From Candidatus Bathyarchaeia archaeon (lineage in GTDB: Archaea; Thermoproteota; Bathyarchaeia; Bathyarchaeales; Bathycorpusculaceae), in contig JAVZNC010000002.1 of assembly GCA_038882955.1 (NCBI GenBank), forward strand, positions 203,691 through 267,690: a stretch of 64,000 nt of DNA, read 5' to 3'. Position 1 is the stretch's first letter. Each line of letters opens with the position of its first letter. Under the pieces are notes generated by a model that was not told the DNA's origin, ran no database searches, and saw only the letters and a list, made by a program, of their open reading frames with translations. Position numbers and translations under genes: made by a program. Positions 1 through 64,000 of the stretch are shown here, piece by piece.

Positions 1-612
1 CTTTGTGAGGACTTCCACTTAGACGGAAGGATTCTTTTAATTTTTGAAGGTGTTGATGTTGAAGAGTGTAGCAGCGTTAAGCACAATCCTGTTGAACCTA
101 AAAGAATACTTTATGTAGGAGCCTTAAGGGGTTACAAGAATGTTGATAAAATCATTGAAGGCTTTGCTCAATTAGTGAAGAATGGCGTGGGAAGCTTTAA
201 GTTGGTTATCGTGGGTGACGGACCGGAGCGTCCGTTTTTAGTTAACTTGGCTTATAAATTGGGTATTAATGGGCTGGTGGAGTGGAAGTCTGGGTTGACG
301 CGACAGCAACTGTTGAATGAGTATGCTAGAGCCAGCGTTTTTGTCCATTTGTCTCCGTTGGAAAGTTTTAGCCGCGTTGTTTACGAAGCACTTTTAATTG
401 GTGTTCCAACAGTTGTTTTAAATTTTGGTGCAACAGAACACTTGGTTAAGGAAGGATTTGCAGAGGGAGTTAGCTCTCTTAGCGCAAAAGAAATTGCAGA
501 GGCGATTTCAAAAGCCCTTATGAGAATACATAGCAAAATTGAAGGTTCAAATTTTTTGAGTTGGAAAGAGTATTTAAATAAACTCATCGAACTTTATCAT
601 AGCTTAGTGTAG
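1..612 (+). CDS. Glycosyltransferase family 4 (GT-B fold), C-terminal part. The 5' end lies outside the window.
   Basis: Frame 1 is open from base 1. The translation ...ILYVGALRGYKNVDKIIEGF..LVIVGDGPERPFL..SPLESFSRVVYEALLIGVPTVV is a typical GT4 C-terminal Rossmann half with an E-x7-E-like donor motif. Confidence 0.75.
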   Translation, partial: LCEDFHLDGRILLIFEGVDVEECSSVKHNPVEPKRILYVGALRGYKNVDKIIEGFAQLVKNGVGSFKLVIVGDGPERPFLVNLAYKLGINGLVEWKSGLTRQQLLNEYARASVFVHLSPLESFSRVVYEALLIGVPTVVLNFGATEHLVKEGFAEGVSSLSAKEIAEAISKALMRIHSKIEGSNFLSWKEYLNKLIELYHSLV

Positions 613-653
613 TTTGTGTAAGAGCATTTAACCAGCCTAGTAGTTGATCGGAG

Positions 654-1427
654 ATGGTTGAGAAAGTTAAAGGAAATCTGAAGCTGTTTTATGAGGAAGA
701 GGCAAGACGTTTGTCTTCACATCAAGATTTCATGTATTTGAAGGGAAACAAATATGAATTATGGTGGCATAGGAAACGGCTGCGTTATATACTCTCTTTT
801 CTTTCTGAAATTTTTGGTCAGGATAGCGTGATGACGTTTGTTGATGTTGGTTGCGCAGAGGGTTATTACGTTAAAATTGTGGCTAAAATGCAAAAAGAAA
901 CCTTCTGTGTTGGCGCTGATATAGCTAGGACATACGTGGAAAAGGCGAAGAAAAATTGCAATCTTTCGAACGTTGACTATGTAGTTTGCGATGTTGAAAA
1001 TTCCCCTTTTAAAACAGAATCTATTGACATTGTGCTTTGTTCTGAGGTTTTAGAGCATGTGTTTAACTATAAAAGCGCAATTTTTGAGCTGTTTAGAATT
1101 AGTGGAAAGCATCTTGTGGTATCTTTTCCGGGACACACATTTGTATACAAGTTCATTCGAAAGATAAAACCTCTTCAGAGGCTTTCCGAGAAGATGGCGA
1201 AAGATGTGGGACACATATCTGAAGTGAAAATTGAAGATTTGCGAGAAAAGGTAGGAAATTATGCGTCATTTCAGATAAAAATTGGGGGTTCGCTTCCATT
1301 GCAGTTGGTTAGATTGATTCCGTCAATTAAGTTGGTTGAATTAATTGATGAGTTAATCTGTGGCGTTCTAATACGCCTTAATATGGTGGAATATGTAACC
1401 ATACACGTTGTGAAAGTAACAAGATAA
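654..1427 (+). CDS. Class I SAM-dependent methyltransferase.
   Basis: Motif I is VDVGCAEGYY. The post-II region is DIVLCSEVLEHV. It lies in a glycosylation gene cluster. Confidence 0.75.
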   Translation: MVEKVKGNLKLFYEEEARRLSSHQDFMYLKGNKYELWWHRKRLRYILSFLSEIFGQDSVMTFVDVGCAEGYYVKIVAKMQKETFCVGADIARTYVEKAKKNCNLSNVDYVVCDVENSPFKTESIDIVLCSEVLEHVFNYKSAIFELFRISGKHLVVSFPGHTFVYKFIRKIKPLQRLSEKMAKDVGHISEVKIEDLREKVGNYASFQIKIGGSLPLQLVRLIPSIKLVELIDELICGVLIRLNMVEYVTIHVVKVTR

Positions 1428-1450
1428 TTGTTAAAACTTTTAATATCTCG

Positions 1451-3994
1451 TTGTCATTAGTGGATAAAAAGTTGTCTGGGCGGGGAGATATGCTGGCTGT
1501 GTTTGCGCAGTTGCTTCTTGTTTGTTTTCTTTTAATAGTTGATGGTGAACCTTTTAGATTTTTTATTTTGCGTCGGTTTAAACTTTTTTCGAATTTAGAT
1601 GTAATGCAAATATGTGTTCTTAACATTTATCTTGGCGGAATGTTTTTTTATGCAATTGGCGTGTTGCCCTTTAAACTTTTTAATTATACGGTAATTTTAG
1701 GTTTTACAGCTTTAAGCTTATTTCTTTCTTTTATTGTACACTTTGATGCTTTGAAAGGAATTGCAAACATGCTTAAAGTGAAGAGTTCCGTTGTGAGAGT
1801 CAATAGAAAAACTTTCTCTGCATATTTGCTTGTTTTTGTCATGTTTATAATTTTTCTTGTTATCAACCTTTTTTCTGTTGCAAGTTTCGTTTTTGGAAGT
1901 GTGCGCGATGAGTCTATTCATTCTCTTTTTGTCCAAGTAATTTTGGAGAATGGAAATATTCCATTAACTTTGCAGCCATATTTACAAGAAGGTATAATTT
2001 ATCCTCAAGCGGCGCATGTCATCTTTGCTTTTGCATCTTACTTTTTGAGCATGGAGATTCCTCAAGTTGTTTTTTATGTTACTATACTTTTTAAGGCGTT
2101 ATCCGTGGTTGCTGCGTATTCTTTGGGTTTGAAATTAGGTTTTGATAAAAGTTCTAGTGCACTTTTAAGTTTTGTTTTTGCCTTCATTTCAAGCTGGCCT
2201 TTATTTATAACTTGGGGAGGAAATCCCTTTGCGGTTGGTTTTCCTCTTTTTCTTGTTTGTTTGGGGATGTTGTTGCCACTTCTTGGATCCACTGAAAGAT
2301 ATGGTTATGCTGAACTTTTAGCTTTAGGTTTCATTTTTGGTTACTTGGGAGCTATTATTTTATCATATCTTCAAGTGCTCATGGTTATTGCCCTTTTTGT
2401 TTTAATTTACTATGCTGCTAGAAAGCGCAGCGCCTCTCGTCTTCTAGGCGAGTTTGTTGTAATTTTTTGCACCAGTTTGCTTCCGCTGAGTCCTTTTTTG
2501 TATAGGTTTTTCATTTTCTATCATTATCCTGGACATAACATTGGTATTCCTTCTGATTTTATGGGATGGACGAGCCAGCAACTCGGCATAACGCAAGCTC
2601 TTCAATGGGCATTTGACAACTTATCTCCTTATATATTGCTTCGATTGTTGATTTTAACCTTTTTAGTGGCTCTTGTTGTTTTAATACGGAGGACGAGAGA
2701 TTATGGGGACGTTAAGCGTACTGTTGCTTTTGCCTTAGTAATTTTTGTTAGTGCAACGGCGCTGTCGTTTCTGTCGTTCTTTCTTCCTGCAGACTTTGGC
2801 GTCGTATCTTGGGGGCATCAAGGAATAATAATGTCGATTTCCATAAATTTGTTAATTTTTGCTTTTTACATAAAAGCGGCGAAGATATTGAGTAACTGGC
2901 TGAAAGATCATTTGCCTCGTGTAGTTTTCTATAAGCATCTTTGCCTCTCATCCCTTCTGACTTTTACTTTACTTTCGTTAGTAACTGTTCCATTTTTGTA
3001 CTATAGAGTCGTGGTTGATCCTGTGGCTCTTCAAGGTGCTTATAACGTCTACGGTGTTACCACGGTGGATGATTATAATTTGATGTTGTGGATGAAAGAA
3101 AATTTGTCGCTTAGTGCTGTGGTTTTGGTTCATCCATACGAGGCTGGCTTGTTTATTCCATCAGTTTCTCATCATAGGATAGTTTTTCCTTATTCTGGCA
3201 GTACTTTTAGTAGGCGTTATCAGACGGTTGTGGGATTAATAGAAAATCGGACGATGAATACAACAGCCTATGATTTGATGCGGGATCTTGGTGTTTCTCA
3301 CGTCTTTGTTGGTGCTCAAGTTGCTTATTGTGAAGGATATTCCATTTGGGCTCCTGAACTTTTTCTTGGTAACCCCAATTTTAAACTTGTAAAGAATTTT
3401 GGCAGAGCCTACCTTTTTGAGTTGAATTACACTAATCCGAACATTGCCTTTTTGGATGATTTTGAGCATGATGTTTGGGATCAGAGCGGGTGGCAATACG
3501 GTTCTTTCGGAAATGGTTTAGGCAATGTGACGATTGCTGCTGGTTTCGGACAGAACGGATCACGATGCTTAATGCTTTCTGCTCAAGCTACGCCTGCAAT
3601 GCTTTATTGGGAACCTAAATATGTATATTGGGTTAGCAGAGAAATTTTTGTATTGAATAACTCGGAAGTTGCACTTTCATTTTACTTGGATGCGAGGAAA
3701 GGTTTTGGCGGAAACGATACATTCGCGTTAATAATTTCCGACGCCACAATCCCGCAATCCCTCGTAATAACTACTCCAAATGGAATTTACGATGAATTCG
3801 TAAACGCTATAAAGTTGGATAGTAATTATGGCACTTTTAACGTTAATTTAAGTGAAAAATGGCTACAAGTCTTCAACTCCTCTATGCCCCGATCCTTTAT
3901 TTTGCAACTCGCTAACTACGACTTTGATGGAGTAATAAATACAGTTTACATCGATGACATTAAAGTTATCTGTAAACCAATAGACCATACTTAG
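1451..3994 (+). CDS. Large polytopic membrane protein with a C-terminal extracytoplasmic domain. Possibly a GT-C-type glycosyltransferase.
   Basis: 847 aa with more than 12 hydrophobic helices in the first ~520 aa. A soluble, sequon-rich C-terminal half follows (NLS, NRT, NTT, NYT, NVT, NGS..). No WWDxG STT3 motif was seen. It is flanked by GT4 genes. The start codon is TTG. Confidence 0.45.
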   Translation: MSLVDKKLSGRGDMLAVFAQLLLVCFLLIVDGEPFRFFILRRFKLFSNLDVMQICVLNIYLGGMFFYAIGVLPFKLFNYTVILGFTALSLFLSFIVHFDALKGIANMLKVKSSVVRVNRKTFSAYLLVFVMFIIFLVINLFSVASFVFGSVRDESIHSLFVQVILENGNIPLTLQPYLQEGIIYPQAAHVIFAFASYFLSMEIPQVVFYVTILFKALSVVAAYSLGLKLGFDKSSSALLSFVFAFISSWPLFITWGGNPFAVGFPLFLVCLGMLLPLLGSTERYGYAELLALGFIFGYLGAIILSYLQVLMVIALFVLIYYAARKRSASRLLGEFVVIFCTSLLPLSPFLYRFFIFYHYPGHNIGIPSDFMGWTSQQLGITQALQWAFDNLSPYILLRLLILTFLVALVVLIRRTRDYGDVKRTVAFALVIFVSATALSFLSFFLPADFGVVSWGHQGIIMSISINLLIFAFYIKAAKILSNWLKDHLPRVVFYKHLCLSSLLTFTLLSLVTVPFLYYRVVVDPVALQGAYNVYGVTTVDDYNLMLWMKENLSLSAVVLVHPYEAGLFIPSVSHHRIVFPYSGSTFSRRYQTVVGLIENRTMNTTAYDLMRDLGVSHVFVGAQVAYCEGYSIWAPELFLGNPNFKLVKNFGRAYLFELNYTNPNIAFLDDFEHDVWDQSGWQYGSFGNGLGNVTIAAGFGQNGSRCLMLSAQATPAMLYWEPKYVYWVSREIFVLNNSEVALSFYLDARKGFGGNDTFALIISDATIPQSLVITTPNGIYDEFVNAIKLDSNYGTFNVNLSEKWLQVFNSSMPRSFILQLANYDFDGVINTVYIDDIKVICKPIDHT

Positions 3995-4002
3995 GCGGTT
4001 TT

Positions 4003-5133
4003 ATGAAGATACTGCATTTGATCGACTCATTCGATGCGAGATTCGAAAGAGACCAAATAAAATTAGTAGAATTGTTGGAAAGAAAGGGATACCGTAACAC
4101 AGTTATTACATCAAGGTTTTCATCCGATTGGAAGCATAGAAGAAAGGCAGAGTTTAAGCTTTGGGAGAAGAATTTTTCTCAAACAGAAATTTTACACGAA
4201 CCAAGTTTTAGAATTCCAACACCATTTTCGAGGGAACCCTCCACCATCTATTTACCTCTTAGACGAATTTTACATGATTTTGACATAATTCATGCATACA
4301 CTTTTGGTACATATTCATCTCTCTTGGGCGCCATTTTAAAAAAAGTAAAAAAATCCAAGCTTGTTATAAGATCTGATTTATCGGCATCTGCTTATTATAA
4401 AACTAAAAATAAAGCACTTTACAGAACAATAACAATGTACCCTTTCAGAGTCACAGATGCTGTTTATGCATATTCAATGTTAGAGAAACGCTATCTTGTT
4501 GATTTAGGAATTCAAAAAAGCAAAATATGGGTTATACCTCCGGGAATAGATTTTGATAAATTTTCCAAGAGTTCGATAGTTCCGAAAAGAGATATTACAA
4601 CAATTGGGTATTTGGGAAGGTTTTGTTTCGTTAAAGGTGTTCACAGGATAATTCCAGTGCTGCATGACTTATTGCGGAGAGAGGAAAAAGTTAGAGTATT
4701 CTTTACTGGTATAATTGAAGATGGTAAATATGCAGAAGATGTATTAAAGCAGCTTAAGCAGTTCAGAAATTTCCAATTCCTTGCTGACTTAAGCCTTTCT
4801 CCACTAAGATTCTACGATATGTGTGATATAATATTAGTGCCCTCTGTATCTGAAACAGGCGCAATAACAGTTTTGGAAGTAATGGCTTCTGGGAAAACTG
4901 TAATTGCCTCTGATATCAATCCTATTAATGAGTATATACAGCACGAATTCAACGGCTTTTTATTTCAGAATCAGGAGGAGTTATATTTTTACTTAAAAAA
5001 TCTAATAGAAAATCCAGATTTAATAGTTAAGATAGGTAAAAATGCGAGAGAGAGTGCAAAAAAATACGACTGGAAAATTATTATGCGCAGGTACGAGGAA
5101 ATGTATAAAAGTGTTATAAAAGGAGAAAAGTAA
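4003..5133 (+). CDS. Glycosyltransferase family 4.
   Basis: GYLGRFCFVKGV... and PSVSETGAITVLEVMASGKTVIASDINPINEYIQHEFNGFLF form the canonical GT4 E-x7-E region. Confidence 0.8.
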   Translation: MKILHLIDSFDARFERDQIKLVELLERKGYRNTVITSRFSSDWKHRRKAEFKLWEKNFSQTEILHEPSFRIPTPFSREPSTIYLPLRRILHDFDIIHAYTFGTYSSLLGAILKKVKKSKLVIRSDLSASAYYKTKNKALYRTITMYPFRVTDAVYAYSMLEKRYLVDLGIQKSKIWVIPPGIDFDKFSKSSIVPKRDITTIGYLGRFCFVKGVHRIIPVLHDLLRREEKVRVFFTGIIEDGKYAEDVLKQLKQFRNFQFLADLSLSPLRFYDMCDIILVPSVSETGAITVLEVMASGKTVIASDINPINEYIQHEFNGFLFQNQEELYFYLKNLIENPDLIVKIGKNARESAKKYDWKIIMRRYEEMYKSVIKGEK

Positions 5134-5152
5134 TTCCAAGAAACTGTTTGCT

Positions 5153-5677
5153 TTGGGTGGGGATAAAGTGAGGCTTGATGTTGGTTGTGGAAATGCTCCA
5201 ACTGGTGATGTTAATGTCGATCTTCAGGTTTCCGAATGACACCGTGATGGAGTAAAAATTTTTGCAAAGAAAATTCCAAATTTTGTTTATGCCTCAGTTT
5301 ATTTCCTACCCTTTCGCGATGACTGTTTCGATGAGGTTGTTTCTTACCATCTTCTGGAACATTTAGATACACCAATTTTAGCGCTTAAAGAGATGATCCG
5401 TGTATCAAAAAATACAGTTTCTGTTGTTGTCCCAGCCTTTGGATATCTAGGAGAATGCGGAGAACATATTTATACGTGGAGTGAAGGAAGCCTTTATAAC
5501 TTACTTCGCAAAAGTGGGTTGAAGAATGTCACGGTTTCCACAGGATGCTTTCGCGAAGTTAAAGGAAAAGTTTTGCGACGGCTCTATAAACGAAGCTACA
5601 TCCTCGGCAATTTTGCCATGATTTTCATGAAGAAATTATACCATATAGAGCTTCAAGGTAGAGGCCAAAAATATTGA
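5153..5677 (+). pseudogene. Class I SAM methyltransferase interrupted by an in-frame TGA at 5237-5239.
   Basis: One frame reads (L)GGDKVRLDVGCGNAPTGDVNVDLQVSE*HRDGVKIF..LPFRDDCFDEVVSYHLLEHLDTPILALKEMIRVSKNTVSVVVP. Motif I lies upstream of the stop and motifs II/III lie downstream. The ORF track only reports the 3' piece, 5393-5677. Confidence 0.6.
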
Positions 5678-5701
5678 ATGTTTAGTCAACCCGTTGTGCT
5701 C

Positions 5702-6769
5702 TTATTCAAGCTTATTTGAGAGCAATTTATTTTCTCTATTATCCGTTCTCCAGTTTTCGATCTTTCCCCACAGTGTTTGGCATCCTATGATTATTAGTGG
5801 ATATGTGACAATCCACGTGATAGAGTATAAGGGTCCATAATAATCATGAAAACTCCAAACATCCCCTCCGTTTACTCCAATTACAAAAATCGATACTATC
5901 CTTAAAATGTTAATAAAGTATGTTATTGCCGCTCCAACCAAAAAACAAATCACCTTCTTAACCATGGACATGCGGACGCCTTCCAAAAAAAGCACTATTG
6001 TAACACTGTATATCAAGAGGCTGTCGATACCTGCACAAGGCCATCCAATGCGTGCACCCCAAGACACACCACGCTGATCGTAAGCAATCAAAAGTGGCAT
6101 CGTAGAACCTAAGTACAAAGACGTGCGATATCCAATGAAGTTAAGCATTTTAGACGCCAAACTCGCTGTTGTAGGGACAAGAATTTGAAAGGGAACAAAC
6201 CCCGCAGAGTAAAGGTTGTCTATCATGTAAACCGTCCCGATTACTCCCAAAAAAAGTGTGGGAACCGAGAAATTCCTAAAGCCAACAGTCCCATACTCAA
6301 GAACAGTCAATAAAGCAAAAACCACCGCAAACACAAGATATTCAATTGAAAGAGGGATAACTTCCGGATATAAAGAAGCAAATGTTATACCCTGCTCAAT
6401 CGCCAAATCATTTATCGCGTTATTCAATCCCAAAAAGTTTCCAGCAATAACATATAACGTCGGCAACCAAAAAACCACAAGAAACACTATACCTCTAATG
6501 GACTTAACACTTTTAATTCTATGATCCTTGAACGCGTCCCATTTTAAAATAATTTCCATCAATATTAGCCATAAAAAGAATATGTAATAAGTCCTTCCCT
6601 TCCAAGTTTTCCCAAAGGAAATTGGATCAATGCAGTATAAAATTATCATGGGGATTAGAAAACTTATAAAGGGTAAAAATCTTGGGATTAGAGCAATAAT
6701 TTTCTTTTTATTCGCAGCGAAACTTTCCATTAACCTTCTCCATTTCCAAACCACGGACAATTTCTCCAC
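5702..6769 (-). CDS. Archaeosortase/exosortase-family transpeptidase.
   Basis: Polytopic membrane protein with the ordered Cys-Arg-His signature of the family: RIGWPCAGIDSLLIY, then YFINILRIVSIF about 44 aa later, then SFHDYYG. An alternative start is at 6730. Confidence 0.7.
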   Translation of the reverse strand: MEKLSVVWKWRRLMESFAANKKKIIALIPRFLPFISFLIPMIILYCIDPISFGKTWKGRTYYIFFLWLILMEIILKWDAFKDHRIKSVKSIRGIVFLVVFWLPTLYVIAGNFLGLNNAINDLAIEQGITFASLYPEVIPLSIEYLVFAVVFALLTVLEYGTVGFRNFSVPTLFLGVIGTVYMIDNLYSAGFVPFQILVPTTASLASKMLNFIGYRTSLYLGSTMPLLIAYDQRGVSWGARIGWPCAGIDSLLIYSVTIVLFLEGVRMSMVKKVICFLVGAAITYFINILRIVSIFVIGVNGGDVWSFHDYYGPLYSITWIVTYPLIIIGCQTLWGKIENWRTDNRENKLLSNKLE

Positions 6770-6894
6770 CGTGACCTAAATGGCTAATAACTTTAAAAGC
6801 ATTTAGACTAACTAAATCATTGTGCTTTTCAGCGAAAGAAGCTTAACATTTATTTTGTTTTATGCCATAAGTTTTTTAGCTGGCGTTGCCAAAG

Positions 6895-8112
6895 ATGAAT
6901 GTTTCCCACGAGTTTATTAAAAGAAAATTTGAAGAGTATTACAGAAAAAATTATACTTCAGTCCACGCGCCGTCAAGTATTGAACAAAGAGAATTTGGTT
7001 TTTTAACTTTTGACAGAAAAAACATGTTAAGGCATATGAGCTTCAAAACAAAAGAAAGTTTAGAATCATTTTTAAGAAGAGAAGTTTATGCGGATGTATA
7101 TTACTCTTGTGCCTATTACGAGAATCCCGAAGCCGATATGGAGATGAAGGGCTGGCTTGGCGCAGATTTAATTTTTGATATAGACGCAGATCACATACCA
7201 ACACTATGCGATAAGATTCATGACGAATGGAAATGTGGCAACTGCAGCTTCACGGGCAAAGGGATTACTCCAGAAAAATGTCCCATATGCGGCAGCGAAA
7301 AATTTGATGTGAACACTTGGCCTTGCGAAGAATGCTTATATTCTGCAAAGACGGAGACCATAAAGCTTCTGGAGATGTTAAAGCAAGATTTTGGCTTTTC
7401 AGATAATGAGGTTCACACGTTTTTTTCTGGGCATAGGGGTTACCACGTTCATGTTGAAAGCGATGCTGTCAAAACGCTTGATGCAATGGAACGAAAGGAG
7501 ATTGTGGATTATGTTTCAGCATTGGGCTTGAACATTGATGGTGTCATCCTAGCAGAAGAATCTTCGCGTAAATTTATGCACAGTTTTGGTTGGCCTAGGC
7601 GGTTGGCAGTGGGCATAGAAGACTTTATTGCAAGTGCTGGCGAAGAAGACTTTTTGAAGGCGGGACTTGAAAGACGCTCTGTTAGCGGGATAATACATAA
7701 TAGGGATTTAATTCTGAAAAACCTTCGAAGAACTGGAATGCTGGGCTATGTGAGGGGTATTGGCCCTAAAACGTGGACGAAAGTTGTTAGGCATATCGTA
7801 AAGTTGAAATCTGCAAGTATCGACACTGTTGTGACGACGGATACGCATCGGCTTATACGGTTGGCTGAAACCTTGAATAGTAAGACAGGCTTCAAAAAGG
7901 TAGAGTTTCCAGCCTCAACCATTGAAGATTTTGACCCGTTCAAAATGGCTGTAGCCTTTAAAGGCGGCTTTGTCGACGTGAAGGTTTATGATGCGCCAAA
8001 GTTCAGAATTGGCGAGGAAACATTTGGTCCATACAAAAATCAGAGGGTTGAGCTGCCAACGGCAGCGGCTGTTTTGCTTATCTGTAAAAATAGGGCGGAG
8101 GTTATAGCATAA
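6895..8112 (+). CDS. priS: DNA primase small (catalytic) subunit PriS.
   Basis: LIFDIDADH catalytic acidic motif, a Zn knuckle CGNC..CPICG, and SGHRGYHVHV. The ATG at 6895 is preferred over the TTG at 6886. Confidence 0.85.
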   Translation: MNVSHEFIKRKFEEYYRKNYTSVHAPSSIEQREFGFLTFDRKNMLRHMSFKTKESLESFLRREVYADVYYSCAYYENPEADMEMKGWLGADLIFDIDADHIPTLCDKIHDEWKCGNCSFTGKGITPEKCPICGSEKFDVNTWPCEECLYSAKTETIKLLEMLKQDFGFSDNEVHTFFSGHRGYHVHVESDAVKTLDAMERKEIVDYVSALGLNIDGVILAEESSRKFMHSFGWPRRLAVGIEDFIASAGEEDFLKAGLERRSVSGIIHNRDLILKNLRRTGMLGYVRGIGPKTWTKVVRHIVKLKSASIDTVVTTDTHRLIRLAETLNSKTGFKKVEFPASTIEDFDPFKMAVAFKGGFVDVKVYDAPKFRIGEETFGPYKNQRVELPTAAAVLLICKNRAEVIA

Positions 8113-8673
8113 TTGTACAAGACTCTATACGAAGCCTGGGAGTGCGAGGTCAAAAATCAAGCACTTCAAAAGCTTCCTCCAGACTTTTATGTTACGGTTG
8201 CAGATTATCTGCGAAGGCTTAGAGAAGAAAGTCGAATGCTAGATAAAAAGACTGTTAAGGCTAGCCTACTCAAACATGAACTGGTGAACGTGAAGCGTAT
8301 GGTTAATGAAATAGTCTTGACACGCTATAAGAAAGTAATTAATGTTTTAGCTAAGGGTGGAAAAATTCCGCAAGATGCATTGACGTCTGAAGAGGCGAAC
8401 ATTTATGGCGGAGCTACGCCTTTTGCGGATTCTGTCCAAAATTTTATCAAGAGCATTCTTCGAGGGTTTTTGCCAAAAACGGAAGTTAAAATTGTGCGTA
8501 AAAGGGTTGTTTTGCGTTTTTTGGCTGACGTCCCAGCAATAATTGGTGCAGATATGAAGACTTATGGTCCTTTTAAGGCTGAGGATGTAGCTTCACTACC
8601 AATTGAGAACGCTAACGTTCTTGTTAAGCAGGGTTTGGCTGAAATGGTTGAGTTTGGGGGGTTTGTGAGCTAA
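8113..8673 (+). CDS. gins51: GINS subunit Gins51 (Gins15 type, A-domain first).
   Basis: It follows the priS stop directly. The N-terminal LPPDFYVTVADYLRRL helix-bundle A-domain pattern is present. The priS-gins15 linkage is the arrangement known from Sulfolobus. Confidence 0.65.
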   Translation: MYKTLYEAWECEVKNQALQKLPPDFYVTVADYLRRLREESRMLDKKTVKASLLKHELVNVKRMVNEIVLTRYKKVINVLAKGGKIPQDALTSEEANIYGGATPFADSVQNFIKSILRGFLPKTEVKIVRKRVVLRFLADVPAIIGADMKTYGPFKAEDVASLPIENANVLVKQGLAEMVEFGGFVS

Positions 8674-8725
8674 AAAAGTATAAGTGTGAGTGTGTTTTCT
8701 TTATGCAAAGCTGGATGTGGTTTAG

Positions 8726-9001
8726 GTGAATGTTCCAAAGGAGATTAGGACTTACTGTCCAAAGTGTAAGAGTCACCAGTTGCATGCTGTGACGTTGTAC
8801 AAGGCTGGAAAGCGAAGGGCTCTCGCTAAGGGTGAGCGTCACCACGAGCGGGAAAAGAAGGGTTATGGCGGGCAAAAATATCCCCTTCAGAGGGAATTTT
8901 CAAAAACCACCAAGAAGCAGACTTTGAAGTTGAAGTGTAAGGTTTGCGGTTACACAAGGCATGGAGAAGGCATGCGCCTCAGAAAGTTGACAATCACCTA
9001 A
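8726..9001 (+). CDS. rpl44e: Ribosomal protein L44e (eL42).
   Basis: MNVPKEIRTYCPKCKSHQLH...KLKCKVCGY zinc ribbon. GTG start. Confidence 0.9.
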   Translation: MNVPKEIRTYCPKCKSHQLHAVTLYKAGKRRALAKGERHHEREKKGYGGQKYPLQREFSKTTKKQTLKLKCKVCGYTRHGEGMRLRKLTIT

Positions 9002-9017
9002 CGCGGAGGTTTAAGTT

Positions 9018-9215
9018 ATGAGTGAATGGGAGAAACTTATTCCAAGACCGCGGAGCAGCTTTGTCAGGGTGAAATGCCTCAAATGCGGTAACGAACAAAT
9101 AATCTTCAGTCACGCCACGAACAGGGTTAATTGTAATGTTTGCGGGACAGAACTTGCAGAGCCTTCTGGCGGAAAAGCGGTAATAAAAGGCGAGATGGTG
9201 CTAGTCTTCGAGTAG
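9018..9215 (+). CDS. rps27e: Ribosomal protein S27e (eS27).
   Basis: FVRVKCLKCGNEQIIFSHA..VNCNVCG zinc ribbon. Confidence 0.9.
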   Translation: MSEWEKLIPRPRSSFVRVKCLKCGNEQIIFSHATNRVNCNVCGTELAEPSGGKAVIKGEMVLVFE

Positions 9216-9236
9216 AACGAGGTGGTGGCAGCCTTT

Positions 9237-10025
9237 ATGTCTTTTAAGAAGCCAGAGTGGCCTGAAGTTGGGGATTTGGTTATAGCCACTATTGAGTCTG
9301 TTACTGATTATGGTGCTTACGTGAGACTTGATGAGTATGATAAGAAGGGGTTGCTGCACATTTCTGAAATTTCTTCTGCTTGGATTCGGAACATTCGGGA
9401 CTTTGTTCGTGAAAACCAAAAAGTTGTTTTGAAGGTTTTGCGGGTTGACACTGAAAAGGGGCACATAGACCTTTCTTTAAGGAGGGTTACAAAAAGGGAA
9501 AAAATTGAAAAGATTCTGTCTTGGAAACGCGAGCGGAAAGCCGAAAACCTGCTTAGAAACGTGGCGGAAAAGGTTGGCTTGCCGGTTGAGGAGGTTTACG
9601 AGAAAGCAGGGGCGCTAATGGAGAAGGAATACGGCTTATACGAAAGTTTTGAGAAGGCTGCGAGGGAAGGCGCTGGCTTTTTGGTTAAACTTGGAGTACC
9701 CGAGAAAATCGCCAACACTGTTGTTGATATTGCAAGGGAAAGAATGCCAGTGCCGATGGTTAAGGTGAAGGGAATAGTTGAACTTCGCTGTATGAAGCCT
9801 AACGGTGTTAAAATCATTAAAGAGGCTTTTTCGGAGGCTAAGAAGGCTGAAAAAGTTCGTGATGCGAAAATGCGGTTTTATGTTGTTGCAGCGCCAAAAT
9901 ATTGTATCGAGGTTATGGCGGAAAATTACAAGCATGCGGAAAGCACACTTCAGAGAGTTGCCGAAAATGTCGTTTCGAATGTTGTTAAGGCTGGTGGGCA
10001 GGGGGTTTTTAAGAGGGAAAAGTGA
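9237..10025 (+). CDS. eif2a: Translation initiation factor aIF2 alpha subunit.
   Basis: S1 domain: PEVGDLVIATIESVTDYGAYVRLDEY..GLLHISEISSAWIRNIRDFV. The gene has the typical length. Confidence 0.9.
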   Translation: MSFKKPEWPEVGDLVIATIESVTDYGAYVRLDEYDKKGLLHISEISSAWIRNIRDFVRENQKVVLKVLRVDTEKGHIDLSLRRVTKREKIEKILSWKRERKAENLLRNVAEKVGLPVEEVYEKAGALMEKEYGLYESFEKAAREGAGFLVKLGVPEKIANTVVDIARERMPVPMVKVKGIVELRCMKPNGVKIIKEAFSEAKKAEKVRDAKMRFYVVAAPKYCIEVMAENYKHAESTLQRVAENVVSNVVKAGGQGVFKREK

Positions 10026-10192
10026 TGGTTTGGCTTTTAAGAAAATGTGAAAGGTGTGGAGCTTACACTTTAAAAAAGAAAACTTGTCCTTACTGCGGTG
10101 GAAAGGTTCGTGTGCCACATCCGCCAAAGTTTTCTCCAGATGACAAGTATCTTAAGTATAGGATGATTTTGAAAGAGGGACGCGAAAAGTGA
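10025..10192 (+). CDS. nop10: H/ACA RNP protein Nop10 (55 aa, absent from the ORF track).
   Basis: My translation is MVWLLRKCERCGAYTLKKKTCPYCGGKVRVPHPPKFSPDDKYLKYRMILKEGREK. It overlaps the aIF2alpha stop by 1 nt and the next gene's start by 4 nt. This is the conserved archaeal position. Confidence 0.85.
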   Translation: MVWLLRKCERCGAYTLKKKTCPYCGGKVRVPHPPKFSPDDKYLKYRMILKEGREK

Positions 10193-10962
10193 AAGAAACT
10201 TTTGTTAAGGAACTTGTAAAGGTTGAATTAAACAGTCCCGTTTTAATAGAGGGATTGCCTGGTCTTGGACTGGTTGGCAAGATAGCCACGCGCTACTTGA
10301 TAAGGCAGTTAAGGGCTGAAAGGTTCGCGTATCTTTATTCTCCACATTTTCCATATTTCGTTCTCGTCAATAAGAAGGGAAGTGTTAGGCTTCTGCGTGG
10401 GACATTTTATTTCTGGAAAAACAGCAAAGGTGGCAGCGACCTAATCTTGTTCACTGGAGACAGCCAAGCGCAGACGATTGAGGGGCAATATGAAATTTCC
10501 GACACGATTTTGAATTTTGCGAAAGAGCACAACGTGAAAACGATTATTACTGTTGGAGGCTACCGCATGGAAGTGATGGATAAGCCAAAAGTTATTGCGT
10601 CTGCAACTGATGCGGAATTGTTGAATAAGGCTTTGCAGGCTGGCGCCGTCATGAGTCCAGCTGGGAATCCTATTGTTGGAACTGCTGGTTTGATATTAGG
10701 CATGGCGCGCTTCAAGAGAATTGGCGCTATTTGTCTCTTGGGGGAAACGCGTGGTTATTTGCCTGATCCTAAGGCTGCGAAAAGTGTGTTGGATGTTCTG
10801 CTTTCTTTGGTTAAGGTTGATTTGGATTTGCGTGGTTTGGATGAGGAAATTGCTAAGGCGGAGAAGATGATTACTCGTTTGCAGAAGATTGAGGAAAAGA
10901 GAATTTTGCAAGCTGAAGAAACGCGGAAGGAAGAAGACAAGAAAATAACCTACATTTCCTAG
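10189..10962 (+). CDS. PAC2-family proteasome assembly chaperone-like protein.
   Basis: LIEGLPGLGLVGKIA N-terminal motif. It sits in the conserved position downstream of nop10. There is a coiled-coil acidic tail. Confidence 0.65.
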   Translation: MKETFVKELVKVELNSPVLIEGLPGLGLVGKIATRYLIRQLRAERFAYLYSPHFPYFVLVNKKGSVRLLRGTFYFWKNSKGGSDLILFTGDSQAQTIEGQYEISDTILNFAKEHNVKTIITVGGYRMEVMDKPKVIASATDAELLNKALQAGAVMSPAGNPIVGTAGLILGMARFKRIGAICLLGETRGYLPDPKAAKSVLDVLLSLVKVDLDLRGLDEEIAKAEKMITRLQKIEEKRILQAEETRKEEDKKITYIS

Positions 10963-10965
10963 ATG

Positions 10966-12054
10966 TTAAAGAGCCATTTCCTCCTTAATTATTTTTGCAA
11001 TCTTTTCAGCTGCTTTGCCATCCCCGTACGGCGAGCGTTTCGGCAGCGGTTTTGGATGTTCCAGCGTCCTTGTTATTCCACTGATTATTTCTTCCTTTTT
11101 TATGCCAATGACCTCTGCAAAGCCCGCTTTTACGGCTTCTGGTCTTTCGGTTGAAAGTCGGATAACAAGAACATGCTTTCTCATGCAAGGCGCTGTTGCC
11201 TCTTCTTGGATTCCGCCAGAATCTGTTATTATCAATTTGCAATTTTTCATCAAAACAAGAAAGTCAAAATATCCAAGCGGCGGTAAGACTTGAACATTTT
11301 CGGACTTCTTGATTTTCGAGTAAATTCCGTTTCTTCGCAGTCTTTTTCGTGTGCGAGGATGCATTGGATAAACAATTGGTATTGGCGCTTCAGAAAAGGC
11401 ATCCACAAAATTCTTTAAGACTTCAGGGTTGTCCACGTTTTCCGCTCTGTGGGCTGTTACTAAGGCGAACTCCTTGAAGCGTACTTCCCCTAGAATTTTT
11501 GATTTTCTTTCGGCTATTGGTAGATGCTGGATTGCAGCGTCTATGACAGTGTTTCCAGTAACATAGATTTTGCCCCAAACATTCTCGCTTTTTAGGTTGG
11601 CTTCTGCAATTTTTGTTGGCGCGAAAAGGTATGTTGAAATGTGGTCTGTTAGGCGCCTGTTATGTTCTTCTGGCATTCGTAAATCAAAGCTTCTTAACCC
11701 AGCTTCTACATGTCCAACAAATATGTCGAGTTTAACCGATGCTAGCGCTGTTGCGAGAACTCCGTTTGTGTCGCCTTCAACGAGAACCAGTGATGGTGAA
11801 GTCTGTCTCATTAATTTTTCCATGTGAGCCATTATTCTGGCGGTTTGCATCCCTTGCGAGTACGCTTTAACTTTGTAACCGTAGTTTGGCGTTGGGAGTT
11901 CGAGTTCTTCGATGAATTGCTGCGACATGTTATAGTCGTAGTGTTGACCGCAATGAACAAAAGTTAAGGGCATACTGCGTTTTTGCAGCTCTCTGATAAG
12001 CGGAGCCATTTTTATTATTTCTGGACGTGTGCCAACAACAACCATTATTGTCAT
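10966..12054 (-). CDS. wecB: UDP-N-acetylglucosamine 2-epimerase (non-hydrolysing).
   Basis: MVVVGTRPEIIKMAPL.., VEGDTNGVLA.., HVEAGLRSFD...PEE.NR, and TDSGGIQEEA. Confidence 0.85.
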   Translation of the reverse strand: MTIMVVVGTRPEIIKMAPLIRELQKRSMPLTFVHCGQHYDYNMSQQFIEELELPTPNYGYKVKAYSQGMQTARIMAHMEKLMRQTSPSLVLVEGDTNGVLATALASVKLDIFVGHVEAGLRSFDLRMPEEHNRRLTDHISTYLFAPTKIAEANLKSENVWGKIYVTGNTVIDAAIQHLPIAERKSKILGEVRFKEFALVTAHRAENVDNPEVLKNFVDAFSEAPIPIVYPMHPRTRKRLRRNGIYSKIKKSENVQVLPPLGYFDFLVLMKNCKLIITDSGGIQEEATAPCMRKHVLVIRLSTERPEAVKAGFAEVIGIKKEEIISGITRTLEHPKPLPKRSPYGDGKAAEKIAKIIKEEMAL

Positions 12055-12249
12055 TTATTTCCATCCTTCAACATGAGACTCAAGCATTTTTGTGATGGTT
12101 TAAGTTTAATTTTGGATATTTCTGAGAAGTTTTAAGCTTTAATCAAATATTCAGATAATAATCTTTAAGTTGCGTTGGTTTTTGTTACGTACAAAGAAAC
12201 TTACTTTTCGTTTCCATTAATTTTTCAGAAATTTCAGTTGGGATAGTAT

Positions 12250-12810
12250 ATGCGCGTATTTAAGAGTAAAAGGGGATTGAGCGTAGTAGTTACAACGTTG
12301 ATAATACTGGTCGTCTCAGTGTTGTTAGCGACCGTCGTGACGTTTTACGCAATCAACGTTACAACAACGAGGGTTCAAGAGGAAAGTCTTCAGATATTCA
12401 AATTGCACATATGGCACAATGGAACAACATTTTCCGAAGCAGCGTTCTTGATAATCAACACTGGTGGACGCGACTTAGTAATTGACAAGATAGCTGTTAG
12501 GGGTCAAGAGTGCCAATGGAGTAACGTTTACTATAACAAAACCGAGGATACTATAAACGAAGATTTGCCCTACATTATTCCACACGAAAATGGCACGCTC
12601 ATCGGTATGGTTGTGGATCTGTCGTCTGAGGACTACAGTTTGCAGCAAGCCAGTGATGACTTAATCTTGCGGTCTGGTTGGAGCATGATAGTTTACATAG
12701 TTAATCCAGATCACGTTTCAGTAAGCGACATTGGTGTTACAATTGGCATAACAGTGTTTACGGCTAATGCGCAATATTACAAGGAATCCAATGTTGAGGC
12801 AGCGCACTAG
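12250..12810 (+). CDS. Type IV pilin-like (class III signal peptide) protein.
   Basis: The N-terminus is MRVFKSKRGLS/VVVTTLIILVVSVLLATVV: a short basic leader, then a Gly-containing cleavage region, then a hydrophobic helix. Several N-x-S/T sequons are present. Confidence 0.6.
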   Translation: MRVFKSKRGLSVVVTTLIILVVSVLLATVVTFYAINVTTTRVQEESLQIFKLHIWHNGTTFSEAAFLIINTGGRDLVIDKIAVRGQECQWSNVYYNKTEDTINEDLPYIIPHENGTLIGMVVDLSSEDYSLQQASDDLILRSGWSMIVYIVNPDHVSVSDIGVTIGITVFTANAQYYKESNVEAAH

Positions 12811-12835
12811 CTACGCCTTCTTTTTCAATTATAAG

Positions 12836-14884
12836 CTATGTTTTCTTTAGATAGCCTTCCCTAGGCTCATATATCGTTCCTTCACGCAGCAACTGCCCTA
12901 TGAGGCGTTCCGCTTCCGCCCTCGGAATCTTGTATTTATTTTCCAATTCGTCTATTAGCGCTTCCCTTTCAACGATTCCCGTCTCCTTCTCCATCTCCAT
13001 AAGCTTCGAAATTATCACTTGCAGTTTGTCCCTCGCGCTTTTTGGTTTTCCAGTCATTATTATGTCTATGTCAAGCTTGAATGAAGAGACATCGATGCCA
13101 ACCTCTTCAAGTGAACGCTTCATTATCGCAATTGCAGCCTCAGCGTCCTCAGCTAAAACCTCTTTTCTTAATGCTGCTCGGGCTCTAGCCTCTGCTACGC
13201 GCACAAGCGATTCAAGTTGGCGGGCTGTAATTGCGACTGGCGAGCTTTCTGACTCGGTTATTGAACGCATTGCCAAATAGAAATCTCTGAGTCGCTCTAA
13301 CGCCTCTTGGGTTAAAACCGGCTTTATTCCCCTCGCGTAACTTATGTATTTGCGCAGCAAATCTGATGGTATTGGGGGTTCTGCAGGGCTTGAGCCTTTC
13401 CTGTGCATTTCTAGGATGTGCTCTGACATTTTGCCGTCCATTTCCTTGTTCGGCACATCCCTTAAAATGAAAATTAAATCGAATCTCGAGAGTATTGTGA
13501 CTGGCAAGGAAATGTTTTCAGCAACTGTGCGGTGCGGCACGTACCTTCCTAGTGTCGGGTTTGCAGCTGCCAGAATGGCCGTTCTAGCGTTTAATGTTGC
13601 CACGATGCCGCCTTTTGCAACTGAAACCGTGTGCTGTTCCATTGCCTCGTGGATTGCAACTCTATCCTCTGGGCGCATCTTATCCATCTCATCGATACAC
13701 GCAATTCCCTTGTCAGCCAAAACCAAAGCGCCAGCCTCAAGGCTCATTCCTCCGCCTTTTTCGCGTATTACTGCTGCTGTTAAGCCAGCTGCTGTTGTGC
13801 CGCGTCCAGACGTGTATAACCCTCGGGGTGCAACCCTTGCCACGTACTGTAAGAGCTGCGATTTCGCTGTTCCCGGGTCGCCTATCAGAAGGGCGTTTAT
13901 CTCCCCCCTTATTGTTATGTCTGGGAGATTTTTTGGGACTCCGCCAAAAAGAAGGTACATTATCGCCTCTTTTATGTGGTCATAACCATAAATTGACGGT
14001 GCAATCGAATTTATTATCTTCCTATGTATCCACGGGTCCTTTGCCAACTCTAGGATTTTTTCCTCTTCTTCTGGTGATGGAAGCGCTGTTTCAGGCTCTT
14101 TACCCAAAACTTCTATAGAATTTGCATCCAAGTGAAGTCTGAAAGTGCGAAGTTTTCCAACTCTTGGAAGTGATGGAGCTACAACCCGAACCATGCCAAC
14201 TATTGAAACGTGGTCGCCTGGTCTTGCGACATCAACTATTTCTGCTCCGACAAGCTTAATTTGTAAGGTTCTTGGGAGCTGACCTGGTGGGAGGTCTTCT
14301 GGTCTTTCTTGGACGCGCAGTTCCTGTGAATCTATGAATGCAGATTCTTCTTGAATGAAGTCGAATGGTCCTTTTGCTCCGCATTCTGGGTTTCTGCATT
14401 TAAATGGTGCTTTTAGGAATTGTCCTGTTTGGTCTTCGAATGAGAGTTCTCCGCATCTTCTGCATTTGAATGCTGCCCGTAGAACCATTGGGCGCACTGG
14501 CGTCGAGCGTACCACGATACCTTCTATCATTACCAGTTTTCCAATGTGGTCTGAACCGAGTTTTCTTAGCGGCGTTGCCTCTAGCAGCCTAACGATTCTG
14601 GCGGTTAATGTTTCCCGTTTGCTGGTGAGCCTTTCGGCGTATTCTGGGTCTTCGCTTTCAAGCTGTGCATAGGCTGCATTATTGGCGTATTGTAGGTACT
14701 CGTCTGGTTTTTCAAGGAGTTTTTCTGCAAGTTTGTTGTCAAAGATTAGGATGTCTTCAAAATCAACTATTAATGATGTTTTGCCCGCAACAGCCAACTG
14801 TGCAATTTTTTGTCTGTACTTCTCTGTTTTGAAAAATTCTTGGAACTGTTCTTGGGGGTTTACAACCTCTAATTCTCCACTCAT
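12836..14884 (-). CDS. mcm: MCM replicative helicase.
   Basis: Zn finger CRRCG..CRNPECG. Walker A is GDPGTAKSQ, Walker B is CIDEMDKM, and the arginine finger is SRFDLIF. The ATG at 14884 forms an ATGA overlap with the gins23 stop. An alternative ATG lies at 14926. Confidence 0.95.
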   Translation of the reverse strand: MSGELEVVNPQEQFQEFFKTEKYRQKIAQLAVAGKTSLIVDFEDILIFDNKLAEKLLEKPDEYLQYANNAAYAQLESEDPEYAERLTSKRETLTARIVRLLEATPLRKLGSDHIGKLVMIEGIVVRSTPVRPMVLRAAFKCRRCGELSFEDQTGQFLKAPFKCRNPECGAKGPFDFIQEESAFIDSQELRVQERPEDLPPGQLPRTLQIKLVGAEIVDVARPGDHVSIVGMVRVVAPSLPRVGKLRTFRLHLDANSIEVLGKEPETALPSPEEEEKILELAKDPWIHRKIINSIAPSIYGYDHIKEAIMYLLFGGVPKNLPDITIRGEINALLIGDPGTAKSQLLQYVARVAPRGLYTSGRGTTAAGLTAAVIREKGGGMSLEAGALVLADKGIACIDEMDKMRPEDRVAIHEAMEQHTVSVAKGGIVATLNARTAILAAANPTLGRYVPHRTVAENISLPVTILSRFDLIFILRDVPNKEMDGKMSEHILEMHRKGSSPAEPPIPSDLLRKYISYARGIKPVLTQEALERLRDFYLAMRSITESESSPVAITARQLESLVRVAEARARAALRKEVLAEDAEAAIAIMKRSLEEVGIDVSSFKLDIDIIMTGKPKSARDKLQVIISKLMEMEKETGIVEREALIDELENKYKIPRAEAERLIGQLLREGTIYEPREGYLKKT

Positions 14885-15456
14885 TCTCCTCGCTCCTCTT
14901 CGTGCTCCAATATTTGAGCTTTCCATCTGTGGATAAGTTTGCGTAAACGTTCGTAAATTAGCCTTTCCTCACGCGTGAGGTTTTTCAAAATCTGTTCGGT
15001 TTGTCCAAAATTTGCAGTTGCCAGCGAAACAATCTTTTTTAGGCGCGCGTTAATCATGTCACGTATCACTTGCCTACTTTTTTCGTATTCCCTCATCTTT
15101 TCTGGAGACTTTGCCGAAGCCTTCTTTAGCTCCGCCAAATACCTTCGCAATTTTGGATAAAAGTTCTCTGGAAGCTTTGATATCTGGCTTGGCGTTTGGA
15201 CGCGTTCCATCCACTGAATCTTATAAATCTTTTTCGCATCCAAAAGTTCTTCTTCACGAAAGCGGACAATTCCAGCCCTTTCAAGTTCTTGTGCAATCCA
15301 GAACGGTACTTCGTACACATTTCCTTCTTCGAAAGGTCCAACATTCAGCCCCACAAGCTTAATTTCGGGGCAGTTCCTGTTTGCAATAACGCTTACTGGC
15401 AAATTTTCAAATTCGAAGTCTAAAGTTTTGATGTTTGGCAAAGTCTTTTCCTGCAT
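14881..15456 (-). CDS. gins23: GINS subunit Gins23 (B-domain first, permuted relative to Gins51).
   Basis: It lies directly upstream of mcm and is translationally coupled to it. The LPENFYPKLRRYLAEL A-domain motif sits in the C-terminal half. The start at 15456 is preceded by GGAAAGAGGAA. The ORF-track start at 15543 looks spurious. Confidence 0.65.
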   Translation of the reverse strand: MQEKTLPNIKTLDFEFENLPVSVIANRNCPEIKLVGLNVGPFEEGNVYEVPFWIAQELERAGIVRFREEELLDAKKIYKIQWMERVQTPSQISKLPENFYPKLRRYLAELKKASAKSPEKMREYEKSRQVIRDMINARLKKIVSLATANFGQTEQILKNLTREERLIYERLRKLIHRWKAQILEHEEERGE

Positions 15457-15590
15457 TTCCTCTTTCCCTTTATTTAGGACTATTTTCGCGTAGAAGATAT
15501 AAGGACAGTAGTTTAAAAATTTAGATTGCGAAATTAAAAACACGAAGGTTGTATGAGAAAATTGAATCTAGTCGATTCTGCGGTTTTCTG

Positions 15591-16850
15591 TTAAGGCCAT
15601 AGCCCCAATGTTTTTATTGCTTCGCTTACTCTTCCGATGCCAAGCATCAAAGCTGCTGTGCGCATGCTCTCTTTCTCCTTCTCCATCAAGTTGTAAACGT
15701 CATTAAACGCCTTCACCATAATGTTCTCGAGTTTTCTGTTCACTTCTTCAAGTGTCCAATGTTCCCTTGTCAGGTTTTGAACCCACTCGAAATAGCTTGC
15801 GGTTACACCGCCAGCATTTGCCAATATGTCTGGAACTAGGAAAACTCTTTTTTCCCGAAGTATTTTATCTGCCTCTGGAGTTGTCGGTCCGTTTGCACCT
15901 TCAACTATTATTTTTGCTCTTATCCTGTTTGCGTTGGCTTTTGTTATCTGGTTTTCAAGCGCCGCTGGTATTAGGATGTCACATTTTGTCTCAAGCAATT
16001 CTTCGTTTGATATATTCTTGCATTTTGGATAATTGATTACCGAGCCAGTTTTCATTTTATGTTCGTAAACTTTGCGTGGGTTTAACCCGTCTGGGCAATA
16101 AATTCCTCCAGCGGAATCGCTAACTGCCACGATTTTGCATCCCATGTCATGTGCGATTTTAGCTGCGTTCCATCCGACGTTTCCGTAGCCTTGCACTGCA
16201 GCTGTTGCGCCCTTAAACTTTAAGCCTAAACGTTTTGCTGCTTCTCTTGCGCAGATTACAACTCCTCTTGAGGTAGCTTCTTCTCTACCCTCAGAGCCTC
16301 CTACGCTTATTGGTTTGCCAGTGACGCATTCTGGTACGCTGTAACCTTTGTATTGGCTGTATGTGTCCATTATCCATGCCATTGTTTGCGCGTCTGTGTA
16401 CACGTCTGGTGCTGGCACATCACGGTATGGTCCAATATAGTCAAGAATTAGACTTGTGTATCTTCTTGTGAGCCTTTCCAGTTCAGTTTTTGACATTTCT
16501 TTCGGGTTGCAGCATACTCCGCCTTTTGCCCCTCCGTATGGAATGTCTACGACTGCGCATTTCCAAGTCATCCACATGGCGAGTGCTGTTACTTCTTCGA
16601 GTGTTACATTTGGGTGATAGCGTATGCCGCCTTTGAATGGTCCACGTGCATCCCAGTGTTGAACACGGCATCCATTGAATGTGCGTATGCTTCCGTCATC
16701 CATCCTTATTGTAATGGAAACAATTAACGACCTTTTAGGATGCTTCAGCATCTCATGGGTTCCAGGGTCTAAATTTAGTTTTTCAGCGGCTATTTCTAAC
16801 TGTTCCAAAGCCACATCTAATGCTGTTTGTTGCTCTTTCATATTCTCCAC
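15591..16850 (-). CDS. gdhA: Glutamate dehydrogenase (canonical 419 aa).
   Basis: GGIRYHP, PYGGAKGG, VQGYGNVG Rossmann motif, and EGANGPTTPEAD. Confidence 0.9.
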   Translation of the reverse strand: MENMKEQQTALDVALEQLEIAAEKLNLDPGTHEMLKHPKRSLIVSITIRMDDGSIRTFNGCRVQHWDARGPFKGGIRYHPNVTLEEVTALAMWMTWKCAVVDIPYGGAKGGVCCNPKEMSKTELERLTRRYTSLILDYIGPYRDVPAPDVYTDAQTMAWIMDTYSQYKGYSVPECVTGKPISVGGSEGREEATSRGVVICAREAAKRLGLKFKGATAAVQGYGNVGWNAAKIAHDMGCKIVAVSDSAGGIYCPDGLNPRKVYEHKMKTGSVINYPKCKNISNEELLETKCDILIPAALENQITKANANRIRAKIIVEGANGPTTPEADKILREKRVFLVPDILANAGGVTASYFEWVQNLTREHWTLEEVNRKLENIMVKAFNDVYNLMEKEKESMRTAALMLGIGRVSEAIKTLGLWP

Positions 16851-16923
16851 TCCTTACTATGTTTCTTCGCTAGTGGTTTTAAAACTTGTTCTGCGTGAAA
16901 CTTAAAAAAGAAGAGGAGGTTGG

Positions 16924-18540
16924 TTAGTCTAATATTCTTTCGATGGCATCTGCTTCAATCTCGTGCGGTAATGGTATGCCTGTCACTTTTGCGGCGATTT
17001 CTGATAGGCTCATCAGATCGTTTCTGTTTATTAGTTCCAGTTTCCATTTTCTGTTTCCAGCCAAGAGCTGCTTTAAGCCGACGCCTATGCGGTCTGTCAA
17101 GTAAGTGTAAAGTGCAACTGCTTCCCATGGAATTTCTTTGAAGCGTTCGCCATGCTTTTCCTTGAGTTCCGGCGCTGCGATGAAGAATTTGTCTGGAGTG
17201 TTTCCGAATCTGTCCGCGAAGGCTTTTGGCAGTTTGCCCTCTTCAGCCAATTGTTTGAAGTAGTTTGCCTTCATTACAGCGGTTAATGGTGAGCGTCCCA
17301 TCAGAACCGCCTTCACGAACGGTCCGTCTCCGAAGTTGCTCATGGCGATTGCCTTGAAAATTTGTGTTTCGTTTATGAAGCCCCCAGCCATAATCAAGTC
17401 TGGAACGTATCTGCCCTTCTTTTTCAGTAATTGTGCGCACTTCAGAACTATTGCTTCTAAGTAAACGGTTGGTATGCTCATCTCGTCCATCATTGGAACG
17501 GGGCTCATTCCAGTTCCGCCGCCAGCACCGTCAAAGTATACCGCGTCAATCTTTGCTTCGGAGGCTATTTTTAGGGTGTATGCCACTGCTGTTGGTCTGT
17601 ATGCGCCAGTTTTTAGTGTCACGTGCTTTGCGCCTTGCTTGCGCAGCCATTCTATGTCTTCAATCATGTTCTTTTCTTTCGGTATTCCAACGCGGCTGTG
17701 TCTCTCGAAGGATTTGAAGACTCCTTCTTTGAATGCTTGCTGCACTGTAGGGTCTTCTGGGTCTGGGATAACTATATATCCTCTTTTCTTTAGCATTATC
17801 GCCTTTTGCAAGTCTCTTACGCGAACCTCGCCTCCAATCGCCTTTGCTCCTTGTCCCCACTTTCTCTCTATTACGTTGACTTCCAGTTTTGAGATGGCGT
17901 AGACGTCAACTCCCAAGCGTTGGTCTTCAACGTTTGTTTGGACGGCTATGTCTCCGTATTTTTCATCCCAGAACTTCCTGAACAAGTCTACTCTGCGTTT
18001 TAATTCTTTCGAATAGGTGACCTTGCCATTTGTGAATTGCGCTTCTGGGTCCATGCCGCAGACGTTTTCTCCGACGATTATTATGGCGCCTGACAATGCT
18101 GTGCCTATGGCTAATCCTTCCCAGTTTAGTCTTGCAACGTCTGTTGAGCCGAAGGCGCCGCATAAAACTGGTATTTTTAGTGGTATGCCTGCAACGACCG
18201 TTTCTGTGCTTGCGTTTGGAAACAGCGCAACATCGGAGTTTTCCTCTATTCCTAAAGCTTCAAAAAGTCCAGCTTGTATGTTGAAGTGTGACCAATCCAG
18301 TCCAAAGTCTTTGAGGGCGCCTGCTGTGCTGTATCCGAATTGTACTGGTTCTGGGTATAGTGCTTCTCTTCCTCTGAAAGCTGAAAGTCCAATTTCGCAC
18401 ATTATTGGGCAGTCGCGGATGCATATCGGGCACATTCCGCTTGTTGGGCTTGTGTCTTTGACTCGTGTGGTTGTTCCTGTTGTCGATTTTCCGTTCAAAT
18501 AAGAACTGTTTCTAAACACGCGTTCGGTCATCTTCTTCAC
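16924..18540 (-). CDS. Stand-alone glutamate synthase large-subunit-like FMN domain protein (GltB domain 2 family).
   Basis: TIM-barrel FMN motifs are present (DGAGGGTGMSP, IMAGGF). There is an N-terminal Cys cluster CPICIRDCPIMCE. No adjacent amidotransferase domain or GltD partner is present. Confidence 0.75.
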   Translation of the reverse strand: MKKMTERVFRNSSYLNGKSTTGTTTRVKDTSPTSGMCPICIRDCPIMCEIGLSAFRGREALYPEPVQFGYSTAGALKDFGLDWSHFNIQAGLFEALGIEENSDVALFPNASTETVVAGIPLKIPVLCGAFGSTDVARLNWEGLAIGTALSGAIIIVGENVCGMDPEAQFTNGKVTYSKELKRRVDLFRKFWDEKYGDIAVQTNVEDQRLGVDVYAISKLEVNVIERKWGQGAKAIGGEVRVRDLQKAIMLKKRGYIVIPDPEDPTVQQAFKEGVFKSFERHSRVGIPKEKNMIEDIEWLRKQGAKHVTLKTGAYRPTAVAYTLKIASEAKIDAVYFDGAGGGTGMSPVPMMDEMSIPTVYLEAIVLKCAQLLKKKGRYVPDLIMAGGFINETQIFKAIAMSNFGDGPFVKAVLMGRSPLTAVMKANYFKQLAEEGKLPKAFADRFGNTPDKFFIAAPELKEKHGERFKEIPWEAVALYTYLTDRIGVGLKQLLAGNRKWKLELINRNDLMSLSEIAAKVTGIPLPHEIEADAIERILD

Positions 18541-18618
18541 CCTTTTACGTTTGTAAATTTCGGTATGAAGGGGTTAATTTTAGTCAACATTTAAACATTA
18601 CCCTAGAAACAGCGAAAA

Positions 18619-18638
18619 ATGAACATGAATGTACATGA
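18619..18638. promoter_or_regulatory. Tandem ATG(A/T)ACATGA boxes upstream of the GltB-like gene (candidate operator).
   Basis: ATGAACATGA (18619-18628) is followed immediately by ATGTACATGA (18629-18638). Extra AACAT half-sites at 18586-18598 flank a TTTAAA TATA-like element. Confidence 0.3.
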
Positions 18639-18660
18639 AGCGTGCAATTTTACCTCGCCA

Positions 18661-19386
18661 TTAAAGAACATCTATTTGTAAGCCCTTAACTGTGTACTCT
18701 CGCCGCTGATATGTTTGCGGATTATACCTTCCACCAGCCTTCTTTATCTGCAAAAAGTTTTTGTCACCCTGCCTTGAAAGGTCAATAACAACTTGTGTCA
18801 TATGCTCAATTATTGCACAAAACTCTTTTGGATGCGCGTTCTTCGCCATCGTCCAACAAGCAAGAGTTTGATAAGCATACAATGCGGGGCAAACATGCCC
18901 AAAAAACGTCTTGACCGCGTCTCTTCCCCAATTATGCTCCATAATTGACAAACTGTTAAAAACAAGCCTTGTACCTGGAGTTACAAATTCTCTTTCAATT
19001 CTCCCGAAAAAGTGGTGAAAACGCTCTGGATCTTTGGAGCTTGGAACTTTTCTAATCCACGTTGGTGCCTTGTCATAAAAATCACTGAATATGAGTTCGC
19101 CTTGTCCAGCTGCTTCTGAAAAACAGTCTAATACTAGCAGTTTCTTTTCCCATCCGTCTGGCAATGACTTGGTTAACGGTTCAAGTTGGAGTATCAGCGC
19201 TTGTGGAGGATATATGAAATCTAGGTAAATTACCTGCTTTCCTTCTAATAGTCCTTGACGCATAAATGAATATAAAAATTCTCTCGCGAAGGTTCCAGAT
19301 TCAACCTCCCACAAAACATTCTCTCCTAGGAATAAACCGCCTTCAAGGAGCTTGTCTAGGCTTTTTATTCCAGTTGAATGAGGCAT
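18661..19386 (-). CDS. KaiC/RecA-superfamily protein with a degenerate Walker A.
   Basis: TGIKSLDKLLEGGLFLGENVLWEVESGTFAREFLYSF aligns to the KaiC-like consensus G.LD.LLGGGL..G...L..G.PGTGKT, but the GKT is replaced. A Walker-B-like LVLDCFSE is present. The start is taken at M34. The 33 upstream codons look non-coding. Confidence 0.5.
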   Translation of the reverse strand: MPHSTGIKSLDKLLEGGLFLGENVLWEVESGTFAREFLYSFMRQGLLEGKQVIYLDFIYPPQALILQLEPLTKSLPDGWEKKLLVLDCFSEAAGQGELIFSDFYDKAPTWIRKVPSSKDPERFHHFFGRIEREFVTPGTRLVFNSLSIMEHNWGRDAVKTFFGHVCPALYAYQTLACWTMAKNAHPKEFCAIIEHMTQVVIDLSRQGDKNFLQIKKAGGRYNPQTYQRREYTVKGLQIDVL

Positions 19387-19487
19387 TTGTTTTTCGCTTG
19401 TCAATGTTGTGCACCGTGTGTAAGAGTTTGCGGGCACCATTAAAAATGTTATGTTGTAATTTGGTTGTTTTATTGTGTTGTACAAGT

Positions 19488-19525
19488 GTGTACATAATGG
19501 ACATAATATTTCTATAGTTGAACAT
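19488..19525. promoter_or_regulatory. Related boxes in the divergent KaiC-like / GDH2 intergenic region (candidate operator).
   Basis: GTGTACAT (19488-19495), ATGGACAT (19497-19504) and TTGAACAT (19518-19525). ATGTTATGTT at 19446-19455 lies on the other side. Confidence 0.3.
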
Positions 19526-19558
19526 TGCTTTTGTTAGTCTTCGGAAGGTGTGAAAAAG

Positions 19559-21337
19559 ATGTTGAACTCGGTAGAACTTTCAGCTCGTGAATTAGGAATG
19601 CTCAAGTTAATGGTGGACTTCTTCGCCGAAAAACCAGAGTTAACAGCAAAAATAGAAAGTTACACAACAGCCCACTATGCCTTACTGACAACGTACTCTG
19701 AAAACTTTGGCATACCCATAGAAGATTCTCTAAAGGCTTTTGAAGAGCTAAGGAAGAAGTTGATGGATGCCGAGTACGTCCATGTGAAAGCGCCAGAACC
19801 CATAAAGAAACTTTTGCCCTTAACACGCGATGAACTTAATATGCTGCGCGTTCTCGCTGACTATTTCTCCGAGAGTCCAAAAATGGCTCCTGCTGGGGCT
19901 TTCCTCTCTAGGAAAGAAGACGCTTTAGTTGAGACGTATTTATGGTTTTACGGAAACAGTGAAGGCAACGGCGAAGTAGCGAGGGAAACTCTCAAAAACC
20001 TAGTTGAGAAACTCCAAACGGCAGTTTTCGTCAAAGTGGATACATTGGCTCCTATTGCGGTTGCGCCAAACCCTTACGAAGCCGCCCTTAAACAGCTAGA
20101 CGTGGCTGTCGAAAAACTGAATCTTGACCCGGGCATACACGAAATATTAAAGCGTCCAATGCGTACCCTCATCGTTAACATTCCAGTAGTCATGGACGAC
20201 GGCAGCATTCAAGTTTTCACCGGATACCGCGTGCAATACAATGACGCTTTGGGTCCAACAAAGGGCGGCATAAGATACCATCCAGACCTAACCCTGGACG
20301 AAGTCACAGCCCTAGCCGCTTGGATGACGTGGAAAACAGCCGTAACAGGTTTGCCTCTTGGCGGAGGCAAAGGTGGAATCAGATGCAATCCTAAGGAGAT
20401 GTCAAGGGCAGAGCTTGAGCGCCTCACAAGAGGATATGTACGTGCCATAGCAAAGTTCATAGGACCCTTCACGGACGTGCCTGCCCCAGATGTGTACACA
20501 ACTGCGGAAATGATGGCTTGGATAATGGACGAATACAGTGAAATAGTCGGTTATCCAGTTTTCGGCGTGGTGACTGGAAAACCTGTTCATGTTGGCGGTT
20601 CTCATGGAAGAAGCGAGGCTACATCAAGGGGACTCATGTACACAGTTGTCGAGGCAGCCAAACATCTCGGAATAAATCTCAAGGGTGCAACAGTTGCAGT
20701 GCAAGGATATGGAAACGTAGGCTATCATGCGGCACGCCTGCTACATGAAATCGGATGCAAAATAATCGCGGTTTCAGACTCTAAAGGTGGCGTTTATAAC
20801 CCAGAAGGTTTGGACCCGGAAAAAGTTCTTGTTCACAAGGAGAAAACTGGTTCGGTGGTTGAATACCCTGGCAGCACTTTCATAACAAATGAGCAATTGT
20901 TAGAACTAGAATGCGACATCTTGGTTCCAGCGGCGTTGGAAAACCAAATAACAAAGGAAAACGCTGCAAACATAAAAGCGAAAATCGTTGCAGAAGGGGC
21001 TAACGGACCTACAACTCCAGAGGCGGATGAAATTCTGTTCAAAAAAGGCGTTTTCGTAATCCCCGACATTCTCGCCAACTCCGGCGGAGTGATTGTCAGC
21101 TACTTTGAACAAGTGCAAAATCAAATGAACTATTACTGGACTGAAGAAGAGGTTAGGAATAAACTGAAGGAAACAATAACCAAAGCTTTCCACGATGTGC
21201 TCAAAATGTCAAAACAGTACAATGTGAACATGCGCACAGCAGCCTACATGTTGGCCGTAAAAAGAGTGGCAGACGCGCTTGTAGCCAGAAAGGGCACAAC
21301 GTTCAGCCCCATCGTACCACCATTAACACCAAGTTAA
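19559..21337 (+). CDS. Glutamate dehydrogenase paralog with a ~170-aa N-terminal tandem-repeat extension.
   Basis: The C-terminal ~420 aa carry all GDH motifs (GGIRYHP, PLGGGKGG, VQGYGNVG, EGANGPTTPEAD). The N-terminus holds two ~80-aa repeats. The SD-like GGAAGGTG lies 8 nt before the ATG at 19559. An alternative GTG start is at 19550. Confidence 0.85.
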   Translation: MLNSVELSARELGMLKLMVDFFAEKPELTAKIESYTTAHYALLTTYSENFGIPIEDSLKAFEELRKKLMDAEYVHVKAPEPIKKLLPLTRDELNMLRVLADYFSESPKMAPAGAFLSRKEDALVETYLWFYGNSEGNGEVARETLKNLVEKLQTAVFVKVDTLAPIAVAPNPYEAALKQLDVAVEKLNLDPGIHEILKRPMRTLIVNIPVVMDDGSIQVFTGYRVQYNDALGPTKGGIRYHPDLTLDEVTALAAWMTWKTAVTGLPLGGGKGGIRCNPKEMSRAELERLTRGYVRAIAKFIGPFTDVPAPDVYTTAEMMAWIMDEYSEIVGYPVFGVVTGKPVHVGGSHGRSEATSRGLMYTVVEAAKHLGINLKGATVAVQGYGNVGYHAARLLHEIGCKIIAVSDSKGGVYNPEGLDPEKVLVHKEKTGSVVEYPGSTFITNEQLLELECDILVPAALENQITKENAANIKAKIVAEGANGPTTPEADEILFKKGVFVIPDILANSGGVIVSYFEQVQNQMNYYWTEEEVRNKLKETITKAFHDVLKMSKQYNVNMRTAAYMLAVKRVADALVARKGTTFSPIVPPLTPS

Positions 21338-21362
21338 CATCCCCCCTCCCCCCTTTTCTCTT

Positions 21363-21392
21363 ATGTACATTCAAGAATTTTTTATGAACATG
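21363..21392. promoter_or_regulatory. Paired boxes abutting the TATA-like element of the RHH-orphan gene (candidate autoregulatory operator).
   Basis: ATGTACAT (21363-21370) and ATGAACATG (21384-21392) are 21 bp apart centre to centre. TTTAAAAG follows at 21393-21400, and the ATG is at 21433. Confidence 0.3.
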
Positions 21393-21432
21393 TTTAAAAG
21401 CAACCGATTCAAAAAATAACCCGTGAAACAGC

Positions 21433-23391
21433 ATGTCCGTACACCTTCACACAACAATAACCAAAAAGACAAACGAGGTACTTGAAGAACTAGCAAAAAC
21501 CTATGGCACAAAAAGCCGCGTTCTCGAAAAAGCCGTAGAAACTCTGCTTAGGGTTGACAAAGTTGGTTCTTGCGATGATTGCACAATAAAAGCAAAAATT
21601 AACGAACAAACCAAACTGAGAGAGGCGCTTGACCTAACATCGGTTAGCAGAAAAAGCCTTGACAGCCTCCTTGAAGTTGCCCTTGGAAACAGAACAGTTG
21701 AAGACTTGATAAGGGAACAAAAAGCAGAGGCAAAGAACATAATCGAGATACTAAAAAGCTCTGTTGCATGGAGGGCTCCATCGACCTTCAAGGAGTTTCT
21801 ACTGGTCCTAGAAGAGATAAAAGGGCTTACAAACCTCTTTGACATTCCATCATACAGCGAAATCGACAGTGTAGCCGTGCTAAGACCCAGAGTCTTTAAA
21901 CGCTTACCCGTAATGGTTGCCTTCCAAATTGCCACAATATTAGAGGGCATAGGCGTAAATTTCGACTTGCGAATTATGGGTGAAGACATAGCCATAAAAA
22001 TGATTCGCCCCGAAATTTACCCATTAAGGAGAAAGGAATTCGGCGAATTCTTGGAGCAACAGATTGAAAAAGAACTAGCAAATGTAACTCCAGGCTTGTT
22101 CAAAAACACACTTATGCTTGTTGGACCAGCCTTCATGAATTGGGCTGAGAAGCATCTTGAGGAACCAGTAACAGAATTGGGCAACTTCATAGAAGATGCA
22201 AGAACCGTTCTCGGCATCGACGAGTTTCCGAGGGAGCCAAAAGATTTTGTTAAGACTATTCTTTCGGCCTTTGTCAAAATGAACTGGTTTAGGCAAGTTA
22301 AAGTTTTAACAGAGAAAGAAGAGAACACCTTAGAACTTGTTTTCCAAGCAACGACAGCTCAAACAGCTCGTTTATCCTTAACAGTACTTTCGATAATGCT
22401 TGCAACACGCGGATGGAAGCTACTGCATCACTCAATTGAACATGCAAACGTGAACATGACAATAAAATACGTAGGCGCAGAAGACCAAAGCATCCTAGAT
22501 CAACTAGCAGAACTCAACCTTTTCCAAATAATAGGAAAACAATTCCTAGATGTTGTTCCAATCCCCCGCGACCTCTTCAACTCCTTCGCTGCAAAAGTAT
22601 ACGAAAGTGACAGACAAAAATTTGAAGAAATATACCGCGCAACAGGAGTCCGCATCTCCAACGCCATCCGCATGCTTGCTCGGGGCGACCCAGAAAAAAT
22701 TGGTAGACTTTCCAAAAACTTTATCATCAAAAGCATCAGCGTGACGCAGCCCGACGCTGAAGTAAGGTTTGTTGACGACGAGCACTTCACCATCATTTTT
22801 AAGCGGATAGACCCCCTTGTAATGAACAGCCAACGCATCTTAATAGAATCCATGTTTAAGGAGCTAGGCTACGAAGTTTCAACAACGACATTCCAGAACC
22901 TACTAAGCTTTAAACTAAAACTTTTGGAAAAGCCAGTTCTAGAACCCTTACCGCGGAAAAAGCTTATGCAAACACTAATCGAAGGAATGTCATGCAACTC
23001 CATCGAAGAAGCTTTCGCCGTTGAAAGAGAACAGTTGGACGCGCTTTTTCCAGAAGACTACCCGTGGACTATCAAAGATGTCGGTGAAAGGCTTATTGAC
23101 ATGTACCGCGAACTCGGCATAGAAGTTGAAATAGAATATTTTGAAGGCGGCTTCACTCTCAAATACAAAAGTTGCCCCTATTACAAACTGGTCAAAACCA
23201 ATCAGAAGACTTGGCTCTGCGGTCTTCGGAAGAAAACACTAGAATACATTATTTCTAGGGTTAGCCACGGCAAAAAGGGGCGAATGAAAATAATAAAATC
23301 TCTGCTCCAGAATGAGCATCCATGCGAATACGCCATATTCCTAACAGGCTTCCTTGAAAAAGAAGAAAAACCAATTGAGACACAAAGCTAG
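21433..23391 (+). CDS. Orphan 652-aa protein with an N-terminal ribbon-helix-helix-like segment and a C-terminal Cys-triad V4R/MOD1-like module. Putative ligand-sensing regulator.
   Basis: The N-terminus VHLHTTITKKTNEVLEELAKTYGTKSRVLEKAVETLL fits a beta-alpha-alpha RHH pattern. The C-terminus is FTLKYKSCPYYKL..WLCGLRKKTLEYII..HPCEYAIFL. I recognise no other family. Confidence 0.4.
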   Translation: MSVHLHTTITKKTNEVLEELAKTYGTKSRVLEKAVETLLRVDKVGSCDDCTIKAKINEQTKLREALDLTSVSRKSLDSLLEVALGNRTVEDLIREQKAEAKNIIEILKSSVAWRAPSTFKEFLLVLEEIKGLTNLFDIPSYSEIDSVAVLRPRVFKRLPVMVAFQIATILEGIGVNFDLRIMGEDIAIKMIRPEIYPLRRKEFGEFLEQQIEKELANVTPGLFKNTLMLVGPAFMNWAEKHLEEPVTELGNFIEDARTVLGIDEFPREPKDFVKTILSAFVKMNWFRQVKVLTEKEENTLELVFQATTAQTARLSLTVLSIMLATRGWKLLHHSIEHANVNMTIKYVGAEDQSILDQLAELNLFQIIGKQFLDVVPIPRDLFNSFAAKVYESDRQKFEEIYRATGVRISNAIRMLARGDPEKIGRLSKNFIIKSISVTQPDAEVRFVDDEHFTIIFKRIDPLVMNSQRILIESMFKELGYEVSTTTFQNLLSFKLKLLEKPVLEPLPRKKLMQTLIEGMSCNSIEEAFAVEREQLDALFPEDYPWTIKDVGERLIDMYRELGIEVEIEYFEGGFTLKYKSCPYYKLVKTNQKTWLCGLRKKTLEYIISRVSHGKKGRMKIIKSLLQNEHPCEYAIFLTGFLEKEEKPIETQS

Positions 23392-23467
23392 GTTTAAGCA
23401 CCGTTCAGTAAGCATTTATTAGCACTAACACGTATGAAAACTATGAGGGTTGTCCTTGAGTTTTGAG

Positions 23468-24427
23468 ATGTGGGCTGAAAAGTACAGACCAAAAACATTG
23501 GATGAAATGGTTGACCAAAAGGAGATAGTTGAGCGATTAAAGAGCTTCGTTAAATCCAAAAATGTGCCACATTGCATTTTCGCTGGACCGCCTGGAACTG
23601 GAAAGACCACTGCTGCGCTTTGTTTGGCTAGGGACTTGTATGGAGATGCTTACCGAGAGCACATAATGGAGTTGAACGCTAGCGACGAGAGGGGTATAGA
23701 CGTTGTGAGGGAAACTGTCAAAACCTTTGCTCGTGTGCGGTCTATTGGCGAAATACCATTTAAACTTATGATTTTAGATGAAGCGGACAACATGACTGCC
23801 GATGCTCAGCAAGCCCTAAGGCGTACAATGGAGCGGTATACTGAAACATGCCGTTTCATTTTATGTGCAAACTACAGCGGAAAAATAATTGAGCCTATAC
23901 AGTCACGCTGCGCCCCGTTTCGTTTCACATTTCTGCCAAGGGAAGAACATGACAAATACCTTAAGTGCATAGCGGAAAACGAAGGCATCAAACTTCTGAA
24001 GGACGGATTGGACGCGATTTTTGAGGTTTGCGGCGGCGATTTGCGAAAGGCGATAAACACGCTTCAAGCTGCTGCATCGCTGAACAAGCCAATAGACGCG
24101 AAGGTTGTTTATTCCATTGCGGGTAGGGCTCACCCAGCAGATGTGCAGAAAATGATAGAAACTGCGATTAACGGCGACTTTCTAGAAGCCAGAAAACAAC
24201 TGCGCGACATGATTCAAAAATATGGTGTGGCTGGAAGCGACATAATTAGGCAAATTCACACCGAAATTTTCAGAGCGGATATTCCAGAGCCTTGGAAAAT
24301 AAAGTTGGCAGACATTGTCGGCGATATAGATTATAGGCTTGTTGAGGGCGCAGACGAGGAGGTTCAGCTAAGCGCCTTGTTGGCGAGGCTTGTGGAGGCT
24401 GGCTACGAGATTAAAAAGACAAGTTAG
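23468..24427 (+). CDS. rfcS: Replication factor C small subunit.
   Basis: MWAEKYRPKTLDE, GPPGTGKTT, ILDEADNMT, SRC motif (QSRCAPFRF). Confidence 0.9.
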   Translation: MWAEKYRPKTLDEMVDQKEIVERLKSFVKSKNVPHCIFAGPPGTGKTTAALCLARDLYGDAYREHIMELNASDERGIDVVRETVKTFARVRSIGEIPFKLMILDEADNMTADAQQALRRTMERYTETCRFILCANYSGKIIEPIQSRCAPFRFTFLPREEHDKYLKCIAENEGIKLLKDGLDAIFEVCGGDLRKAINTLQAAASLNKPIDAKVVYSIAGRAHPADVQKMIETAINGDFLEARKQLRDMIQKYGVAGSDIIRQIHTEIFRADIPEPWKIKLADIVGDIDYRLVEGADEEVQLSALLARLVEAGYEIKKTS

Positions 24428-24438
24428 GTGCAAAGTGT

Positions 24439-25698
24439 TTGTACGCTGCTTGGACTGTTAAGCACAAGCCAAAATCCCTAGACGAAATCGTTGGAAACAA
24501 AGAGGCTATCCAAACCTTTATTGAATGGATAAAATCTTGGGAGAAAGGCATACCCAAAAAACGTGCAGCTTTCATTTTTGGTCCTCCAGGCATTGGAAAA
24601 ACAGTTACCGTTGAGGCTCTTGCCGCTGATTTTAAGATGGAACTTGTTGAGAAAAACGCAAGCGACTATAGGACTGAAGAGGCGATTAACCGTTTTGCTG
24701 GTTTAGCTTCGCAGTATGGCTCGCTTTTCGGCGGCAAAAGAATCATACTGTTGGATGAGCTTGACGGGCTTACTGGCACAGCTGACAAGGGCGGCGTTAA
24801 AGCCATAACAGACATTGTTAAAATTGCCCAGTGCCCAATAGTTTTGATTGCAAACAACGCTTATGACCCAAGATTTGCCAATCTCCGCAACTACTGCCTA
24901 CTAATAGAGTTTAAGAAGCCGCCAACAAGCGAAGTCATGAAACATTTGAAGCGCATATGCATCCGTGAGGGAATACAAGCAGACGATGACGCCTTAAAGT
25001 TTATTGCACAGCGTTCAGAAGGCGATGTCCGCTCGGCAGTTAATGACCTTCAAGCATTAGCCCAAGGCAAGAAGAGACTGACGTATGAGGATGTTTCTTG
25101 GCTTGGCTATAGGGATAGGCAAGACACCATTTTTAATGTTTTGAGAATGATAATTTATGCGCGTACATGCAACAGCGCAAAACAAGCGTTTGACATGGCT
25201 GACGTTGACATTGATATGCTTTTTGAGTGGATTTACGAGAACGTTCCAGCGCATTTAACTGAACCGCACGATTTGGCAAGGGCTATGGATGCGCTTTCGA
25301 TGGCAGACGTCTATCGGGGCAGAATCCGCTCCACACAAGATTGGAGTTTCACGCGCTACGTTATTGATTACATGACCGCTGGCGTTGCAATGGCTAGGCA
25401 AAACACGAAGACACGCGGGTTTATACCATTCAAGTTTCCAACGCGCATACAAATGTTGTCTAGGTCCAAGGCTGAACGTGCAATACAACTAAACATTGGA
25501 CAGAAGATTAAGCGAAAATGTCACATATCCGCTAATAGAGCTTCAAAGGAGATAATCCCCTACCTTAAGATAATATTCAAGAATAATGTTGAAATGGCTG
25601 CCGGACTTGCAAAATGGCTTGATTTGGACGTGGAAATGATTGAGTATCTGACAGAGGATAAGAAAAAAGCGGATGCCATTGCTAAACTTGTAGGTTAA
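24439..25698 (+). CDS. rfcL: Replication factor C large subunit.
   Basis: WTVKHKPKSLDEIVG, GPPGIGKT, LLDELDG. It lies directly downstream of rfcS. TTG start. Confidence 0.85.
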   Translation: MYAAWTVKHKPKSLDEIVGNKEAIQTFIEWIKSWEKGIPKKRAAFIFGPPGIGKTVTVEALAADFKMELVEKNASDYRTEEAINRFAGLASQYGSLFGGKRIILLDELDGLTGTADKGGVKAITDIVKIAQCPIVLIANNAYDPRFANLRNYCLLIEFKKPPTSEVMKHLKRICIREGIQADDDALKFIAQRSEGDVRSAVNDLQALAQGKKRLTYEDVSWLGYRDRQDTIFNVLRMIIYARTCNSAKQAFDMADVDIDMLFEWIYENVPAHLTEPHDLARAMDALSMADVYRGRIRSTQDWSFTRYVIDYMTAGVAMARQNTKTRGFIPFKFPTRIQMLSRSKAERAIQLNIGQKIKRKCHISANRASKEIIPYLKIIFKNNVEMAAGLAKWLDLDVEMIEYLTEDKKKADAIAKLVG

Positions 25699-25734
25699 AA
25701 AGAAAAGGGAAGATTAAATTTTCCGCTTTTGTTA

Positions 25735-27834
25735 TTACTGCGGTGGCTGTGTTGGTTGTGCTGGTGGTGCCGCTTTTGGTTTTCTAAAAGGCATTAGGAG
25801 CGCTATTGCCGCCAAAACTAGTGCTATTATGCCGAGTCCTAAGCCGCCTAGAGCAAACATGAGTGTTGTAGTGTCAACAGCTTGAGCCGTTAGCGTTGTT
25901 GATGCGCTTTCGGCCGCTTTATAAATGTCGTCTCCGCTCCAGCTTGCTGTTATTTGCCATTGTCCAATTTGGTCTGCTGTGAATGTGTCTGTGAAAGCTC
26001 CTGCTTGGTTTGAATAAACAGTTTTTGTGCTTATTGAACCGTCTGGCTTCGTGTATTTGAGGGTTATTGTCGCTATTTTTGCTGGGTACAATGTGCCGCT
26101 TACGCTTATGTTTCCTCCGACTGTTGTTGTGTAGCTTGAGAGTGTTAGGACTATTAGGCTTGAAGCTTTTTCAACTGTGAATGTGGTTGTTGCGGCTGCT
26201 GTTTCATGCTCATAGTCGCCTTTCCAGCTTACTCGAATCATGTAGTTTCCAGCGGCTTCTGGGATCCAAGCGAACGTGTATTCTCCATTTTCGTTTGTTA
26301 TAACCTTGTCTAATGTTATTAGAACTGGTAAGGGGTCACGTGAAAATTCTATTGTTACTTCAGCGTTTGGTATTGGCGTGTCACCCGTTTCGTTTGTTAA
26401 TCTGCCGCTTATTGTCACTTGATTGCCTATAACAATGCTTGGCGAGCTTACATTCACAGTTATTGAACTCGCAACTTTGCTGACGCTCCATATTGCTAAT
26501 TCAGATTTTTCTGTAACAACCATGAGTTGCCATTTGTAACCCGCTGTTAGTACTTCGATGTTTCCATCATTGTCCACGTCGCCACAAGTGACATCTTCAA
26601 TGTTTGACGCTTCTTTCCATTCTGCTGTATCTTTTGTGGTTAAAGTTTTTCCGTCCCACGAGAAAATTGTGATAACTGGTGTGGAGCTGAAAAGTATTGC
26701 AACGTCTGAGCAGGCAATTATCTCGTTTTTGCCGTCCTTATCTATATCATATATCGTCACCGCTTTGCCTGATGTACCTGTAAGAAGCCCTACTAAGCCA
26801 TTCTCCACACTTAACTTCAATATTAAGAGGTTTCCGTCCCACGACCATATTCTTAATTGTGAATAGTAGTTTTCTCCGTTGAATTGTTTTCCAATTGTAA
26901 CAATTTCTTTCTTTCCATCAGAATCTATATCTCCTACCGCGGCGTCGACTGAGTATGTGTCTAGGTATGTGTACCATTTGGTGCTTGCTTTCCATGTAAG
27001 GTCTGCACCGTCCCAAGTGCATATCCCAAGCACTGCACAATCATGGCCAAGTGTTTTGTCGTAGAAGTATCCAGTAATAATTATTTCAATGGTTCCGTCC
27101 CCGTCTACATCGTCCACCGCCACCGAATGCCATTCGGTGTTTCCGCTGATGAGCCGCTCTTGGCTTGTTTCAAGTGTCAATTTTGTGTCAGTGATATTCC
27201 AAATTGTTATTACTCCATGAAATCCTGTTCCGGAGAGTGACGTGGTGTTTCTGTAGCCTACGGCAATTATCTCTGTCGTGTTGTCTTTATCCACGTCGCC
27301 TATTGCAACATCAAAAAACTTCGTTTCATTGACCTCAGTAGGCCAGTACTGAATGGTTTTCCTTTCCATCGCCGTTCCATTCCAACCTAAAACAATTAGC
27401 AATCCTTGTTCCATTATGCCTAGGAGTTTTCCGTACCCGGCTACCACAATTTCTGTGTCTGTTTTGTTGTCAACGTTTCCTAACGCTACGGCATAAAAGC
27501 GTGTGTCGGAGGACCACGTATATGTTTGGTCAATGATTTCTTTATGTTCTTCTGTTAAATATGTGCCATTCCAGTTCCAAACGTTCACTTCGCCCCAGTA
27601 AAAGTTCCACGTGGAGTTGTAAGTGTATCCCGCTGTAACAATTTCCGTTGCTCCATCTCCATCGATGTCTCCTGCGGCATTTGCCAATGAATAGCTATCA
27701 TTTTCCGTAAGCCATTCTTGATTCTTTTCTAAAGTGAGCCCGCTTGATGCGTGTGCTATGTTTGGCATAAAAGTCATTAGCAACGTTGCGACAATTAAAA
27801 ACCCTACAAATTTTTTGCCTAGTTTCTCTTTCAT
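25735..27834 (-). CDS. Secreted FG-GAP/VCBS-repeat (predicted 7-bladed propeller) surface protein with two Ig-like domains and a C-terminal TM anchor.
   Basis: Signal peptide ..MPNIAHASSG. There are seven GD[IV]DxDGxxEI[IV]..GY-type repeats. Two beta-sandwich-like segments follow. The C-terminus is LGGLGLGIIALVLAAIALLMPFRKPK plus a Pro-rich tail. Confidence 0.7.
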   Translation of the reverse strand: MKEKLGKKFVGFLIVATLLMTFMPNIAHASSGLTLEKNQEWLTENDSYSLANAAGDIDGDGATEIVTAGYTYNSTWNFYWGEVNVWNWNGTYLTEEHKEIIDQTYTWSSDTRFYAVALGNVDNKTDTEIVVAGYGKLLGIMEQGLLIVLGWNGTAMERKTIQYWPTEVNETKFFDVAIGDVDKDNTTEIIAVGYRNTTSLSGTGFHGVITIWNITDTKLTLETSQERLISGNTEWHSVAVDDVDGDGTIEIIITGYFYDKTLGHDCAVLGICTWDGADLTWKASTKWYTYLDTYSVDAAVGDIDSDGKKEIVTIGKQFNGENYYSQLRIWSWDGNLLILKLSVENGLVGLLTGTSGKAVTIYDIDKDGKNEIIACSDVAILFSSTPVITIFSWDGKTLTTKDTAEWKEASNIEDVTCGDVDNDGNIEVLTAGYKWQLMVVTEKSELAIWSVSKVASSITVNVSSPSIVIGNQVTISGRLTNETGDTPIPNAEVTIEFSRDPLPVLITLDKVITNENGEYTFAWIPEAAGNYMIRVSWKGDYEHETAAATTTFTVEKASSLIVLTLSSYTTTVGGNISVSGTLYPAKIATITLKYTKPDGSISTKTVYSNQAGAFTDTFTADQIGQWQITASWSGDDIYKAAESASTTLTAQAVDTTTLMFALGGLGLGIIALVLAAIALLMPFRKPKAAPPAQPTQPPQ

Positions 27835-27924
27835 GTTTTTCCATCCTTTTTACAAACGACCAAATATTGTGCAGTGCTGTGGTATTTAACAATTATTGAA
27901 TGAATTTTTTCCGAAGTCTAAATT

Positions 27925-28251
27925 CTAATGGATTTTGCTTCCTTCCGTTATGTCCTTTTCTGGCTGGAGTACCACTACGTTGCTCTTCTCGTCTTCAGCA
28001 GCTAAAATCATGCACTGCGATTCAACGCCCATAAACTTTCTTCTCTGAAGGTTCAGTATAAACGCACATTTCTTGCCAACAAGATCTTGGGGCTTGTACC
28101 ATTGTAGTAAGCCAGCAACTGCTTGCCGCTTTTCTGTCCCAAAATCCACAACCATCCTGATTAGGTTTCGCGAGCCTGGAATCTGGTTTGCCTCCAAAAT
28201 TTTTCCAACGCGCATATCCAATTTTTGGAATTCCTCAAACGATATTTCCAT
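27925..28251 (-). CDS. tRNA-binding OB-fold protein (Trbp111/CsaA/MetRS-C-like).
   Basis: FQKLDMRVGKILEA..NLIRMVVDFG.EKRQAVAGLLQWYKPQDLVGKK..ILNLQRRKFMGVESQCMILAA. Confidence 0.75.
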   Translation of the reverse strand: MEISFEEFQKLDMRVGKILEANQIPGSRNLIRMVVDFGTEKRQAVAGLLQWYKPQDLVGKKCAFILNLQRRKFMGVESQCMILAAEDEKSNVVVLQPEKDITEGSKIH

Positions 28252-28293
28252 TTTATTCGCCGTCCTTTTCAACATTTTTCAATAAAACTGCTA

Positions 28294-29010
28294 TTAAGTT
28301 TTTGCGGCTTCCCTCTTACGTTTTAGATTTTCCACCGTCTTTGCGACACCATTCCAGCCTTCAGTTGCCTTCGAATGAATTATTTCAAAAGCCTCCCTTG
28401 ATGTCAGCTTTGGCAGTTCTTCACCAACAGCTCTTCTTGTTAGATAGGCTGCGGCGTTAAGCACTTCTCCGTTTAGGCGTGAATCAATTAAATCTGCTAG
28501 GTGGCAAATTAGTGCTTCTATTGTGTGCGGTCTGATTGGTCCGTACTCACCATGATGTGCTGAGATTACATGAATAACTTCTATTGGAAATTTTCTTCGT
28601 ACAAGTTCTGCTATCACCATTGAAAGGTGGTCCATATAATCTACTAGGCTTGTCGTTGCGTAGCTTCCATTCTCCTTCGCAATGTATGTTAAAGGTTTAA
28701 AAATGTCGTGGAGCAGCACTCCAGCCAGAACAAAGTCGCGGTTTACTTTTCCATGATACACTTTTTCCACGCAGTCGCATATTGTGAGCGCTATTTTCGC
28801 TGTTGAAACGACATGTTCAATATATCCTCCAGCGTAACAGTGATGATGCGACAAGCCAGCGGGCGACACGTCGAGAGGCATGCCAGAATAAGTTTTTCCG
28901 CCAACCTCAAACGTTGGATTCTCCAAAAACTCCATAACTTTCTTCCGCAGTTTCTCATCACGAATTTTGTTGGCTACCGCTTTAAGCTTCGGGTTAAGCA
29001 ACATTCTCAC
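28294..29010 (-). CDS. HD-domain phosphohydrolase or possible nuclease (YhaM-like HD module).
   Basis: SHHHCYAGGYIEH, LLHDIFK, SAHHG and HLADLID metal-ligand motifs. Confidence 0.65.
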   Translation of the reverse strand: MRMLLNPKLKAVANKIRDEKLRKKVMEFLENPTFEVGGKTYSGMPLDVSPAGLSHHHCYAGGYIEHVVSTAKIALTICDCVEKVYHGKVNRDFVLAGVLLHDIFKPLTYIAKENGSYATTSLVDYMDHLSMVIAELVRRKFPIEVIHVISAHHGEYGPIRPHTIEALICHLADLIDSRLNGEVLNAAAYLTRRAVGEELPKLTSREAFEIIHSKATEGWNGVAKTVENLKRKREAAKT

Positions 29011-29013
29011 TTG

Positions 29014-29694
29014 TCACATGTTAAGAGCCTTACGCATATTGATTTTTCGTTTTTCCGCGGTAGCCGCCTCATGCGCCTTTAAGATTGGCTCGGGAATCCT
29101 TCCAGTCACAGTGCAGTGTTGAACAGTTTTAACCGCAGTTTCCAAAGAAACCATGTGTCCAACGCTAACGTAAACGGGCTTACATCCGTTTTTTGTTACA
29201 ACCGCGGCGCCAACAACTTTACCTTTATGTTTCAAAAAAGTAATAGATCCTCCATGGATACGTTCTTCCTCTCCGAATAATCGACTTTTGGCTACACCGA
29301 TTGTTGGTTTTCGCAAAACCAATCCTAAATGACTTGCGAAACCGCAGTGGTATGGGTGGGCGAAACCATGTCCATCAACAAGAAAAACGTCAGGTTGCGT
29401 CTGCAACTTTTTTATGCTTAGTACTGTGGGAGGGACTTCTCTAAAAGACAAAAGTGTCGGAACGTATGGAAAGCGTGTCTCACAAGCGGCGGTTTTGCAC
29501 TCTAAAAGCCTAAGCGTGTCATAATCCAACACTGCCACGGCGCCTAACGACAAATTCTTCGCGTATGCCACATCAACGCCAGCAACATAACGTATTTTCC
29601 TAGGCAATTTATCCTCAAAAATTATCCTTTGCGATAGGCGAATTTGCGTTTTATGAGCCTTCCCAACAGAAAAATTCTTGGGTACCTTGTTCAT
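29014..29694 (-). CDS. nfi: Endonuclease V.
   Basis: VAGVDVAY.., FPYVPTLLSFREVP, VDGHGFAHP, GFASHLG. Confidence 0.85.
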   Translation of the reverse strand: MNKVPKNFSVGKAHKTQIRLSQRIIFEDKLPRKIRYVAGVDVAYAKNLSLGAVAVLDYDTLRLLECKTAACETRFPYVPTLLSFREVPPTVLSIKKLQTQPDVFLVDGHGFAHPYHCGFASHLGLVLRKPTIGVAKSRLFGEEERIHGGSITFLKHKGKVVGAAVVTKNGCKPVYVSVGHMVSLETAVKTVQHCTVTGRIPEPILKAHEAATAEKRKINMRKALNM

Positions 29695-29698
29695 AATT

Positions 29699-30334
29699 TT
29701 ATTTTTTCCTTAAATGGTGCTCTAAACCCTTGAGATATTTTTCTAAAGCGCTTCTTCTAATCTCTTGGGTTACGTCGCCCCGCGTAGTCTCAATAATTTT
29801 TCTTGCAGTGTCGCATTTTCTTCGTAAGCCTGGAACAAGCATGTATGCTTCGTTCATCGCCATAAGCTCAATGTAGATTTCATCCATTATTTTCAAACAT
29901 TTCTCACTCTTTTTAACGTTACCTTCTCGCAATGCATCAAGAGCCAAACGCCTATATTCTCCTATAACGTCTGCTAGCCCAAGAACATAATCCACAGAAG
30001 GCACGGCAATCTCTTTTGGCGTTACAAAGCGCTCTTCCTCTACTATTTTTAGGAATATGTTTGCTTCAGAGTACTCTTGAAGCGCCGCGTCATAGAGTCC
30101 ACTGTAAATAATGTCTGGATGGGCGGCGGAAGCGTTGTTAAGTTCTAAAATAATCTCTTTTGCCTTTTTAACGAGTTTTTCCGCTTCCTTCAATCTCTTT
30201 TGATGTATGAAGAGTATTGCCTGTTTTGAAAGGCTTGTTGCCTTTCGCATGTTGTTTTGTGCGTTTTCTCGAATTTTTTCTTTCTCTTTCAGTTCTTTGC
30301 GTATCTCTTCTAAAACCGCCTTTAATGAACTCAT
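29699..30334 (-). CDS. Translin-family protein.
   Basis: All-helical, about 210 aa. Contains LQEYSEANIF and VDYVLGLADVIGEYRRLALDAL, the translin DYLLG..DL.GEL.R pattern. Confidence 0.7.
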   Translation of the reverse strand: MSSLKAVLEEIRKELKEKEKIRENAQNNMRKATSLSKQAILFIHQKRLKEAEKLVKKAKEIILELNNASAAHPDIIYSGLYDAALQEYSEANIFLKIVEEERFVTPKEIAVPSVDYVLGLADVIGEYRRLALDALREGNVKKSEKCLKIMDEIYIELMAMNEAYMLVPGLRRKCDTARKIIETTRGDVTQEIRRSALEKYLKGLEHHLRKK

Positions 30335-30436
30335 TTGCTTTTCGCCTTTGCATATATCTAGAATTGTTTGTGCTTATAATTTTCGTGATTAAAAATAGTA
30401 TGGGAATGGGAGAACGTTAAAGGATGGAAAATGCAC

Positions 30437-30637
30437 TTATTGTTTTTGTTGTGGTGGTTCCTTCCATCGTTCTATGGTGAGTTTTTCTTCTCCGCCAACC
30501 TTAAAACCGACCTTCACGAACACGGAGTCTGCACCTTTGAATGGAAACATGCTGTCCTCTGCCAAGTCTTTTGGTATGTAAATCAAGTATTTTCCATCCT
30601 TTCTTCTGAACAGTCTACCTCTTCCTTCGTTGACCAT
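30437..30637 (-). CDS. Small protein, possibly AbrB/SpoVT-like swapped-hairpin fold.
   Basis: GKYLIYIPKDLAEDSMFPFKG..VFVKV resembles the G..I.IPK pattern. This is weak evidence. Confidence 0.3.
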   Translation of the reverse strand: MVNEGRGRLFRRKDGKYLIYIPKDLAEDSMFPFKGADSVFVKVGFKVGGEEKLTIERWKEPPQQKQ

Positions 30638-30777
30638 TGTTCCACCTCAATTTAATCTTGAGTTTAAAGCGGTATAAAGGCGAATTATATAAGGTTTATT
30701 CTCATTTAATTCATTAAAAATTGTTTACATTTAAAATAACACTGAAAAAATGAATTAATTGCCAGAGGAATCCGCAG

Positions 30778-31734
30778 CTATCCAAATCTGATGGCACGCT
30801 GCACTTTACCCAACAATACAACTCTGCTTTCTGGCGCCTCATCAAGAACGTCATAACCCGTTTCCTCTGCAATCTTGTACGCGAAATCGCAAATTTCTCC
30901 GTGGCTTGGCATGTTTTCAAATCCCAAACGTAGCCGCGAGAATCCAACATGCATGTACGCTTTTGGTTCCACGTAAGTGGGACTTGCCTTTTCAATTAGC
31001 TTCGCATAACCCTCAATGTTTCTCATGTTCAAATCCTTAACTGAAGTTATCCTGATAACGGTTGGACATTTAAAACTGGGCAAAAGCTTCAAAGTCTCGT
31101 TAAGCCTTTCCCAAGCCTCTGGAATCTGTGGACGGCAAATTTTTTTGAATGTTTCTTCGTCTGGAGCGCAAACAGAGATGTAGAGCTGTGTGGGCTCTTC
31201 TTCAAGGTTCGCTAAAACTTTGGGCAATGTTCCATTAGAGACTAGAAATGTTGTAAAACCTCTCTTGTGAAATGCTTTAATCAAATCGCTTATATGCCCA
31301 TACAATGTGGGCTCACCAGTCAAACTTATGGCAGCATGTCTGGGAGTGGAGGCCTCTCTAAATTTTTGTTTATCTGCTTTGGGGTTGCCTTTGTATCCGC
31401 TTAAAATTTTAAGTTGGGCTTTGATGCTTTCTTCCACTATGAGTTCTGGTGAGTCCCACTTTGGCGTTTTTGTTTCGTTCCATTGAATTTTTAAGTCGCC
31501 GCTTTGTGCCCTCCAACAGAATAGGCATTGTTGTGTGCAATAGAAGAGTGCGGGGGTCATTTGTATGCACTGGTGCGTCTTTATTCCATAAAATTTCTGT
31601 TTGTAGCATGGTCTGTTGTTGATTAGGGTTTCGTAAAACCATCTGCACCTTTTGACGGCTGAGTGTCTGCCTATGATGTGGTATTTCTGCCTTTTTAGTG
31701 CTTGTATTAGCACTTGTGGAACCGCGTTTTCCAA
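30778..31734 (-). CDS. taw1: tRNA 4-demethylwyosine synthase Taw1/TYW1 (radical SAM).
   Basis: Radical-SAM CTQQCLFCWR cluster plus N-terminal auxiliary Cys (KRCRW..CYK). Length is ~318 aa. Confidence 0.85.
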   Translation of the reverse strand: MENAVPQVLIQALKRQKYHIIGRHSAVKRCRWFYETLINNRPCYKQKFYGIKTHQCIQMTPALFYCTQQCLFCWRAQSGDLKIQWNETKTPKWDSPELIVEESIKAQLKILSGYKGNPKADKQKFREASTPRHAAISLTGEPTLYGHISDLIKAFHKRGFTTFLVSNGTLPKVLANLEEEPTQLYISVCAPDEETFKKICRPQIPEAWERLNETLKLLPSFKCPTVIRITSVKDLNMRNIEGYAKLIEKASPTYVEPKAYMHVGFSRLRLGFENMPSHGEICDFAYKIAEETGYDVLDEAPESRVVLLGKVQRAIRFG

Positions 31735-31784
31735 GTTTTCTCACTCATGCTAATAGCGTAAAAGTGCGCCCTAAATAAAACAGT

Positions 31785-33002
31785 TTATTCGTCAAAGCAG
31801 TATTCCAGCTTTTGGAATTCAGCGCAAAGTTTGGCGACATCTCTTTTAACATTTTCAGGTCTTTCCTCGTCGACAAGCACTCTTTTTATCAGTTCAGCTA
31901 TTCTATGCATTTCAGCCTCTTTCATTCCACGCCTAGTAACCTCACAAGTGCCAACCCTTATGACACAGTCCACAATTATGTTTACACGTTGAAGTTTCTC
32001 CGCCTTTGCCCGTCCCTTTTCATAATCGCCATAATCCAGCAAAATCTGATGCGATTGCGTAAAGCCCAGATGTTTGCATGCAACTGGAAGCCCGTAGTCG
32101 TACAGAGCCTTTGCCAACTCTTGTGCGTTTCTCACAACTTGCCGTGCATAGGCTTTGCCGAACTTTTTCATTTCAGCCAAAGCTAGGGTTAATGCTGCAA
32201 TTCGGTTCCAATGCGCGTTATCCACAAATGCTGGATAAATTTTCTCCTTGAGAATTTCTCCATGCTCCCTATCCGCCAAGATTATTCCGCCTTGCGGACC
32301 AAAAAATGTTTTATGGGTTGATCCGAAAAGCGCGTGTGCGCCTTCTCTTAGCGGGTCTTGGAACTGTTCTCCAGCAATCAGTCCCATAACATGTGAACCG
32401 TCAAACCCGACGGTCGCGCCGTTTTCCTTTGCAATTTCAGCAAGTTCCTTGACTGGTTGTGGAAAAACGATTATGCTTGCGCCAAAAACAACAAGTTTTG
32501 GCTTGACGCGTTTTATTTTTTCTTTTGCTTCTTCTACTTTTATGCTCATGTCGCTTTTTGAAAAGGGGAAGGGCACTGCGTTTAATTTTAATAGTCTAGC
32601 TAGTCCGTCCTTCCACATTCCAGGGTATCCGCCGTTATCTGGGGATAAGCACATGAGCGTGTCGTTTGGCTTTGTGAAGTTGGCTATGAATATTAGGTCT
32701 GCGATGTGTCCCGAAAGTGGGCGTAAATCGGCAACTTCAGCCTTAAAGAGGTCTTTTGCAAGTTTTTCTCCATATGCTTCAACTTCGTCTAGAAAGCGTG
32801 TTCCCATGTAAAAGCGGTCTCTTGCTGTATAGCGATTTCCGAACTCCGAAGAAAGGAGCTTTCGGACAGATGGGCTCATTACATTTTCTGAAGGGATTAG
32901 GTTTAGGCATTGTTTTCCGCGCCATTCTTCATGCTGCTCAGCCAAGGCGAGAATTTCCTCAATCACCTTATTCACCACGAATGTGCAAAGTTTACCGCGC
33001 AC
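31785..33002 (-). CDS. glyA: Serine hydroxymethyltransferase.
   Basis: LNLIPSENVMSP, and GSTHKTFFGPQGG with the PLP lysine. Confidence 0.9.
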   Translation of the reverse strand: MRGKLCTFVVNKVIEEILALAEQHEEWRGKQCLNLIPSENVMSPSVRKLLSSEFGNRYTARDRFYMGTRFLDEVEAYGEKLAKDLFKAEVADLRPLSGHIADLIFIANFTKPNDTLMCLSPDNGGYPGMWKDGLARLLKLNAVPFPFSKSDMSIKVEEAKEKIKRVKPKLVVFGASIIVFPQPVKELAEIAKENGATVGFDGSHVMGLIAGEQFQDPLREGAHALFGSTHKTFFGPQGGIILADREHGEILKEKIYPAFVDNAHWNRIAALTLALAEMKKFGKAYARQVVRNAQELAKALYDYGLPVACKHLGFTQSHQILLDYGDYEKGRAKAEKLQRVNIIVDCVIRVGTCEVTRRGMKEAEMHRIAELIKRVLVDEERPENVKRDVAKLCAEFQKLEYCFDE

Positions 33003-33159
33003 GTAAATTTACTTTTCTATTTTCGCCTAGTTTTCTTGACGTGTTTTGCGGCTCTAATTACGTTTAAGGTAGTTTAAGCCATGTTATCGAAAGTAAAGTT
33101 AAAATGCTCCCTAGTATTAGAAGTGTTCACATCTCGCATGTATTTCAGAGGGAACATGC

Positions 33160-35271
33160 TTGAAAACAACTGTGCCAAACAAAATTAAGTCAATCCTGTT
33201 CTTATCACTTCTGCTGTCATCAATCCTGTTTACATTTTCATTTTTTCCTTCAGCAAAAGCTGAAACAAAAATCCTCTCTATAAATCCCACTTCTGGGAAT
33301 GTTGGAACAAACGTCACATTAACAGCAAACGTGAGCAATCTAGGCGCGTATAGAATATTGTTCGACGGGAATGAAATTTTAAGCGGAGAAGCCACAGAAA
33401 ACAACATAACAGCAAGCTTTATCATACCGCATGCGCCGCAAGGCGCCCACAACATTACGTTAATTGATGCAATGGGAGAAAACGACACCGGAAGCTTTAC
33501 CATTTTAACGTTTCAGTCGTTTAAGCCTCAAGTTCCAGAGCCTCCAGCACAGCTACAAGAGGGTGCAAGCTTGACAATCACTGTTAATATTACCGGGGGC
33601 TTGGCTAATCACACCTATCCGAAAATTATGGTTCAAGCGCCACGCGAAGACTTGAACTATACCTTGCGAAATGGCGTCAACATCACAACTGATGCTTCTG
33701 GAACCTGCCTCTTTAATGTCACATACCCAGACGATTTCGCGGAAGGCGCAAATACAAACTTCACTGGGTATTATAAGATATTTTTCAATGAAACCTTTGC
33801 AGACTATTTTTTTGTTGGCATTACGAACGCAAGAGCCTATCATAGAGGAGATATCGTCAACATAAAGGCGGTTAACTATCCAGTAAACGGGAACGTCACG
33901 ATTGCAATAAAGTTTGGAAACGAGACAATAGACACTATAACCTACAACGCCACGGATGGAACAGTAAACTATGATTGGCTTGTTCCAAATAACGTGCTTG
34001 TAAGCAACGCAACCCACACCTACAATGTAACCATAACGCCAGTGCCAACAACCAAGAACTTCACAGACACTCAGACATTTGATATTTTAGGCTTTAACAC
34101 GACAGTTTATACGCTTAATCGTGCTGGAAAAAGCGTTTCAGGTGTTTTGGTAAAGGTGCACGATATATCTGCGAATGCCAACTATACAAACAGCAGCGGA
34201 GTAGGCGGATATGCCAATTTTATGCTTGAGATAGGCGATTATACGGCTGAAGCCTACTTCAGGGACGTGAAGGTTGGCGATGGTTTACTGTTCAGCGTTA
34301 CGAGAGATGCTGTGCTAAACTTTTCCTTTACTTGTAACATAACAAGCCTAAACATAATTGTCGAAAATGAGCGTGGCGTGCGCATTCCACGCGTGAACAT
34401 AACGCTCACTTATAATTACACTACAAATTATGGCACGCCAGAAAACAGAACCGCCACAGAATACAATGAAACAAAAATTGATGGGTTAGCCGTTTTTCCA
34501 GCAGTACTTCCCAACGTAACATGCGTGGTGAATGCTTCACTTTATGGGCTAGTTTTTAACATTGGCAACAACACCATTCCCGATTTACCAGTCGCCGAAT
34601 GCGTTAACGTGATGGTTCTTTATCCAACCAGAAGGCTTAACATTCAAGTTTTAGATGTAAACAACCAGCCAATTCCATCGGCAACATTGAAAGCCCAAGA
34701 GCTAACCGTTGGATTGTTTACTGAAGGAGATGTTGTTAACGGAAATGCCACCTTAAACTGCACTTTCGGAAGATACTCTGTCAAAATTTTCTTTAGCGAT
34801 ATACTCTTAAATGAAACGGTGTTTGATTTAACTTCTGGCGATGTTGAATTTAATGTAACAATCAAATGTCAGCTTTACGGCTTAAACATAGCAGTCAAAG
34901 TTGTCGATTACTTTGGTCAACCAATATCTGGTGCCAACGTAATATTGCATCGCGGTTTGTTACAAGACGCTAAACAGACAGATTCAGGGGGCACAGTCAC
35001 GTTCGCAAATGCCGTTGGCGGAGAAATACAAATAAACGTCTATATGCCAGGGCATTCAGAACCATGTGTCACCAAGAATTTTAATGTTGGAGTTTCAACG
35101 GTGCTTACCATCAAGATTGATAGATATGTTGTTCTAGCTGGCTTTCTTGTGGAGACGGGATGCTTGGCTACTGCAATGATAATTGTCATAACAGCTCTAG
35201 TCATAATAGTCTTGGAAGTTTATAGGAGAAAGCGTTTCAAGCGTCAAGAGGCTAAAGAGGAGCAGAAATAA
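33160..35271 (+). CDS. Heavily N-glycosylation-sequon-rich secreted surface (S-layer-like) protein with a C-terminal TM anchor.
   Basis: Signal peptide ..FFPSAKA/ETK. I counted about 34 N-x-S/T sequons by hand in 703 aa. There are four carboxypeptidase-regulatory-like beta-sandwich repeats in the C-terminal half. The C-terminus is VLAGFLVETGCLATAMIIVITALVIIVLEVYRRKRFKR. TTG start. Confidence 0.6.
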   Translation: MKTTVPNKIKSILFLSLLLSSILFTFSFFPSAKAETKILSINPTSGNVGTNVTLTANVSNLGAYRILFDGNEILSGEATENNITASFIIPHAPQGAHNITLIDAMGENDTGSFTILTFQSFKPQVPEPPAQLQEGASLTITVNITGGLANHTYPKIMVQAPREDLNYTLRNGVNITTDASGTCLFNVTYPDDFAEGANTNFTGYYKIFFNETFADYFFVGITNARAYHRGDIVNIKAVNYPVNGNVTIAIKFGNETIDTITYNATDGTVNYDWLVPNNVLVSNATHTYNVTITPVPTTKNFTDTQTFDILGFNTTVYTLNRAGKSVSGVLVKVHDISANANYTNSSGVGGYANFMLEIGDYTAEAYFRDVKVGDGLLFSVTRDAVLNFSFTCNITSLNIIVENERGVRIPRVNITLTYNYTTNYGTPENRTATEYNETKIDGLAVFPAVLPNVTCVVNASLYGLVFNIGNNTIPDLPVAECVNVMVLYPTRRLNIQVLDVNNQPIPSATLKAQELTVGLFTEGDVVNGNATLNCTFGRYSVKIFFSDILLNETVFDLTSGDVEFNVTIKCQLYGLNIAVKVVDYFGQPISGANVILHRGLLQDAKQTDSGGTVTFANAVGGEIQINVYMPGHSEPCVTKNFNVGVSTVLTIKIDRYVVLAGFLVETGCLATAMIIVITALVIIVLEVYRRKRFKRQEAKEEQK

Positions 35272-35362
35272 GGAGTCGTGTGGAAAAAAGTTTAATATTC
35301 CCTCTATGCAAGAATATTTCAGAGAGCCGTTGATGCGAGAAGTTTTGAAACAATAAAGGGTT

Positions 35363-35659
35363 GTGCGTGTGTTGGCGCAGGGGAAAACTTGTTCTCCAAC
35401 ATGTCAAGCCTTCAAGTGCACCCAGAATGCTGCAGTCTATAGGCGTGATGGCGTGTGGTGTAGGTGGACTGAAGAGACATGCGACGTTGCAAACTGTAGG
35501 TACGCTATTTGCGTTAAGAGGCGCCTACTCCCTAGAGGGATATGCGGCGAAACCGTGAAAAGAAAAACTGTTGAAAAGCCACCAGAGGAAGTTGTTGGAC
35601 CCGCAATAAAGCTTCGCGGTAGAGCGCTTCGCAAAATTGGCGAAAAAGAAATCTTTTAG
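35363..35659 (+). CDS. Small Cys-rich basic protein of unknown function.
   Basis: There are 9 Cys in the first 62 aa (CSPTC..C..C..C..C..C..C), followed by a Lys/Arg-rich tail. GTG start. Confidence 0.4.
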   Translation: MRVLAQGKTCSPTCQAFKCTQNAAVYRRDGVWCRWTEETCDVANCRYAICVKRRLLPRGICGETVKRKTVEKPPEEVVGPAIKLRGRALRKIGEKEIF

Positions 35660-35688
35660 GCGTCTGTTAAACGGTTCACTCTCTCTTT

Positions 35689-35850
35689 TTATCTTGCCTG
35701 AATTCGCTTAACAACAGGAGGCTTTATCTTCTTTAAAATTCTATAGCCGCAGGTCGTGCACTTTATTTCCCCACCGCGGAGCTCCAACTCTTCAGATGAA
35801 ACTTTTGCCCCGCACCTTACACACTCGTACACAATTCCAGTTTTAGCCAT
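35689..35850 (-). CDS. rpoP: DNA-directed RNA polymerase subunit P (Rpo12).
   Basis: MAKTGIVYECVRCGAKV...IKCTTCGYRILKKIKPPVVKRIQAR is the canonical Zn-ribbon RpoP. Alternative upstream ATGs are at 35856 and 35904. Confidence 0.75.
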   Translation of the reverse strand: MAKTGIVYECVRCGAKVSSEELELRGGEIKCTTCGYRILKKIKPPVVKRIQAR

Positions 35851-35929
35851 AACCATCCCTTTACCAAGAGAAGGCATTTTGCTTTTAAATGTTTCCAAAC
35901 ACAACTAATCTGGTGAAGGATGAAAAGCC

Positions 35930-36787
35930 TTGAGAAAACGCTTGAAAAACGCTTTGTCAATGGTGCTTTCTCCAAGCGAACTTGCACATTTGTATAGCTC
36001 CTACGACATTGTGGGAGACATAGCAATCATACGCCTAACACCACAATCAAAAGGGCACGGCGAAGTTATTGCAAAAACGCTGATGGGAATACATAAAAAT
36101 GTGCGAACAGTTCTAGCGCAAACAGGACCAGTTGCTGGAGAGTTTAGACTTCGAACATTGGAGCACATTGCTGGCGAACGCAAAACAAACACTGTTCACA
36201 AAGAGTCTGGATGTGTCTTCCATGTTGATGTACAAAAGTGCTACTTTTCTCCAAGACTTTTTTACGAGAGAATGCGAATCGCGAAACAAGTAAAGAGTGG
36301 GGAAACAGTCGTAAACATGTTTGCTGGTGTTGGCTGCTTTTCAATTATCATTGCAAAACACTCCGATGTCTCAAAAGTGTATTCAATTGACATTAACCAT
36401 GCAGCAATCGAGTACGTGAAGGAAAACGTAAGGCTGAATAGGGTTTATGGCAAAGTCGTGCCTTTGCTTGGCGACGCAAAGGAAATAATTGAAGACAAAT
36501 TGCGTCATGTTGCTGACCGCGTTCTGATGCCTCTGCCGGAAAAAGCCTTTGAATACTTGCCCTACGCTTTGTTGGCGCTTAAAGAAAATGGCGGATGGAT
36601 ACACTACTACGATTTTGAACACGCAAGCAAGAACGAGGATGCCGTTAAGAAAGTTAAGCTAAAAGTTGCCGGCAAACTCGCCGAATTGGGCGTTAATTTT
36701 GAAATCCCGTTTGGACGTATAGTAAGGGCTACGGGTCCAAACTGGTATCAAGTTGTTTTAGACGCTAAAGTTAATCCTCAACATTAA
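35930..36787 (+). CDS. Trm5/Taw2 (TYW2) family tRNA methyl/aminocarboxypropyl transferase.
   Basis: YDIVGDIAII, VVNMFAGVGCFSI SAM motif, NP-like region. Trm5 and Taw2 cannot be distinguished by eye. Confidence 0.75.
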   Translation: MRKRLKNALSMVLSPSELAHLYSSYDIVGDIAIIRLTPQSKGHGEVIAKTLMGIHKNVRTVLAQTGPVAGEFRLRTLEHIAGERKTNTVHKESGCVFHVDVQKCYFSPRLFYERMRIAKQVKSGETVVNMFAGVGCFSIIIAKHSDVSKVYSIDINHAAIEYVKENVRLNRVYGKVVPLLGDAKEIIEDKLRHVADRVLMPLPEKAFEYLPYALLALKENGGWIHYYDFEHASKNEDAVKKVKLKVAGKLAELGVNFEIPFGRIVRATGPNWYQVVLDAKVNPQH

Positions 36788-36842
36788 GTGGGCATAAAAT
36801 GTTTTATAGGTTTGAAGCCAAAGTGTTTGGAGATGATGCGAT

Positions 36843-37124
36843 ATGAAGCGGAAGCTTATGGAAATCCTTGCATGCCCCATCGATAAACACTATCCGTTAG
36901 AACTTCATGTATTCGAGGAAAAGGATGAGATTGTTGAAGGCTTGATTGTCTGTCCAAAATGTTTGAGGTGGTATCCTATACGCGACGAGATCCCAGAAAT
37001 GCTGCCCGACGAGCTTCGGAAAGAAAGCGAGGATTTGCCGTTTCTAAAAAAGTGGAAGGAGAAGATTCCAGAAAAAATTTTGCTCGAAGGCAAGCCATTC
37101 AACTTAAAAGGTAAACATGCCTAA
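36843..37124 (+). CDS. trm112: Trm112-family methyltransferase activator protein.
   Basis: LMEILACPIDKH..LIVCPKCLRWYPIRDEIPEML Zn-knuckle pattern. Confidence 0.75.
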   Translation: MKRKLMEILACPIDKHYPLELHVFEEKDEIVEGLIVCPKCLRWYPIRDEIPEMLPDELRKESEDLPFLKKWKEKIPEKILLEGKPFNLKGKHA

Positions 37125-37198
37125 TCGTGAAAAACTAGAGAGGGCTATCAATTTAGCAATTTTCGAACTGCTAAAATCGATGCAGACATGCGAAAGGG

Positions 37199-38164
37199 CT
37201 AGAATTCTCCTTTTAAATTTATCACTTTGCCTTTAGCTGAAGATCTTAATGCAGCTTCAGCTACTTCTAGGGCTTTTAAGCCGTCAACTCCAGTTATAAG
37301 TGGTTTCTCTTCACCTAAAATACACCTTGCAAAGTGTTGCAGTTCAAGTTTTAGCGGCTCTTGCCATGCAAGCCGTGGCTGCACCGTTTCCTTTGCGCTT
37401 TCCACAGTTAATTCCTGCGTTATATAATCAAGTTTTATTATGGCTGCACTTCCAGTAACCGTCAATATTCGCGTTTTATAAGGTGTAAGCCAATTTGACT
37501 CTATAAAGGCGCTTCTTCCCCCCTCAAAAGTCAACATTATCTGCGCGTAATCCTCAAACTGTCTATGCTTCATGCTTCCAGTTTTTGCAAAAACGGCTAC
37601 TGGATTATCTCCAAAAAGATACCGCATTATGTCTATGTCATGAATTGCCGTGTCTTTAACAACACCAACATCTCCGATTCTTTCTGGCCACTCGGAAACT
37701 CTCTTTGCCGTGGCGCACACAAGCTGTCCGATCGTTTTGTTTTCTATGGCTTTTTTGATGTGCTGGATTCCAGGTATAAAGCGCATCAGAAAACCAACAG
37801 TGATGTGCACTTTTTCTTTTTCTGCAGTTTCCAGCAACTGTTTTGCTTGTTTGATGTTTGTTGCCATGGGCTTTTCGATTAGGACGTGTTTTCCAGCTTT
37901 TATGGCTTTCATTGCCTCTTTCGCAAGGCTGGTTGACCACGTGCATATACTGACGGCTTCTATTTCCTCCATTTTCAGCATTCTTTCAGTTTTAGCGTAT
38001 GGCTTTACTCCAAACTGCTTTGCTACGGCTTTCGCCCTTTCAGAGTCAATGTCGCAAACCGCCAACAGCTCTGTTTCAGCCAGTTCCTTGTAAACTCTAG
38101 CGTGGTTTCTGCCCCAAAAACCAGTTCCTATAACTGCCACTCCAACTTTTTTCATTTTGTCCAC
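37199..38164 (-). CDS. Gfo/Idh/MocA-family NAD(P)-dependent oxidoreductase (nucleotide-sugar pathway).
   Basis: VGVAVIGTGFWGRNHARVY, and an EKP motif (LIEKPMA). Confidence 0.8.
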   Translation of the reverse strand: MDKMKKVGVAVIGTGFWGRNHARVYKELAETELLAVCDIDSERAKAVAKQFGVKPYAKTERMLKMEEIEAVSICTWSTSLAKEAMKAIKAGKHVLIEKPMATNIKQAKQLLETAEKEKVHITVGFLMRFIPGIQHIKKAIENKTIGQLVCATAKRVSEWPERIGDVGVVKDTAIHDIDIMRYLFGDNPVAVFAKTGSMKHRQFEDYAQIMLTFEGGRSAFIESNWLTPYKTRILTVTGSAAIIKLDYITQELTVESAKETVQPRLAWQEPLKLELQHFARCILGEEKPLITGVDGLKALEVAEAALRSSAKGKVINLKGEF

Positions 38165-39543
38165 ACACCCCTTCCCAAACCACGGTATATGAACCCTTCC
38201 TTTTCAACTGCAGATGGCTCCACTATTCCCTCCAAATCCACAATGGCGGCTGGCATTTTCATTACAACTTTCAATTCTTTAAGGTTTAAGCGCCTAAACA
38301 CGTCGTGACTCGTCAGTATCACAGCGCAGTCTGCTCCTTCCAAGGCATCAACTAAACTTTTCCTTAAATTTGAAATTTCACTTGCCTCCTCCACTGTGAC
38401 ATATGGGTCGTAAACGCTGAGCCTCGCGCCAGCCGCATCCAACATCCTAATTAATTCTACTGCCACACTTTTAAGAGGCGCCTTTGAATCTCTTGAACGT
38501 GTAACCCCTAAAACGGCGATTCTTGCCCTTCGTAAGGTTTTTGAACAGCCCTTTAAGGCATCCCTAACCAAGTTTGCCGCATGCTTGACTATTACCGTGT
38601 TCACATCATTGGCAGCTTTTAGAACACGCGCTTTTATGTTAAGGTTTTCAGCGTCCTCTAAAAAGAAGTATGGTTCAATGCTGTGGGTATCATCAAAATG
38701 CAGCGCAGAAAACAAGGCGCTCAGATCTTTCTTTGAAAGTTTAGCTACTTCCACATGATCTATTCCCGCTTTTTCACAGAAGACTGCAAACTCTCTGGCT
38801 AAGGCAGCATTTGCACTGCTTTGTATCGCTTCAAAAATTGCTGCGGCTTCAGCAGCCTTCACGTTCAGCGTCTTTTTCAAGGAGCATCTGGTAATAACCT
38901 TTAAGAATATTGATGCAGCGTTTAAGCTATTCTTGTCGAATGCCGCGACAATTCTTTCGCCTTTCCCCATTGTCTCCAACGTTTGTCCATCCAAAGATTT
39001 AACTGGGCTGTAGGCTAATCCAAAATCAACTCCGCATTTAAGTCCAGAAGCGTTTTCCAAGCTTTCCCTTATCAAAGATTGTGTTGTGCCTACACCTACC
39101 GTGCTTGCGAAAACTACCAAAGAGCCGCGGTGAAGACCTAAACCCACTTGTTTGCATGCGTTTACAATTTTTGAATAATCAGCTTTTCCCTTTTTGTCCA
39201 CTTCTGCATGAACCGTTATTATGATTATGTTACTTTGCGCTGCAGCCGTTTTGGCGTCTGTTGTTAAGTTTAATGCCTCGCTCTTTGCGCAGTTTTTCAT
39301 TTTTAATGCTATTTCGTTTTGTATGAAGGGGATCCTTCCCTTTGCAATATCGTTTAGAATAGTTCTATTTGCATCTGCGCAGTAGACTTTGAACCCCTTT
39401 TCAATTGATAGCCACGCGTGAAAAATGCCTATGTGTTTGCAACCAATCACGCCGACGGTGTAGTTTGTACGTTTTTCCGTTGCATCCAAGTCTTCTGGTC
39501 TTATATTCAAAAAGTTTAGGGACATTTTGTTTTCTCCACGCAA
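38152..39543 (-). CDS. UDP-glucose/GDP-mannose dehydrogenase-family nucleotide-sugar dehydrogenase (WecC-like).
   Basis: N-terminal Rossmann VGVIGCKHIG, a central helical dimerisation region, and a C-terminal UDP-binding domain (IAVLGVT.R). It overlaps the downstream gene by 13 nt. Confidence 0.7.
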   Translation of the reverse strand: MRGENKMSLNFLNIRPEDLDATEKRTNYTVGVIGCKHIGIFHAWLSIEKGFKVYCADANRTILNDIAKGRIPFIQNEIALKMKNCAKSEALNLTTDAKTAAAQSNIIIITVHAEVDKKGKADYSKIVNACKQVGLGLHRGSLVVFASTVGVGTTQSLIRESLENASGLKCGVDFGLAYSPVKSLDGQTLETMGKGERIVAAFDKNSLNAASIFLKVITRCSLKKTLNVKAAEAAAIFEAIQSSANAALAREFAVFCEKAGIDHVEVAKLSKKDLSALFSALHFDDTHSIEPYFFLEDAENLNIKARVLKAANDVNTVIVKHAANLVRDALKGCSKTLRRARIAVLGVTRSRDSKAPLKSVAVELIRMLDAAGARLSVYDPYVTVEEASEISNLRKSLVDALEGADCAVILTSHDVFRRLNLKELKVVMKMPAAIVDLEGIVEPSAVEKEGFIYRGLGRGVWTK

Positions 39544-39554
39544 GACTCCTTGTA

Positions 39555-40937
39555 TCAGCCCTTTAGGCTTTTTATCATCTTTTTAAGCTTTAACGCGTAT
39601 TCTTCGACAAGCTGTTTTGCCCTTTTCTTGTTTTTAGCTTCAGCGTACAATCTGTAGATGGGTTCTGTGCCGCTTGGTCTTACAAGAATGGCGCTTTTAT
39701 CTTCAAACCACACTTTTACCCCGTCTATGGTGTTCATGTTTTGCCCTTTAACTTGTTCTATGAGCTTCTCAAGTGTTTTCTGCTTTAGACTTTCTGGGCA
39801 TTCAACTTTCCCTTTCTCAATAAAGTACTTTGGCAGCTCTTCCAATAAACTTGAAAGTTTTTTTCCAGTTTCCGCCATAATGTTCAGAGTTAAGGCTGTT
39901 GCCATCGCACCGTCCCTAACTGGCTGGTGCGGTCCATAGAATATTCCGCCATTTTCCTCTCCCCCAAGCTTCGCTTTTAGTTTCTTCATTGTTTGGGAGA
40001 CGGTTACGCTGCCAACTTTTGTTAGGACAAGTTTTCCACCGTAAGCGTCAGCGATGTCGCTAATTAAAGTTGAGGAACTCACTGGCGTAACAACTTTTTC
40101 GCCTGGATTTCGTTCCAAAAAATGTTTTTCAACAAGAGCAAATGTTTTGTCCCCCCAGTGAATTTCGCCTCGCTCATCAACAAATATCGCGCGGTCAGCA
40201 TCTCCATCAAAGGCAACGCCCAAATCCGCTTCAACAGCCTTTACAGCCGAGGCTAACTCGCCCAAATTTTCTGGTCGCGGTTCAGGTAGTCTTCCAGGAA
40301 ATGTTCCGTCGATGTCTCCGTTTATCGTTGTGACTTTGCATCCTAATTCGCGGATTAAACGCGGTATTGCTAGGTTGCCAACACTGTTGGCAGCATCAAT
40401 AACAACATGATAATGTCTCCTTGCTATTTTGTCCACATTCACATGCCCTTTCACGGCTTCCACATATTCGTCGATTATGCCGTTGACTGTGCTCACTCTT
40501 CCAATTTTTATCCATTCAGCATAACGTGTCTTTTCATCAAAAAAAATGTCTTCAATTTCAATTTCTTGTTCACGTGAAAGCTCTATTCCATCATTCCACA
40601 CGACTTTTATTCCGTTATATTCCGGCGGGTTATGCGAAGCAGTTACTATCACGCCGCCATCCATTCTGCAGCCTTTAGTTGTATACTGCAATGCTGGGGT
40701 CGGCGCCATCCCCCCAAAAATCACATCGCATCCAGTTGCGTTTAAACCAGCAATAACAGCGCTTGTAAGCATGGGACCGCTTGTTCTAGCGTCGTGCCCC
40801 ACAATCAGTTTTCCTTGTTTGAAAAATGTGCCTATTGCCCCTCCGATTTTTGCTGCTATTTCGGGAGTCAACTCTTTGTTGGCTATTCCACGGATTCCAT
40901 TTGTCCCAAAAAGTCTTCTCGCACTCAACATTCGCAT
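39555..40937 (-). CDS. glmM: Phosphoglucosamine mutase or phosphomannomutase.
   Basis: GIRG.., active-site TASHNPPEYNG, Mg loop FDGDADR, and RPSGTEP. Confidence 0.85.
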   Translation of the reverse strand: MRMLSARRLFGTNGIRGIANKELTPEIAAKIGGAIGTFFKQGKLIVGHDARTSGPMLTSAVIAGLNATGCDVIFGGMAPTPALQYTTKGCRMDGGVIVTASHNPPEYNGIKVVWNDGIELSREQEIEIEDIFFDEKTRYAEWIKIGRVSTVNGIIDEYVEAVKGHVNVDKIARRHYHVVIDAANSVGNLAIPRLIRELGCKVTTINGDIDGTFPGRLPEPRPENLGELASAVKAVEADLGVAFDGDADRAIFVDERGEIHWGDKTFALVEKHFLERNPGEKVVTPVSSSTLISDIADAYGGKLVLTKVGSVTVSQTMKKLKAKLGGEENGGIFYGPHQPVRDGAMATALTLNIMAETGKKLSSLLEELPKYFIEKGKVECPESLKQKTLEKLIEQVKGQNMNTIDGVKVWFEDKSAILVRPSGTEPIYRLYAEAKNKKRAKQLVEEYALKLKKMIKSLKG

Positions 40938-40944
40938 CTTCTCC

Positions 40945-42042
40945 TTAAGCTATAAATCCGCATGTTATAGTGTTGTCGGCAACCTCCTTTGCTGGACAAA
41001 CTGAAACCCTTTTTACAAGGGAAACGCCATCCTTAACTTTAACACCGTCAGCGAGAATGCACCCCCCTCCGATTTTTGCTTTCACACCAATTACCACGCG
41101 TTCACCAATTATCGCATTATCAATTGACGCATAATCTGACACTGTGGTTTCTGGAAAAATTATGGCGTTCTGTATGCGCGCTTCTCGTCCAACCCTAACG
41201 TTTCTACCCAGAACAGCATATGGACCCACAATTGATTTTTCGCCAATTGAAACTCCCTTATCAAGCGCCACGGGTTCCACAAGTTCTCCCTTACACACAA
41301 TTTTATGCTCACATTTGTCTGCATGTAAGTTTAGTAAAAACTTGTTTATTTCCATATAATCTTCAGGTTTGCCAACGTCGGACCACAAACCGTTGAAAAC
41401 GTACCCGCAAAGTTTTCCTTCCTCTGCAAGTTTTGGAAATATTTCCCGTTCAAGAGAAACCATGCGTCCGCTTGGTATGTAGCCAAATATTTCTGGGCTT
41501 AAAGCGTAGACCCCGGCATTTATCAGATTGGTTGGGGCTTCCTCCCTTCGCGGCTTTTCAATAAACTTTTTAATGCGCTTTCCATCTGCTAGCTCGGCGA
41601 CGCCAAATCTGCTAGGATCTTCGACCTCGTGAAGGGCTATCGTTGCAACAGCCTTGTTCTCCCTATGTTCCTTCAAAATTTCTGTGTAGTTTACATCTGC
41701 GAATATGTCTCCATTTAACACTAGAAATGGCGAACCATGTCCAATGAGTTTTTCAGCCTTCTTTATTGGTCCACCCGTTCCAAGCGGCATTTTGGGCGGA
41801 TCAAGCGAGTAAATTACGTGTAATCCACACTTTCGGATTCTATGCTGTTTTATTAGGACTTCAGTTTGTTTATTAACCGCAAGTATCGCTTCTTTTATGC
41901 CGTTCCGCGCTATCCTTTCAAAAGTCCATTGCAGTAGTGGCTTGTTTATTATTGGGAAAAGACTTTTTGGTCTTGTGCAACTTAGTGGTCTAAGCCTTGT
42001 GCCGAAGCCTCCGGCAAGAATCAGCGCCTTCAATGTTTTCAC
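40945..42042 (-). CDS. Sugar-1-phosphate nucleotidyltransferase with a C-terminal left-handed beta-helix (GlmU-like, bifunctional type).
   Basis: KALILAGGFGTRLRPL signature and C-terminal hexapeptide repeats. The GTG at 42042 is preferred. The ATG at 42111 would overlap the divergent gene. Confidence 0.8.
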   Translation of the reverse strand: MKTLKALILAGGFGTRLRPLSCTRPKSLFPIINKPLLQWTFERIARNGIKEAILAVNKQTEVLIKQHRIRKCGLHVIYSLDPPKMPLGTGGPIKKAEKLIGHGSPFLVLNGDIFADVNYTEILKEHRENKAVATIALHEVEDPSRFGVAELADGKRIKKFIEKPRREEAPTNLINAGVYALSPEIFGYIPSGRMVSLEREIFPKLAEEGKLCGYVFNGLWSDVGKPEDYMEINKFLLNLHADKCEHKIVCKGELVEPVALDKGVSIGEKSIVGPYAVLGRNVRVGREARIQNAIIFPETTVSDYASIDNAIIGERVVIGVKAKIGGGCILADGVKVKDGVSLVKRVSVCPAKEVADNTITCGFIA

Positions 42043-42097
42043 CAATTTTGGAACTGCAGACTTATATTCGCGTGTATTGTAATATAAGAATTCCCAA

Positions 42098-42871
42098 ATG
42101 GAGGCTTGCACCGTGAAAGTCCTGCTTCACGAGATGAGTTGGACTGAAGCTAAAGAATACTTTGGAAAAAGCGACATCGCCATCATCCCGGTTGGGTCAA
42201 ATGAGCAGCATGGACCGCATAACCCTTTAGGAACAGACCATCTTATAGCAAAAGCGTTAGCAGAAGAGGTTGCCAAGCGCACTGGTGTCCTCTGCGTTCA
42301 AGTTGTTCCTTTCGGCGTTAGCTCACATCATAAACAGTTTTGGGGAACAATCTCCATAAGACCTGAAACGCTTCAAGAGTATGTTAAAGACATTTGCCTA
42401 TCGCTCAACTATTATGGCATAAAGAAGATAGTCATTGTTAATGGGCATGGCGGCAACTTTAACGCCCTCACAGACCTAGCCAGAAAATTGAGGGAAAACG
42501 GAATATTCATATCAGTCTTCCAGTGGTGGCCAGCAGCAAGTAAACTCCTACCAGAACTGTTCAAGCCAGAAGAAAGGCGGCATGCCTGCGCCGAGGAAAC
42601 ATCAATGAATTTGCTGTTACATCCAATGCTTGTGGATGTGAGTAAGGCTGTGGATGATGTGCCACGTGAAAGCGCATTGCAAGCAGAGGGTGTGGCGCTT
42701 CCATTTGATACTGTAGATTATACTTCATGGGGCGTTTTTGGCAAGTCCACAACTGCGTCAGCCGAAAAAGGAAAGCGTGTTTTTGAAGCTGTTGTCGAGG
42801 AACTGTCAAGGCATGTTAATGCCCTTAAAAAGGCTAAAATTGAAGAGTTGATGCAAAAGTCAAAGGTTTAA
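42098..42871 (+). CDS. Creatininase-family amidohydrolase (ArfB-like).
   Basis: IIPVGSNEQHGPHNPLGTDH and VNGHGGN metal-binding motifs. Confidence 0.7.
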   Translation: MEACTVKVLLHEMSWTEAKEYFGKSDIAIIPVGSNEQHGPHNPLGTDHLIAKALAEEVAKRTGVLCVQVVPFGVSSHHKQFWGTISIRPETLQEYVKDICLSLNYYGIKKIVIVNGHGGNFNALTDLARKLRENGIFISVFQWWPAASKLLPELFKPEERRHACAEETSMNLLLHPMLVDVSKAVDDVPRESALQAEGVALPFDTVDYTSWGVFGKSTTASAEKGKRVFEAVVEELSRHVNALKKAKIEELMQKSKV

Positions 42872-43010
42872 GTGGCAAATTAGGCTGCGAAAAACTTATT
42901 TTTATCCCTTTCAAGTTTGATTTTTGCTCTGCGGAGGCAAGCCGACCAAATAATGTTTGGCGTTCAAACATGCAATGCGTGCATTCCATCCTTCATGGGA
43001 GGGAGTGCAT

Positions 43011-43574
43011 ATGCGGAAATCGTCAATACTGTTCGTCACTACGTTAAGTACTTTAAGCACTTTGGGAGTCGGCTTGCTAGGTCCCGTATATCCCATATTC
43101 ATAATAAACCGCTTTTCAGCTTCTGCTGTTGATTTAGGCGTGCTTTATGCGATTTTTTGCTTTACAACCGCAATTTTCAAAGTACTTTCTGGAAAACTTG
43201 TTGACAGCCTTGGCAAAAGCCAAGTTTTCTTTGTCGGAGTCGCTATTGGCGCCGTATGTTCACTTTCTTACATTTTCGCCGTGGACATCATTCAGCTCTA
43301 CTTAATCGAATTTTTCTATGGACTTTCGTATGCTTTGCAGCGTCCAGCGTTGTTGACCTTAATGTTTGACGCAAGTAACACTTGTAACAGAGGATTCTTT
43401 TTGGGGATGTTTGAGTCGATTTACGATCTTACAGAAGCGTTTGCTGCTGTATTCTCCGTAATCATAGTTAGCAAGTTTGGCTTTGAACCGCTCTTTTTGA
43501 TGTGTTCCGGCTGCCAAGCAACAACAGGCATTTTAATTTTAAAAGCTGAAAACAAGTTTTTCCTTAAGCGTTAA
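43011..43574 (+). CDS. MFS transporter N-terminal half (about 6 TM only), possibly truncated.
   Basis: 187 aa with about 6 helices and an MFS loop 2-3-like motif (GKLVDSLGK). The ORF ends 11 nt from the convergent guaA stop, and no second 6-TM half follows. Confidence 0.45.
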   Translation: MRKSSILFVTTLSTLSTLGVGLLGPVYPIFIINRFSASAVDLGVLYAIFCFTTAIFKVLSGKLVDSLGKSQVFFVGVAIGAVCSLSYIFAVDIIQLYLIEFFYGLSYALQRPALLTLMFDASNTCNRGFFLGMFESIYDLTEAFAAVFSVIIVSKFGFEPLFLMCSGCQATTGILILKAENKFFLKR

Positions 43575-43585
43575 GGCAAAAAGCG

Positions 43586-45130
43586 TTATTCCCATTCAAT
43601 TGTTGCTGGCGGCTTATGCGTTATATCATAAACAACGCGCGTAACTTCTGGAATTTCGTTGGTTATCCTTGTTGAAATTCTCTCCAAAACCTCGTAAGGA
43701 ATCTTCGCGAAGCTTGCGGTCATTGCCTCGCGGCTTTCTACTATCCTAACAGCTACAACATGACCGTACGCTCTTGCATCTCCCTTAACACCAGTAGCCT
43801 TTGTGTTTGTTAAAACGGCAAAGTATTGCCACAAGTTTTCCGCTAAACCGCCCTTCTCGATTTCCTCGACAATAATCTTATCTGCCTTCTTCGCAATTCT
43901 AACTTTCTCCTTCGTTAACTCACCAATCACCCTAACCGCCAAGCCTGGACCTGGAAAAGGTTGTCTAAAAACGATTTCTTTCGGCAGTTCAAGTATTTTG
44001 GCAACCTTTCTAACTTCATCCTTATACAAGTCGCGCAGTGGCTCCACAATCTTTTTGAATTTCATTTTTATGGGCAAACCAGCAACATTATGATGCGTTT
44101 TTATCTTGTCAGAGAACTTCCTAAACCCAGACTCAATCCTATCCGGATAAATCGTCCCCTGAACAAGATAATCAGCACCAGTTTTTTCAGCTATCTCCTC
44201 AAAAACTCTTATGAATTCTTCGCCTATAATTTTCCTCTTCTTTTCGGGGTCTGTAACGCCCTTAAGTCTTGCCAAAAATCTTTCTTGTGCATTTACAATG
44301 AGCAAGTTTATTTTAAATTTTCCAAAACTCTCTTTGACGAATTCTGGTTCACCTTCGCGCATGAAGCCATGGTCAACAAAAACCGCTGTAAGTCTATCTC
44401 CAATCGCATTTGCTGCAAGTACTGTTGCCACGCTTGAGTCTATACCGCCGCTTAAGGCGATTATTGCCTTTCCCTCACCAACTTCCGCCTTTATCTCGTC
44501 AACCATTTTTCCAATCTGGTCTTCCATTTTCCAATTTGCTTCACACTTGCAAACTTCAAATATGAAGTTTTTAAGCATCTGCATGCCTTTTTCAGTGTGG
44601 ACAACTTCTGGATGCCACTGTAAACCATAAATCGGCTTTTCCTTGTGCCTAAAAGCCGCAACTGGACAATTTTCCGTATGCGCTAAAACCTCAAATTCCA
44701 TTGGCAAGGCAAAAACCGTGTCACCGTGACTCATCCAAACCTTTTCTCTTCTCTCCAATCCTTTTAAAACGCCAACTGGCTTGTCAACACTCACATAGGA
44801 TACTCCGTACTCCCTATTTTCTGCCTTTTCAACTTTTCCGCCCACCATTTGGGCGATTAGCTGATGTCCATAACATAAACCTAAAATTGGCAATTCTAAA
44901 TCTAAAATTCCTCTTTCTATTTTTGGTGCATGCTCCTCGTAAACGCTTGCTGGACCACCTGATAGGATTAATCCTTTTATGTTGAACTTTTCTTTTAACA
45001 GTTCAATTTCCTTTGGTTTTATGTCGTGTGCAACAATTTCCGAGTAGACCCCATTTTCCCTTATTCTTCTCCCTATTAGGTGGCAGTACTGTCCGCCAAA
45101 ATCGAGGACAAGTATCGTGTCATACTTCAT
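43586..45130 (-). CDS. guaA: GMP synthase (glutamine-hydrolysing), fused GATase plus ATP-PPase.
   Basis: GLCYGHQ with the catalytic Cys, SGGIDSS P-loop, and C-terminal ..PPATIEWE. Confidence 0.95.
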
Positions 45131-45166
45131 TGCGCATCGCTTTGCATTACAGACGTGCCCTTATAC

Positions 45167-46567
45167 TTAAACGTAAAGATACTTCTGCAACTCCCAAGAC
45201 GTTACATGCTCTTCGATTCCAGAAGCGTGCTTTTCGTATTCCCTCCACTCTTGCATCTTCAGCTCAAAATATTTCTCAGAGTTTTCCCTGCCTAAAGCAC
45301 GTACACAAACTTCGTCGCTTTTCCATTCTTCTAGCGCCTCTTTGAGTGAAGATGGCAAAACCTTTATGCCCAACTCTTTTCGTCGGGACTCGCTTAAACG
45401 GTAGACATTCATTTCAACTGGTTCTCCAGGGTCAATCTTTCTCTTAATTCCATCCATTCCAGCCTCCAAAACCACCGCGTAGGTGAGGTAAGGGTTACAA
45501 AGCGGGTCTGGACATCTGAATTCTATTCTTGCCTCGTTTTCTTTTCCTGGAAAATACTCTGGCACTCTTATCAGTGACGAGCGGTTTCTTTTGCTCCATG
45601 TGACATAAACTGGGGCTTCATAGCCTGGCACAAGCCTCTTGTAACTGTTTACGGTTGGGGCTACTATTGCGCATAAAGCTCTTGCATGTTCAAGTAAGCC
45701 GCCTATAAAGTATCGGCATTTCTGTGAAATGTTCGCGTAGCCTTTACCATCATAGAAAATGTTTGTTCCATTTTTCGCGTCAAAAATGCCAATGTGAATG
45801 TGCATACCGCTTCCAGGCTTTCCAAACCACGGCTTTGGCATGAACGTCGCAGTCCACCCATATTTCTTTTCAGCCACGGCTTTTGCCGCAAGTTTGTAGC
45901 GCATTATGTTATCAGAAGTTGTCAGCGGGTCTGAATATTTGAATGTAATCTCGTTTTGAGCAGACCCAGCTTCGTGGTGTTGGCGTTCGACGGTTATTCC
46001 CATTATGCTTAGGGTGTTGGATAGTTCCATGCGGTACTGTTCCGTAAAGTCTCTATTTGGGGCTATGTCAAAGTATCTATGTTTATCTATCAAGTTATTT
46101 TCAACAGGGCAAATTTCGTCTTTCTCGTCTTTCTGTACTAGGTAGAACTCTATTTCCGCGGCTGCCGTAGGCTTATAGCCTTCGCTTAAAGCCTTTTCCA
46201 TTGCCTTCTGGCATATGTATCGGGAATCGCCTTCAAAACGTTTGCCATCTGGTCTGTAGATGTCGCATATGAAGATTGCAACGCTTTTTTCGTAAAAGTA
46301 GTATGGACAAACCGTAAATGTTGTTGGGTCGGGCTTCATAATCATGTCGCTTTCTTCTATGCCGACGCCGCCTATTATTGAGGAACCGTCGAAGCCTACT
46401 CCTTCTTTTAGGGCGTTTTCGCCTTCTTCTGCCGGGATTGTTCTGCCCTTAAGATACCCCAAAATATCCGTAAAGTGTAAGAGTACGTAATCAGCGTTCT
46501 TCATAAGCCTAATACATAAATCAAACTTTTTAGCGTGGTTCTCTTCTGCGTATAGCATGGCTTTCAC
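45167..46567 (-). CDS. glnA: Glutamine synthetase type I.
   Basis: FDGSSI, KPWFGKPGSGMHIH, and NRSSLIRVP. Confidence 0.95.
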   Translation of the reverse strand: MKAMLYAEENHAKKFDLCIRLMKNADYVLLHFTDILGYLKGRTIPAEEGENALKEGVGFDGSSIIGGVGIEESDMIMKPDPTTFTVCPYYFYEKSVAIFICDIYRPDGKRFEGDSRYICQKAMEKALSEGYKPTAAAEIEFYLVQKDEKDEICPVENNLIDKHRYFDIAPNRDFTEQYRMELSNTLSIMGITVERQHHEAGSAQNEITFKYSDPLTTSDNIMRYKLAAKAVAEKKYGWTATFMPKPWFGKPGSGMHIHIGIFDAKNGTNIFYDGKGYANISQKCRYFIGGLLEHARALCAIVAPTVNSYKRLVPGYEAPVYVTWSKRNRSSLIRVPEYFPGKENEARIEFRCPDPLCNPYLTYAVVLEAGMDGIKRKIDPGEPVEMNVYRLSESRRKELGIKVLPSSLKEALEEWKSDEVCVRALGRENSEKYFELKMQEWREYEKHASGIEEHVTSWELQKYLYV

Positions 46568-46699
46568 CTGCTTATGAACAAATTTTTAATAAAAGGAATA
46601 CTTTGTATAAGTATAAAAAGTTTCTTTCTAAAATTAAGCGCAAATGTTAAATAATAAACGTTGTAGACTAAATAGATGTGCATTTTGGATGTGGGGGCT

Positions 46700-47143
46700 A
46701 TGGTGCTAGACGAAACGGATATTAAAATACTAAAAGTGTTGACTTCCGATGCTAGGCTTTCGTCGAGGCAAATAGCTGACCAATGCGGAGTTTCCGTTGG
46801 CACGGTTCTGTCGCGCATAAAAAGAATGGAAAACGAGGGAATAGTGCAGGGTTATTCAGCCATTCTCGACCATGAAAAGCTAGGATATGAACTAACTGTT
46901 GTCAGCGAAATAACGGTTTCAAAGGGCAGACTGTTGGAAGTTGAAAATGAGATTGCAAAACTACCAAACGTTTGCTGCGTCTACGACGTGACAGGACTAA
47001 TAGACGCAATAATAATTGCAAAATTCAAAAACCGCCAAGAACTAAGCAAATTCACAAAACGCCTACTCTCGCTGCCATATGTTGAAAGAACAAACACCCA
47101 CGTAGTGCTAACAACAATAAAAGAAGACTTCCGCATAATCTAA
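46700..47143 (+). CDS. lrp: Lrp/AsnC-family transcriptional regulator.
   Basis: LDETDIKILKVL..DARLSSRQIADQCGVSVGTVLSRIKRMENEGI HTH plus a RAM domain. It is divergent from glnA. Confidence 0.85.
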   Translation: MVLDETDIKILKVLTSDARLSSRQIADQCGVSVGTVLSRIKRMENEGIVQGYSAILDHEKLGYELTVVSEITVSKGRLLEVENEIAKLPNVCCVYDVTGLIDAIIIAKFKNRQELSKFTKRLLSLPYVERTNTHVVLTTIKEDFRII

Positions 47144-47223
47144 AAGCCTAAACATGCAATTTCCAGTCAAAGCAACATTTAATTCCAACCAAAAATAGAA
47201 GATAGAAAAGAGTAAATCATCAG

Positions 47224-47308
47224 GCGGGGGTTGCCAAGCCTGGCCAAAGGCGTAGCCCTGAGGCGGCTATCCCATAGGGGTTCGTGGGTTCAAATCCCAC
47301 CCCCCGCA
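47224..47308 (+). tRNA. tRNA-Leu (anticodon GAG), type II with a long variable arm. No encoded CCA.
   Basis: Hand-folded: acceptor GCGGGGG/CCCCCGC, D stem GCC/GGC, anticodon stem TAGCC/GGCTA with loop CTGAGGC, variable arm TCCCATAGGGGTTC, T arm GTGGG-TTCAAAT-CCCAC. Confidence 0.9.
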
Positions 47309-47363
47309 CTTCATCTCGCCTGAGAGTTTAAAACTGTCAGTTCATAACATACAATCCGCCTCT

Positions 47364-47399
47364 GTAATGTGTGTTGGTACCACATTACGAAGATTTTTT
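47364..47399 (+). terminator. Hairpin plus T-tract downstream of tRNA-Leu(GAG).
   Basis: Perfect 8-bp inverted repeat GTAATGTG (47364-47371) / CACATTAC (47381-47388) with a 9-nt loop, followed by TTTTTT at 47394-47399. Confidence 0.35.
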
Positions 47400-47741
47400 A
47401 GACATATCCGTCACATCAAATATTTGACCATAAAAACTCGAAGTTTTAAGTTATTTAGTGCTTTTTCATTTCTATATTACTTTGTGACCAAACCTCTCAA
47501 ATATATAATGCGGCGGTCTTCGTAAGGACATAATATTTGAAGGACACTTTTACTACAGCCATTGTATTTTTTTCTTTTTGCTTCGCGTTTAGCCTCTGCG
47601 ACATTGTCCTCATGGCGTGCGATTGCCTCTTACAGGTATTGTTGGTATCTGGACACAAAACTCGATAAGCGTTTTTAAATTCACATATTGCTGCTCACCA
47701 TGAGTTTTTTCAGCTTTAAATCTTCTTGACATAGGTATTCC

Positions 47742-48359
47742 TTAATGCAAAAGGGAATTAATTAACACCCAAAAAATAATTATTAAAACAAATTCCCCAA
47801 TTATGCCAAAAACAAGCAAGTCAATTGCCATATCTTCATCTCTATCTTTTGTTCCAAGGTAGCCGATTATTCCGCCGATTAATCCAAAAAGAAATGCAAC
47901 CAAATACCACGCTGTGGACGGTTTTTCAACTAAATCATGTTCCTCGCTATAAAGTCGTGAAAGGTATTTTTGTGAGTCAAACACTTCGGGGTTTTTCTCG
48001 AGTTCTCTTAAGTCGTTTATTTTGCTTTCAAGTCTTCTTACAGACCTTAAATAAGATTCCTCACTAATTTTACCTTCAGCGAAGAAAACTGACAATTTTT
48101 CAATACTTTTCTGATACTTGTATATTTCTTGATTTATTCTGGTTATTTGACTTATTTTCCCCAGCTCTTTTTCGCTTCCAAAGCCAAGATAATCACAACT
48201 AATTTCACAAGTTTCTCGAGATGGACACATATAGCAACAAAAATTCCACTTTTCATTTACACAAAATTCATCTCTTAATGCTCTGCCCTCTGGATTCTTC
48301 ACTATCGCTTTGCATGAACCATCATCAGATAGGTACTCACATTTTACTCTCTTCGTCAC
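47742..48359 (-). CDS. Orphan protein with a Cys-rich N-terminal domain, a coiled coil and two C-terminal TM helices.
   Basis: There are 8 Cys in the first 55 aa (C7, C16, C33, CC41-42, C45, C51, C55). A heptad-like middle segment follows. The C-terminal hydrophobic segments are WYLVAFLFGLIGGIIGYLG and LLVFGIIGEFVLIIIFWVLI. The region is AT-rich. Confidence 0.4.
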   Translation of the reverse strand: MTKRVKCEYLSDDGSCKAIVKNPEGRALRDEFCVNEKWNFCCYMCPSRETCEISCDYLGFGSEKELGKISQITRINQEIYKYQKSIEKLSVFFAEGKISEESYLRSVRRLESKINDLRELEKNPEVFDSQKYLSRLYSEEHDLVEKPSTAWYLVAFLFGLIGGIIGYLGTKDRDEDMAIDLLVFGIIGEFVLIIIFWVLINSLLH

Positions 48360-48693
48360 ACTATCCGTTGGTGGTCTGGTAAATTGTCTTCCACTCCCTT
48401 TAATTCATTAAAAATAGTATTAGCTCTTCTTAAATGGTTTGTTAAACAACAACATAAATTAGTTATTAAATGTAAAGCAGTGCTAAATTAAAAGAAGTTT
48501 TATATGCAAAGCGACTTGACAGTTTTAAACGATAGTATAAACCTAATTCCCCGCACTTTTTAGCCATTATTAAATGCAGCTTCCTACTTTGGCGCGTAGG
48601 GAAGAAACTGCGCGTGTTTCCATTAATTTTTTGGGTCTCATTCAAAAGCGTGCGGCGCATCAAATTGGAATGATGGATAAAAGGGTCTAATGG

Positions 48694-49803
48694 TCATTGT
48701 AGTTCCTTTATGGTGGTTTTTGTTAAGGCCCTTATGTTGTTGAACTCTGCAAGTTCTCCATAACCTACAAGCGTTATGGCTGTTCCTTCGCGCCCCATTC
48801 TGGCTGTGCGACCTATTCTGTGAAAATAGACTAATGCATCTAGTGGGACATCATAGTTTATTATGTGGGTTATTCCTTGAATGTCCAAGCCTCTTGCGGC
48901 AACATCAGTTGCAACAAGCAATTTCAGTTTTCCATTTCTGAAAGAATTAATTACGAGGTCTCTTTGAGGTTGCGTTAAACCGGCATGTAATGGTTTTGCG
49001 TCGTATCCTCTGGTTTTCAGTTTGTCAGCGAGGGTGCTTGTGTCCGCGCGTGTTTTGCAGAATATTATTGCGCGGTCTATGTGGTTTTCGTTTAAAATGT
49101 TGCATAGCGTTTCGAATTTGTTGTGAGGGTTTACAACCATGTAATATTGGCTTATTTGTGTTAGGGCTATTTCATCTTTGCTTACGAGTATCTTTTCTGG
49201 GTTTTTCATGTATCTGCTACATATTCTCATTACTGGCTGGTCTATTGTCGCTGAGAAAAGGCTTGTCTGCCTGTTTGACGGCGTCCTTGCAAGTATGTAT
49301 TCGATGTCGTCTATAAAGCCCATGTCAAGCATTCTGTCCGCTTCGTCGAGAACTACGATCTTTACTGAAGAAAGATTTAGAATGCGCCGTTTAAGCAAGT
49401 CGATTATGCGGCCTGGCGTGCCCACGACAATTTGAACGCCTTGTTTCAGCGCGTGTATCTGCTTCCCTATAGGTTCTCCTCCATAAACTTGCAAAACTTT
49501 TAATCGCGCATATTTTCCTAGTTGGCTAATGTGCTCTGCAACTTGGACAGCAAGCTCGCGTGTCGGCACCAACACCAAACCCTGCACACTTCTATCCTCC
49601 GGGTTCAACCGTTCAATCATTGGAACTCCGAAAGCCGCAGTCTTCCCAGTTCCCGTTTGCGCTTGGCCAATAACGTCTTTGCCTTCAAGCAACGGCATTA
49701 TGGCTTGAGCTTGAATTGGAAAAAGATTATGGAATCCAAACTCTTCAACGCCTTTTAAAACCTCCATGCTTAAGGGTAAGTCTTTAAAGTTTCGTATTTG
49801 CAT
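48694..49803 (-). CDS. DEAD-box ATP-dependent RNA helicase.
   Basis: Q motif, AQTGTGKT, DEAD, SAT, and HRIGRTAR. Confidence 0.9.
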   Translation of the reverse strand: MQIRNFKDLPLSMEVLKGVEEFGFHNLFPIQAQAIMPLLEGKDVIGQAQTGTGKTAAFGVPMIERLNPEDRSVQGLVLVPTRELAVQVAEHISQLGKYARLKVLQVYGGEPIGKQIHALKQGVQIVVGTPGRIIDLLKRRILNLSSVKIVVLDEADRMLDMGFIDDIEYILARTPSNRQTSLFSATIDQPVMRICSRYMKNPEKILVSKDEIALTQISQYYMVVNPHNKFETLCNILNENHIDRAIIFCKTRADTSTLADKLKTRGYDAKPLHAGLTQPQRDLVINSFRNGKLKLLVATDVAARGLDIQGITHIINYDVPLDALVYFHRIGRTARMGREGTAITLVGYGELAEFNNIRALTKTTIKELQ

Positions 49804-50000
49804 ACTTTTTCATTTCTCCTGCCACAAAATTTTTCATGCATCTCGTTAAAAGCTTCAAAAGCTTTGTCAATTACATGAATTAATGTGACAACACTAAAGA
49901 GCATCGATTGTTTTATAAAAAGGTTTACTTTGTGAAGGAAAGAAAGAGCCGTGTTAACAGTTCGTTTCGAATTTTATAAGAGAATAATGCTGCATATAGG

Positions 50001-50093
50001 CGGGCGGGGTGGGATTTGAACCCACGACCACAAGCTTTCTTCTGGCTTATGGTTTAGGAGGCTTGCGCCCTATCCATGCTAGGCTACCCGCCC
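50001..50093 (-). tRNA. tRNA-Arg (anticodon CCT) with an ~18-nt intron at the canonical 37/38 position.
   Basis: The reverse complement folds with acceptor GGGCGGG/CCCGCCC, D stem GCCT/GGGC and anticodon stem CAAGC/GCTTG. That stem encloses 25 nt, CTCCTA[AACCATAAGCCAGAAGAA]A. T arm is GTGGG-TTCAAAT-CCCAC. The intron spans about 50037-50054. Confidence 0.8.
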
Positions 50094-50188
50094 TGCAAGC
50101 ATAACTTGGCTAAATTTAAATTTTAACTTAATGCTGTTTGTGTTCGCCAAAAGCTTAAACTATGCTGCGTTACCAAAAATAGTGCTGT

Positions 50189-50311
50189 GCGGGGGTACCC
50201 GAGCCAGGTCTAAATAGGCTACTTGGGGCACAGACCAGCCTAAGACAAGGGGGAGGACTTAAGATCCTCTGGCGTAGGCCTCCGTGGGTTCGAATCCCAC
50301 CCCCCGCACCA
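50189..50311 (+). tRNA. tRNA-Leu (anticodon TAA) with an ~35-nt non-canonical insertion in the D-loop. CCA is encoded.
   Basis: Acceptor GCGGGGG/CCCCCGC. The D stem CCC (50198-50200)/GGG (50249-50251) encloses 48 nt, against 13 nt in the other Leu gene. Anticodon stem GAGGA/TCCTC with loop CTTAAGA. Variable arm TGGCGTAGGCCTCC. T arm GTGGG-TTCGAAT-CCCAC, then A-CCA. Confidence 0.75.
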
Positions 50312-50481
50312 AAATTGAACCCAGTGAAGTGGAGCTTGTTCAGTTTGGTTTGTGGCTGCTTGGGGAAGGTGATAATAAAGTGCTTTTAGAGGACATTGAA
50401 CTAAAAATCTAGGGGGGGTAGGTCGCTATTGGCTGATTTTCAGGTCAAAAATGGTGATTCTTGCTGGTGTGGTGTTCGTTG

Positions 50482-50490
50482 TATTTATAA
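50482..50490 (+). promoter_or_regulatory. TATA-like box upstream of alba.
   Basis: TATTTATAA lies about 107 nt upstream of the ATG. That places a TSS near the start of the 50517-50560 hairpin. Confidence 0.3.
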
Positions 50491-50516
50491 GGAGGTTTGT
50501 GTATTTCTGAAGTGCG

Positions 50517-50560
50517 GTAACGTTGTGCTGTTAGAGGGCTAAGAACAGAGGCAACGTTAC
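50517..50560 (+). promoter_or_regulatory. Strong hairpin in the putative alba 5' leader.
   Basis: GTAACGTTG(TG)CTGTT - 11-nt loop - AACAG(AGG)CAACGTTAC forms 9 bp plus 5 bp of stem. An SD-like GGGGTGAT follows at 50583-50590. Confidence 0.35.
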
Positions 50561-50596
50561 ACAAGACTACAACGGTAAAAGCGGGGTGATGTATCA

Positions 50597-50881
50597 ATGT
50601 CTGAAAAGTCCGAAACAATACTTATTGGAAGAAAGCCTGCGATGAACTATGTCTTGGCAATTGTCACCAGCCTTTCAGCTTCTGACACCAAAGAGATAAC
50701 AATAAAAGCACGGGGTCGAGCAATCACAACAGCGGTTGACGTTGCAGAAATCGTGAGGAACAGATTCCTAAAAGACCTGAAAATAAGCAAGATATCTATC
50801 GGCACTGAGGAGATGCCGCCGAAACAGGGACAAAATAGGTCGCGAATGGTCTCAACGATGGAAATAACGCTTACAAAGTAG
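50597..50881 (+). CDS. albA: Alba chromatin/RNA-binding protein.
   Basis: ILIGRKPAMNYVLAIVT...ITIKARGRAITTAVDVAEIVRNRF. Confidence 0.9.
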   Translation: MSEKSETILIGRKPAMNYVLAIVTSLSASDTKEITIKARGRAITTAVDVAEIVRNRFLKDLKISKISIGTEEMPPKQGQNRSRMVSTMEITLTK

Positions 50882-50949
50882 GATTATTGAAAACAAAATG
50901 GAAACGGCGATTGCCCTCACTTTTCTTTAATTTTATTTTGTTTATATTG

Positions 50950-51726
50950 TTAATGTGCGAGAGAGTCGCCGTACTGCGAGATGTCAGAAGCCTGTAGGAT
51001 TTCTCTTCTTTTCACGATTTCCTTAAAATCAACGTAACCGCCACCAACTATCTTTAGTTTGGCGTCAACCTTCCTGCCTTTAATTTCCACGACGTTATAT
51101 GAATTGCAAAAGAAGCCCCTCAATTTTTCACATGAGACACTTCCCGCATGAACCACGAGCATGTCCTCGATTTTCCATCGCCATGGTCTGTGGCGGTGTC
51201 CGCAGAGAACCAAATCTACTTTAGACTTTACTAGACTTCTTAATACGTCGCCGGCATCCACAATTGTAATTTGGTCTGCTCCCGTATCTGGAACGGGAAT
51301 GATGTGGTGGTGTATTGTCACTATTTTCACCTTATCCTTATACTCTTCGAGTGTTTTCTCAAGCCACAAATTTTGCCTATGTCCAACCTCGCCGTCATCC
51401 CTGTCTGGTCTTGCTGAACTGAGAACCACAATAACCGCATCATCGGTTTCCGTTACTTGTGAAAATGGGAAGAACTCTCGGAAGAGCAGATATCCAGTTG
51501 AACGGTAGTCGTGGTTTCCGCTTAAATATATCACCTTTTTAGTCTTCAGCCTTTTCAACTCTTTTGAGGCGTCAGTAAATTCAGATATTAAGCCATTTTC
51601 AGTTAAATCGCCAGTCACAAGAACAACATTGGGCGACAAGCCATTAATTTCTTTAATGGCCGTTCGTAAGGTTTCTCTCCGCAGCATTGGACCGCAATGG
51701 ACGTCTGAAATTTGGGCAAGCAACAT
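50950..51726 (-). CDS. Calcineurin-like metallophosphoesterase.
   Basis: ISDVHCG, GDLTENG, GNHD, HHH, and GHRHR motifs. Confidence 0.75.
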   Translation of the reverse strand: MLLAQISDVHCGPMLRRETLRTAIKEINGLSPNVVLVTGDLTENGLISEFTDASKELKRLKTKKVIYLSGNHDYRSTGYLLFREFFPFSQVTETDDAVIVVLSSARPDRDDGEVGHRQNLWLEKTLEEYKDKVKIVTIHHHIIPVPDTGADQITIVDAGDVLRSLVKSKVDLVLCGHRHRPWRWKIEDMLVVHAGSVSCEKLRGFFCNSYNVVEIKGRKVDAKLKIVGGGYVDFKEIVKRREILQASDISQYGDSLAH

Positions 51727-51738
51727 TCGTGATGCGCC

Positions 51739-52425
51739 TTATTCTCGACTTGCAAGTATCACGATGTAATCTGCAGTGTCTGCGCACATGTCTGCGGCGT
51801 ACTCAATAAACTCAACTAGATCATCAAAAATCACCATGGCGCCACAGTTCATTTTCTCCGAATATTTAATGAATAGCGCTTTCGTTTTCAGGTATTCCTC
51901 ATCAATTTTATGTTCAATTTCCTCAACTTTCTTTGCCCCTTGAATGGCTTCAGCGGGATTCGCTGTAATCTTTTCAATGCTTCCCCGTAATGCGTCAGCA
52001 CATTCCACTAGTGTGGAAGTCATGCAAACGGTGTTATCCCACAGTTCTTTCGGTATGTCAGAATCAGAAAGCATTCTCACGCATCTTGCCACGTCCTTCA
52101 CGTGATCCGCCAGAGTGTCAAGGCGTTTTACGAGGTGCATTAAATCTTCACGGTACTCAGCAAAAAGTGCAGCGCCCTTAGACAGTTCCTTAAAAACTTC
52201 CGTTCTTAAACCGTCGACCTCCTTCTCCATCTTGAAGAGATTTTCGATGCTTTGAAGCGCCTCTTTCCTCTTTGCCTCTGATATGTTTTTCACTGCTTGA
52301 TGAAGCAAAGTCACCGTGCCAAGAGCCTTTGTTATTTGTTCTTGAGCCAAATCCAGTGCCTTTGTTCTTCGACGTCTCTCAAACCATGCATAACTTTTCT
52401 TTTCCAATTTTCTCTCCACCACCAT
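51739..52425 (-). CDS. DUF47/PhoU-like helical protein.
   Basis: About 225 aa, all-helical and internally duplicated, with PhoU-like D/E-rich helices. This is a weak family-level call. Confidence 0.55.
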   Translation of the reverse strand: MVVERKLEKKSYAWFERRRRTKALDLAQEQITKALGTVTLLHQAVKNISEAKRKEALQSIENLFKMEKEVDGLRTEVFKELSKGAALFAEYREDLMHLVKRLDTLADHVKDVARCVRMLSDSDIPKELWDNTVCMTSTLVECADALRGSIEKITANPAEAIQGAKKVEEIEHKIDEEYLKTKALFIKYSEKMNCGAMVIFDDLVEFIEYAADMCADTADYIVILASRE

Positions 52426-52454
52426 AGTTTTTGAAGTGTACCTTATAACATTTC

Positions 52455-52910
52455 TTAACCTACATTCTTCTCAGATACCCAATAAGTAGTTATCTCTCCC
52501 TTTTCATCTATTAGATACTCCTTTTTGAATATGGGCGCTTCCCTTTTGTATCTTTCAACCGCTTCTTTCAGCACTGGAAATACGTTATCACGGTGAGAAC
52601 CAGCGACGAGAACATAGACGATGTCTTCGCCAACATTAAATTCGCCGAGTAAATGGTGAATTTGCAAATCCACTATTCCAGGTTTTTTCTTTAAATCAGC
52701 ACGAATAGTTGATAAAATCTCGTTCGCCTTTTCCTCGTAAGCTTCTAATTCCAGTCTGTAAACTTTCTTGTTTTCTCTTTCTTCCCCGCGTACAATTCCA
52801 ATAAATATTGCAATTGCTCCCACCTTCTCAAAATCCGGTTTATCTTTCATGTCCCTCAAAACGTCCAGCAACGAAAATTCTCCTTTTTTGTGAACACTCG
52901 TTTGGTTCAT
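52455..52910 (-). CDS. moaE: Molybdopterin synthase catalytic subunit MoaE-like.
   Basis: GAIAIFIGIVRGE.., VAGSHRDNVFPVLKEAVERYKREAPIFKKE. The ATG at 52910 is preferred over the TTG at 52955. Confidence 0.65.
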   Translation of the reverse strand: MNQTSVHKKGEFSLLDVLRDMKDKPDFEKVGAIAIFIGIVRGEERENKKVYRLELEAYEEKANEILSTIRADLKKKPGIVDLQIHHLLGEFNVGEDIVYVLVAGSHRDNVFPVLKEAVERYKREAPIFKKEYLIDEKGEITTYWVSEKNVG

Positions 52911-52947
52911 AATATCACTCTCACATAAAATACCATGTAACAAATCC

Positions 52948-53985
52948 TTATTCAAGGCTATCTATGTAATTGCGTATGTCCTCGGTTGCAGCTGAAGGAA
53001 TTGGCAAGTCTTTCATTGTCAATAACCCTGGGCGTGCCTTAATCACCTTTGGAATTGCATTTGCAACCATCGCGACGGTTCCTATGTCACCGTGGATGCA
53101 TGGTTGTATTTTTTGCCTTATTTCTGGGACTCCTTCAATTGTTATGGCGTCATACTCTTCTTCAGCGCCTAGATAAGCTTGGAACTCAAGCGTTATTACT
53201 TCTTTGTTCTTCATCATCCCTTTAGCCTTTTGTTTCAAACCTGCCACATCGCCAGCCTTAACTTCTATAAATTGACTTTTTACTGGTTTTTTGGCAATGA
53301 CCGGTTCAACCTGTTCGGCTATGATTTTATCTAGTTTCCATGCAAGGGCGTCAGCAAACATTGCTATGGATTGTTCAAGCCCCACATGTCCAGTGATCTG
53401 TTTGCTTTCCATTTTTTGCCTAAATTCTTCCACGGTTAGTCCAGCACCTATCTTTTTTTGGAATGGTAATCGCCTTTTTGTCGCATCCATAACCCTTGCT
53501 GCTTCTATTTTTTCGATTTTCTGGCAAACCGCCGTTAACATTATGACAAGCGTGTCCATCAAGAAGCCCGGGTTAATGCCCGTACCAAGCACCGTAGTGT
53601 TGTATTTTTTGGCTAGGGCGTCTAATTTTTTTGCAAGTTTTGGCTCAGTGTAGTATGGATAAGTCAATTCTTCACACGTGGATATCACTTTTAAGCCGTT
53701 TTTTACAAGTGAAGCTATTTGCGGGTACGTATCTTTAAGATAGGATGATGTTGCGTGTATTGCCAAATCCGCTCTAACCTTAGATAGGGCTTCATCAACG
53801 TCCTTTGAAATTTTTATTCCAAGACTTTTTGGCGCTCCTAATACTTCGCTCAAGTCTTTGCCCACCTTATCTTTCGCAACGTCTACGGCTCCAACGATTT
53901 CTACGCCATCCTTTTCCAATAGAAATTTGGCGATTAACGTTCCAACTGCGCCAACGCCGAATAGGATAACCCTTACTTTGCGCAT
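52948..53985 (-). CDS. DapB-N-domain NAD(P)H-dependent amine dehydrogenase-family protein (2,4-diaminopentanoate dehydrogenase-like).
   Basis: VILFGVGAVGTLIAKFL Rossmann motif, GTGINPGF, and HGD. The start is taken at M26. Confidence 0.55.
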   Translation of the reverse strand: MRKVRVILFGVGAVGTLIAKFLLEKDGVEIVGAVDVAKDKVGKDLSEVLGAPKSLGIKISKDVDEALSKVRADLAIHATSSYLKDTYPQIASLVKNGLKVISTCEELTYPYYTEPKLAKKLDALAKKYNTTVLGTGINPGFLMDTLVIMLTAVCQKIEKIEAARVMDATKRRLPFQKKIGAGLTVEEFRQKMESKQITGHVGLEQSIAMFADALAWKLDKIIAEQVEPVIAKKPVKSQFIEVKAGDVAGLKQKAKGMMKNKEVITLEFQAYLGAEEEYDAITIEGVPEIRQKIQPCIHGDIGTVAMVANAIPKVIKARPGLLTMKDLPIPSAATEDIRNYIDSLE

Positions 53986-54114
53986 GTGTGTTTCACCTTC
54001 TCTTCTCTTCATTGTTTTTAGCTTATAAAATGTGCTTGCAGCATTTGTGGGATAGAGCATTGTTTAGAAACCTTTACATTTGTAAACCTTTATATCCATG
54101 AGAAAACTCAAACT

Positions 54115-55563
54115 ATGAGAGGGCCTCAAGTCTTGGCGACTGCAGAAGCCACGATGCATAAGGAAGAAATCAGAAAGCTTCTGAGCACTGAAAAGCTTAA
54201 GCACTGCTTTGAATGTGGCATTTGCACCGCAAGCTGTTCAATGGTTGAACTGCTTGGAGATGATTATAATCCACGGGGGCTTCTCGAAAAAATTTTCTTA
54301 AATGCGGAAGACGCATTATCTTCGCATGAGCTTTGGCTATGCGCATGGTGTTACAAATGCCATAGGCGATGTCCACAAGCTCTAGAAGTTCCAGAAATCT
54401 TTCTTCTTATGCGAACAATCGCCGTTAAACGCGGCTATATACACCCTCTGGAAAAAGCTATACAAAAAGTTGCACGAAACATCCCATTACCCCTCATAGT
54501 TACACTTGTATGCTTGCATCCAGAGCGTGCTGGACTTAACATACAAGACGTTTTGGAAAAGGTTCAGGATGAACGCACTAAACTGAAAATGAAAAAGACG
54601 CTAAAAGGCAGTAAATGTAAAGTAGCGGTTTTAGGTTCTGGACCAGCAGGTTTAACTGTTGCTTATGAGCTTGTTCGAAAGGGTTATCCAGTAACGGTTT
54701 TTGAGTCTCTTTCAGAGCCCGGGGGAATGCTTAGAAAGTGTATACCGGAGTATCGCTTGCCAAGGGACGTTTTAGAGGATGAATTGCGTTTTTTGGAGAG
54801 TTTAGGTGTTGAGTTTAAAGTTAACGTGCATGTAGGTAAGGACTTGGGTTTTGATGATTTGTGGGATGAAGGTTATAGGGCTATTTTTGTTGGTGTTGGC
54901 GCCCATAAAAGTCAGAAATTGAAGATTGATGGCGGAGACTTGAAGGATGTTGTTCACGCTCTAGATTTTTTGTGGCAGGTTAAAAGCGGCGTGAAAGTTG
55001 AGCTTGGCAAAAACGTTGCAGTTATTGGCGGCGGAAATGTGGCTGTAGATGCCGCCAGAACCGCTTTAAAACTCGGCGCAGAAAATGTGACAATATTCTA
55101 TCGAAGGTCGAGGACTGAAATGCCCGCGAATCCGTGGGAGGTTAAGGAATCAGAGGAAGAAGGCGTAAAAACAGAGTTTTTGGTAGCTCCAAAGAGAATT
55201 TTAGGAGAAAATGGACACGTTTCAGCTGTTGAGTTTGTCCGCATGCAGCTAGGCGAATTGGACGAGTCTGGTAGAAGAAAACCTTTACCAATAGAGGGTT
55301 CAGAGTTTGTTTTCAAAGCGGATACCATTATTTTGGCGATTGGCGAGGCTCCAGACTTAGAGTTTTTACCTAAAGGCATCGTTCTTAATGATGATGGAAC
55401 AGTTTGGGTTAACCCCATAACCATGGAAACAAGTATGCGTGGAGTTTTTGCTGGTGGAGACGTTGTTACTGGTCCAGCATCGGTTATTGAGGCTATTTGC
55501 GCTGGAAAACGTGCCGCCAACTCCATTGACCGCTACCTAAAGGCTGAGGGAGGCATGGGTTGA
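54115..55563 (+). CDS. Fusion protein with an HdrC-like 2x[4Fe-4S] helical domain followed by a GltD/NfnB/SudA-like NAD(P)H:FAD oxidoreductase.
   Basis: N-terminus: CFECGICTASC ... CAWCYKCHRRCP, two CxxCxxCxxxC motifs about 45 aa apart. From aa ~165: VAVLGSGPAGL (FAD), VAVIGGGNVAVDAAR (NAD(P)H), GVFAGGDVVTGP. An alternative start is at 54154. Confidence 0.75.
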   Translation: MRGPQVLATAEATMHKEEIRKLLSTEKLKHCFECGICTASCSMVELLGDDYNPRGLLEKIFLNAEDALSSHELWLCAWCYKCHRRCPQALEVPEIFLLMRTIAVKRGYIHPLEKAIQKVARNIPLPLIVTLVCLHPERAGLNIQDVLEKVQDERTKLKMKKTLKGSKCKVAVLGSGPAGLTVAYELVRKGYPVTVFESLSEPGGMLRKCIPEYRLPRDVLEDELRFLESLGVEFKVNVHVGKDLGFDDLWDEGYRAIFVGVGAHKSQKLKIDGGDLKDVVHALDFLWQVKSGVKVELGKNVAVIGGGNVAVDAARTALKLGAENVTIFYRRSRTEMPANPWEVKESEEEGVKTEFLVAPKRILGENGHVSAVEFVRMQLGELDESGRRKPLPIEGSEFVFKADTIILAIGEAPDLEFLPKGIVLNDDGTVWVNPITMETSMRGVFAGGDVVTGPASVIEAICAGKRAANSIDRYLKAEGGMG

Positions 55564-58001
55564 TGGCTGAAGAAAAGGTGCAGAAACTTGGCGATGTTTC
55601 GGAAGAGGTTCGCATAGGTGTTTATGTTTGCCATTGCGGATTAAACATTGCTGGCTCTGTAGATTGTGAAGAAGTAGCCAAATTCGCCTCTACGCTTCCG
55701 TGTGTTGTTCTTGCCAAGGACTATAGATACACTTGTTCAGATCAAGGGCAAGCCATGATAAAGAACGATGTTAAGGAGCATAGGCTTAACCGTGTTGTTG
55801 TAGCCTCTTGTTCGCCGCGTCTTCATGAACCAACATTCCGCAAGGTTTGCGAAGAAGCTGGGCTAAACAAGTATCTTTTTGAGATGGCGAACATACGTGA
55901 GCATTGCAGTTGGGTTCACTTGTATGATCGTGAGGCTGCCACCGAAAAAGCTAAAGATTTGGTTAAAATGGCTGTTGCAAAGGCTGCTCTGCTTCAACCC
56001 TTTGAGGAAATTGAGGTTCCAATACTTCGAAAGGCGTTAATTATTGGTGGCGGTGTTGCTGGAATTCAAGCTGCCCTAGACCTCGCAGACACTGGTTATG
56101 AGGTTTATCTTGTTGAGAAAGAGCCTAGCATCGGCGGGATGATGGCGCGAATAGACAAGACATTTCCAACAATGGACTGTTCGATCTGCATTCTTGCGCC
56201 CAAGATGTCGGATGTGGGGCATCACCCGAACATTGAACTTTTAACTAACAGCGAAGTCGTAGAGGTGAAAGGCTACATTGGCAATTTTCACGTAAAAATA
56301 CTGAAAAAACCCAGATATGTCACGAAGGACTGTTCTGCATGTGGCGAATGCACAAAAGTTTGTCCAGTCACAGCCCCAAACGAGTTCGACGCAGGCTTAG
56401 CCATGAGACACGCAATTTTCACTCCTTTTGCACAAGCAGTTCCAGCCACTTACATAATAGACATGAACCTCTGCCTCAACAAGGAAGGCATAATCGTCTG
56501 CGACAAATGCATACGAGCATGCGAAAGGCAAGCCATAACCTTTGACATGAAACCAGAAACAGTAGAAATAGACGTTGGCACCATAATCGTGGCGACAGGC
56601 GCAGACGTTTTTGACCCTTCAACATTACCAAATTATGGATACGGGAAATCCCCAAACGTCATAACTTCACTGGAATTTGAAAGACTCATTAACGCTGGCG
56701 GGCCCTCTGGCGGACACCTAATAAGGCCAAGCGACAAGCAAATACCAAAGCGCGTGGCATTCGTCCAATGCGTAGGCTCCCGCTCCAACAGAAGCGAAAG
56801 GCAGTATTGCAGCAACGTCTGCTGCATGAACACTATTAAGGACAGCCTCCTAATCAAAGAACATTGGCCCGAAACAGAAATCTACGTCTCCTATGTTGAC
56901 ATAAGGGCTTATGGCAAGGGATTCGAAGACCTTTACAGACGGGCGAGAGAAGAAGGCGTCAAATTCATACGCGGATTACCCGCAGAAATAATTGAAGATA
57001 AGAAAACGCATAACTTGTGGCTTGTAGGCGAAAATACGCTGCAAAAAGAGCTATACAAAATAAATGTTGACATGGTGATATTGTCGGTTGGCTTGGAACC
57101 GCGAAAAGACAGCGAAATGATACAGCGGCTACTCACCCTCTCCCGAACACAATACGGATTCTTCATGGAGGCGCATCCAAAACTAAGACCAGTGGACGCT
57201 GCAACTGGCGGCATATTTTTTGCCGGATGCGCTGAAGCGCCTAAAGACATAAAAGACAGCGTGACGCAAGCAAGCGCCGCTGCGGCTAGAGCTGGAATTT
57301 TGATGGCTAAGGGCAAAATAGCTGTTGAGGCGATAACGCCTATAACTTTTCCAGAAAAATGCAAAGCTTGTGGACTCTGCACAAAAGTTTGTCCCTACAA
57401 CGCTTTAACTTTAAATAAAGAGTTGAAGCGTGTAGAAGTGATAGAGGCGGCTTGCGGCGGTTGCGGAACATGCGCAGCCGAATGCCCATTCGAAGCCTTA
57501 ACCCAAAAACACTTCACAGACGAACAGATTCTTGCGCAAATAGACGCCGTAACGGAACATGACGCACATAAGAAGATTGTTGCTTTCTGCTGCAACTGGT
57601 GCGCCTATGCGGGCGCGGACTTCGCTGGAGTAAGCAGAATGCAATATCCGCCAAGTGTCCGAATAATAAGAACCATGTGTTCTGGGCGGGTTTCACCAAA
57701 ATTCATTGAAAGAGCCTTTGCAAGGGGCGCTGCAGCGGTGCTTGTTGCTGGTTGTCATCCAGGAGATTGCCATTACATAAACGCCAACTACCAAACGCAG
57801 AAGCGTGTGGATCGCTTCTGGAAAAGAATGGAACAGCTAGGATTGAATAAGGAGAGACTTCAACTTTTGTGGGCTTCTGCGGCGGAAGGCGAAAGAATTG
57901 CCTCAAAAATTCGTGAGATGCACAAGATGATAGAGAGCATTCCGTTTGAAGAAATAGAACGTTCCAAAAAGGCTTTTGAAAAAGCTTTTGGAGGAAATTA
58001 A
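55563..58001 (+). CDS. hdrA: Heterodisulfide reductase subunit A-like flavoprotein fused to a C-terminal MvhD-like domain.
   Basis: VYVCHCGLNIAG; IIGGGVAGIQAALDLA; FPTMDCSICIL; FVQCVGSRS..YCSNVCCM. Ferredoxin motifs CSACGECTKVCP, CKACGLCTKVCP and CGGCGTCAAECP. The C-terminus is FCCNWCAY..MCSGRV..AGCHPGDCHY. The ATG overlaps the upstream stop (TGATG). Confidence 0.85.
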   Translation: MAEEKVQKLGDVSEEVRIGVYVCHCGLNIAGSVDCEEVAKFASTLPCVVLAKDYRYTCSDQGQAMIKNDVKEHRLNRVVVASCSPRLHEPTFRKVCEEAGLNKYLFEMANIREHCSWVHLYDREAATEKAKDLVKMAVAKAALLQPFEEIEVPILRKALIIGGGVAGIQAALDLADTGYEVYLVEKEPSIGGMMARIDKTFPTMDCSICILAPKMSDVGHHPNIELLTNSEVVEVKGYIGNFHVKILKKPRYVTKDCSACGECTKVCPVTAPNEFDAGLAMRHAIFTPFAQAVPATYIIDMNLCLNKEGIIVCDKCIRACERQAITFDMKPETVEIDVGTIIVATGADVFDPSTLPNYGYGKSPNVITSLEFERLINAGGPSGGHLIRPSDKQIPKRVAFVQCVGSRSNRSERQYCSNVCCMNTIKDSLLIKEHWPETEIYVSYVDIRAYGKGFEDLYRRAREEGVKFIRGLPAEIIEDKKTHNLWLVGENTLQKELYKINVDMVILSVGLEPRKDSEMIQRLLTLSRTQYGFFMEAHPKLRPVDAATGGIFFAGCAEAPKDIKDSVTQASAAAARAGILMAKGKIAVEAITPITFPEKCKACGLCTKVCPYNALTLNKELKRVEVIEAACGGCGTCAAECPFEALTQKHFTDEQILAQIDAVTEHDAHKKIVAFCCNWCAYAGADFAGVSRMQYPPSVRIIRTMCSGRVSPKFIERAFARGAAAVLVAGCHPGDCHYINANYQTQKRVDRFWKRMEQLGLNKERLQLLWASAAEGERIASKIREMHKMIESIPFEEIERSKKAFEKAFGGN

Positions 58002-58004
58002 AGC

Positions 58005-58295
58005 ATGCCAGAAAGAATTTGGCGTAAACCCCTTGACAGCGAGAAAGCAAAGCCACTGAAAGCAGAAATTCACATAATTCGCGACCAGTGTAAAGGCTGC
58101 GGCTTCTGCATTCAATACTGCCCCCAAAAAGTTTTGGAAGAATCAAATGATATTAATGCGCGTGGGGTTCACCCGCCAAGGGTTGTTAACGAAAGCAAAT
58201 GTGTTTTGTGCAGTTTTTGCACATCGGTTTGTCCAGATTTCGCCATATTCGTGATCGAAAAGAAGGAGCGAGAAGAAAATGTCAAGCATAATTAA
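58005..58295 (+). CDS. korD: 2-oxoacid:ferredoxin oxidoreductase delta subunit (2x[4Fe-4S] ferredoxin).
   Basis: CKGCGFCIQYCP and CVLCSFCTSVCP. It begins 3 nt after the hdrA stop. Confidence 0.8.
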   Translation: MPERIWRKPLDSEKAKPLKAEIHIIRDQCKGCGFCIQYCPQKVLEESNDINARGVHPPRVVNESKCVLCSFCTSVCPDFAIFVIEKKEREENVKHN

Positions 58296-59442
58296 AAAGA
58301 AGGCCATACTGACGGGCGCCCACTTCATGAACGGCGACTTTGCATGTGCAGAAGGAGCAATAGTAGCGGGCTGCAGATTCTTTGCGGGATACCCTATCAC
58401 TCCAGCAACGGAAATTGCCGAGCGTCTTGCGGAAAGAATGCCAGAAGTAGGCGGAATCTACATTCAAATGGAAGACGAAATTGCATCAATTGCGGCGGTT
58501 ATAGGCGCTTCCTATGCTGGATTAAAAGCCATGACCGCTACTTCTGGGCCGGGCTTTAGCCTAATGCAAGAGAACATCGGTTTGGCTGTTATGACGGAAA
58601 CTCCGTGCGTAATCGTTGATGTTATGCGTGGCGGACCAAGTACGGGACAGCCGACGATGCCGGGGCAGCAGGATGTTATGCAAGCTAAGTGGGGTTCTCA
58701 TGGAGATTACGAAATTATTGCTTTGTCGCCTTCCTCTGTTCAGGAAATGTTTGATTTGACGGTTGAAGCTTTTAACTTGTCCGAGATTTATCGTGTCCCA
58801 ACGATATTGTTGGCTGATGAGGTTGTTGGGCATATGTGGGAAAAAGTGGTTATTCCACCGCCTGAAAATTTGAGAATTGTTAATCGTAAAAAGCCAAATG
58901 TTCCGCCAGAAAAGTATTTTCCATTCATGCCCGACGACGACCTTGTTCCGCCTATGGCATGTTTCGGAGAGGGTTTCGCTTTTCACGCTACTGGTTTGAC
59001 ACATGATGAGCATGGTTACCCGCAAACGCAGAGTTCAGAAGTTCAAGAACGACTTGTTAAGAGGCTCTGCGACAAGATACGAAAGAACGTGGACAAAATA
59101 GTGAAGGTTGAAGAGGTTATGCTTGAGGACGCGGACGTTGTGGTTGTTGCCTACGGCATAGTTGCAAGAGCCGCTTTAAGCGCCGTTAGAAAGGCTAGGG
59201 CAGAGGGCATAAAGGCTGGACTTCTCCGTCCAATCACATTGTGGCCGTTCCCAGAAAAGCATGTAGGAAAAGCCGCGGAAAAAGCGAAGAAAATAGTTGT
59301 TGCAGAAATGAACTGTGGTCAACTCTTACGCGAGGTTCAAAGAGCAGCTAAAGAAACTCCAGTTGTTTTCCTTACGAAACTGGGTGAAGAACCACATACG
59401 CCTATGGAAATTTTGGAGGCAATTAGGAGGAACAATAAATGA
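58279..59442 (+). CDS. korA: 2-oxoacid (likely 2-oxoglutarate):ferredoxin oxidoreductase alpha subunit.
   Basis: NGDFACAEGAIVAGCRFFAGYPITPATEI, TATSGPGFSLM. 387 aa. Confidence 0.85.
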   Translation: MSSIIKKKAILTGAHFMNGDFACAEGAIVAGCRFFAGYPITPATEIAERLAERMPEVGGIYIQMEDEIASIAAVIGASYAGLKAMTATSGPGFSLMQENIGLAVMTETPCVIVDVMRGGPSTGQPTMPGQQDVMQAKWGSHGDYEIIALSPSSVQEMFDLTVEAFNLSEIYRVPTILLADEVVGHMWEKVVIPPPENLRIVNRKKPNVPPEKYFPFMPDDDLVPPMACFGEGFAFHATGLTHDEHGYPQTQSSEVQERLVKRLCDKIRKNVDKIVKVEEVMLEDADVVVVAYGIVARAALSAVRKARAEGIKAGLLRPITLWPFPEKHVGKAAEKAKKIVVAEMNCGQLLREVQRAAKETPVVFLTKLGEEPHTPMEILEAIRRNNK

Positions 59443-60278
59443 CAACGGAGGTTGAACATCCGCTCTCACGGTATTTGCGAAAGGCTATGATGCCTCACAT
59501 ATGGTGTTCTGGATGTGGCAACGGCATAATCCTCAACTGCTTCGTTCACGCAGTGGATGAGCTGCAAATGGACATGGACAAGCTTGTGGTTGTTTCTGGA
59601 ATTGGCTGTATTGGGCGTGCAGCGGGCTACATAAACACAAATTCCTTCCACACAACACACGGTCGCCCAATAGCTTTTGCTACTGGAGTGAAACTTGCTA
59701 ACCCAAACCTTGAAGTAGTCGTCATAAGTGGCGACGGCGACCTCTTCGCAATTGGTGGAAACCACTTCATACATGCAGCGCGGAGAAACATAGGGATAAA
59801 GGTGATCTGCGCAAACAACTTCAATTATGGAATGACTGGTGGACAACAGGGACCAACAACACCACTTGAAGCAATTACAACAACAACGCCTTATGGAAAC
59901 ATTGAGCATCCATTCAACCTTGTTCACCTCGCTGCGGCTTCTGGGGCAACGTATGTGGCCAGGTGGACAACGCTTCATGTGCGCAGGTTGACGCAGTCAA
60001 TTAAGAGGCTCTTGCAGAAGGATGGCTTCGGCTTTATTGAAGTTGTTTCGCCATGTCCCGAAATTTATGGTCGGCACAACAAGATGAGAACTGGACTTGA
60101 AATGATGGAGTGGTTTAGAAGAAGCTCCGTGGTGGAAAACTTTTCCGATCCTGCGAAGGCTGAAATTACTCCGCAAAGGATAGTTGTTGGAGAATTTATG
60201 AACATAGATAAGATAAGTTATGAGAGATTTCTCCATGAGAAGATAGCGCATATAAATGAGGAGAAAATGTGGCGGTGA
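59439..60278 (+). CDS. korB: 2-oxoacid:ferredoxin oxidoreductase beta subunit (TPP/FeS).
   Basis: WCSGCGNGI, SGIGC, GDGD TPP motif. ATGA overlap with korA. Confidence 0.85.
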   Translation: MTTEVEHPLSRYLRKAMMPHIWCSGCGNGIILNCFVHAVDELQMDMDKLVVVSGIGCIGRAAGYINTNSFHTTHGRPIAFATGVKLANPNLEVVVISGDGDLFAIGGNHFIHAARRNIGIKVICANNFNYGMTGGQQGPTTPLEAITTTTPYGNIEHPFNLVHLAAASGATYVARWTTLHVRRLTQSIKRLLQKDGFGFIEVVSPCPEIYGRHNKMRTGLEMMEWFRRSSVVENFSDPAKAEITPQRIVVGEFMNIDKISYERFLHEKIAHINEEKMWR

Positions 60279-60285
60279 TTTAAAT

Positions 60286-60831
60286 ATGCGAGTTGAAGTT
60301 AGATTTGCAGGTTTCGGCGGTCAAGGCATAATAAAATCTGGCATAATTGTGGCGTCAGCTGCATGTATTTACGGCGGAAAAAACGCCGTCCAAACACAGT
60401 CTTATGGTCCAGAATCTAGGGGTGGCGCTTGCAAATCCGAAGTTGTCATAGCCGAAGAGGACATCGATTTTCCCAAAGTTGTTGAACCAGACGTGTTGGT
60501 TGTGATGTCTCAACACGCCTACAACGAGTATGCGGAAAACGTTAAAGCTGGTGGAACAATACTTTTAGATCCAGACATGATCCCCCACGAGAGAGATTTA
60601 CGTGGCGTAAAGGTTTTTCGTGTACCAGCAACGCGAATTGCTGAAGAACTTGGCAGAAAAATTGTTGCCAACATAGTTATGCTTGGCGCTTTTGCGTCAA
60701 TCACCAAACTTATTGATAAGGACGCTGTGAAAAGCGCCATTAAAGACAATGTGCCCAAAGGAACTGAAGAGTTAAATCTCAACGCTTTCGAAATGGGTTA
60801 TAATTATGGAGAAAACCTTCTGAAAAGCTAG
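60286..60831 (+). CDS. korC: 2-oxoacid:ferredoxin oxidoreductase gamma subunit.
   Basis: VRFAGFGGQGIIKSG, QSYGPESRGG. The ATG is 7 nt after the korB stop. Confidence 0.8.
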   Translation: MRVEVRFAGFGGQGIIKSGIIVASAACIYGGKNAVQTQSYGPESRGGACKSEVVIAEEDIDFPKVVEPDVLVVMSQHAYNEYAENVKAGGTILLDPDMIPHERDLRGVKVFRVPATRIAEELGRKIVANIVMLGAFASITKLIDKDAVKSAIKDNVPKGTEELNLNAFEMGYNYGENLLKS

Positions 60832-60832
60832 T

Positions 60833-61474
60833 TTATCCAGCTTTCTGCGTTTGCGGTTGCGCCACTTGGGTCACTAGCTTTGATTTTCTTATGCCCACGT
60901 GCCTTAGTGGAATAACTTTTTTCGCTTCGTTGTATATGTCTGACGCTATTTTCCCAAGAACTATTTCTTGAGCAAACTGGTCTAATGTTAGGTTTGCAGC
61001 TTTCTCATTAATTATTTTCTCCATTATTGTTCTAACGGCTTTTTCTTGTGATGTTTTGATTCTTGAAAGCGTAAAGGCGGATGCTGCTAGACGTAGTTTG
61101 TATCCGTCCTTTGTTGTAACGTTAAATATTCCATCAACCTTCGTGGTTCTTCTTCTAACGAGGCTGCGTAGATAGTCCCTTGCGTACTCGTGCCCCTTAA
61201 ACATGGTTTTGGCTGTTTTCCCATCAACTTCTGTTATCTGGAAGTACATTTTCAAGTATTGATGTGCAAAATCGTTTGTGATATCATAAAGTGTCGAATC
61301 GATAACCCTTCCTATGAGTTTTTCTGGTTCGTCTGCTGGCACCGTGCCTAACTCTACGTTTCCAAAGTACGGTGGCGCTAACACGGTGTACCATGCTTTG
61401 CTTCGCCACTTATCCCGAACTTTCTTTGTTTTTGTTGACAAGCCAATCCTCCGTGTTGTAGCTTTGAAATTCAC
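60833..61474 (-). CDS. rps3ae: Ribosomal protein S3Ae (eS1).
   Basis: KVRDKWRSKAWYTVLAPPYFG, plus typical length. Confidence 0.9.
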   Translation of the reverse strand: MNFKATTRRIGLSTKTKKVRDKWRSKAWYTVLAPPYFGNVELGTVPADEPEKLIGRVIDSTLYDITNDFAHQYLKMYFQITEVDGKTAKTMFKGHEYARDYLRSLVRRRTTKVDGIFNVTTKDGYKLRLAASAFTLSRIKTSQEKAVRTIMEKIINEKAANLTLDQFAQEIVLGKIASDIYNEAKKVIPLRHVGIRKSKLVTQVAQPQTQKAG

Positions 61475-61492
61475 ATCAAAGTATTAAAAGCT

Positions 61493-62782
61493 TTACCGTT
61501 TAGCTTCTATTTTCTCTATGCCGCCCATGTACCTTCTTAAAACTTCTGGAACTATAACCGACCCGTCTTCTTGCTGGTAATTTTCAAGTATGGCAACCAT
61601 GGTTCTGCCAGTGGCTATGGCTGTTGAATTCAACGTGTGAACAAACCCCTTTGGTGGAGCGCCTTCTTTTTCTCTATACTTTATGTTTAGTCTCCTAGCC
61701 TGATAATCCGTGCAGTTGCTGCATGAGACTATTTCTCTGTAGGCGTTTTGCGCGGGCATCCACGCCTCTAAATCATACTTTTTCGCGGCAACTGTTCCGA
61801 TGTCTCCAGTGCAAACGTTTACCACGCGGTAGGGCAACCCAAGTTTTTGAATGATTTCTTCCGCGTTTCTTATGAGTTCTTCATGCATCTTCCACGAGTC
61901 TTCTGGCTTGCAAAATATGAACTGCTCAATCTTGTTGAATTGGTGCGTTCTAAATATTCCTCTAGTGTCCTTGCCATGTGCGCCTGCTTCTTTCCTAAAG
62001 TTTGTGCTTACTCCAACAAACTTTAGCGGTAAATCCTCTTCCTTCAATACTTCGTTCATGTACATGGCTGCTATGGGATGCTCGGAAGTTGCAATCATGT
62101 ACAAGTCTTCATCTTCAACTTTGTATAGGACATCTTCGAAATCGCTTAGCGAAACCACGCCCTCATAAGGTTTTCTTCGCATCATGAATGGTGGCTCTAT
62201 TGGCTTATATCCTCTCTTAATCATCTCTTCTAGGGCAAAGTTCATCAGCGCCATGTCCAAAAGTACTCCCTCGTTTTTTAAATAAAAGAATCTGGCACCA
62301 GCGATTTTTCCAGCTCTTTCCACATCCATTATGTCAAGTTTTAGTGCCATGTCGATGTGGTCTCTGACTGGAAAGCTGAACTTGGGTATTTCTCCCCAAG
62401 TTCTTATCGGCACATTATCGTTTTCATCCCTGCCTACTGGCACGCTTTCATGCAAGAGGTTTGGCAGACGCATTAAACAATTGTGCACTTTTTCTTCGTA
62501 ATCCGCTACTTGCTTCTCTATTTTTTCTATCTCTAAATCAATCCTTTTTGCCTTTGCTAGCTCCTTCTCGGCGCTTTCCCCTTTCTTCTTTAATGCTGCA
62601 ATTTGCGTGGTTACAATTCTCCTTTCATGGCGGAGTTCATTCAAGCTCGCTAACAGTTGACGCCACATGCGGTCATAATTAATTAACTCGTCCAGTATCC
62701 TAATGTTTTCTGGGTCTCCCCTCTTCATCAAGTTGTTTTTTACGAATTCTGGTTTTTCACGGATGAATTTAATGTCAAGCAT
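61493..62782 (-). CDS. serS: Seryl-tRNA synthetase.
   Basis: MLDIKFIRE.. coiled-coil tRNA arm. Class II motifs are FRKEAGAHGKDTRGIFRTHQF and GRTMVAILENYQ. Confidence 0.95.
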   Translation of the reverse strand: MLDIKFIREKPEFVKNNLMKRGDPENIRILDELINYDRMWRQLLASLNELRHERRIVTTQIAALKKKGESAEKELAKAKRIDLEIEKIEKQVADYEEKVHNCLMRLPNLLHESVPVGRDENDNVPIRTWGEIPKFSFPVRDHIDMALKLDIMDVERAGKIAGARFFYLKNEGVLLDMALMNFALEEMIKRGYKPIEPPFMMRRKPYEGVVSLSDFEDVLYKVEDEDLYMIATSEHPIAAMYMNEVLKEEDLPLKFVGVSTNFRKEAGAHGKDTRGIFRTHQFNKIEQFIFCKPEDSWKMHEELIRNAEEIIQKLGLPYRVVNVCTGDIGTVAAKKYDLEAWMPAQNAYREIVSCSNCTDYQARRLNIKYREKEGAPPKGFVHTLNSTAIATGRTMVAILENYQQEDGSVIVPEVLRRYMGGIEKIEAKR

Positions 62783-62932
62783 TTTATCACGCAAGACTAT
62801 GGTTATAGCTTCTTTTAGTCTTCTAACTTTACATTTTGAATTAACTATTTAACCTTGCGATATAAATGAGGTGAATATGGGAAAGTGTTTTATCTTCCTA
62901 TTCACAACCATCTTGTTTCTGGTTGGGTGGTT

Positions 62933-63172
62933 ATGCCAACAGCCTTCGTGTTAATTAACGCTGAGCTGGGTTCTGAGGGAAATGTGCTGCAAGAATTGAA
63001 GAAAATCGAAGGAGTTGAGGAAGCGTTCAACGTTTACGGAACCTATGACATTGTTGTAAAAGTGAAGTCTGACACGATGGACAAGCTTAAGGAAATCGTG
63101 ACTTGGCGTATTAGAAGGCTTGACAATGTACGGGCAACATTAACATTGATGGCAGTTGAAGAAACGAAGTAG
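62933..63172 (+). CDS. Stand-alone Lrp/AsnC RAM (ligand-binding) domain protein.
   Basis: 79 aa. AFVLINAE.GSEGNVLQELKKIEGVEEAFNVYGTYDIVVKV shows the beta-alpha-beta-beta-alpha-beta RAM pattern with no HTH. Confidence 0.6.
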   Translation: MPTAFVLINAELGSEGNVLQELKKIEGVEEAFNVYGTYDIVVKVKSDTMDKLKEIVTWRIRRLDNVRATLTLMAVEETK

Positions 63173-63173
63173 A

Positions 63174-63425
63174 CTATCTTTCCTTTTTCCTTAATATTTG
63201 CAAGCTTTTCTCTGCCACAGAAACGCAGGAGAGTAAATCGTCAATTGTGGAGATAAAAGTCTGAAATTTCTCATAGCATTTGATTTTAGTGACAACTTTC
63301 GAATCTTCGCAAAAAGTGTCTACAGTCAAGCCTTTTGGCGTTTTAAAATTGTCTGGCGAAACAGCATTTGCTATAGCACTTGCCACATTGCTGTCGTCGT
63401 ACTCAATTGTTATTTCAGCTTCCAA
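63174..63425 (-). CDS. pcc1: KEOPS complex subunit Pcc1-like.
   Basis: 83 aa. AEITIEYDDSNVASAIANAVSPDN....VVTKIKC..FQTFISTIDDLLSCVSVAEK matches the Pcc1/CTAG pattern. Confidence 0.55.
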   Translation of the reverse strand: MEAEITIEYDDSNVASAIANAVSPDNFKTPKGLTVDTFCEDSKVVTKIKCYEKFQTFISTIDDLLSCVSVAEKSLQILRKKER

Positions 63426-64000
63426 TTTTTTCGCCTTTCAACTGTTTTCCAATAAGTTCATCAACAATTTTAATAAAAACGTCAACATTCGCCATTGGAA
63501 CCTGCGCACCAGCCGCAACATTATGTCCTCCGCCGTTCCCCATGCACTTCTCAGCTGCAATCTGCATTATTTCTCCGAGATTTATGCCCTTATTTACCAT
63601 CATATCTATGGTTCTCGCCGAGAACTTTGCAAGGTTTTCTTCTTCAACGTTTGCGTACGCAATTAAGGGTTTTTCCGGGTTTGGAAGACTTGTCGACAAG
63701 ATTGATGAAACAGCGCCAATTATCTTATCGTCTATAAAATCTTCGCCGTAAACAACGTAAATATTGTCCATTTCGCGCATTCTTTCAGCGGGCTTTTCCA
63801 TAACCCATCCAAGATACTTGCTGATTGTTCCCCTATATTCCTCAAGCACTTTTATCGCGTTTTCAAGGGCTGATCCCCTATCTCCCATACAAATGGAGAC
63901 GCCGAGACTCGGTTTATCCATGCGACCAGTAGCGTTCAGTAATACCGCAAATTCTCTTGCATCTCTGAGGGGCGTCCACGGCTCCTCGTTTTTTAATGTG
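63415..64000 (-). CDS. RecJ-like DHH/DHHA1 phosphoesterase, C-terminal part. The 5' end lies outside the window.
   Basis: DHHA1 signature GNGGGHNVAAGAQV. The frame stays open upstream of the listed Met through base 64000. Confidence 0.75.
   Translation of the reverse strand, partial: TLKNEEPWTPLRDAREFAVLLNATGRMDKPSLGVSICMGDRGSALENAIKVLEEYRGTISKYLGWVMEKPAERMREMDNIYVVYGEDFIDDKIIGAVSSILSTSLPNPEKPLIAYANVEEENLAKFSARTIDMMVNKGINLGEIMQIAAEKCMGNGGGHNVAAGAQVPMANVDVFIKIVDELIGKQLKGEKIGS

Follow-up and report, generated by a model that had tools for sequence, protein, structure and literature searches.

A conserved glutamate dehydrogenase cassette with its own operator in Bathyarchaeia and Asgard archaea, and ORF652 as its candidate regulator

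In a 64-kb stretch of DNA from a Candidatus Bathyarchaeia archaeon (hereafter, the window), we found an island of five genes whose core is a triad: a KaiC-like gene (iKaiC), the divergent gene of an N-terminally extended glutamate dehydrogenase (GDH2) and, after it, the gene of a 652-aa protein (ORF652). The island looks like a self-contained regulatory and metabolic module around glutamate dehydrogenase. Our main reading, to which we assign a probability of about 55% on the basis of sequence comparisons, is that ORF652 would be a one-component transcription factor that controls a glutamate/2-oxoglutarate regulon as well as its own gene, with iKaiC and the GDH2 extension as its partners.

An earlier, sequence-only reading had placed five non-replication genes between gins23-mcm and rfcS-rfcL. 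All five ORFs were confirmed at positions 15591-23391, with replication genes on both sides. The minus strand carries GDH1, the gene of a GltB-like FMN protein and that of a KaiC-like protein lacking the P-loop; the plus strand carries GDH2 and then ORF652.

12836-14926, minus strand: MCM, upstream flank of the island
14881-15543, minus strand: GINS23, upstream flank of the island
15591-16850, minus strand: GDH1, canonical glutamate dehydrogenase of 419 aa (PF02812 and PF00208)
16924-18540, minus strand: GltB-like, stand-alone FMN-domain protein of ~535 aa with a local PF01645 match and a four-Cys cluster
18661-19386 (mechanical ORF to 19485), minus strand: iKaiC, KaiC/RecA-fold protein of 241 aa with a degenerate Walker A
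19550-21337, plus strand: GDH2, core residues ~173-580 behind an N-terminal extension of ~170 aa, likely start at ATG 19559
21433-23391, plus strand: ORF652, 652 aa, with an RHH-like N-terminus, CxxC, central alpha/beta region and MetOD1/V4R-like C-terminus
23450-24427, plus strand: RFC-S, downstream flank of the island
24439-25698, plus strand: RFC-L, downstream flank of the island

Then, we compared gene neighbourhoods across 150 loci, including 67 genome loci anchored on ORF652 and 80 metagenome loci anchored on iKaiC. Whichever the anchor, the triad (iKaiC divergent from extended GDH2, followed by ORF652) was intact in every locus with enough sequence. Indeed, it was always complete in the ORF652-anchored genome loci with enough flank (Bathyarchaeia, Promethearchaeota, Hermodarchaeota and Thorarchaeota), in 47/47 iKaiC-anchored metagenome loci and on contigs of Jordarchaeaceae and Hodarchaeota. 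It also persists where all neighbours are replaced, as in Asgard and some Bathyarchaeia (L036-L038, L041), and through inversions and flank swaps (L020, L021, L039, L046, L056). The orthologs are thus strongly co-localised, contrary to the scattering that would have spoken against a module. Next after iKaiC, the Asgard loci carry a PyrK/NfnA-like FAD/2Fe-2S protein and the Bathyarchaeia loci an FMN/Cys-cluster protein.

The GltB-like/GDH1 pair adjoins the triad only in most Bathyarchaeia, and can be relocated or absent. In most loci of Bathyarchaeia, GDH1 is found next to the GltB-like gene, and both move together in L046. The pair is a Bathyarchaeia accretion onto the core triad. Hence, of the five-gene module proposed from the sequence, the linkage stands but the equality of its five members does not, as the mapping separates a core triad from the pair. 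The placement among replisome genes holds in this genome and is a lineage-specific synteny, absent in Asgard.

The motif shared by three of the intergenic regions proved to be real. It is an operator in which the palindrome ATGWACAT is repeated in tandem with a spacing of about 10 bp, on either side of the TATA boxes at the promoters of the GltB-like gene, iKaiC/GDH2 and ORF652. The window contains 14 occurrences of ATGDACAT against 5.45 expected, 7/14 of which lie in the three island intergenic regions (378 bp in total), as do all closely spaced box pairs of the 64 kb (3/3); single matches elsewhere in the window fall within long ORFs. Across 1.12 Mb of loci, 156/175 operator pairs are located at the three promoters, and no operator boxes were found on replication-gene promoters. 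The promoter elements are the following.

18588-18636, minus strand: GltB-like promoter, with TATA-like TTTAAA (18590-18595) and boxes ATGAACAT (18619-18626) and ATGTACAT (18629-18636)
19438-19525, between the divergent genes: iKaiC/GDH2 control region, with four boxes and a TATA on both sides
within 19438-19450: TATA on the iKaiC side
19479-19484: iKaiC/GDH2 box 1, TGTACA
19489-19495: iKaiC/GDH2 box 2, TGTACAT
19497-19504: iKaiC/GDH2 box 3, ATGGACAT
19509-19516: GDH2 TATA, TTTCTATA
19519-19525: iKaiC/GDH2 box 4, TGAACAT
21363-21401, plus strand: ORF652 promoter, with boxes ATGTACAT (21363-21370) and ATGAACAT (21384-21391) and TATA-like GTTTAAAAGC (21392-21401)

Among 120 unique iKaiC/GDH2 promoters, the consensus is TGTaCA-n4-TGTACAT-n-ATGnACAT-AAng-TTTcTATA-nT-TGAACAT, and most box positions are at least 90% conserved. 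The two boxes of the GltB-like promoter are spaced by 10 bp and precede the TATA box by about 25-40 nt. They are retained in at least 30 loci and, where the gene has moved or been inverted (L046, L065), go with it. At the ORF652 promoter, where the second box abuts the TATA-like element, the boxes are kept in Bathyarchaeia, and the Asgard form is ATGTACA-ag-ATTAATAAA-n4-TGTACA. In general, the operator is conserved from Bathyarchaeia to Asgard, is almost absent away from the three promoters and is co-inherited with ORF652 across phyla. An operator common to three promoters is good comparative evidence for the co-regulation that had been suggested.

ORF652, previously regarded as an orphan, belongs instead to a conserved family distributed over two archaeal groups, Bathyarchaeia and six Asgard lineages; two separate searches gave 487 and 225 homologs. 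Identity is 50-53% between Bathyarchaeia and Asgard and 58-94% inside Bathyarchaeia. No Pfam or NCBIfam family matched ORF652 at E≤0.01. Its layout comprises RHH-like residues 3-40, C47-x2-C50, an alpha/beta centre and a MetOD1/V4R-like region at ~506-635, and in 42 homologs C47, C50, C581, C596, C631, H629 and E632 are invariant.

At the N-terminus, the RHH-clan matches are sub-threshold (RHH_3, E 0.03, 14.7 bits vs a cutoff of 21.6; RHH_1, 0.081; PSK_trans_fac, 0.11), the end-to-end alignment with CopG (E 1.5) and the match with NikR are non-significant, and the best sequence match to reach significance (E 1e-3) is with DNA ligase, in a helix-hairpin-helix segment. The topology of residues 1-45 is that of an RHH protein: strand, helix A, a G-x-S/T/N turn and helix B, with alternating polar residues in the strand. 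Coherently, the AlphaFold model places helices 11-24 and 27-40 behind residues 1-10, which are unstructured, as expected if the strand forms only on dimerisation. The turn G25-T-K-S is invariant in G25-T26-K27 and almost so in S28; H4, H6 and T8, putative base-contacting residues of the strand, do not vary either. In distant Hodarchaeales paralogs, annotated as response regulators, the N-terminal module (residues ~1-190) is joined to a receiver domain, which indicates that it behaves as a signalling output.

ORF652 shares with the metabolite-responsive RHH regulators MetJ, CopG, NikR and PutA a short strand-helix-helix at the N-terminus, in whose strand polar residues alternate, autoregulation (proposed here) and, with NikR, a predicted C-terminal ligand or metal domain; the tandem 8-bp palindromic boxes resemble the metbox arrays of MetJ, with a spacing of 9-10 bp vs 8 bp. 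It differs in that RHH models match it only below threshold (E 0.03-1.5), it is 4-15 times longer, and an invariant CxxC directly follows the RHH, with about 600 residues of alpha/beta modules. Some homologs are named CopG- or DinJ-type antitoxins by JGI, a name that derives only from the RHH-like N-terminus. We rejected a type II antitoxin assignment: ORF652 has 652 aa vs ~70-100 aa, it stands beside GDH2 and RFC-S or other housekeeping genes where an antitoxin would have an adjacent toxin gene, and PADLOC gave no hits.

At the C-terminus, the MetOD1 model PF18546 gave 16.0 bits (E 0.013) for ORF652, under the gathering score of 23.8, and 24.5 bits for the 75% identical homolog P0079; precomputed PF18546 is present in 3 of the best 120 homologs. 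MetOD1 has been described as a relative of two sensor domains, HNOB and V4R, and of an enzyme domain, ATC hydrolase, with three conserved Cys (PMC5847659). ORF652 has three invariant Cys in this region, C581, C596 and C631, with H629 and E632. The structure model is moderate (pLDDT 69, pTM 0.39) and has no fold matches at E≤1e-3, while Foldseek picked a cluster of H-NOX structures (probability 0.96-0.99, E about 0.03). The C-terminal domain of ~130 residues with three conserved Cys resembles that of V4R/MetOD1/H-NOX sensors such as the phenol sensors MopR and PoxR. In methanogens, MetOD1 is a response-regulator output domain on receiver or PAS domains (PMC5847659), whereas ORF652 has an RHH-like N-terminus. 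The idea that the module has its own sensor-regulator finds support: the make-up of ORF652 is that of a DNA-binding sensor, with RHH and MetOD1 matches that stay below curated thresholds.

The KaiC-like protein does lack a functional P-loop. At the Walker A position it reads ESGTFAREF in place of GxxGxGKT, the pattern is E-x-[ST]-[GA]-T-F-x-x-E-F with no Lys in 19/19 aligned orthologs, and a Walker-B-like LLVLDCF is retained; given the lost P-loop, we consider iKaiC an inactivated KaiC-like protein without ATPase activity. From the ortholog alignment, its most likely start is ATG 19386. The best Pfam match is PAXNEB (34.5 bits, cutoff 28), which Asgard orthologs also carry in precomputed Pfam, and KaiC PF06745 scores 22.9 bits (cutoff 26.6); the ortholog profile matches KaiC at E 4e-7, and a further match, at E 5e-5, is to SSO2452. 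Inactivated KaiC-like domains (iKaiC, MEDS, DUF835) and archaeal KaiC-like signalling ATPases are treated in Makarova et al. 2017, as cited in PMC5847659. The island protein shares with these domains the KaiC/RecA-fold similarity over the N-terminal ~95 residues, the lost P-loop Lys and the genomic association with signalling or regulatory proteins. It differs as a stand-alone 241-aa family closest to PAXNEB/Elp4, strictly linked to GDH and ORF652. This association was not found in the searchable literature, a scope that does not extend to Makarova et al. 2017.

Both GDHs contain the full-length dimerisation (PF02812, ELFV_dehydrog_N) and catalytic/NAD(P) (PF00208, ELFV_dehydrog) domains of Glu/Leu/Phe/Val dehydrogenases, with E 3.8e-57 and 1.4e-87 in GDH1 and E 3e-58 and 5.6e-89 in GDH2, and GDH1 shares 63% identity with the GDH2 core. 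This core is a genuine GDH of the glutamate-specific hexameric type, scoring 554 bits against that of T. litoralis (1bvu). On the NCBIfam equivalog GdhA_Arch (NF040817), GDH1 scores 575 bits and GDH2 641, and judging from their sequences both are clear GDHs although below its 750-bit cutoff. The motifs are GPFKGGIRYH, GGAKGG and GGVTASYFE in GDH1, and GPTKGGIRYH, GGGKGG and GGVIVSYFE in GDH2; going by established structural work on GDHs, both contain the catalytic Lys (in GG(G/A)KGG) and the residues that bind the side chain of glutamate (Lys of P-x-KGGIR and Ser of GGV-x-x-SYFE). For the suggestion that the two may use different cofactors there is a lead, from a difference between SDS[K/R]G, found in 106/108 motif-bearing GDH2 orthologs, and SDS[A/V/M/T/S]G in GDH1 orthologs. 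GDH2 most likely starts at ATG 19559 (592 aa), preceded by the SD-like GGAAGGTG. Its extension consists of two helical repeats of ~80 aa (internal repeat 32% identity, E 6e-8), is kept in both Bathyarchaeia and Asgard, and had no relative in PDB or Pfam.

The GltB-like gene lies 73 bp from GDH1, the downstream member of the pair. Its assignment holds insofar as PF01645 is above cutoff (42.1 bits vs 20.4, E 8e-11, residues 286-400), and it goes no further than GltB-like, as the match is partial (model positions 185-296 of 369). The protein carries an N-terminal cluster, C37-x2-C40-x3-C44-x3-C48, kept in orthologs, and is annotated in the source as "glutamate synthase-related protein". It has more than 6795 homologs (78-94% identity among the best 120 of them), which carry precomputed PF01645, and is 80-98% identical across Bathyarchaeia loci. 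It shares with the archaeal split glutamate synthase, or "FMN-binding glutamate synthase family protein", the PF01645 FMN-site region with the phosphate-binding stretch GAGGGTG and the stand-alone organisation, and its Cys cluster could accept electrons from ferredoxin. Unlike that system, amidotransferase and GXGXG domains are found neither on the protein nor among its conserved neighbours. Sequence searches gave no PDB relative and no profile match to solved glutamate synthases.

Beside the observed gene content, triad conservation, operator conservation and specificity, and domain features, we infer operator binding by ORF652, whether it represses or activates, its ligand and every contact between the proteins, as follows. 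An N-terminal ribbon-helix-helix dimer of ORF652 would bind the tandem 8-bp palindromes ATGWACAT, while the sensing of a small molecule would fall to the C-terminal V4R/MetOD1-like metal-Cys domain together with the central alpha/beta region. Occupancy would repress the ORF652 and GDH2 promoters, because their boxes overlap both BRE/TATA and the segment from TATA to transcription start. It would activate the GltB-like(-GDH1) promoter, because its two boxes precede BRE/TATA by one to two helical turns, a typical position for archaeal activators. With such promoter-specific effects, ORF652 could switch between the GDH2 and the GltB-like/GDH1 routes of glutamate/2-oxoglutarate/ammonium interconversion. 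iKaiC and the GDH2 extension are proposed as its protein partners because both always co-occur with it, and GDH2 would report its own substrate state to the regulator. The tie of these two to ORF652 is one of gene linkage.

The operator could also be real but bound by a factor encoded elsewhere, with ORF652 and iKaiC as regulon members that would, for example, control the extended GDH2 after translation or help to assemble it. The sub-threshold RHH assignment and the atypical size and conservation of ORF652 would agree with this, and a distant regulator is possible because our search spanned 22-kb neighbourhoods. We consider it unlikely, at about one chance in five in our judgement, since in Asgard genomes, where the other neighbours are wholly different, ORF652 still comes with the operator, the operator on the promoter of ORF652 itself is a classic autoregulation layout, and the N-terminal module is fused to receiver domains in paralogs.

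Slightly less likely still is a multi-protein enzyme system without a dedicated regulator, in which the subunit ORF652 would act in catalysis or as a scaffold (for instance with its Cys/His site serving ATC-hydrolase-type chemistry, a metal or an Fe-S centre) and iKaiC would form a ring-shaped scaffold for hexameric GDH2. The length and conservation of ORF652, unusual for a transcription factor, would also fit an enzyme or structural role, and the kinship of MetOD1 with ATC hydrolase (PMC5847659) is a counterpoint to the sensor reading. High conservation of the three proteins across phyla, the five invariant Cys with H629 and E632, and the redox-type proteins after iKaiC point the same way. 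This explanation accounts for neither the RHH-like N-terminus, the receiver-domain paralogs nor the palindromic operator on three promoters, and ORF652 has no significant match to any enzyme family. As for inherited synteny without any functional link, the full MCM-to-RFC-L order is kept in 24/67 ORF652-anchored genome loci and 25/80 iKaiC-anchored metagenome loci, so plain synteny could explain the adjacency to replication genes. For the five genes themselves it is highly improbable and already contradicted, as the triad survives neighbour replacement, inversions and flank swaps, and the shared operator marks exactly these promoters.

If ORF652 is the regulator, the closest circuit is that of B. 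subtilis, where the GDHs RocG and GudB control GltC, the activator of glutamate synthase (PMC6794564). In both, a GDH, a transcription factor (a candidate here) and a glutamate-synthase-type target gene are tied together, and the sites of the factor (putative here) lie upstream of the target core promoter. However, GltC is a LysR-type HTH protein while ORF652 is RHH-like/V4R-like with 652 aa; RocG has no extra domain and is unlinked to gltC, while GDH2 has a tandem-repeat extension and always adjoins ORF652; the island, which is archaeal, includes an iKaiC, and the GDH-regulator interaction is hypothetical there. Tentatively, and with odds of only one in four, GDH2 may be an archaeal "trigger enzyme", its extension docking on ORF652 directly or via an iKaiC ring, so that the GDH catalytic state (glutamate, 2-oxoglutarate, NAD(P)H) would set transcription of the GltB-like/GDH1 route and of the cassette.

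Our literature search found no published description of this module, and the island core appears to form a self-regulating unit, so far undescribed, in central nitrogen/carbon metabolism. If the trigger-enzyme reading is true, three proteins and an operator of their own would make up a metabolic sensing device, a mobile unit common to Bathyarchaeia and Asgard, and the first nitrogen/carbon-balance regulator defined for either group of archaea.

The window is archaeal, with about 43% G+C, and the nearest relatives of its proteins were all Bathyarchaeia. The ORF listing and the Pfam and NCBIfam scans bore out the layout proposed by the sequence-only reading, with five genes placed between replication genes.

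Genes of the locus, in window coordinates (from the ORF listing and the Pfam/NCBIfam scans)
12836-14926, minus strand: MCM
14881-15543, minus strand: GINS23
15591-16850, minus strand: GDH1, canonical glutamate dehydrogenase of 419 aa
16924-18540, minus strand: GltB-like protein, with a local PF01645 match
18661-19485, minus strand: iKaiC, KaiC-like protein that aligns to KaiC and SSO2452
19550-21337, plus strand: GDH2, complete GDH core with an N-terminal extension
21433-23391, plus strand: ORF652, without Pfam or NCBIfam family at E<=0.01
23450-24427, plus strand: RFC-S
24439-25698, plus strand: RFC-L

Ortholog alignment placed the start of iKaiC at ATG 19386, giving a protein of 241 aa; for GDH2, the alignment and an SD-like sequence (GGAAGGTG) favour ATG 19559. 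After rfcL, positions 25735-27834 (minus strand) encode a 699-aa surface protein with FG-GAP and bacterial Ig-like repeats, which is present, diverged (47-82% identity) or absent across otherwise syntenic loci, while its neighbours are well conserved. Positions 1-8000 have 36-40% G+C, compared with 41-47% over most of the remaining window, and could be foreign DNA or a different genomic compartment; the GC skew is strongly positive over positions 1-2000, and a second, shorter G+C dip to 39-40% occurs at 46-50 kb. No intergenic non-coding RNA was found by Rfam, whose sole matches in the window were two tRNAs, far from the locus, at 50001-50093 (minus strand) and 47224-47308 (plus strand). Both are longer (93 and 85 nt) than the 71-position model and so may contain an intron or a long variable arm. 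A bacterial promoter and terminator scan of the window was uninformative, the host being an archaeon.

The gene neighbourhood was compared among 67 loci obtained by a genome scan with one genome per GTDB species, onto which the window proteins were mapped by tblastn. In every one of the 67 loci with sufficient flank, iKaiC (minus strand) was divergent from the extended GDH2 (plus strand), itself followed by ORF652 (plus strand); in L056 this triad was rearranged and still contiguous. An independent scan of metagenome contigs, with iKaiC as anchor, gave 80 loci, and the complete triad was present in 47/47 of those with enough sequence on the GDH2 side. Jordarchaeaceae and Hodarchaeota contigs likewise carried it. 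Indeed, iKaiC and the GDH2 extension never occurred apart from ORF652 in the loci compared, and the triad is strictly linked. On the basis of this mapping across Bathyarchaeia and Asgard archaea, the triad is the evolutionary unit.

The co-localisation proposed for all five genes thus held for the triad, which was linked throughout, but not for the GltB-like/GDH1 pair, which was relocated or absent in some loci. The full order MCM-GINS-GDH1-GltB-like-iKaiC, then divergently GDH2-ORF652-RFC-S-RFC-L, occurred in 24 of the 67 loci. The pair was absent within 7 kb in four Bathyarchaeia loci (L036-L038 and L041) and in 10/10 Asgard loci, and it was located after ORF652 in L046. Furthermore, the GltB-like gene was inverted in L044 and L065, and the replication flanks were swapped or inverted in L020, L021, and L039. 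Among the iKaiC-anchored metagenome loci, 58/62 had the GltB-like gene. The pair is a second unit, recruited in Bathyarchaeia, and the location amid replisome genes is lineage-specific synteny.

The motif reported as common to the three island intergenic regions was confirmed. ATGWACAT recurs in all three, and its core ATGTACAT is palindromic over 8 bp; ATGDACAT occurs 14 times in the window against 5.45 expected, and 7 of these copies lie within the 378 bp of island intergenic DNA. Pairs of the TGDACA core at 8-12 bp spacing were found only there (3/3 window pairs), with a mean of 0.7 pairs in shuffled sequence. Further regulon members within the window were rejected, as the remaining single matches are all inside long ORFs. 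Across 1.12 Mb of related loci, 156/175 TGDACA pairs were at the same three intergenic positions.

The consensus of 120 unique GDH2 promoters was TGTaCA-n4-TGTACAT-n-ATGnACAT-AAng-TTTcTATA-nT-TGAACAT, with most box positions at least 90% conserved. From centre to centre, the boxes are separated by 10, 9, and 21 bp, a spacing that puts them on one helix face, bracketing the TATA box, and the Asgard promoters have the same design. The ORF652 promoter has two boxes, the proximal one abutting the TATA box TTTAAAA. In the GltB-like promoter, two boxes 10 bp apart lie about 25-40 nt upstream of the TATA box, and in L046 and L065, where this gene is relocated or inverted, they move with it. The operator is common to the three promoters, highly specific, and phylum-spanning. 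No boxes were found in the MCM, GINS, and RFC promoters; for this reason, and because the adjacency is absent in Asgard archaea and some Bathyarchaeia, we rejected a functional tie to the replisome genes.

Other genes accompany the triad in part of the loci. Behind iKaiC, and on its strand, 8/10 Asgard loci and the Hodarchaeota contig L149 have a gene for a 278-aa PyrK/NfnA/SudB-like FAD/NAD(P) and 2Fe-2S protein (PF10418 and PF00175; L048:6292-7128 and L149:2233-3069, both minus strand), about 70 bp from iKaiC in L048. This gene fills the slot that the GltB-like gene occupies in Bathyarchaeia. No GltD/NfnB-like partner was found near the Asgard gene, and a copy is also near the triad in the Bathyarchaeia loci L044 and L056. 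The gene after ORF652 in 7/10 Asgard loci and contigs L149 and L150 encodes a 920-975-aa protein in which an ADP-forming acyl-CoA synthetase is fused to a GNAT acetyltransferase (L048:12032-14857 and L149:8155-10926, both plus strand), with the same architecture as bacterial Pat-type protein acetyltransferases. The next gene encodes an inorganic pyrophosphatase, and the fusion gene had no operator pair upstream. In some Bathyarchaeia, insertions between ORF652 and rfcS (L001:12018-14881; gaps of ~3 kb in L015, L027, and L057, and of ~1.3 kb in L063) make this junction a variable spot; on reading of the sequences, the insertion in L001 would be two paralogous genes (471 and 481 aa) resembling a TldD/PmbA-type metalloprotease pair. 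Several MAG loci had conserved genes in frame-shifted tblastn pieces (L005:3916-5393, L033:4166-5412, and the whole of L017, with MCM, GDH1, GltB-like, iKaiC, and RFC-S broken), a pattern suggestive of assembly or long-read indel error, not of pseudogenes.

The KaiC-like protein had been described as lacking a functional P-loop. Coherently, its Walker A position reads ESGTFAREF and the P-loop lysine is lost in all 19 aligned orthologs, with a Walker-B-like LLVLDCF retained; its "PAXNEB" label is corrected here to dead KaiC-like protein. In the GltB-like protein, the match to the glutamate-synthase FMN domain was only local (PF01645, 42 bits, positions 185-296 of the 369 in the model), and the database label "Glutamate synthase-related protein" is founded on this partial match. 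Its N-terminus bears a C-x2-C-x3-C-x3-C cluster, kept in orthologs. Against the PDB, its single sequence gave no match and its profile only spurious TALE matches.

The GDH2 core (residues 173-579) scored 554 bits to the Thermococcus litoralis GDH (1bvu) and is preceded by ~170 additional residues, composed of two ~80-residue helical repeats (32% identity, E 6e-8). This extension is real: it is fused in frame in every ortholog compared, and the Asgard copies are 39-43% identical. Sequence and profile searches found no relative of it in PDB or Pfam. GDH1 and the GDH2 core are 63% identical, compared with 68-71% between the GDH2 cores of Bathyarchaeia and Asgard archaea; thus, the paralogs are older than the event by which these two groups came to share the cassette. 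In the alignments, both retain the catalytic Lys as well as the Lys and Ser that bind glutamate, roles established by structural work on GDHs. Beside the dinucleotide fold, 106/108 motif-bearing GDH2 orthologs have SDS[K/R]G, like the T. litoralis enzyme with SDTKG, where GDH1 orthologs have SDS[A/V/M/T/S]G. Thermococcales GDH enzymes prefer NADP. That GDH1 and GDH2 may differ in cofactor preference is a lead only.

ORF652 turned out not to be the orphan it had been taken for. A search seeded with it returned 487 homologs, the best 120 of the 487 being 72-92% identical and all from Bathyarchaeia or metagenomic contigs; a search seeded with an Asgard ortholog returned 225, with named matches from Promethearchaeota, Hodarchaeota, Odinarchaeota, Thorarchaeota, and Jordarchaeaceae. 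The exact-sequence look-up in the assembly index gave no match.

In 42 sequences 49-88% identical to the window protein, the residues kept are H4, H6, T7, T8, I9, G25-T26-K27, C47, C50, C581, C596, and H629-P-C631-E632. In length and pattern, the N-terminus is like a ribbon-helix-helix (RHH): alternating polar strand residues, helix, G-x-[ST] turn, and helix. Consistent but sub-threshold matches were obtained to RHH_3 (E 0.03), RHH_1 (0.081), and PSK_trans_fac (0.11), and CopG aligned end to end (E 1.5). A helix-hairpin-helix competes with this reading: residues 18-45 (window 21484-21567, LAKTYGTKSRVLEKAVETLLRVDKVG) matched that of the Thermus NAD-dependent DNA ligase at E 1e-3, with a weaker match to Hef (E 0.16). 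Under each of the two readings, this would be a DNA-binding motif. We speculate that the invariant CxxC right behind a dimerising RHH could be an inter-subunit metal or Fe-S site. JGI names some homologs as CopG- or DinJ-type antitoxins, a reading ruled out by the protein size and the neighbours. KaiC-like plus RHH proteins are found in defence systems; an anti-phage reading was rejected, PADLOC giving no matches.

The C-terminal ~130 residues resemble MetOD1 (PF18546, gathering score 23.8), with 16 bits for the window protein and 24.5 bits for P0079, a homolog 75% identical to it. MetOD1 is related to H-NOX, V4R, and ATC-hydrolase domains and has a three-Cys cluster in common with the phenol-sensing V4R domains of MopR and PoxR (Galperin and colleagues, PMC5847659). 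AlphaFold gave an unusable model with 13 close homologs (pLDDT 47) and a pLDDT of 69 with 42 sequences including Asgard ones. The latter model has helices at 11-24 and 27-40 and four successive alpha-beta-beta-alpha-beta-beta units; we do not claim a repeat, since pairwise hhalign among the units was not significant. A Foldseek search of the PDB had no match at E<=1e-3, the best consistent cluster being H-NOX proteins (probability 0.96-0.99, E about 0.03, target TM-score about 0.38), and sequence and profile searches of the PDB gave no match.

An exhaustive HMMER search of 1.84 billion cluster representatives gave only 43 ORF652 matches: one full-length cluster, many fragments, and a few distant relatives. 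The latter (360-534 aa) have the N-terminal part in common and, by cluster look-up, belong to Hodarchaeales (P0151, P0152, and P0347) and Helarchaeota (P0124 and P0340); two carry a response-regulator annotation. P0151, which has a receiver domain at its own residues 393-506, aligns to residues 9-194 of ORF652. Some Asgard paralogs join the RHH-CxxC N-terminal ~190 residues, as N-terminal output, to a C-terminal REC, and others, of ~519 aa, are without the MetOD1-like end. The N-terminal module seems to be an output module, so far undescribed, of archaeal response regulators. The labels "hypothetical protein" and "antitoxin" for ORF652 are corrected.

We rate the cassette as a probable metabolite-responsive autoregulated operon system, whose individual parts come from known superfamilies (GDH, KaiC fold, GltS FMN domain, RHH-like and V4R-like domains). 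ORF652 combines, as judged from its homologies, DNA-binding-like and sensor-like ends, and its N-terminal module appears also in response regulators; most likely, it would bind the ATGWACAT arrays as cooperating dimers. Its occupancy would be expected to repress at the GDH2 and ORF652 promoters, where the boxes overlap BRE/TATA and the TATA-to-start interval, and could activate at the GltB-like promoter, where they lie upstream of BRE/TATA. A single signal could then switch between two routes that connect 2-oxoglutarate plus ammonium with glutamate. The most economical proposal for iKaiC and the GDH2 extension, which have no other evident role and accompany ORF652 throughout the loci compared, is that they would be partners of this regulator. 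A signal from GDH to regulator is plausible given Bacillus subtilis, in which the GDHs RocG and GudB inhibit GltC, the gltAB activator (PMC6794564).

Pure synteny is incompatible with the Asgard loci and with the operator. The operator may instead be bound by a factor encoded elsewhere. Alternatively, the triad may form an enzyme complex, with a catalytic or structural role for ORF652: at about 51% between phyla, this protein is strongly conserved for a regulator, and the relatives of MetOD1 include an enzyme.

The system had been thought undescribed, and full-text searches, which did not extend to the main archaeal KaiC-like survey, found no paper joining its components. As far as we found, the combination of GDH extension, ORF652 architecture, operator, and strict triad linkage is new.

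Bathyarchaeia and Asgard archaea are abundant and mostly uncultured, and to our knowledge next to nothing is known about the regulation of their central nitrogen and carbon metabolism. The locus yields a candidate family of regulators, with an operator that is precisely defined and conserved in more than 100 genomes, together with a small, clear regulon and, in the GDH extension and the linked dead KaiC, two protein modules that are new. The cassette is widespread in these two poorly understood archaeal groups and can be tested in vitro with recombinant proteins, with no need for culture. If the coupling between GDH and regulator is true, enzyme-mediated glutamate control would have arisen independently of the Bacillus RocG-GltC system.

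Follow-up and report, generated by a model that had tools for sequence, protein, structure and literature searches.

The window analysed here is a stretch of 64,000 nucleotides from a Candidatus Bathyarchaeia archaeon (GCA_038882955.1, JAVZNC010000002.1:203691-267690). An ORF check recovered six open reading frames at positions 54115-60831, all on the plus strand and all where a preliminary description of this DNA had placed them. The features of the locus are as follows.

54061-54114, no strand assigned: candidate bidirectional archaeal promoter in the divergent intergenic region, proposed from a TATA-like element
54115-55563, plus strand: gene 1, iron-sulfur flavoprotein of the NfnB/GltD family, NAD(P)H-type (Pfam, NCBIfam and PDB matches, AF2 model)
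55563-58001, plus strand: gene 2, HdrA2, an HdrA core with fused MvhD (NCBIfam NF040770, Pfam FlpD, 5odc_A/5odc_D)
58005-58295, plus strand: gene 3, KorD, delta subunit with 2x[4Fe-4S] (Pfam Fer4 twice, NCBIfam OGOR_delta below cutoff)
58279-59442, plus strand: gene 4, KorA, alpha subunit of a 2-oxoacid:ferredoxin oxidoreductase (OFOR) (PRK08659, POR_N, PFOR_II)
59439-60278, plus strand: gene 5, KorB, TPP-binding OFOR beta subunit (TPP_enzyme_C, PRK09628 below cutoff)
60286-60831, plus strand: gene 6, KorC, OFOR gamma subunit (PRK08537, Pfam POR)

Genes 1 and 2 meet in the sequence TGATG (55561-55565), where the TGA stop codon of the former (55561-55563) overlaps the ATG start codon of the latter at 55563. 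Three nucleotides (AGC, 58002-58004) separate gene 2 from gene 3, genes 3 and 4 overlap by 17 nt (58279-58295), genes 4 and 5 share an ATGA (59439-59442), and a 7-nt gap (60279-60285) lies between genes 5 and 6, each of the five junctions being either an overlap or a gap of at most 7 nt. A GGAGG-like Shine-Dalgarno sequence precedes every internal start. The tight coupling of six same-strand genes claimed in the preliminary description was borne out when all of its junctions were re-read in the sequence, and the six genes behave as a single conserved unit, an operon. Upstream, a TATA-like element (TTTATAT/ATATAAA, 54089-54095) lies approximately 23-26 nt 5' of the ATG at 54115 and approximately 32 nt away from position 54060, where the divergent frame starts, within a near-repeat (AAACCTTTACAT, 54068-54079, and AAACCTTTATAT, 54084-54095). 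The start of gene 1 is ambiguous (ATG 54115 or TTG 54133), and the corresponding NCBI protein (P0001) has 476 aa. The longest ORF for gene 6 begins at 60256; only from residue 11 of this longer ORF onwards does it match the KorC model of NCBIfam, in support of ATG 60286 as the start.

The 812-aa product of gene 2 is 100% identical to an NCBI protein named HdrA2 from Bathyarchaeia (P0121). It is very strongly conserved in Bathyarchaeia, with identities of 84% or more among its 120 best homologs, and it scored 1260 bits on the NCBIfam HdrA2 model NF040770 (cutoff 1100). The HdrA core (residues 14-663) can be aligned over its whole length with HdrA of M. wolfeii (5odc_A, 852 bits) and conserves its FAD motif and cluster cysteines (GGGVAGIQAA, DCSIC, four copies of CxxCxxCxxxCP, and YCSNVCC). 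A fused MvhD [2Fe-2S] domain follows (residues ~670-793, nt ~57570-57941), matched by Pfam FlpD/MvhD (residues 673-793, E 3.5e-50) and by MvhD itself (5odc_D, 157 bits). The original reading of gene 2 as an HdrA with a fused MvhD-like C-terminus is thus upheld.

Gene 1 had been described as a GltD/NfnB-type NAD(P)H flavoprotein and, beyond that, as a fusion of HdrC with GltD. The first designation agrees with the Pfam, NCBIfam, PDB and Foldseek matches. GltD-type FAD and NAD(P)H Rossmann domains (Pfam, NCBIfam, Foldseek) occupy residues 169-462 (nt ~54619-55500), and Pyr_redox_2 (110 bits) together with GltD/NfnB models covers residues ~81-478; the GltD-type NCBIfam models scored 250-355 bits, with both PRK12771 (355 bits) and gltA TIGR01316 (314 bits) under their equivalog cutoffs. 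The N-terminal part (residues 28-90, nt ~54196-54384) is an HdrC-like 2x[4Fe-4S] domain with two CxxCxxCxxxC motifs; Pfam Fer4_20 was not detected in gene 1, and Fer4_8 (36 bits), Fer4_17 (30 bits) and HdrC TIGR03290 (69 bits) matched instead. This dicluster domain matched solved HdrC chains with an E value of 4e-16, and the PDB sequence matches of the whole protein include NfnA 9n5u_A, StnC 8oh5_C, NfnI 5jca_L and HdrC 8rvv_C. Eight cysteines (C31/34/37/41 and C76/79/82/86) are invariant in the alignment, in which the GSGPAG and GGGNVA.DAA motifs are also conserved, and a YRRSR motif suggests NADPH as the nucleotide. The AF2 model (pLDDT 83 overall, only 44-79 for residues 1-90) matched the NfnI large subunit 5jca_L with a TM of 0.70, and the Foldseek matches include 5jca_L, 4ylf_B and 6s6s_E, the comparison with Nfn-type large subunits giving TM 0.67-0.70 and E values down to 1e-39. 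Because the model aligns with NfnB-type chains over 420-470 columns, the dicluster appears to be the usual N-terminal domain of NfnB/GltD proteins in an HdrC-like sequence version. The HdrC-like sequence implied by the term fusion stands, but the notion of an extra, appended domain was overstated.

Recruitment of an HdrB by gene 1 through this domain is unlikely, as the HdrC match stops at about HdrC residue 120 of 184 and it is the C-terminal part of HdrC that contacts HdrB. Among the GltD proteins most closely related to gene 1, many are fusions with HdrA, and natural fusions were found that join GltD-type modules to either HdrA or MvhD. The attachment of GltD modules to MvhD or at the ferredoxin port, as seen in other lineages, counts against the wiring proposed below. 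HdrA-NfnB fusions have been reported previously (PMC9012536; PMC12054007).

Genes 3 to 6 encode a complete four-subunit OFOR, as had been proposed, with alpha, beta, gamma and delta all identified (POR_N and PFOR_II, TPP_enzyme_C, POR, and two Fer4 domains) and with alpha and gamma above their NCBIfam cutoffs. KorA scored 597 bits on PRK08659 (cutoff 411), and its closest solved chain is the alpha subunit of P. furiosus 2-keto acid:ferredoxin oxidoreductase (1yd7_A, 465 bits). KorB matched TPP_enzyme_C (E 1e-33) and scored below cutoff on the OGOR beta model PRK09628 (273 bits, cutoff 364), while KorC scored 251 bits on PRK08537 (cutoff 235) and matched Pfam POR with an E value of 2e-38. KorD reached 69 bits on OGOR_delta (cutoff 125); none of the OGOR-specific models (alpha, beta, delta) reached its cutoff, and generic 2-oxoacid models passed. 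A Pad enzyme was ruled out, with KorA scoring 81 bits against PadG (cutoff 700). The N-terminal RIWRKPLD of KorD is common to every Hdr-linked KorD examined, and the motif [YFI]WRxPLD is kept down to 45% identity. Single ferredoxin units of HdrA-docking polyferredoxins (9sfi_T, FwdF) matched KorD with 25-32 bits per unit, nearly equal to the 36.6 bits of the true OGOR delta chain 8ys5_D.

No CCG tripeptide or CCG-domain pattern (HdrB/HdrD) occurs in any ORF of the 64-kb window, and Pfam searches of the 30 largest other window ORFs gave no hydrogenase, formate dehydrogenase or Flx (ORFs under 250 aa were covered in part, and four large ORFs were without a Pfam match); both absences had been noted previously and both hold within this scope. 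An NfnA/NfnS partner ([2Fe-2S], second FAD) is lacking in the operon and in the scanned window ORFs, as are NuoE/NuoF domains in the operon (Pfam). No separate HdrC gene lies beside HdrA2, the only HdrC-like domain there being that inside gene 1.

An association of HdrA2 with Kor was found repeatedly in related genomes, in three gene orders, with varied flanks, and in both Archaea and Bacteria. Kor adjoins HdrA2 in 44 of 53 informative metagenome loci, a figure biased to one clade by the choice of loci for HdrA2 similarity, and hdrA2 and korD lie 1-32 nt apart across loci. The percent identities of HdrA2 and KorA to the window proteins co-vary (r = 0.95, n = 55 loci). The order seen in the window recurs in 33 loci, 20-22 of which share the flanking genes of the window (DAPDH-like, MoaE, S3Ae, SerRS), and much of the conservation therefore reflects shared ancestry. 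An adjacency without functional meaning, inherited as synteny within one Bathyarchaeia lineage, is nevertheless very improbable because of rearranged and cross-phylum versions: the block is kept with other flanks in 11-13 loci, occurs as korDABC-gene1-hdrA2 in a Marinifilaceae bacterium (Bacteroidota; L165), and occurs as korDABC-hdrA2-hdrC-hdrB, with HdrCB in the place of gene 1, in Desulfomonile tiedjei (Desulfobacterota; CP003360.1 at ~6.8-14 kb, L164). HdrC and HdrB also replace gene 1 in L153 and L156, and the gene order is permuted in L142 and L143 as well. As judged from these genomes, the recurring association argues strongly for functional coupling of HdrA2 and Kor.

We propose, with a probability of about one half, that the six genes, as one operon, specify a redox machine of three modules with HdrA2 at its hub, of which the complex, the docking, the direction and the bifurcation are inferred. 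HdrA2 is probably a modular hub, with Kor as the ferredoxin-potential module and NAD(P) in the place of heterodisulfide. KorDABC would take the ferredoxin-potential couple (2-oxoacid + CoA <-> acyl-CoA + CO2, about -500 mV), gene 1 would take the NAD(P)+/NAD(P)H couple (-320 mV), and HdrA2 would join these couples by way of its FAD, its [4Fe-4S] clusters and the [2Fe-2S] cluster of the fused MvhD. KorD, a two-cluster ferredoxin unit as in the HdrA-docking polyferredoxins of methanogens, would plug Kor into a ferredoxin-level port of HdrA2. The HdrC-like dicluster would dock gene 1 at the HdrC site, with NAD(P)+ as the high-potential end instead of heterodisulfide; we infer this docking only from the resemblance of a domain that NfnB/GltD proteins possess in any case. 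During amino-acid or peptide catabolism, 2-oxoacid electrons would pass from Kor through KorD, HdrA2 and gene 1 to NAD(P)+, and the chain might also be run backwards to drive reductive carboxylation. This route mirrors the ferredoxin:heterodisulfide activity reported for M. acetivorans HdrA2B2C2, which takes electrons from ferredoxin or F420H2 (PMC5296606). Polyferredoxins likewise hard-wire HdrA to the CO2-reducing Fwd in methanogens (PMC13518236).

Because plain transfer from a 2-oxoacid to NAD(P)+ is downhill and needs no HdrA, a missing third reaction is suggested. The operon encodes only two substrate-level couples, 2-oxoacid and NAD(P). At the remaining port, the flavin may couple the ~180 mV drop to a third carrier, which might be ferredoxin, F420 or a hydrogenase. 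The preliminary description held that a high-potential third partner is not evident. Whether the partner is missing at all is questionable: since the gene 1 dicluster is HdrC-like and hdrC-hdrB adjoin hdrA2 in otherwise equivalent kor clusters of Desulfomonile and related loci, NAD(P)+ may replace heterodisulfide, and the port without a partner would then be the mid-potential MvhD.

An OFOR of four subunits is a self-sufficient enzyme whose usual partner is free ferredoxin, and KorDABC has all four standard subunits. It is conceivable, if somewhat unlikely, that there is no Hdr-Kor complex and that two self-contained enzymes are co-expressed and meet via the soluble ferredoxin pool, KorDABC reducing ferredoxin and HdrA2/gene 1 re-oxidising it with NAD(P)+, possibly also with F420, in an Nfn-like balancing. 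HdrA2B2C2 is active with free ferredoxin in vitro (PMC5296606), and gene 1-HdrA2 pairs occur without Kor (L137, L140, L154; bacterial L007, L023, L046, L074), which makes Kor an optional partner. A contig profile search with the gene 1 alignment likewise gave bacterial loci with an HdrC-like-GltD protein and HdrA and without Kor among the matches listed, its patterns being too general and those matches mostly ordinary bacterial GltD. Kor-less loci keep a polyferredoxin directly after hdrA2, and NuoEF-like genes follow hdrA2 in L127. However, the linkage of Kor with HdrA2 has outlasted three rearrangements and an inter-domain transfer with co-varying divergence, korD abuts hdrA2, and a KorD-like gene stays with hdrA2 even where KorABC is absent or lies on the other strand. 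In the former case (L111), HdrA2 lies inside a cdhAB-...-cdhCDE (CODH/ACS) operon together with a KorD-like ferredoxin that carries the N-terminal motif of KorD; the latter (L101) has the KorD-like gene beside hdrA2. Co-regulation alone still fits each of these observations.

In a different wiring, which follows the preliminary description, NAD(P)H would be a mid-potential donor entering on the MvhD side as in Flx-Hdr, and the HdrA flavin would bifurcate, the low-potential electron serving reductive carboxylation by Kor as a 2-oxoacid synthase and the high-potential electron passing to an acceptor encoded elsewhere (e.g., HdrBC plus a disulfide). GltD modules do often use MvhD as an adaptor, as in the MvhD-GltD fusions P0321 and P0248, and gene 1 occurs together with an MvhD::HdrD-like protein and HdrA2 in L134 and L139. 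The CO2-fixing enzymes of methanogens are hard-wired to HdrA, HdrA2 lies within the CODH/ACS operon described above, and in L126 a separate hdrA-mvhD-hdrC-hdrB set is located 1.5 kb upstream. The HdrB of that set, however, is accompanied by its own HdrA, the window has no CCG protein, and the gene 1 dicluster resembles HdrC, not an MvhG/FlxC-type partner. Moreover, Desulfomonile-type clusters have HdrCB in the place of gene 1 and no NAD(P)H module, so that Kor is their only substrate-level partner. We consider this wiring unlikely.

A stricter form of the HdrA2-hub proposal, which we put forward tentatively and regard as doubtful, is a single hard-wired complex of KorDABC, HdrA2 and the NAD(P)H flavoprotein, shared by Bathyarchaeia and Bacteroidota, in which the TPP-dependent OFOR would be a direct module of the bifurcating flavin of HdrA. 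In catabolism such a complex would confurcate electrons from NAD(P)H (-320 mV) and a 2-oxoacid (about -500 mV), both derived from glutamate and amino-acid oxidation, and a mid-potential product, e.g., H2 or, to feed the H4MPT Wood-Ljungdahl pathway, F420H2, would leave by the MvhD port. In reverse, 2-oxoglutarate and NADPH would be made together for glutamate synthesis. A forward bifurcation, with F420H2 donating to NAD(P)+ and Kor, was rejected on standard potentials (2 x -350 against -320 and -500 mV); by the potentials of F420, NAD(P) and 2-oxoacids, only the reverse, confurcating direction would be favourable.

Several characterized systems resemble parts of this operon. The Mvh/Fdh-HdrABC and Fmd/Fwd super-assemblies (5ODC, 7BKB; PMC13518236) have the same HdrA FAD and cysteine motifs and the MvhD adaptor, and join a low-potential, CO2-handling enzyme via 2x[4Fe-4S] ferredoxin units, as is proposed here. 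They differ in that the operon is without HdrB/CCG, hydrogenase, formate dehydrogenase and heterodisulfide chemistry, that a TPP-dependent OFOR takes the place of formylmethanofuran dehydrogenase at the ferredoxin level, and that an NAD(P)H flavoprotein is added. M. acetivorans HdrA2B2C2, which is reported to accept ferredoxin electrons made by a low-potential decarboxylating enzyme (PMC5296606), shares the HdrA2 subtype and the fused MvhD with the window protein, which passes NF040770, whereas here an NfnB/GltD-type protein stands instead of HdrB2C2 and Kor genes share the operon. Gene 1 has the NADPH-binding large-subunit fold and motifs of NfnAB/NfnSL, NfnABC and StnABC (4YLF, 5JCA, 9BOV, 9N5U, 8OH5), but NfnA/NfnS is absent, the dicluster is HdrC-like with Fer4_20 undetected, and the partner is HdrA2. 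The pairing of HdrA with a GltD-type module is also found where NfnB/GltD is inserted into HdrA, as in type III HdrA, ANME-1 HdrA9-11 and Bathyarchaeota A10, for which an association with Kor is not reported (PMC12054007, PMC9012536); in the present operon HdrA and the GltD module are encoded separately, the latter has its own dicluster, HdrA carries MvhD, and Kor is linked. PadEFGHI, the NAD+-dependent phenylglyoxylate dehydrogenase, similarly couples an OFOR to pyridine nucleotide via an extra flavoprotein and is without HdrA, as is an OFOR operon of Fraserbacteria (L015) with a GltD-like gene instead of delta. FlxABCD-HdrABC and BamB-I (class II benzoyl-CoA reductase) combine an HdrA-type flavoprotein with a pyridine-nucleotide module, as here, and in the mechanism proposed for Bam the electron donor is at ferredoxin level, with NAD+ accepting at high potential; the NAD(H) modules of both resemble NuoEF and not GltD, and neither has an OFOR. 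The preliminary description knew of no described Hdr-KOR complex, and none was found in the literature searched either, though an earlier description may exist. Since the set of HdrA2, NAD(P)H flavoprotein and KOR also occurs in other gene orders and in bacteria, it is probably a machine, so far uncharacterised, that connects 2-oxoacid chemistry with NAD(P)H.

Of the archaea in anoxic sediments, Bathyarchaeia rank with the most abundant, and their energy metabolism is known from genomes only. HdrA2 sits in a Kor cluster in most of the sampled loci. If the modules are coupled, a 2-oxoacid enzyme joins the few partners listed for bifurcating flavoproteins of the Hdr type, NAD(P)+ would be able to replace heterodisulfide, and a mechanism would be at hand for disposing of NAD(P)H in amino-acid fermentation or for pushing OFORs to CO2 fixation. 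The hard-wired complex, if real, would establish a new class among the flavin-based bifurcating enzymes, and Desulfomonile would have its heterodisulfide-type sister. As that sister cluster is present in a cultured strain, Desulfomonile tiedjei DSM 6799, the idea can be tested directly. The window also holds two glutamate dehydrogenase genes, whose products would provide 2-oxoglutarate and NAD(P)H.

Six co-directional ORFs occupy positions 54115-60831 in the ORF listing of the window, encoding gene 1, HdrA2 (gene 2), KorD, KorA, KorB and KorC. All five overlapping or near-abutting junctions named in the preliminary description were found in the sequence, and a GGAGG-like sequence lies 5' of every internal start.

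Junctions of the six-gene block, read from the sequence
Gene 1/gene 2 (hdrA2): TGATG, 55561-55565
Gene 2/gene 3 (korD): 3-nt gap, 58002-58004
Gene 3/gene 4 (korA): 17-nt overlap, 58279-58295
Gene 4/gene 5 (korB): ATGA, 59439-59442
Gene 5/gene 6 (korC): 7-nt gap, then ATG at 60286

The downstream neighbor is a minus-strand gene for ribosomal protein S3Ae, whose end lies one base past the korC stop. The start of gene 1 is ambiguous (ATG at 54115 or TTG at 54133; P0001, its identical match in NCBI, is 476 residues long), and 54 bp set it apart from a divergent upstream gene. This gap contains a TATA-like TTTATAT at 54089-54095. The element falls in the second copy of a near-perfect direct repeat at 54068-54095 (AAACCTTTACAT / AAACCTTTATAT) in this putative divergent promoter region, and the repeat may be a shared regulatory site. 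The divergent gene (52948-54060, minus strand) carries a 2,4-diaminopentanoate dehydrogenase C-terminal domain (DAP_DH_C, 187 bits), and its counterpart in the database locus L001, where it also adjoins gene 1, is annotated with DapB_N. This marks its product as an NAD(P)-dependent amino-acid-catabolic dehydrogenase.

Gene 1 was confirmed as a GltD/NfnB-type NAD(P)H flavoprotein by matches to Pyr_redox_2 (110 bits) and GltD-family models (250-355 bits), and among solved chains the NfnB-like portions of NfnABC, StnC and NfnI are nearest. The N-terminal stretch of residues 21-118 is similar to HdrC from solved Hdr complexes (E 4e-16) and scores 69 bits on TIGR03290, and the eight cysteines of the two CxxCxxCxxxC motifs are invariant in homologs down to 39% identity. 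The AlphaFold model (pLDDT 83, pTM 0.85; N-terminal dicluster domain of low confidence) can be aligned with NfnI-L, NfnB and Xfn across 420-470 columns, and the predicted architecture of gene 1 as a whole is therefore the usual one of NfnB/GltD/DPD. Thus, the HdrC likeness of the N-terminal part stood, while the proposed HdrC::GltD fusion is better described as an HdrC-like sequence version of the family's usual dicluster domain. We liken the FYRRSR segment that follows the GGGNVA motif to the one typical of NADPH-type GltD enzymes; in distant homologs this position is taken by acidic residues.

Gene 2 exceeds the NCBIfam cutoff for HdrA2 (NF040770; 1260 bits vs 1100), and its residues 14-663 align to solved M. 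wolfeii HdrA (852 bits) with conservation of the FAD motif, the DCSIC segment, four CxxCxxCxxxCP motifs and YCSNVCC. A C-terminal MvhD domain (Pfam FlpD, E 3.5e-50; 157 bits to 5odc_D) bears out the reading of an HdrA with a fused MvhD-like C-terminus. A Bathyarchaeia MAG encodes identical copies of the products of genes 1 and 2. HdrA2 is under strong constraint, since its 120 best homologs share 84-100% identity with it, compared with 65-100% for those of gene 1. Genes 3-6 supply an OFOR that is complete as first described, with its delta, alpha, beta and gamma subunits in this order. KorA and KorC exceed curated cutoffs for generic 2-oxoacid models, and scores on the 2-oxoglutarate-specific models (alpha, beta and delta) stay below cutoff. 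KorD is a two-cluster ferredoxin unit that scores 36.6 bits against a true OGOR delta, about level with the 25-32 bits per domain for polyferredoxins of solved Hdr super-assemblies (9sfi_T, FwdF).

A metagenome scan with HdrA2 identified 80 loci of 60-92% identity, a sample biased by its choice through similarity to HdrA2, onto which the six window proteins were mapped. Kor genes adjoin hdrA2 in 44 of the 53 loci with enough sequence on both sides, and 37 of these 44 have the window order. The hdrA2-korD distance is 1-32 nt, and the identities of HdrA2 and KorA to the window co-vary (r = 0.95, n = 55). Of the 33 loci in window order whose flanks are long, 20-22 have the window's neighbors (the DAPDH-like gene is upstream in 22) and 11-13 keep the six-gene block amid other neighbors. 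The order korDABC-gene1-hdrA2 occurs in L142, L143 and, with bacterial flanking genes, a Marinifilaceae bacterium (Bacteroidota, GCA_041725895.1). The order korDABC-hdrA2-hdrC-hdrB occurs in L153, L156 and cultured Desulfomonile tiedjei DSM 6799 (CP003360.1), where real HdrC and a CCG-domain HdrB occupy the place of gene 1 in other clusters; in L160, the genes after kor are mvhD, one for an HdrC/B fusion, and hdrA. Conservation of gene order in other genomes, the check first proposed, was thus found amid different flanks, in permuted form and across phyla. Despite the biased sampling, the rearranged and cross-phylum versions argue for a functional Kor-HdrA2 link beyond inherited synteny, and, judged from gene content, the gene-cluster association is well-supported, widespread and testable. 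The Desulfomonile cluster (korD-korA-korB-korC-hdrA2-hdrC-hdrB near dnaN/gyrB; in locus L164, CP003360.1 2092-20533), from a sulfate reducer and dehalogenator, offers an experimental handle on this link.

Members of this HdrA2 clade also lie beside other partners. L137, L140 and L154 carry gene 1 and HdrA2 followed by a 320-330-residue polyferredoxin without Kor, L127 has NuoE-, NuoF- and NuoG-like genes after HdrA2, and L101 has korD after hdrA2 with the remaining kor genes on the opposite strand. In L111, HdrA2 and a KorD-like ferredoxin, which shares 57% identity and the N-terminal RIWRxPLD motif with gene 3, lie between cdhA-cdhB and cdhC-cdhD-cdhE of a CODH/ACS operon (2576-12510), with neither gene 1 nor KorABC within 5-8 kb. 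Bacterial HdrC-like-GltD + HdrA loci in Dehalococcoidia, Desulfobacteraceae and Saprospiraceae, among the matches listed, lack Kor. Many of the nearest GltD relatives in a 1.8-billion-protein library are HdrA with GltD inserted, MvhD-GltD or GltD-HdrA fusions, in agreement with published HdrA-NfnB fusions (PMC9012536, PMC12054007). It is almost certain that gene 1 functions jointly with HdrA2, and Kor is a frequent but non-obligatory partner of HdrA2. An OFOR operon of a Candidatus Fraserbacteria MAG (L015, 9177-13583) encodes gamma, a GltD-like Fe-S flavoprotein (551 aa) at the usual place of delta, alpha and beta, and is a candidate NAD(P)-linked OFOR that has no HdrA. A TfrB-like CCG protein is convergent with korC in L094, and an MvhD::HdrD-like fusion protein is encoded upstream of hdrA2 in L134 and L139.

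Standard potentials are about -500 mV for 2-oxoacid/acyl-CoA + CO2, -414 mV for H2, about -350 mV for F420 and -320 mV for NAD(P). On thermodynamic grounds, Kor would sit at the ferredoxin-level port of HdrA2. We suggest that NAD(P)+ takes the high-potential exit normally held by heterodisulfide, because the gene 1 dicluster domain is HdrC-like and HdrCB replace gene 1 in Desulfomonile-type clusters; CoM-S-S-CoB is quoted at -281 mV, near NAD(P) (PMC13518236). In the other possible wiring, that assumed in the preliminary description, NAD(P)H would come in by way of MvhD and a high-potential acceptor would be missing; this is consistent with MvhD-attached GltD modules in some relatives and with an independent hdrA (fragment)-mvhD-hdrC-hdrB set (7-2189) 1.5 kb upstream of gene1-hdrA2-korDABC in L126, a Bathyarchaeia-like contig. 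With NAD(P)+ at the exit, the simplest reaction would be 2-oxoacid + CoA + NAD(P)+ -> acyl-CoA + CO2 + NAD(P)H through HdrA2, paralleling the ferredoxin:heterodisulfide activity reported for HdrA2B2C2 (PMC5296606). It would leave one HdrA2 port over and about 180 mV unused, the kind of drop on which a bifurcating flavin draws. On paper, it would be favorable to confurcate electrons from NAD(P)H and a 2-oxoacid to form F420H2 or H2. Such a reaction would suit an amino-acid fermenter, and the window has two glutamate dehydrogenase genes; the reverse direction would supply 2-oxoglutarate and NADPH to glutamate synthesis.

The closest known systems are Hdr super-assemblies, in which HdrA is hard-wired to a CO2-reducing enzyme, HdrA2B2C2 and HdrA-NfnB fusions. 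The cluster differs from HdrABC, Nfn and Flx-Hdr in lacking HdrB, NfnA and NuoEF-like genes, respectively. The claimed absences held for the CCG motif and for CCG-domain patterns in every window ORF, and for hydrogenase, formate dehydrogenase and Flx in the set scanned with Pfam, the 30 largest ORFs besides these six. The parts are of known families, and it is their combination for which full-text literature searches, with two key reviews outside their reach, found no published description.

HdrA2 proteins P0184 (86% identical to the Bathyarchaeia protein) and P0471 (80% to the Marinifilaceae type) come from NCBI MAGs labeled Acidobacteriota and Altiarchaeota, on short contigs of 4 and 11 kb; these labels probably reflect mis-binning and not real distribution. 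Four large window ORFs had no Pfam match at E <= 1e-10: 1451-3994 (+), 5702-6769 (-), 21433-23391 (+) and 33160-35271 (+) (847, 355, 652 and 703 aa). Two glutamate dehydrogenase-family genes (15591-16850, minus; 19550-21337, plus), a gene for a weak GltB-like (Glu_synthase) protein (16924-18540, minus) and one for a glutamine synthetase (45167-46567, minus) encode enzymes with 2-oxoglutarate and NAD(P)H as products or substrates. The glutamate dehydrogenase domains of the 595-aa ORF begin only at residue 203, so either the protein has an extended N-terminus or the ORF was called too long. A 93-nt tRNA at 50001-50093 (minus strand), detected by Rfam (55.8 bits) and not called by ARAGORN, may be an intron-containing archaeal tRNA.

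Follow-up and report, generated by a model that had tools for sequence, protein, structure and literature searches.

An HdrC-like di-cluster domain fused to an NfnB/GltD-type flavoprotein and paired with HdrA::MvhD in Bathyarchaeia

An open reading frame from a Candidatus Bathyarchaeia archaeon (GCA_038882955.1, contig JAVZNC010000002.1) joins an HdrC-like domain to an NfnB/GltD-type flavoprotein, and it lies next to genes for an HdrA::MvhD flavoprotein and a four-subunit 2-oxoacid:ferredoxin oxidoreductase (OFOR). We regard it as rather probable that, in a heterodisulfide-reductase-type complex that has no HdrB, this fusion is the terminal subunit and connects to NADP(H). The features of the locus are given below with positions in the window, i.e., the whole 64,000 nt stretch of DNA that was analysed.

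52948..54060, minus strand: 2,4-diaminopentanoate-dehydrogenase-like NAD(P) enzyme (Ord/amine dehydrogenase family), divergent (DAP_DH_C; NF040740 354 bits, cut-off 400)
54115..55563, plus strand: hdrC::gltD fusion open reading frame, 482 aa counted from ATG 54115
54175..54468, plus strand: HdrC-like helical di-cluster ferredoxin domain, aa 21-118 (TIGR03290, solved HdrC, fold)
54469..54609, plus strand: aa 119-165, linker and relic of the C-terminal half of the usual GltD/NfnB Fe-S domain (hhalign, alignments)
54610..55548, plus strand: NfnB/GltD-type flavoprotein, aa 166-478 (Pyr_redox_2, solved chains, fold)
55560..58001, plus strand: hdrA::mvhD fusion, HdrA2-type, 813 aa (NF040770, FlpD)
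58005..58295, plus strand: OFOR delta subunit, 2x[4Fe-4S] ferredoxin (Pfam Fer4 families; OGOR_delta-like 69 bits, below cut-off)
58279..59442, plus strand: OFOR alpha subunit (POR_N, PFOR_II; PRK08659 597 bits, cut-off 411)
59439..60278, plus strand: OFOR beta subunit, TPP-binding (TPP_enzyme_C; best match KorB-type PRK09628, 273 bits, below cut-off)
60256..60831, plus strand: OFOR gamma subunit (POR; PRK08537 251 bits, cut-off 235)

The fusion stop codon overlaps the hdrA start in the junction TGATG, with GAGGGAGG upstream of the hdrA start. The HdrA::MvhD protein passes the HdrA2 profile NF040770 (1260 bits, cut-off 1100), and FlpD is found at aa 673-793. The diaminopentanoate-dehydrogenase-like neighbor is kept upstream in 58 of 72 loci, and any link with the operon is putative. 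The sequencing runs that contain this stretch are all hot-spring DNA metagenomes.

The database copy of the fusion starts at TTG 54133 (476 aa), in agreement with the N-termini of most homologues, and this TTG is the likely start codon. All three candidate starts, ATG 54115, TTG 54133 and ATG 54154, are 5′ of the C31 codon at 54205. A start 3′ of the cysteine motifs is ruled out, the first methionine past C31 being M43, which is within the first cluster site. Also ruled out is a location of the motifs in an untranslated leader, as their conservation in 80 species is at the protein level. The two CxxCxxCxxxC motifs that were originally predicted are present at 54205-54375: CFECGICTASC (C31/C34/C37/C41) and CAWCYKCHRRCP (C76/C79/C82/C86-P87). 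The helical spacer of about 45 aa predicted along with them corresponds to a gap of 34 residues, the two motifs starting 45 residues apart, and is helical in the predicted model. In alignments the eight cysteines are invariant in 24 relatives with identities down to 39%, and the N-terminal domain and the flavoprotein share one open frame in 78 of 80 species-level loci. Thus the fusion is neither a product of chance nor a misread leader.

Profile, sequence match to solved HdrC and predicted fold all assign the N-terminal di-cluster domain to the HdrC type, as had been proposed from the motifs. Pfam Fer4_8 (aa 28-88, 36.4 bits, cut-off 27) and Fer4_17 (29.9 bits, cut-off 22.2) are both above threshold, and Fer4_20 over aa 1-170 remains below it (14 bits, cut-off 25.8). 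The NCBIfam HdrC profile TIGR03290 aligns to aa 29-117 with 72 bits over profile positions 2-89 of 144; the fusion is under the whole-protein HdrC cut-offs of both TIGR03290 (72 vs 160 bits) and NF041779 (61 vs 350 bits). Residues 21-118 match solved HdrC chains with an E value of 6e-17. When the domain model is compared with structures, HdrC occupies Foldseek ranks 1-7, with Z 11.1 (rmsd 2.6, 93 aligned residues, 32% identity) for 7bkb_C and Z 10.1 for 5odc_C. The predicted domain alone scores Z 5.8 against NfnB and Z 5.9 against GltD. The likeness to HdrC thus exceeds that to the NfnB-type domain both in profile score (72 vs 14-21 bits) and in fold (Z 11.1 vs 5.8).

The original prediction held that this domain had replaced the Fe-S domain with which GltD proteins usually start. 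The HdrC-type domain is there, and the Fer4_20 profile fails, but the replacement is incomplete. From its CxxxCP on, the canonical GltD/PRK12771-type Fe-S domain is collinear with fusion aa 78-158 (hhalign 97.4%, E 1e-11), and in profile NF009410 aa 81-477 correspond to positions 49-447. The segment IPLPLIVTLVCLHPER (aa 123-138) corresponds to a decayed second cysteine motif in which C133 is the sole cysteine left; the canonical CGRVCxHPCExxC has become TLVC[FL]HPER in the fusion family. Because the collinearity with the ordinary domain persists over aa 78-158, the N-terminal domain is, in its sequence, a chimera and not a clean swap. It had also been stated that canonical GltD, NfnB and SudA start with a different domain. 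This is true at the level of the Fer4_20 profile, but HdrC-type and GltD-type Fe-S domains have one common fold, and in the model of the whole chain the place of NfnB's own Fe-S domain is taken by the di-cluster domain.

The remainder of the protein is the complete GltD/NfnB/SudA-like module that was expected. Pyr_redox_2 covers aa 169-462 (2e-31), and both dinucleotide folds are present, the FAD fold with GSGPAG (174-179) and the NAD(P)H fold with GGGNVA (305-310) and YRRS (329-332). The nearest solved chains are the NfnB-type 9n5u_A (E 8e-95), 9bov_A, 5jca_L and 4ylf_B, and the model superposes on the last three with Z 40.0, 39.0 and 38.1, respectively. The fusion is under the curated equivalog cut-offs (TIGR01316 314 vs 471.75; TIGR01318 248 vs 483; PRK12771 355 vs 516). 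GGGNVA (a GxGxxA motif) and YRRS are invariant in 16 relatives of at least 66% identity (alignment A1). A GxGxxA-based rule for NADPH preference is quoted in PMC12054007, and the pyridine nucleotide used by the fusion is probably NADPH.

A survey of the distribution of the fusion, as had been suggested, was made by a genome scan with a 14-row alignment of the N-terminal domain in closer relatives (A7). It gave 80 species-level loci, mostly in Bathyarchaeia, with two in Atabeyarchaeia. The HdrA::MvhD gene is directly downstream of the fusion in all 73 loci that could be evaluated, and the four-subunit OFOR is next in 57 of 61; the other four are divergent loci without OFOR. A tblastn search with the genome's three HdrB/CCG proteins as queries found HdrB in none of the 80 loci within flanks of up to 6 kb per side. 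No CCG-domain gene is present in the window locus, and separate HdrBC pairs are found elsewhere in the same genome. Neither an NfnA/SudB nor a GltB partner was found here or at any other locus whose genes were read.

The pairing of the fusion with HdrA outlasts gene reshuffling and is found in three different gene orders. In a Bacteroidales homologue, found separately, OFOR is followed by the fusion and then by split HdrA and MvhD genes; in another lineage HdrA::MvhD precedes the fusion; and in a third arrangement two HdrA-like genes and MvhD come after the fusion. A distant homologue of 41% identity (P0204), on a short contig, has no HdrA beside the fusion. Two loci with bacterial labels, L048 (Acidiferrales) and L091 (Krumholzibacteriaceae), were rejected as bacterial spread; their contigs are probably mis-binned, because they show Bathyarchaeia-like synteny and an HdrA 81-86% identical to the one described here. 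Six larger proteins that align from about aa 30 (P0132, P0136, P0145, P0202, P0237 and P0258) were also rejected, because they are HdrA types: the GltD insertion follows the first motif of the HdrA ferredoxin domain, and the second half of Fer4_20 is intact. In a tree the fusion rows cluster; the tree has no outgroup, so that clustering does not imply a single origin, and a motif filter omitted 16 of 49 rows (P0122, P0127, P0204, P0130, P0132, P0134, P0140, P0145, P0168, P0175, P0197, P0199, P0215, P0237, P0258 and P0259).

The original prediction further proposed that the fusion plugs an NAD(P)H dehydrogenase into the HdrC site of HdrA. The constant company of HdrA::MvhD and the loci devoid of HdrB agree with this, and so does a model of the HdrC-like domain in complex with HdrA, in which aa 27-55 and 85-89 of the fusion contact HdrA 404-412, the start of the C404/C417/C421/C422 motif. 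Three runs share at least 95% of contacts, with partner pLDDT of at least 80. The ipSAE is 0.72 (runs 0.72, 0.74 and 0.72; best of three controls 0.16), a score that indicates likeness and may reflect memory, because a similar HdrA-HdrC complex has already been solved. Of 80 solved complexes 58 attain the mark set for such scores, as do 2 of 110 mismatched pairs; the counts are rough, because our own alignments were used in the complex modeling. The fusion may bind HdrA physically, and a replacement of HdrB chemistry is likewise putative.

A different reading should be considered in which the fusion acts alone as a SudA/NfnB-like ferredoxin:NADP+ oxidoreductase that uses free ferredoxin or OFOR delta; the HdrC-like domain would be a mere helical-ferredoxin variant, and HdrA::MvhD would be functionally separate. 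The whole-chain model lends itself to this, since residues 28..480 superpose on 4ylf_B 40..464 (387 aligned, and 391 for 5jca_L) with the di-cluster domain at the NfnB Fe-S site, the two Fe-S domain types are of one fold, and P0204 has no HdrA neighbor. However, HdrA adjoins the fusion in every locus that could be evaluated, with overlapping stop and start codons here and persistence across three gene orders, and the N-terminal domain is much closer to HdrC than to NfnB. We consider this reading unlikely. Slightly less likely again is a double-flavin, Nfn-like machine, whereby the GltD-type FAD itself would bifurcate NADPH electrons to the HdrC-like clusters, as a low-potential branch into HdrA, and to the MvhD [2Fe-2S] cluster in the role of the NfnA [2Fe-2S]; the two coupled modules would reach the very low potentials needed for reductive carboxylation by OFOR. 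There is no indication that the MvhD cluster is close to the GltD FAD, the locus encodes no high-potential acceptor, and sequence does not distinguish a bifurcating from a non-bifurcating NfnB-type FAD, even though the nearest solved flavoproteins are all bifurcating Nfn/Stn modules (39-45% identity) and the operon includes a CO2-fixing or -releasing OFOR. Coupled bifurcation modules have a parallel in class II benzoyl-CoA reductase, for which they have been proposed in a preprint (bioRxiv 10.64898/2026.04.10.717634). That the fusion is an archaeal glutamate synthase small subunit passing NADPH electrons to a GltB-like protein is very improbable: JGI labels its relatives glutamate synthase beta-subunit-like, but GltB adjoins it in none of the loci with genes read, it is far below all GltD/gltA equivalog cut-offs, and its conserved partner is HdrA::MvhD.

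Returning to the fusion as the terminal subunit of a complex without HdrB, a close parallel is HdrA2B2C2 of Methanosarcina acetivorans (Yan, Wang and Ferry 2017, PMC5296606), which has an HdrA::MvhD of the same type and an HdrC-type di-cluster unit as the link away from HdrA, as is predicted here. In the present system there is no HdrB, the HdrC unit and an NAD(P)H flavoprotein form one polypeptide, OFOR is in the operon, and hdrA and the hdrC part are adjacent and overlapping, whereas hdrA and hdrC are unlinked in M. acetivorans. The HdrC chains of the methanogen complexes MvhAGD-HdrABC and Fdh-Hdr-Fmd (PDB 5ODC, 7BKB, 8RVU) are those matched by the N-terminal domain (E 6e-17; Z 10.1-11.1). 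Their C-terminal part binds HdrB; the GltD Fe-S relic and the flavoprotein are found in its place in the fusion. The hydrogenase or formate dehydrogenase donor of these complexes is absent here, and OFOR is encoded instead.

By fold the flavoprotein is a full member of the group of NfnB/NfnSL, NfnABC, StnC, GltD and DPD modules (4YLF, 5JCA, 9BOV, 9N5U, 8OH5, 6S6S, 1H7W; Z 33-40, 29-44% identity). The Fe-S domain of these modules is collinear with residues 78-158, but the fusion is without their second cysteine motif, and a new N-terminal CxxCxxCxxxC with an HdrC-like spacer provides the missing ligands. A GltD-type NAD(P)H module is also tied to HdrA in type III HdrA, where it interrupts the ferredoxin domain of HdrA (PMC12054007, PMC9012536), and in the HdrL and 'HdrAL/POR' clusters of sulfate reducers, a cluster that in Syntrophobacter is associated with 2-oxoacid:ferredoxin oxidoreductase (PMC5947623). 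Such proteins are among our matches (P0132, P0136, P0145). In these, HdrA itself contains the GltD module, on the side of its ferredoxin domain, with CGRVCxHPCExxC intact, whereas here it is in a separate open reading frame with an HdrC-type domain that is predicted to be on the other HdrA branch. NCBIfam NF045663 (pyridine nucleotide-disulfide oxidoreductase/dicluster-binding protein, 759 aa) has GltD-like and HdrC-like parts that are both matched by the fusion halves, but in the opposite order, flavoprotein first, and the fusion is not a member (127 bits, cut-off 530). In a literature search of incomplete coverage, papers on HdrA2, type III HdrA, HdrL and HdrAL/POR were found, and none on an HdrC::GltD fusion.

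In the proposed mechanism the HdrC-like domain would bind two [4Fe-4S] clusters, one through C31/34/37/86 and the other through C76/79/82/41, and would dock on HdrA::MvhD where HdrC docks in HdrABC, linking the HdrA flavin to the FAD in the NfnB/GltD-type module of the fusion. A hydride would pass between this FAD and NAD(P)(H), with NADPH as the probable nucleotide. By that wiring NADP+/NADPH would stand in for the CoM-S-S-CoB couple and HdrB, so that HdrB chemistry would be replaced by the fusion. In Bathyarchaeia, Atabeyarchaeia and some Bacteroidales the fusion and HdrA share a putative operon with OFOR. OFOR may dock on the MvhD domain, and the whole system would most likely carry electrons of the 2-oxoacid or of ferredoxin to NADP+, although a second branch to ferredoxin, by bifurcation, is possible and the direction of flow is our inference. 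A parallel for the flow to NADP+ is the route in Methanosarcina HdrA2B2C2, from ferredoxin to HdrA2, HdrC2 and then HdrB2 (PMC5296606).

As to energetics, NADP+ would be on the HdrC branch, which is normally the high-potential one. By textbook potentials NADP+ is at about -320 mV and a 2-oxoacid donor is near -500 mV. Thus classical bifurcation energetics would not be needed. A bare NfnB/SudA-type protein can link ferredoxin to NADP+, so a simple wire leaves the constant 813-aa bifurcating flavoprotein unexplained. A tentative extension, which we consider possible and on present evidence doubtful, is that all six genes together specify a single supercomplex, which would represent a new class of bifurcating enzymes. 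OFOR, docked on MvhD, would be its donor module in place of hydrogenase or formate dehydrogenase, and the HdrA FAD would split 2-oxoacid electrons between HdrC::GltD, leading to NADP+, and a very-low-potential ferredoxin. In reverse, NADPH plus ferredoxin would drive reductive carboxylation. If this is true, abundant sediment archaea have an energy-coupling site that joins amino-acid carbon, NADPH and the Wood-Ljungdahl pathway.

The assignment also bears on annotation, where the genes of this family now go under "FAD-dependent oxidoreductase", "glutamate synthase beta-like" and, in some cases, "HdrA". The chimeric N-terminal domain illustrates how redox enzymes may be rewired, the old domain having lost one cysteine motif and gained another upstream. 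Few flavin-based electron-bifurcating hubs are known; HdrA is among them, and its bifurcation partners outside of methanogens are a long-standing question. The fusion family is a defined candidate answer for a globally abundant and barely cultured archaeal class, whereby the disulfide end formed by HdrBC would give way to an NADP(H) flavoprotein by means of a covalent HdrC adaptor, with OFOR suggested by the operon as the partner on the carbon side.

The fusion, HdrC::GltD, joins an HdrC-like N-domain to an NfnB/GltD-type flavoprotein and is encoded here by:

54115-55563, + strand, open reading frame, 482 aa

Residues are numbered from ATG 54115. Start candidates are ATG 54115, TTG 54133 and ATG 54154, of which TTG 54133 is the start in the database copy and agrees with the N-termini of most homologues. 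The codon of C31 (54205) lies downstream of all three, thus the Cys motifs belong to the translated protein and not to an untranslated leader.

The two CxxCxxCxxxC(P) motifs of the original prediction are CFECGICTASC (C31, C34, C37, C41) and CAWCYKCHRRCP (C76, C79, C82, C86-P87); the 34 residues between them are helical in the predicted structure. In the profile comparison that the prediction had proposed, Pfam Fer4_8 (aa 28-88, 36.4 bits vs cut-off 27) and Fer4_17 (aa 31-90, 29.9 bits vs 22.2) score above their cut-offs, and Fer4_20, the ordinary GltD/DPD domain, stays below (aa 1-170, 14 bits vs 25.8). NCBIfam HdrC TIGR03290 aligns to aa 29-117 with 72 bits (E 4e-20) vs a cut-off of 160, and the solved HdrC chains 8rvv_C, 8rvu_c and 5odc_C match aa 21-118 at E about 1e-16.

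Models were made of the N-domain alone (pLDDT 87.3) and of the whole chain (pLDDT 88.8). With the former, Foldseek ranks 1-7 are all HdrC. Among structure representatives 7bkb_C is matched with Z 11.1 (rmsd 2.6, 93 aligned, 32% identity) and 5odc_C with Z 10.1, followed by the SdhB/FrdB C-terminal domains (Z 6.3-6.9) and the Fe-S domains of GltD, NfnB and DPD (Z 5.9, 5.8 and 4.4). In the model, then, the N-domain alone is HdrC-like, in keeping with the arrangement first read from the sequence. All of these domains are helical ferredoxins, thus the canonical GltD domain has this fold too, in a diverged form. The earlier view of it as a different domain holds for the Fer4_20 profile, which fails on the fusion, but not for the fold.

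Nor is the swap a clean one. When the N-domain of the fusion family was compared, profile to profile, with those of 15 ordinary GltD/PRK12771-type proteins, the two matched (97.4% probability, E 1e-11) over aa 78-158, collinear from the canonical CxxxCP to the linker ahead of the Rossmann fold, and NF009410 aligns aa 81-477 as one piece. In the register of the profile-profile alignment, IPLPLIVTLVCLHPER is what is left of the second canonical motif, xPFPAICGRVCxHPCExxC, of whose four Cys only C133 is retained. This collinear match and the Cys-poor relic indicate, at the level of sequence, that the N-domain is a chimera of three parts:

aa 21-118, both Cys motifs and the spacer between them, HdrC-like
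aa 78-118, overlap resembling both the HdrC and GltD families
aa 119-165, second half of the former GltD domain, depleted of Cys

Thus "replacement" by an HdrC-type domain describes aa 21-118, but aa 78-158 are still collinear with the GltD domain. In the whole-chain model, rigid superpositions on NfnB, DPD and GltD pair the first canonical motif with the model from residue 28-39 onward (4ylf_B, model 28 to chain 40, 387 aligned; DPD, model 32 to chain 82). The counterpart of canonical motif I is therefore the first motif of the fusion by space and the second by sequence, a conflict that may be due to the pseudo-twofold symmetry of ferredoxin folds.

C133 (codon 54511-54513), which in the sequence register falls on a ligand of a canonical-domain cluster, is kept in at least 90% of relatives; the eight other Cys are already enough for two [4Fe-4S] clusters. 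The metagenomic protein P0231 (396 aa) begins near fusion residue 109, keeps the relic motif as MPIPFAYCWICLRP and is devoid of the di-cluster domain; it may be a variant without clusters, or its gene call may be truncated. Another metagenomic protein, P0168 (693 aa, labelled succinate dehydrogenase Fe-S protein by JGI), has an SdhB-like N-terminus (Fer2_3 and Fer4_8), after which come the latter half of Fer4_20 and then Pyr_redox_2; here the same flavoprotein is joined in another way to a helical ferredoxin.

The flavoprotein part is, as predicted, a full two-dinucleotide-fold module (Pyr_redox_2 at aa 169-462, GSGPAG at 174, GGGNVA at 305). Its closest solved relatives are NfnB-type modules: 9n5u_A (E 8e-95), then 9bov_A, 8oh5_C, 5jca_L and 4ylf_B. 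GGGNVA (GxGxxA) and YRRS, which are presumably NADPH pointers in GltD and NfnB, are invariant in close relatives. Under the rule given in PMC12054007, they point to NADPH as the probable cofactor here.

All relatives from a word-based search carry Fer4_8/Fer4_17 and Pyr_redox_2, and their named sources are all Bathyarchaeia; 24 full-length relatives with identity down to 39% all keep the eight Cys. In a species-level scan, with one genome for each species, 80 loci were found, mostly Bathyarchaeia, with two complete Atabeyarchaeia (Asgard) chromosomes, one "Thermococci" MAG and two bacterial-labelled contigs. The latter, L048 (Acidiferrales) and L091 (Krumholzibacteriaceae), have the Bathyarchaeia gene order and HdrA 86% and 81% identical to that of the window, and are probably mis-binned archaeal contigs. 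A Bacteroidales MAG protein is found in a 46%-identical cluster. In an unrooted tree of the flavoprotein module (16 rows skipped), a branch with 96/97 support has on one of its sides the 14 fusion rows together with P0129, a PRK12771-type protein. HdrC::GltD is a genuine family, widely distributed and well conserved, with a predicted function.

The flanks of the 80 loci, up to 6 kb each side, were surveyed by tblastn. N-domain and flavoprotein share a single open frame in 78 of 80. HdrA::MvhD is directly downstream in all 73 evaluable loci, a four-subunit 2-oxoacid:ferredoxin oxidoreductase (OFOR) follows it in 57 of 61, and a divergent Ord-like gene is upstream in 58 of 72. Matches to the HdrB proteins of the window's genome were found in 0 of the 80 loci within these flanks. 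The pairing with HdrA and MvhD persists through gene-order changes in three rearranged loci: OFOR δαβγ, fusion and split HdrA/MvhD in Bacteroidales; HdrA::MvhD then fusion in another lineage; and an FrhB-like gene, fusion, two HdrA-like genes and MvhD in the third. In loci L026-L105, HdrA::MvhD (70-95% identical to the window copy) is far more conserved across species than its partner (N-domain 45-83%, flavoprotein 49-87%).

In the window the fusion stop overlaps the HdrA::MvhD start (TGATG), which is preceded by a GAGGGAGG site. With 1260 bits, HdrA::MvhD (813 aa) exceeds the cut-off of 1100 set for the curated HdrA2 model. OFOR alpha and gamma pass generic 2-oxoacid models; beta and delta are KOR-like in appearance, with scores below cut-offs. 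Upstream lies:

52948-54060, - strand, Ord-like gene, 2,4-diaminopentanoate-dehydrogenase-like NAD(P) enzyme (NF040740 354 bits, slightly below its cut-off, 400)

Behind it are MoaE, PhoU_div and metallophosphoesterase genes. The 54 nt between the divergent Ord-like and fusion genes hold the 9-nt direct repeat AAACCTTTA twice (54068-54076 and 54084-54092, 16 nt apart), the second copy running into a TATA-like TTTATAT (54089-54095); the pair may be a shared operator or two promoter elements.

Another contig of the genome carries HdrC+HdrB pairs of the ordinary kind and two further GltD paralogues. A dense Hdr island (contig C1 of this genome, about 149-181 kb, loci L002-L016) contains two HdrC+HdrB pairs, an HdrD-like fusion, the two GltD paralogues of 585 aa (PRK12771-type) and 472 aa (NfnB-type), and an ORF of 1011 aa that matches GltD weakly and may be a type III HdrA. 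Joinings of GltD and HdrA are known from type III HdrA in ANME-1 and Bathyarchaeota (PMC12054007, PMC9012536) and from HdrL, and an "HdrAL/POR" cluster was noted for Syntrophobacter, though its proteome did not show it (PMC5947623). In type III HdrA, HdrL and HdrAL, the GltD module lies within the HdrA chain and has retained a Cys motif of its own; type III HdrA/HdrL-like proteins among the search matches are distinct from the HdrC::GltD family. A literature search of incomplete coverage found no description of the fusion or of its pairing with HdrA2 and OFOR.

In the Methanosarcina HdrA2B2C2 complex, electrons from ferredoxin or F420H2 pass from HdrA2 through HdrC2 to HdrB2 (PMC5296606), whereas the window locus is without HdrB and its HdrC unit forms one chain with an NAD(P)H flavoprotein. 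When HdrA::MvhD and the fusion N-domain were modelled as a complex, the ipSAE was 0.72 (0.72/0.74/0.72) vs 0.16 for the best control, the runs agreed in at least 95% of contacts, and partner pLDDT was at least 80. Among 80 solved complexes 58 reach the ipSAE mark, and among 110 mismatched pairs 2 do, rough counts since own alignments were used. In the model, fusion residues 27-55 and 85-89, with the first Cys motif and C86-P87, face HdrA 404-412, the beginning of its invariant C404/C417/C421/C422 motif. Since HdrA-HdrC complexes are already solved, the model shows likeness to them and not binding of these copies. Taken with the whole-protein model, it suggests a simplest chain in which electrons would pass from an HdrA cluster to the cluster on C31/34/37/86, then to that on C76/79/82/41, and by the GltD FAD to NAD(P)+.

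By textbook potentials, bifurcation is not required by an HdrB-less complex with NADP(H). The universal retention of HdrA beside the fusion argues for more than a wire. We read HdrC::GltD as part of a predicted HdrB-less Hdr-type complex whose HdrC branch would end at NADP(H), and which the co-operonic OFOR would feed, or be fed by, in most lineages.
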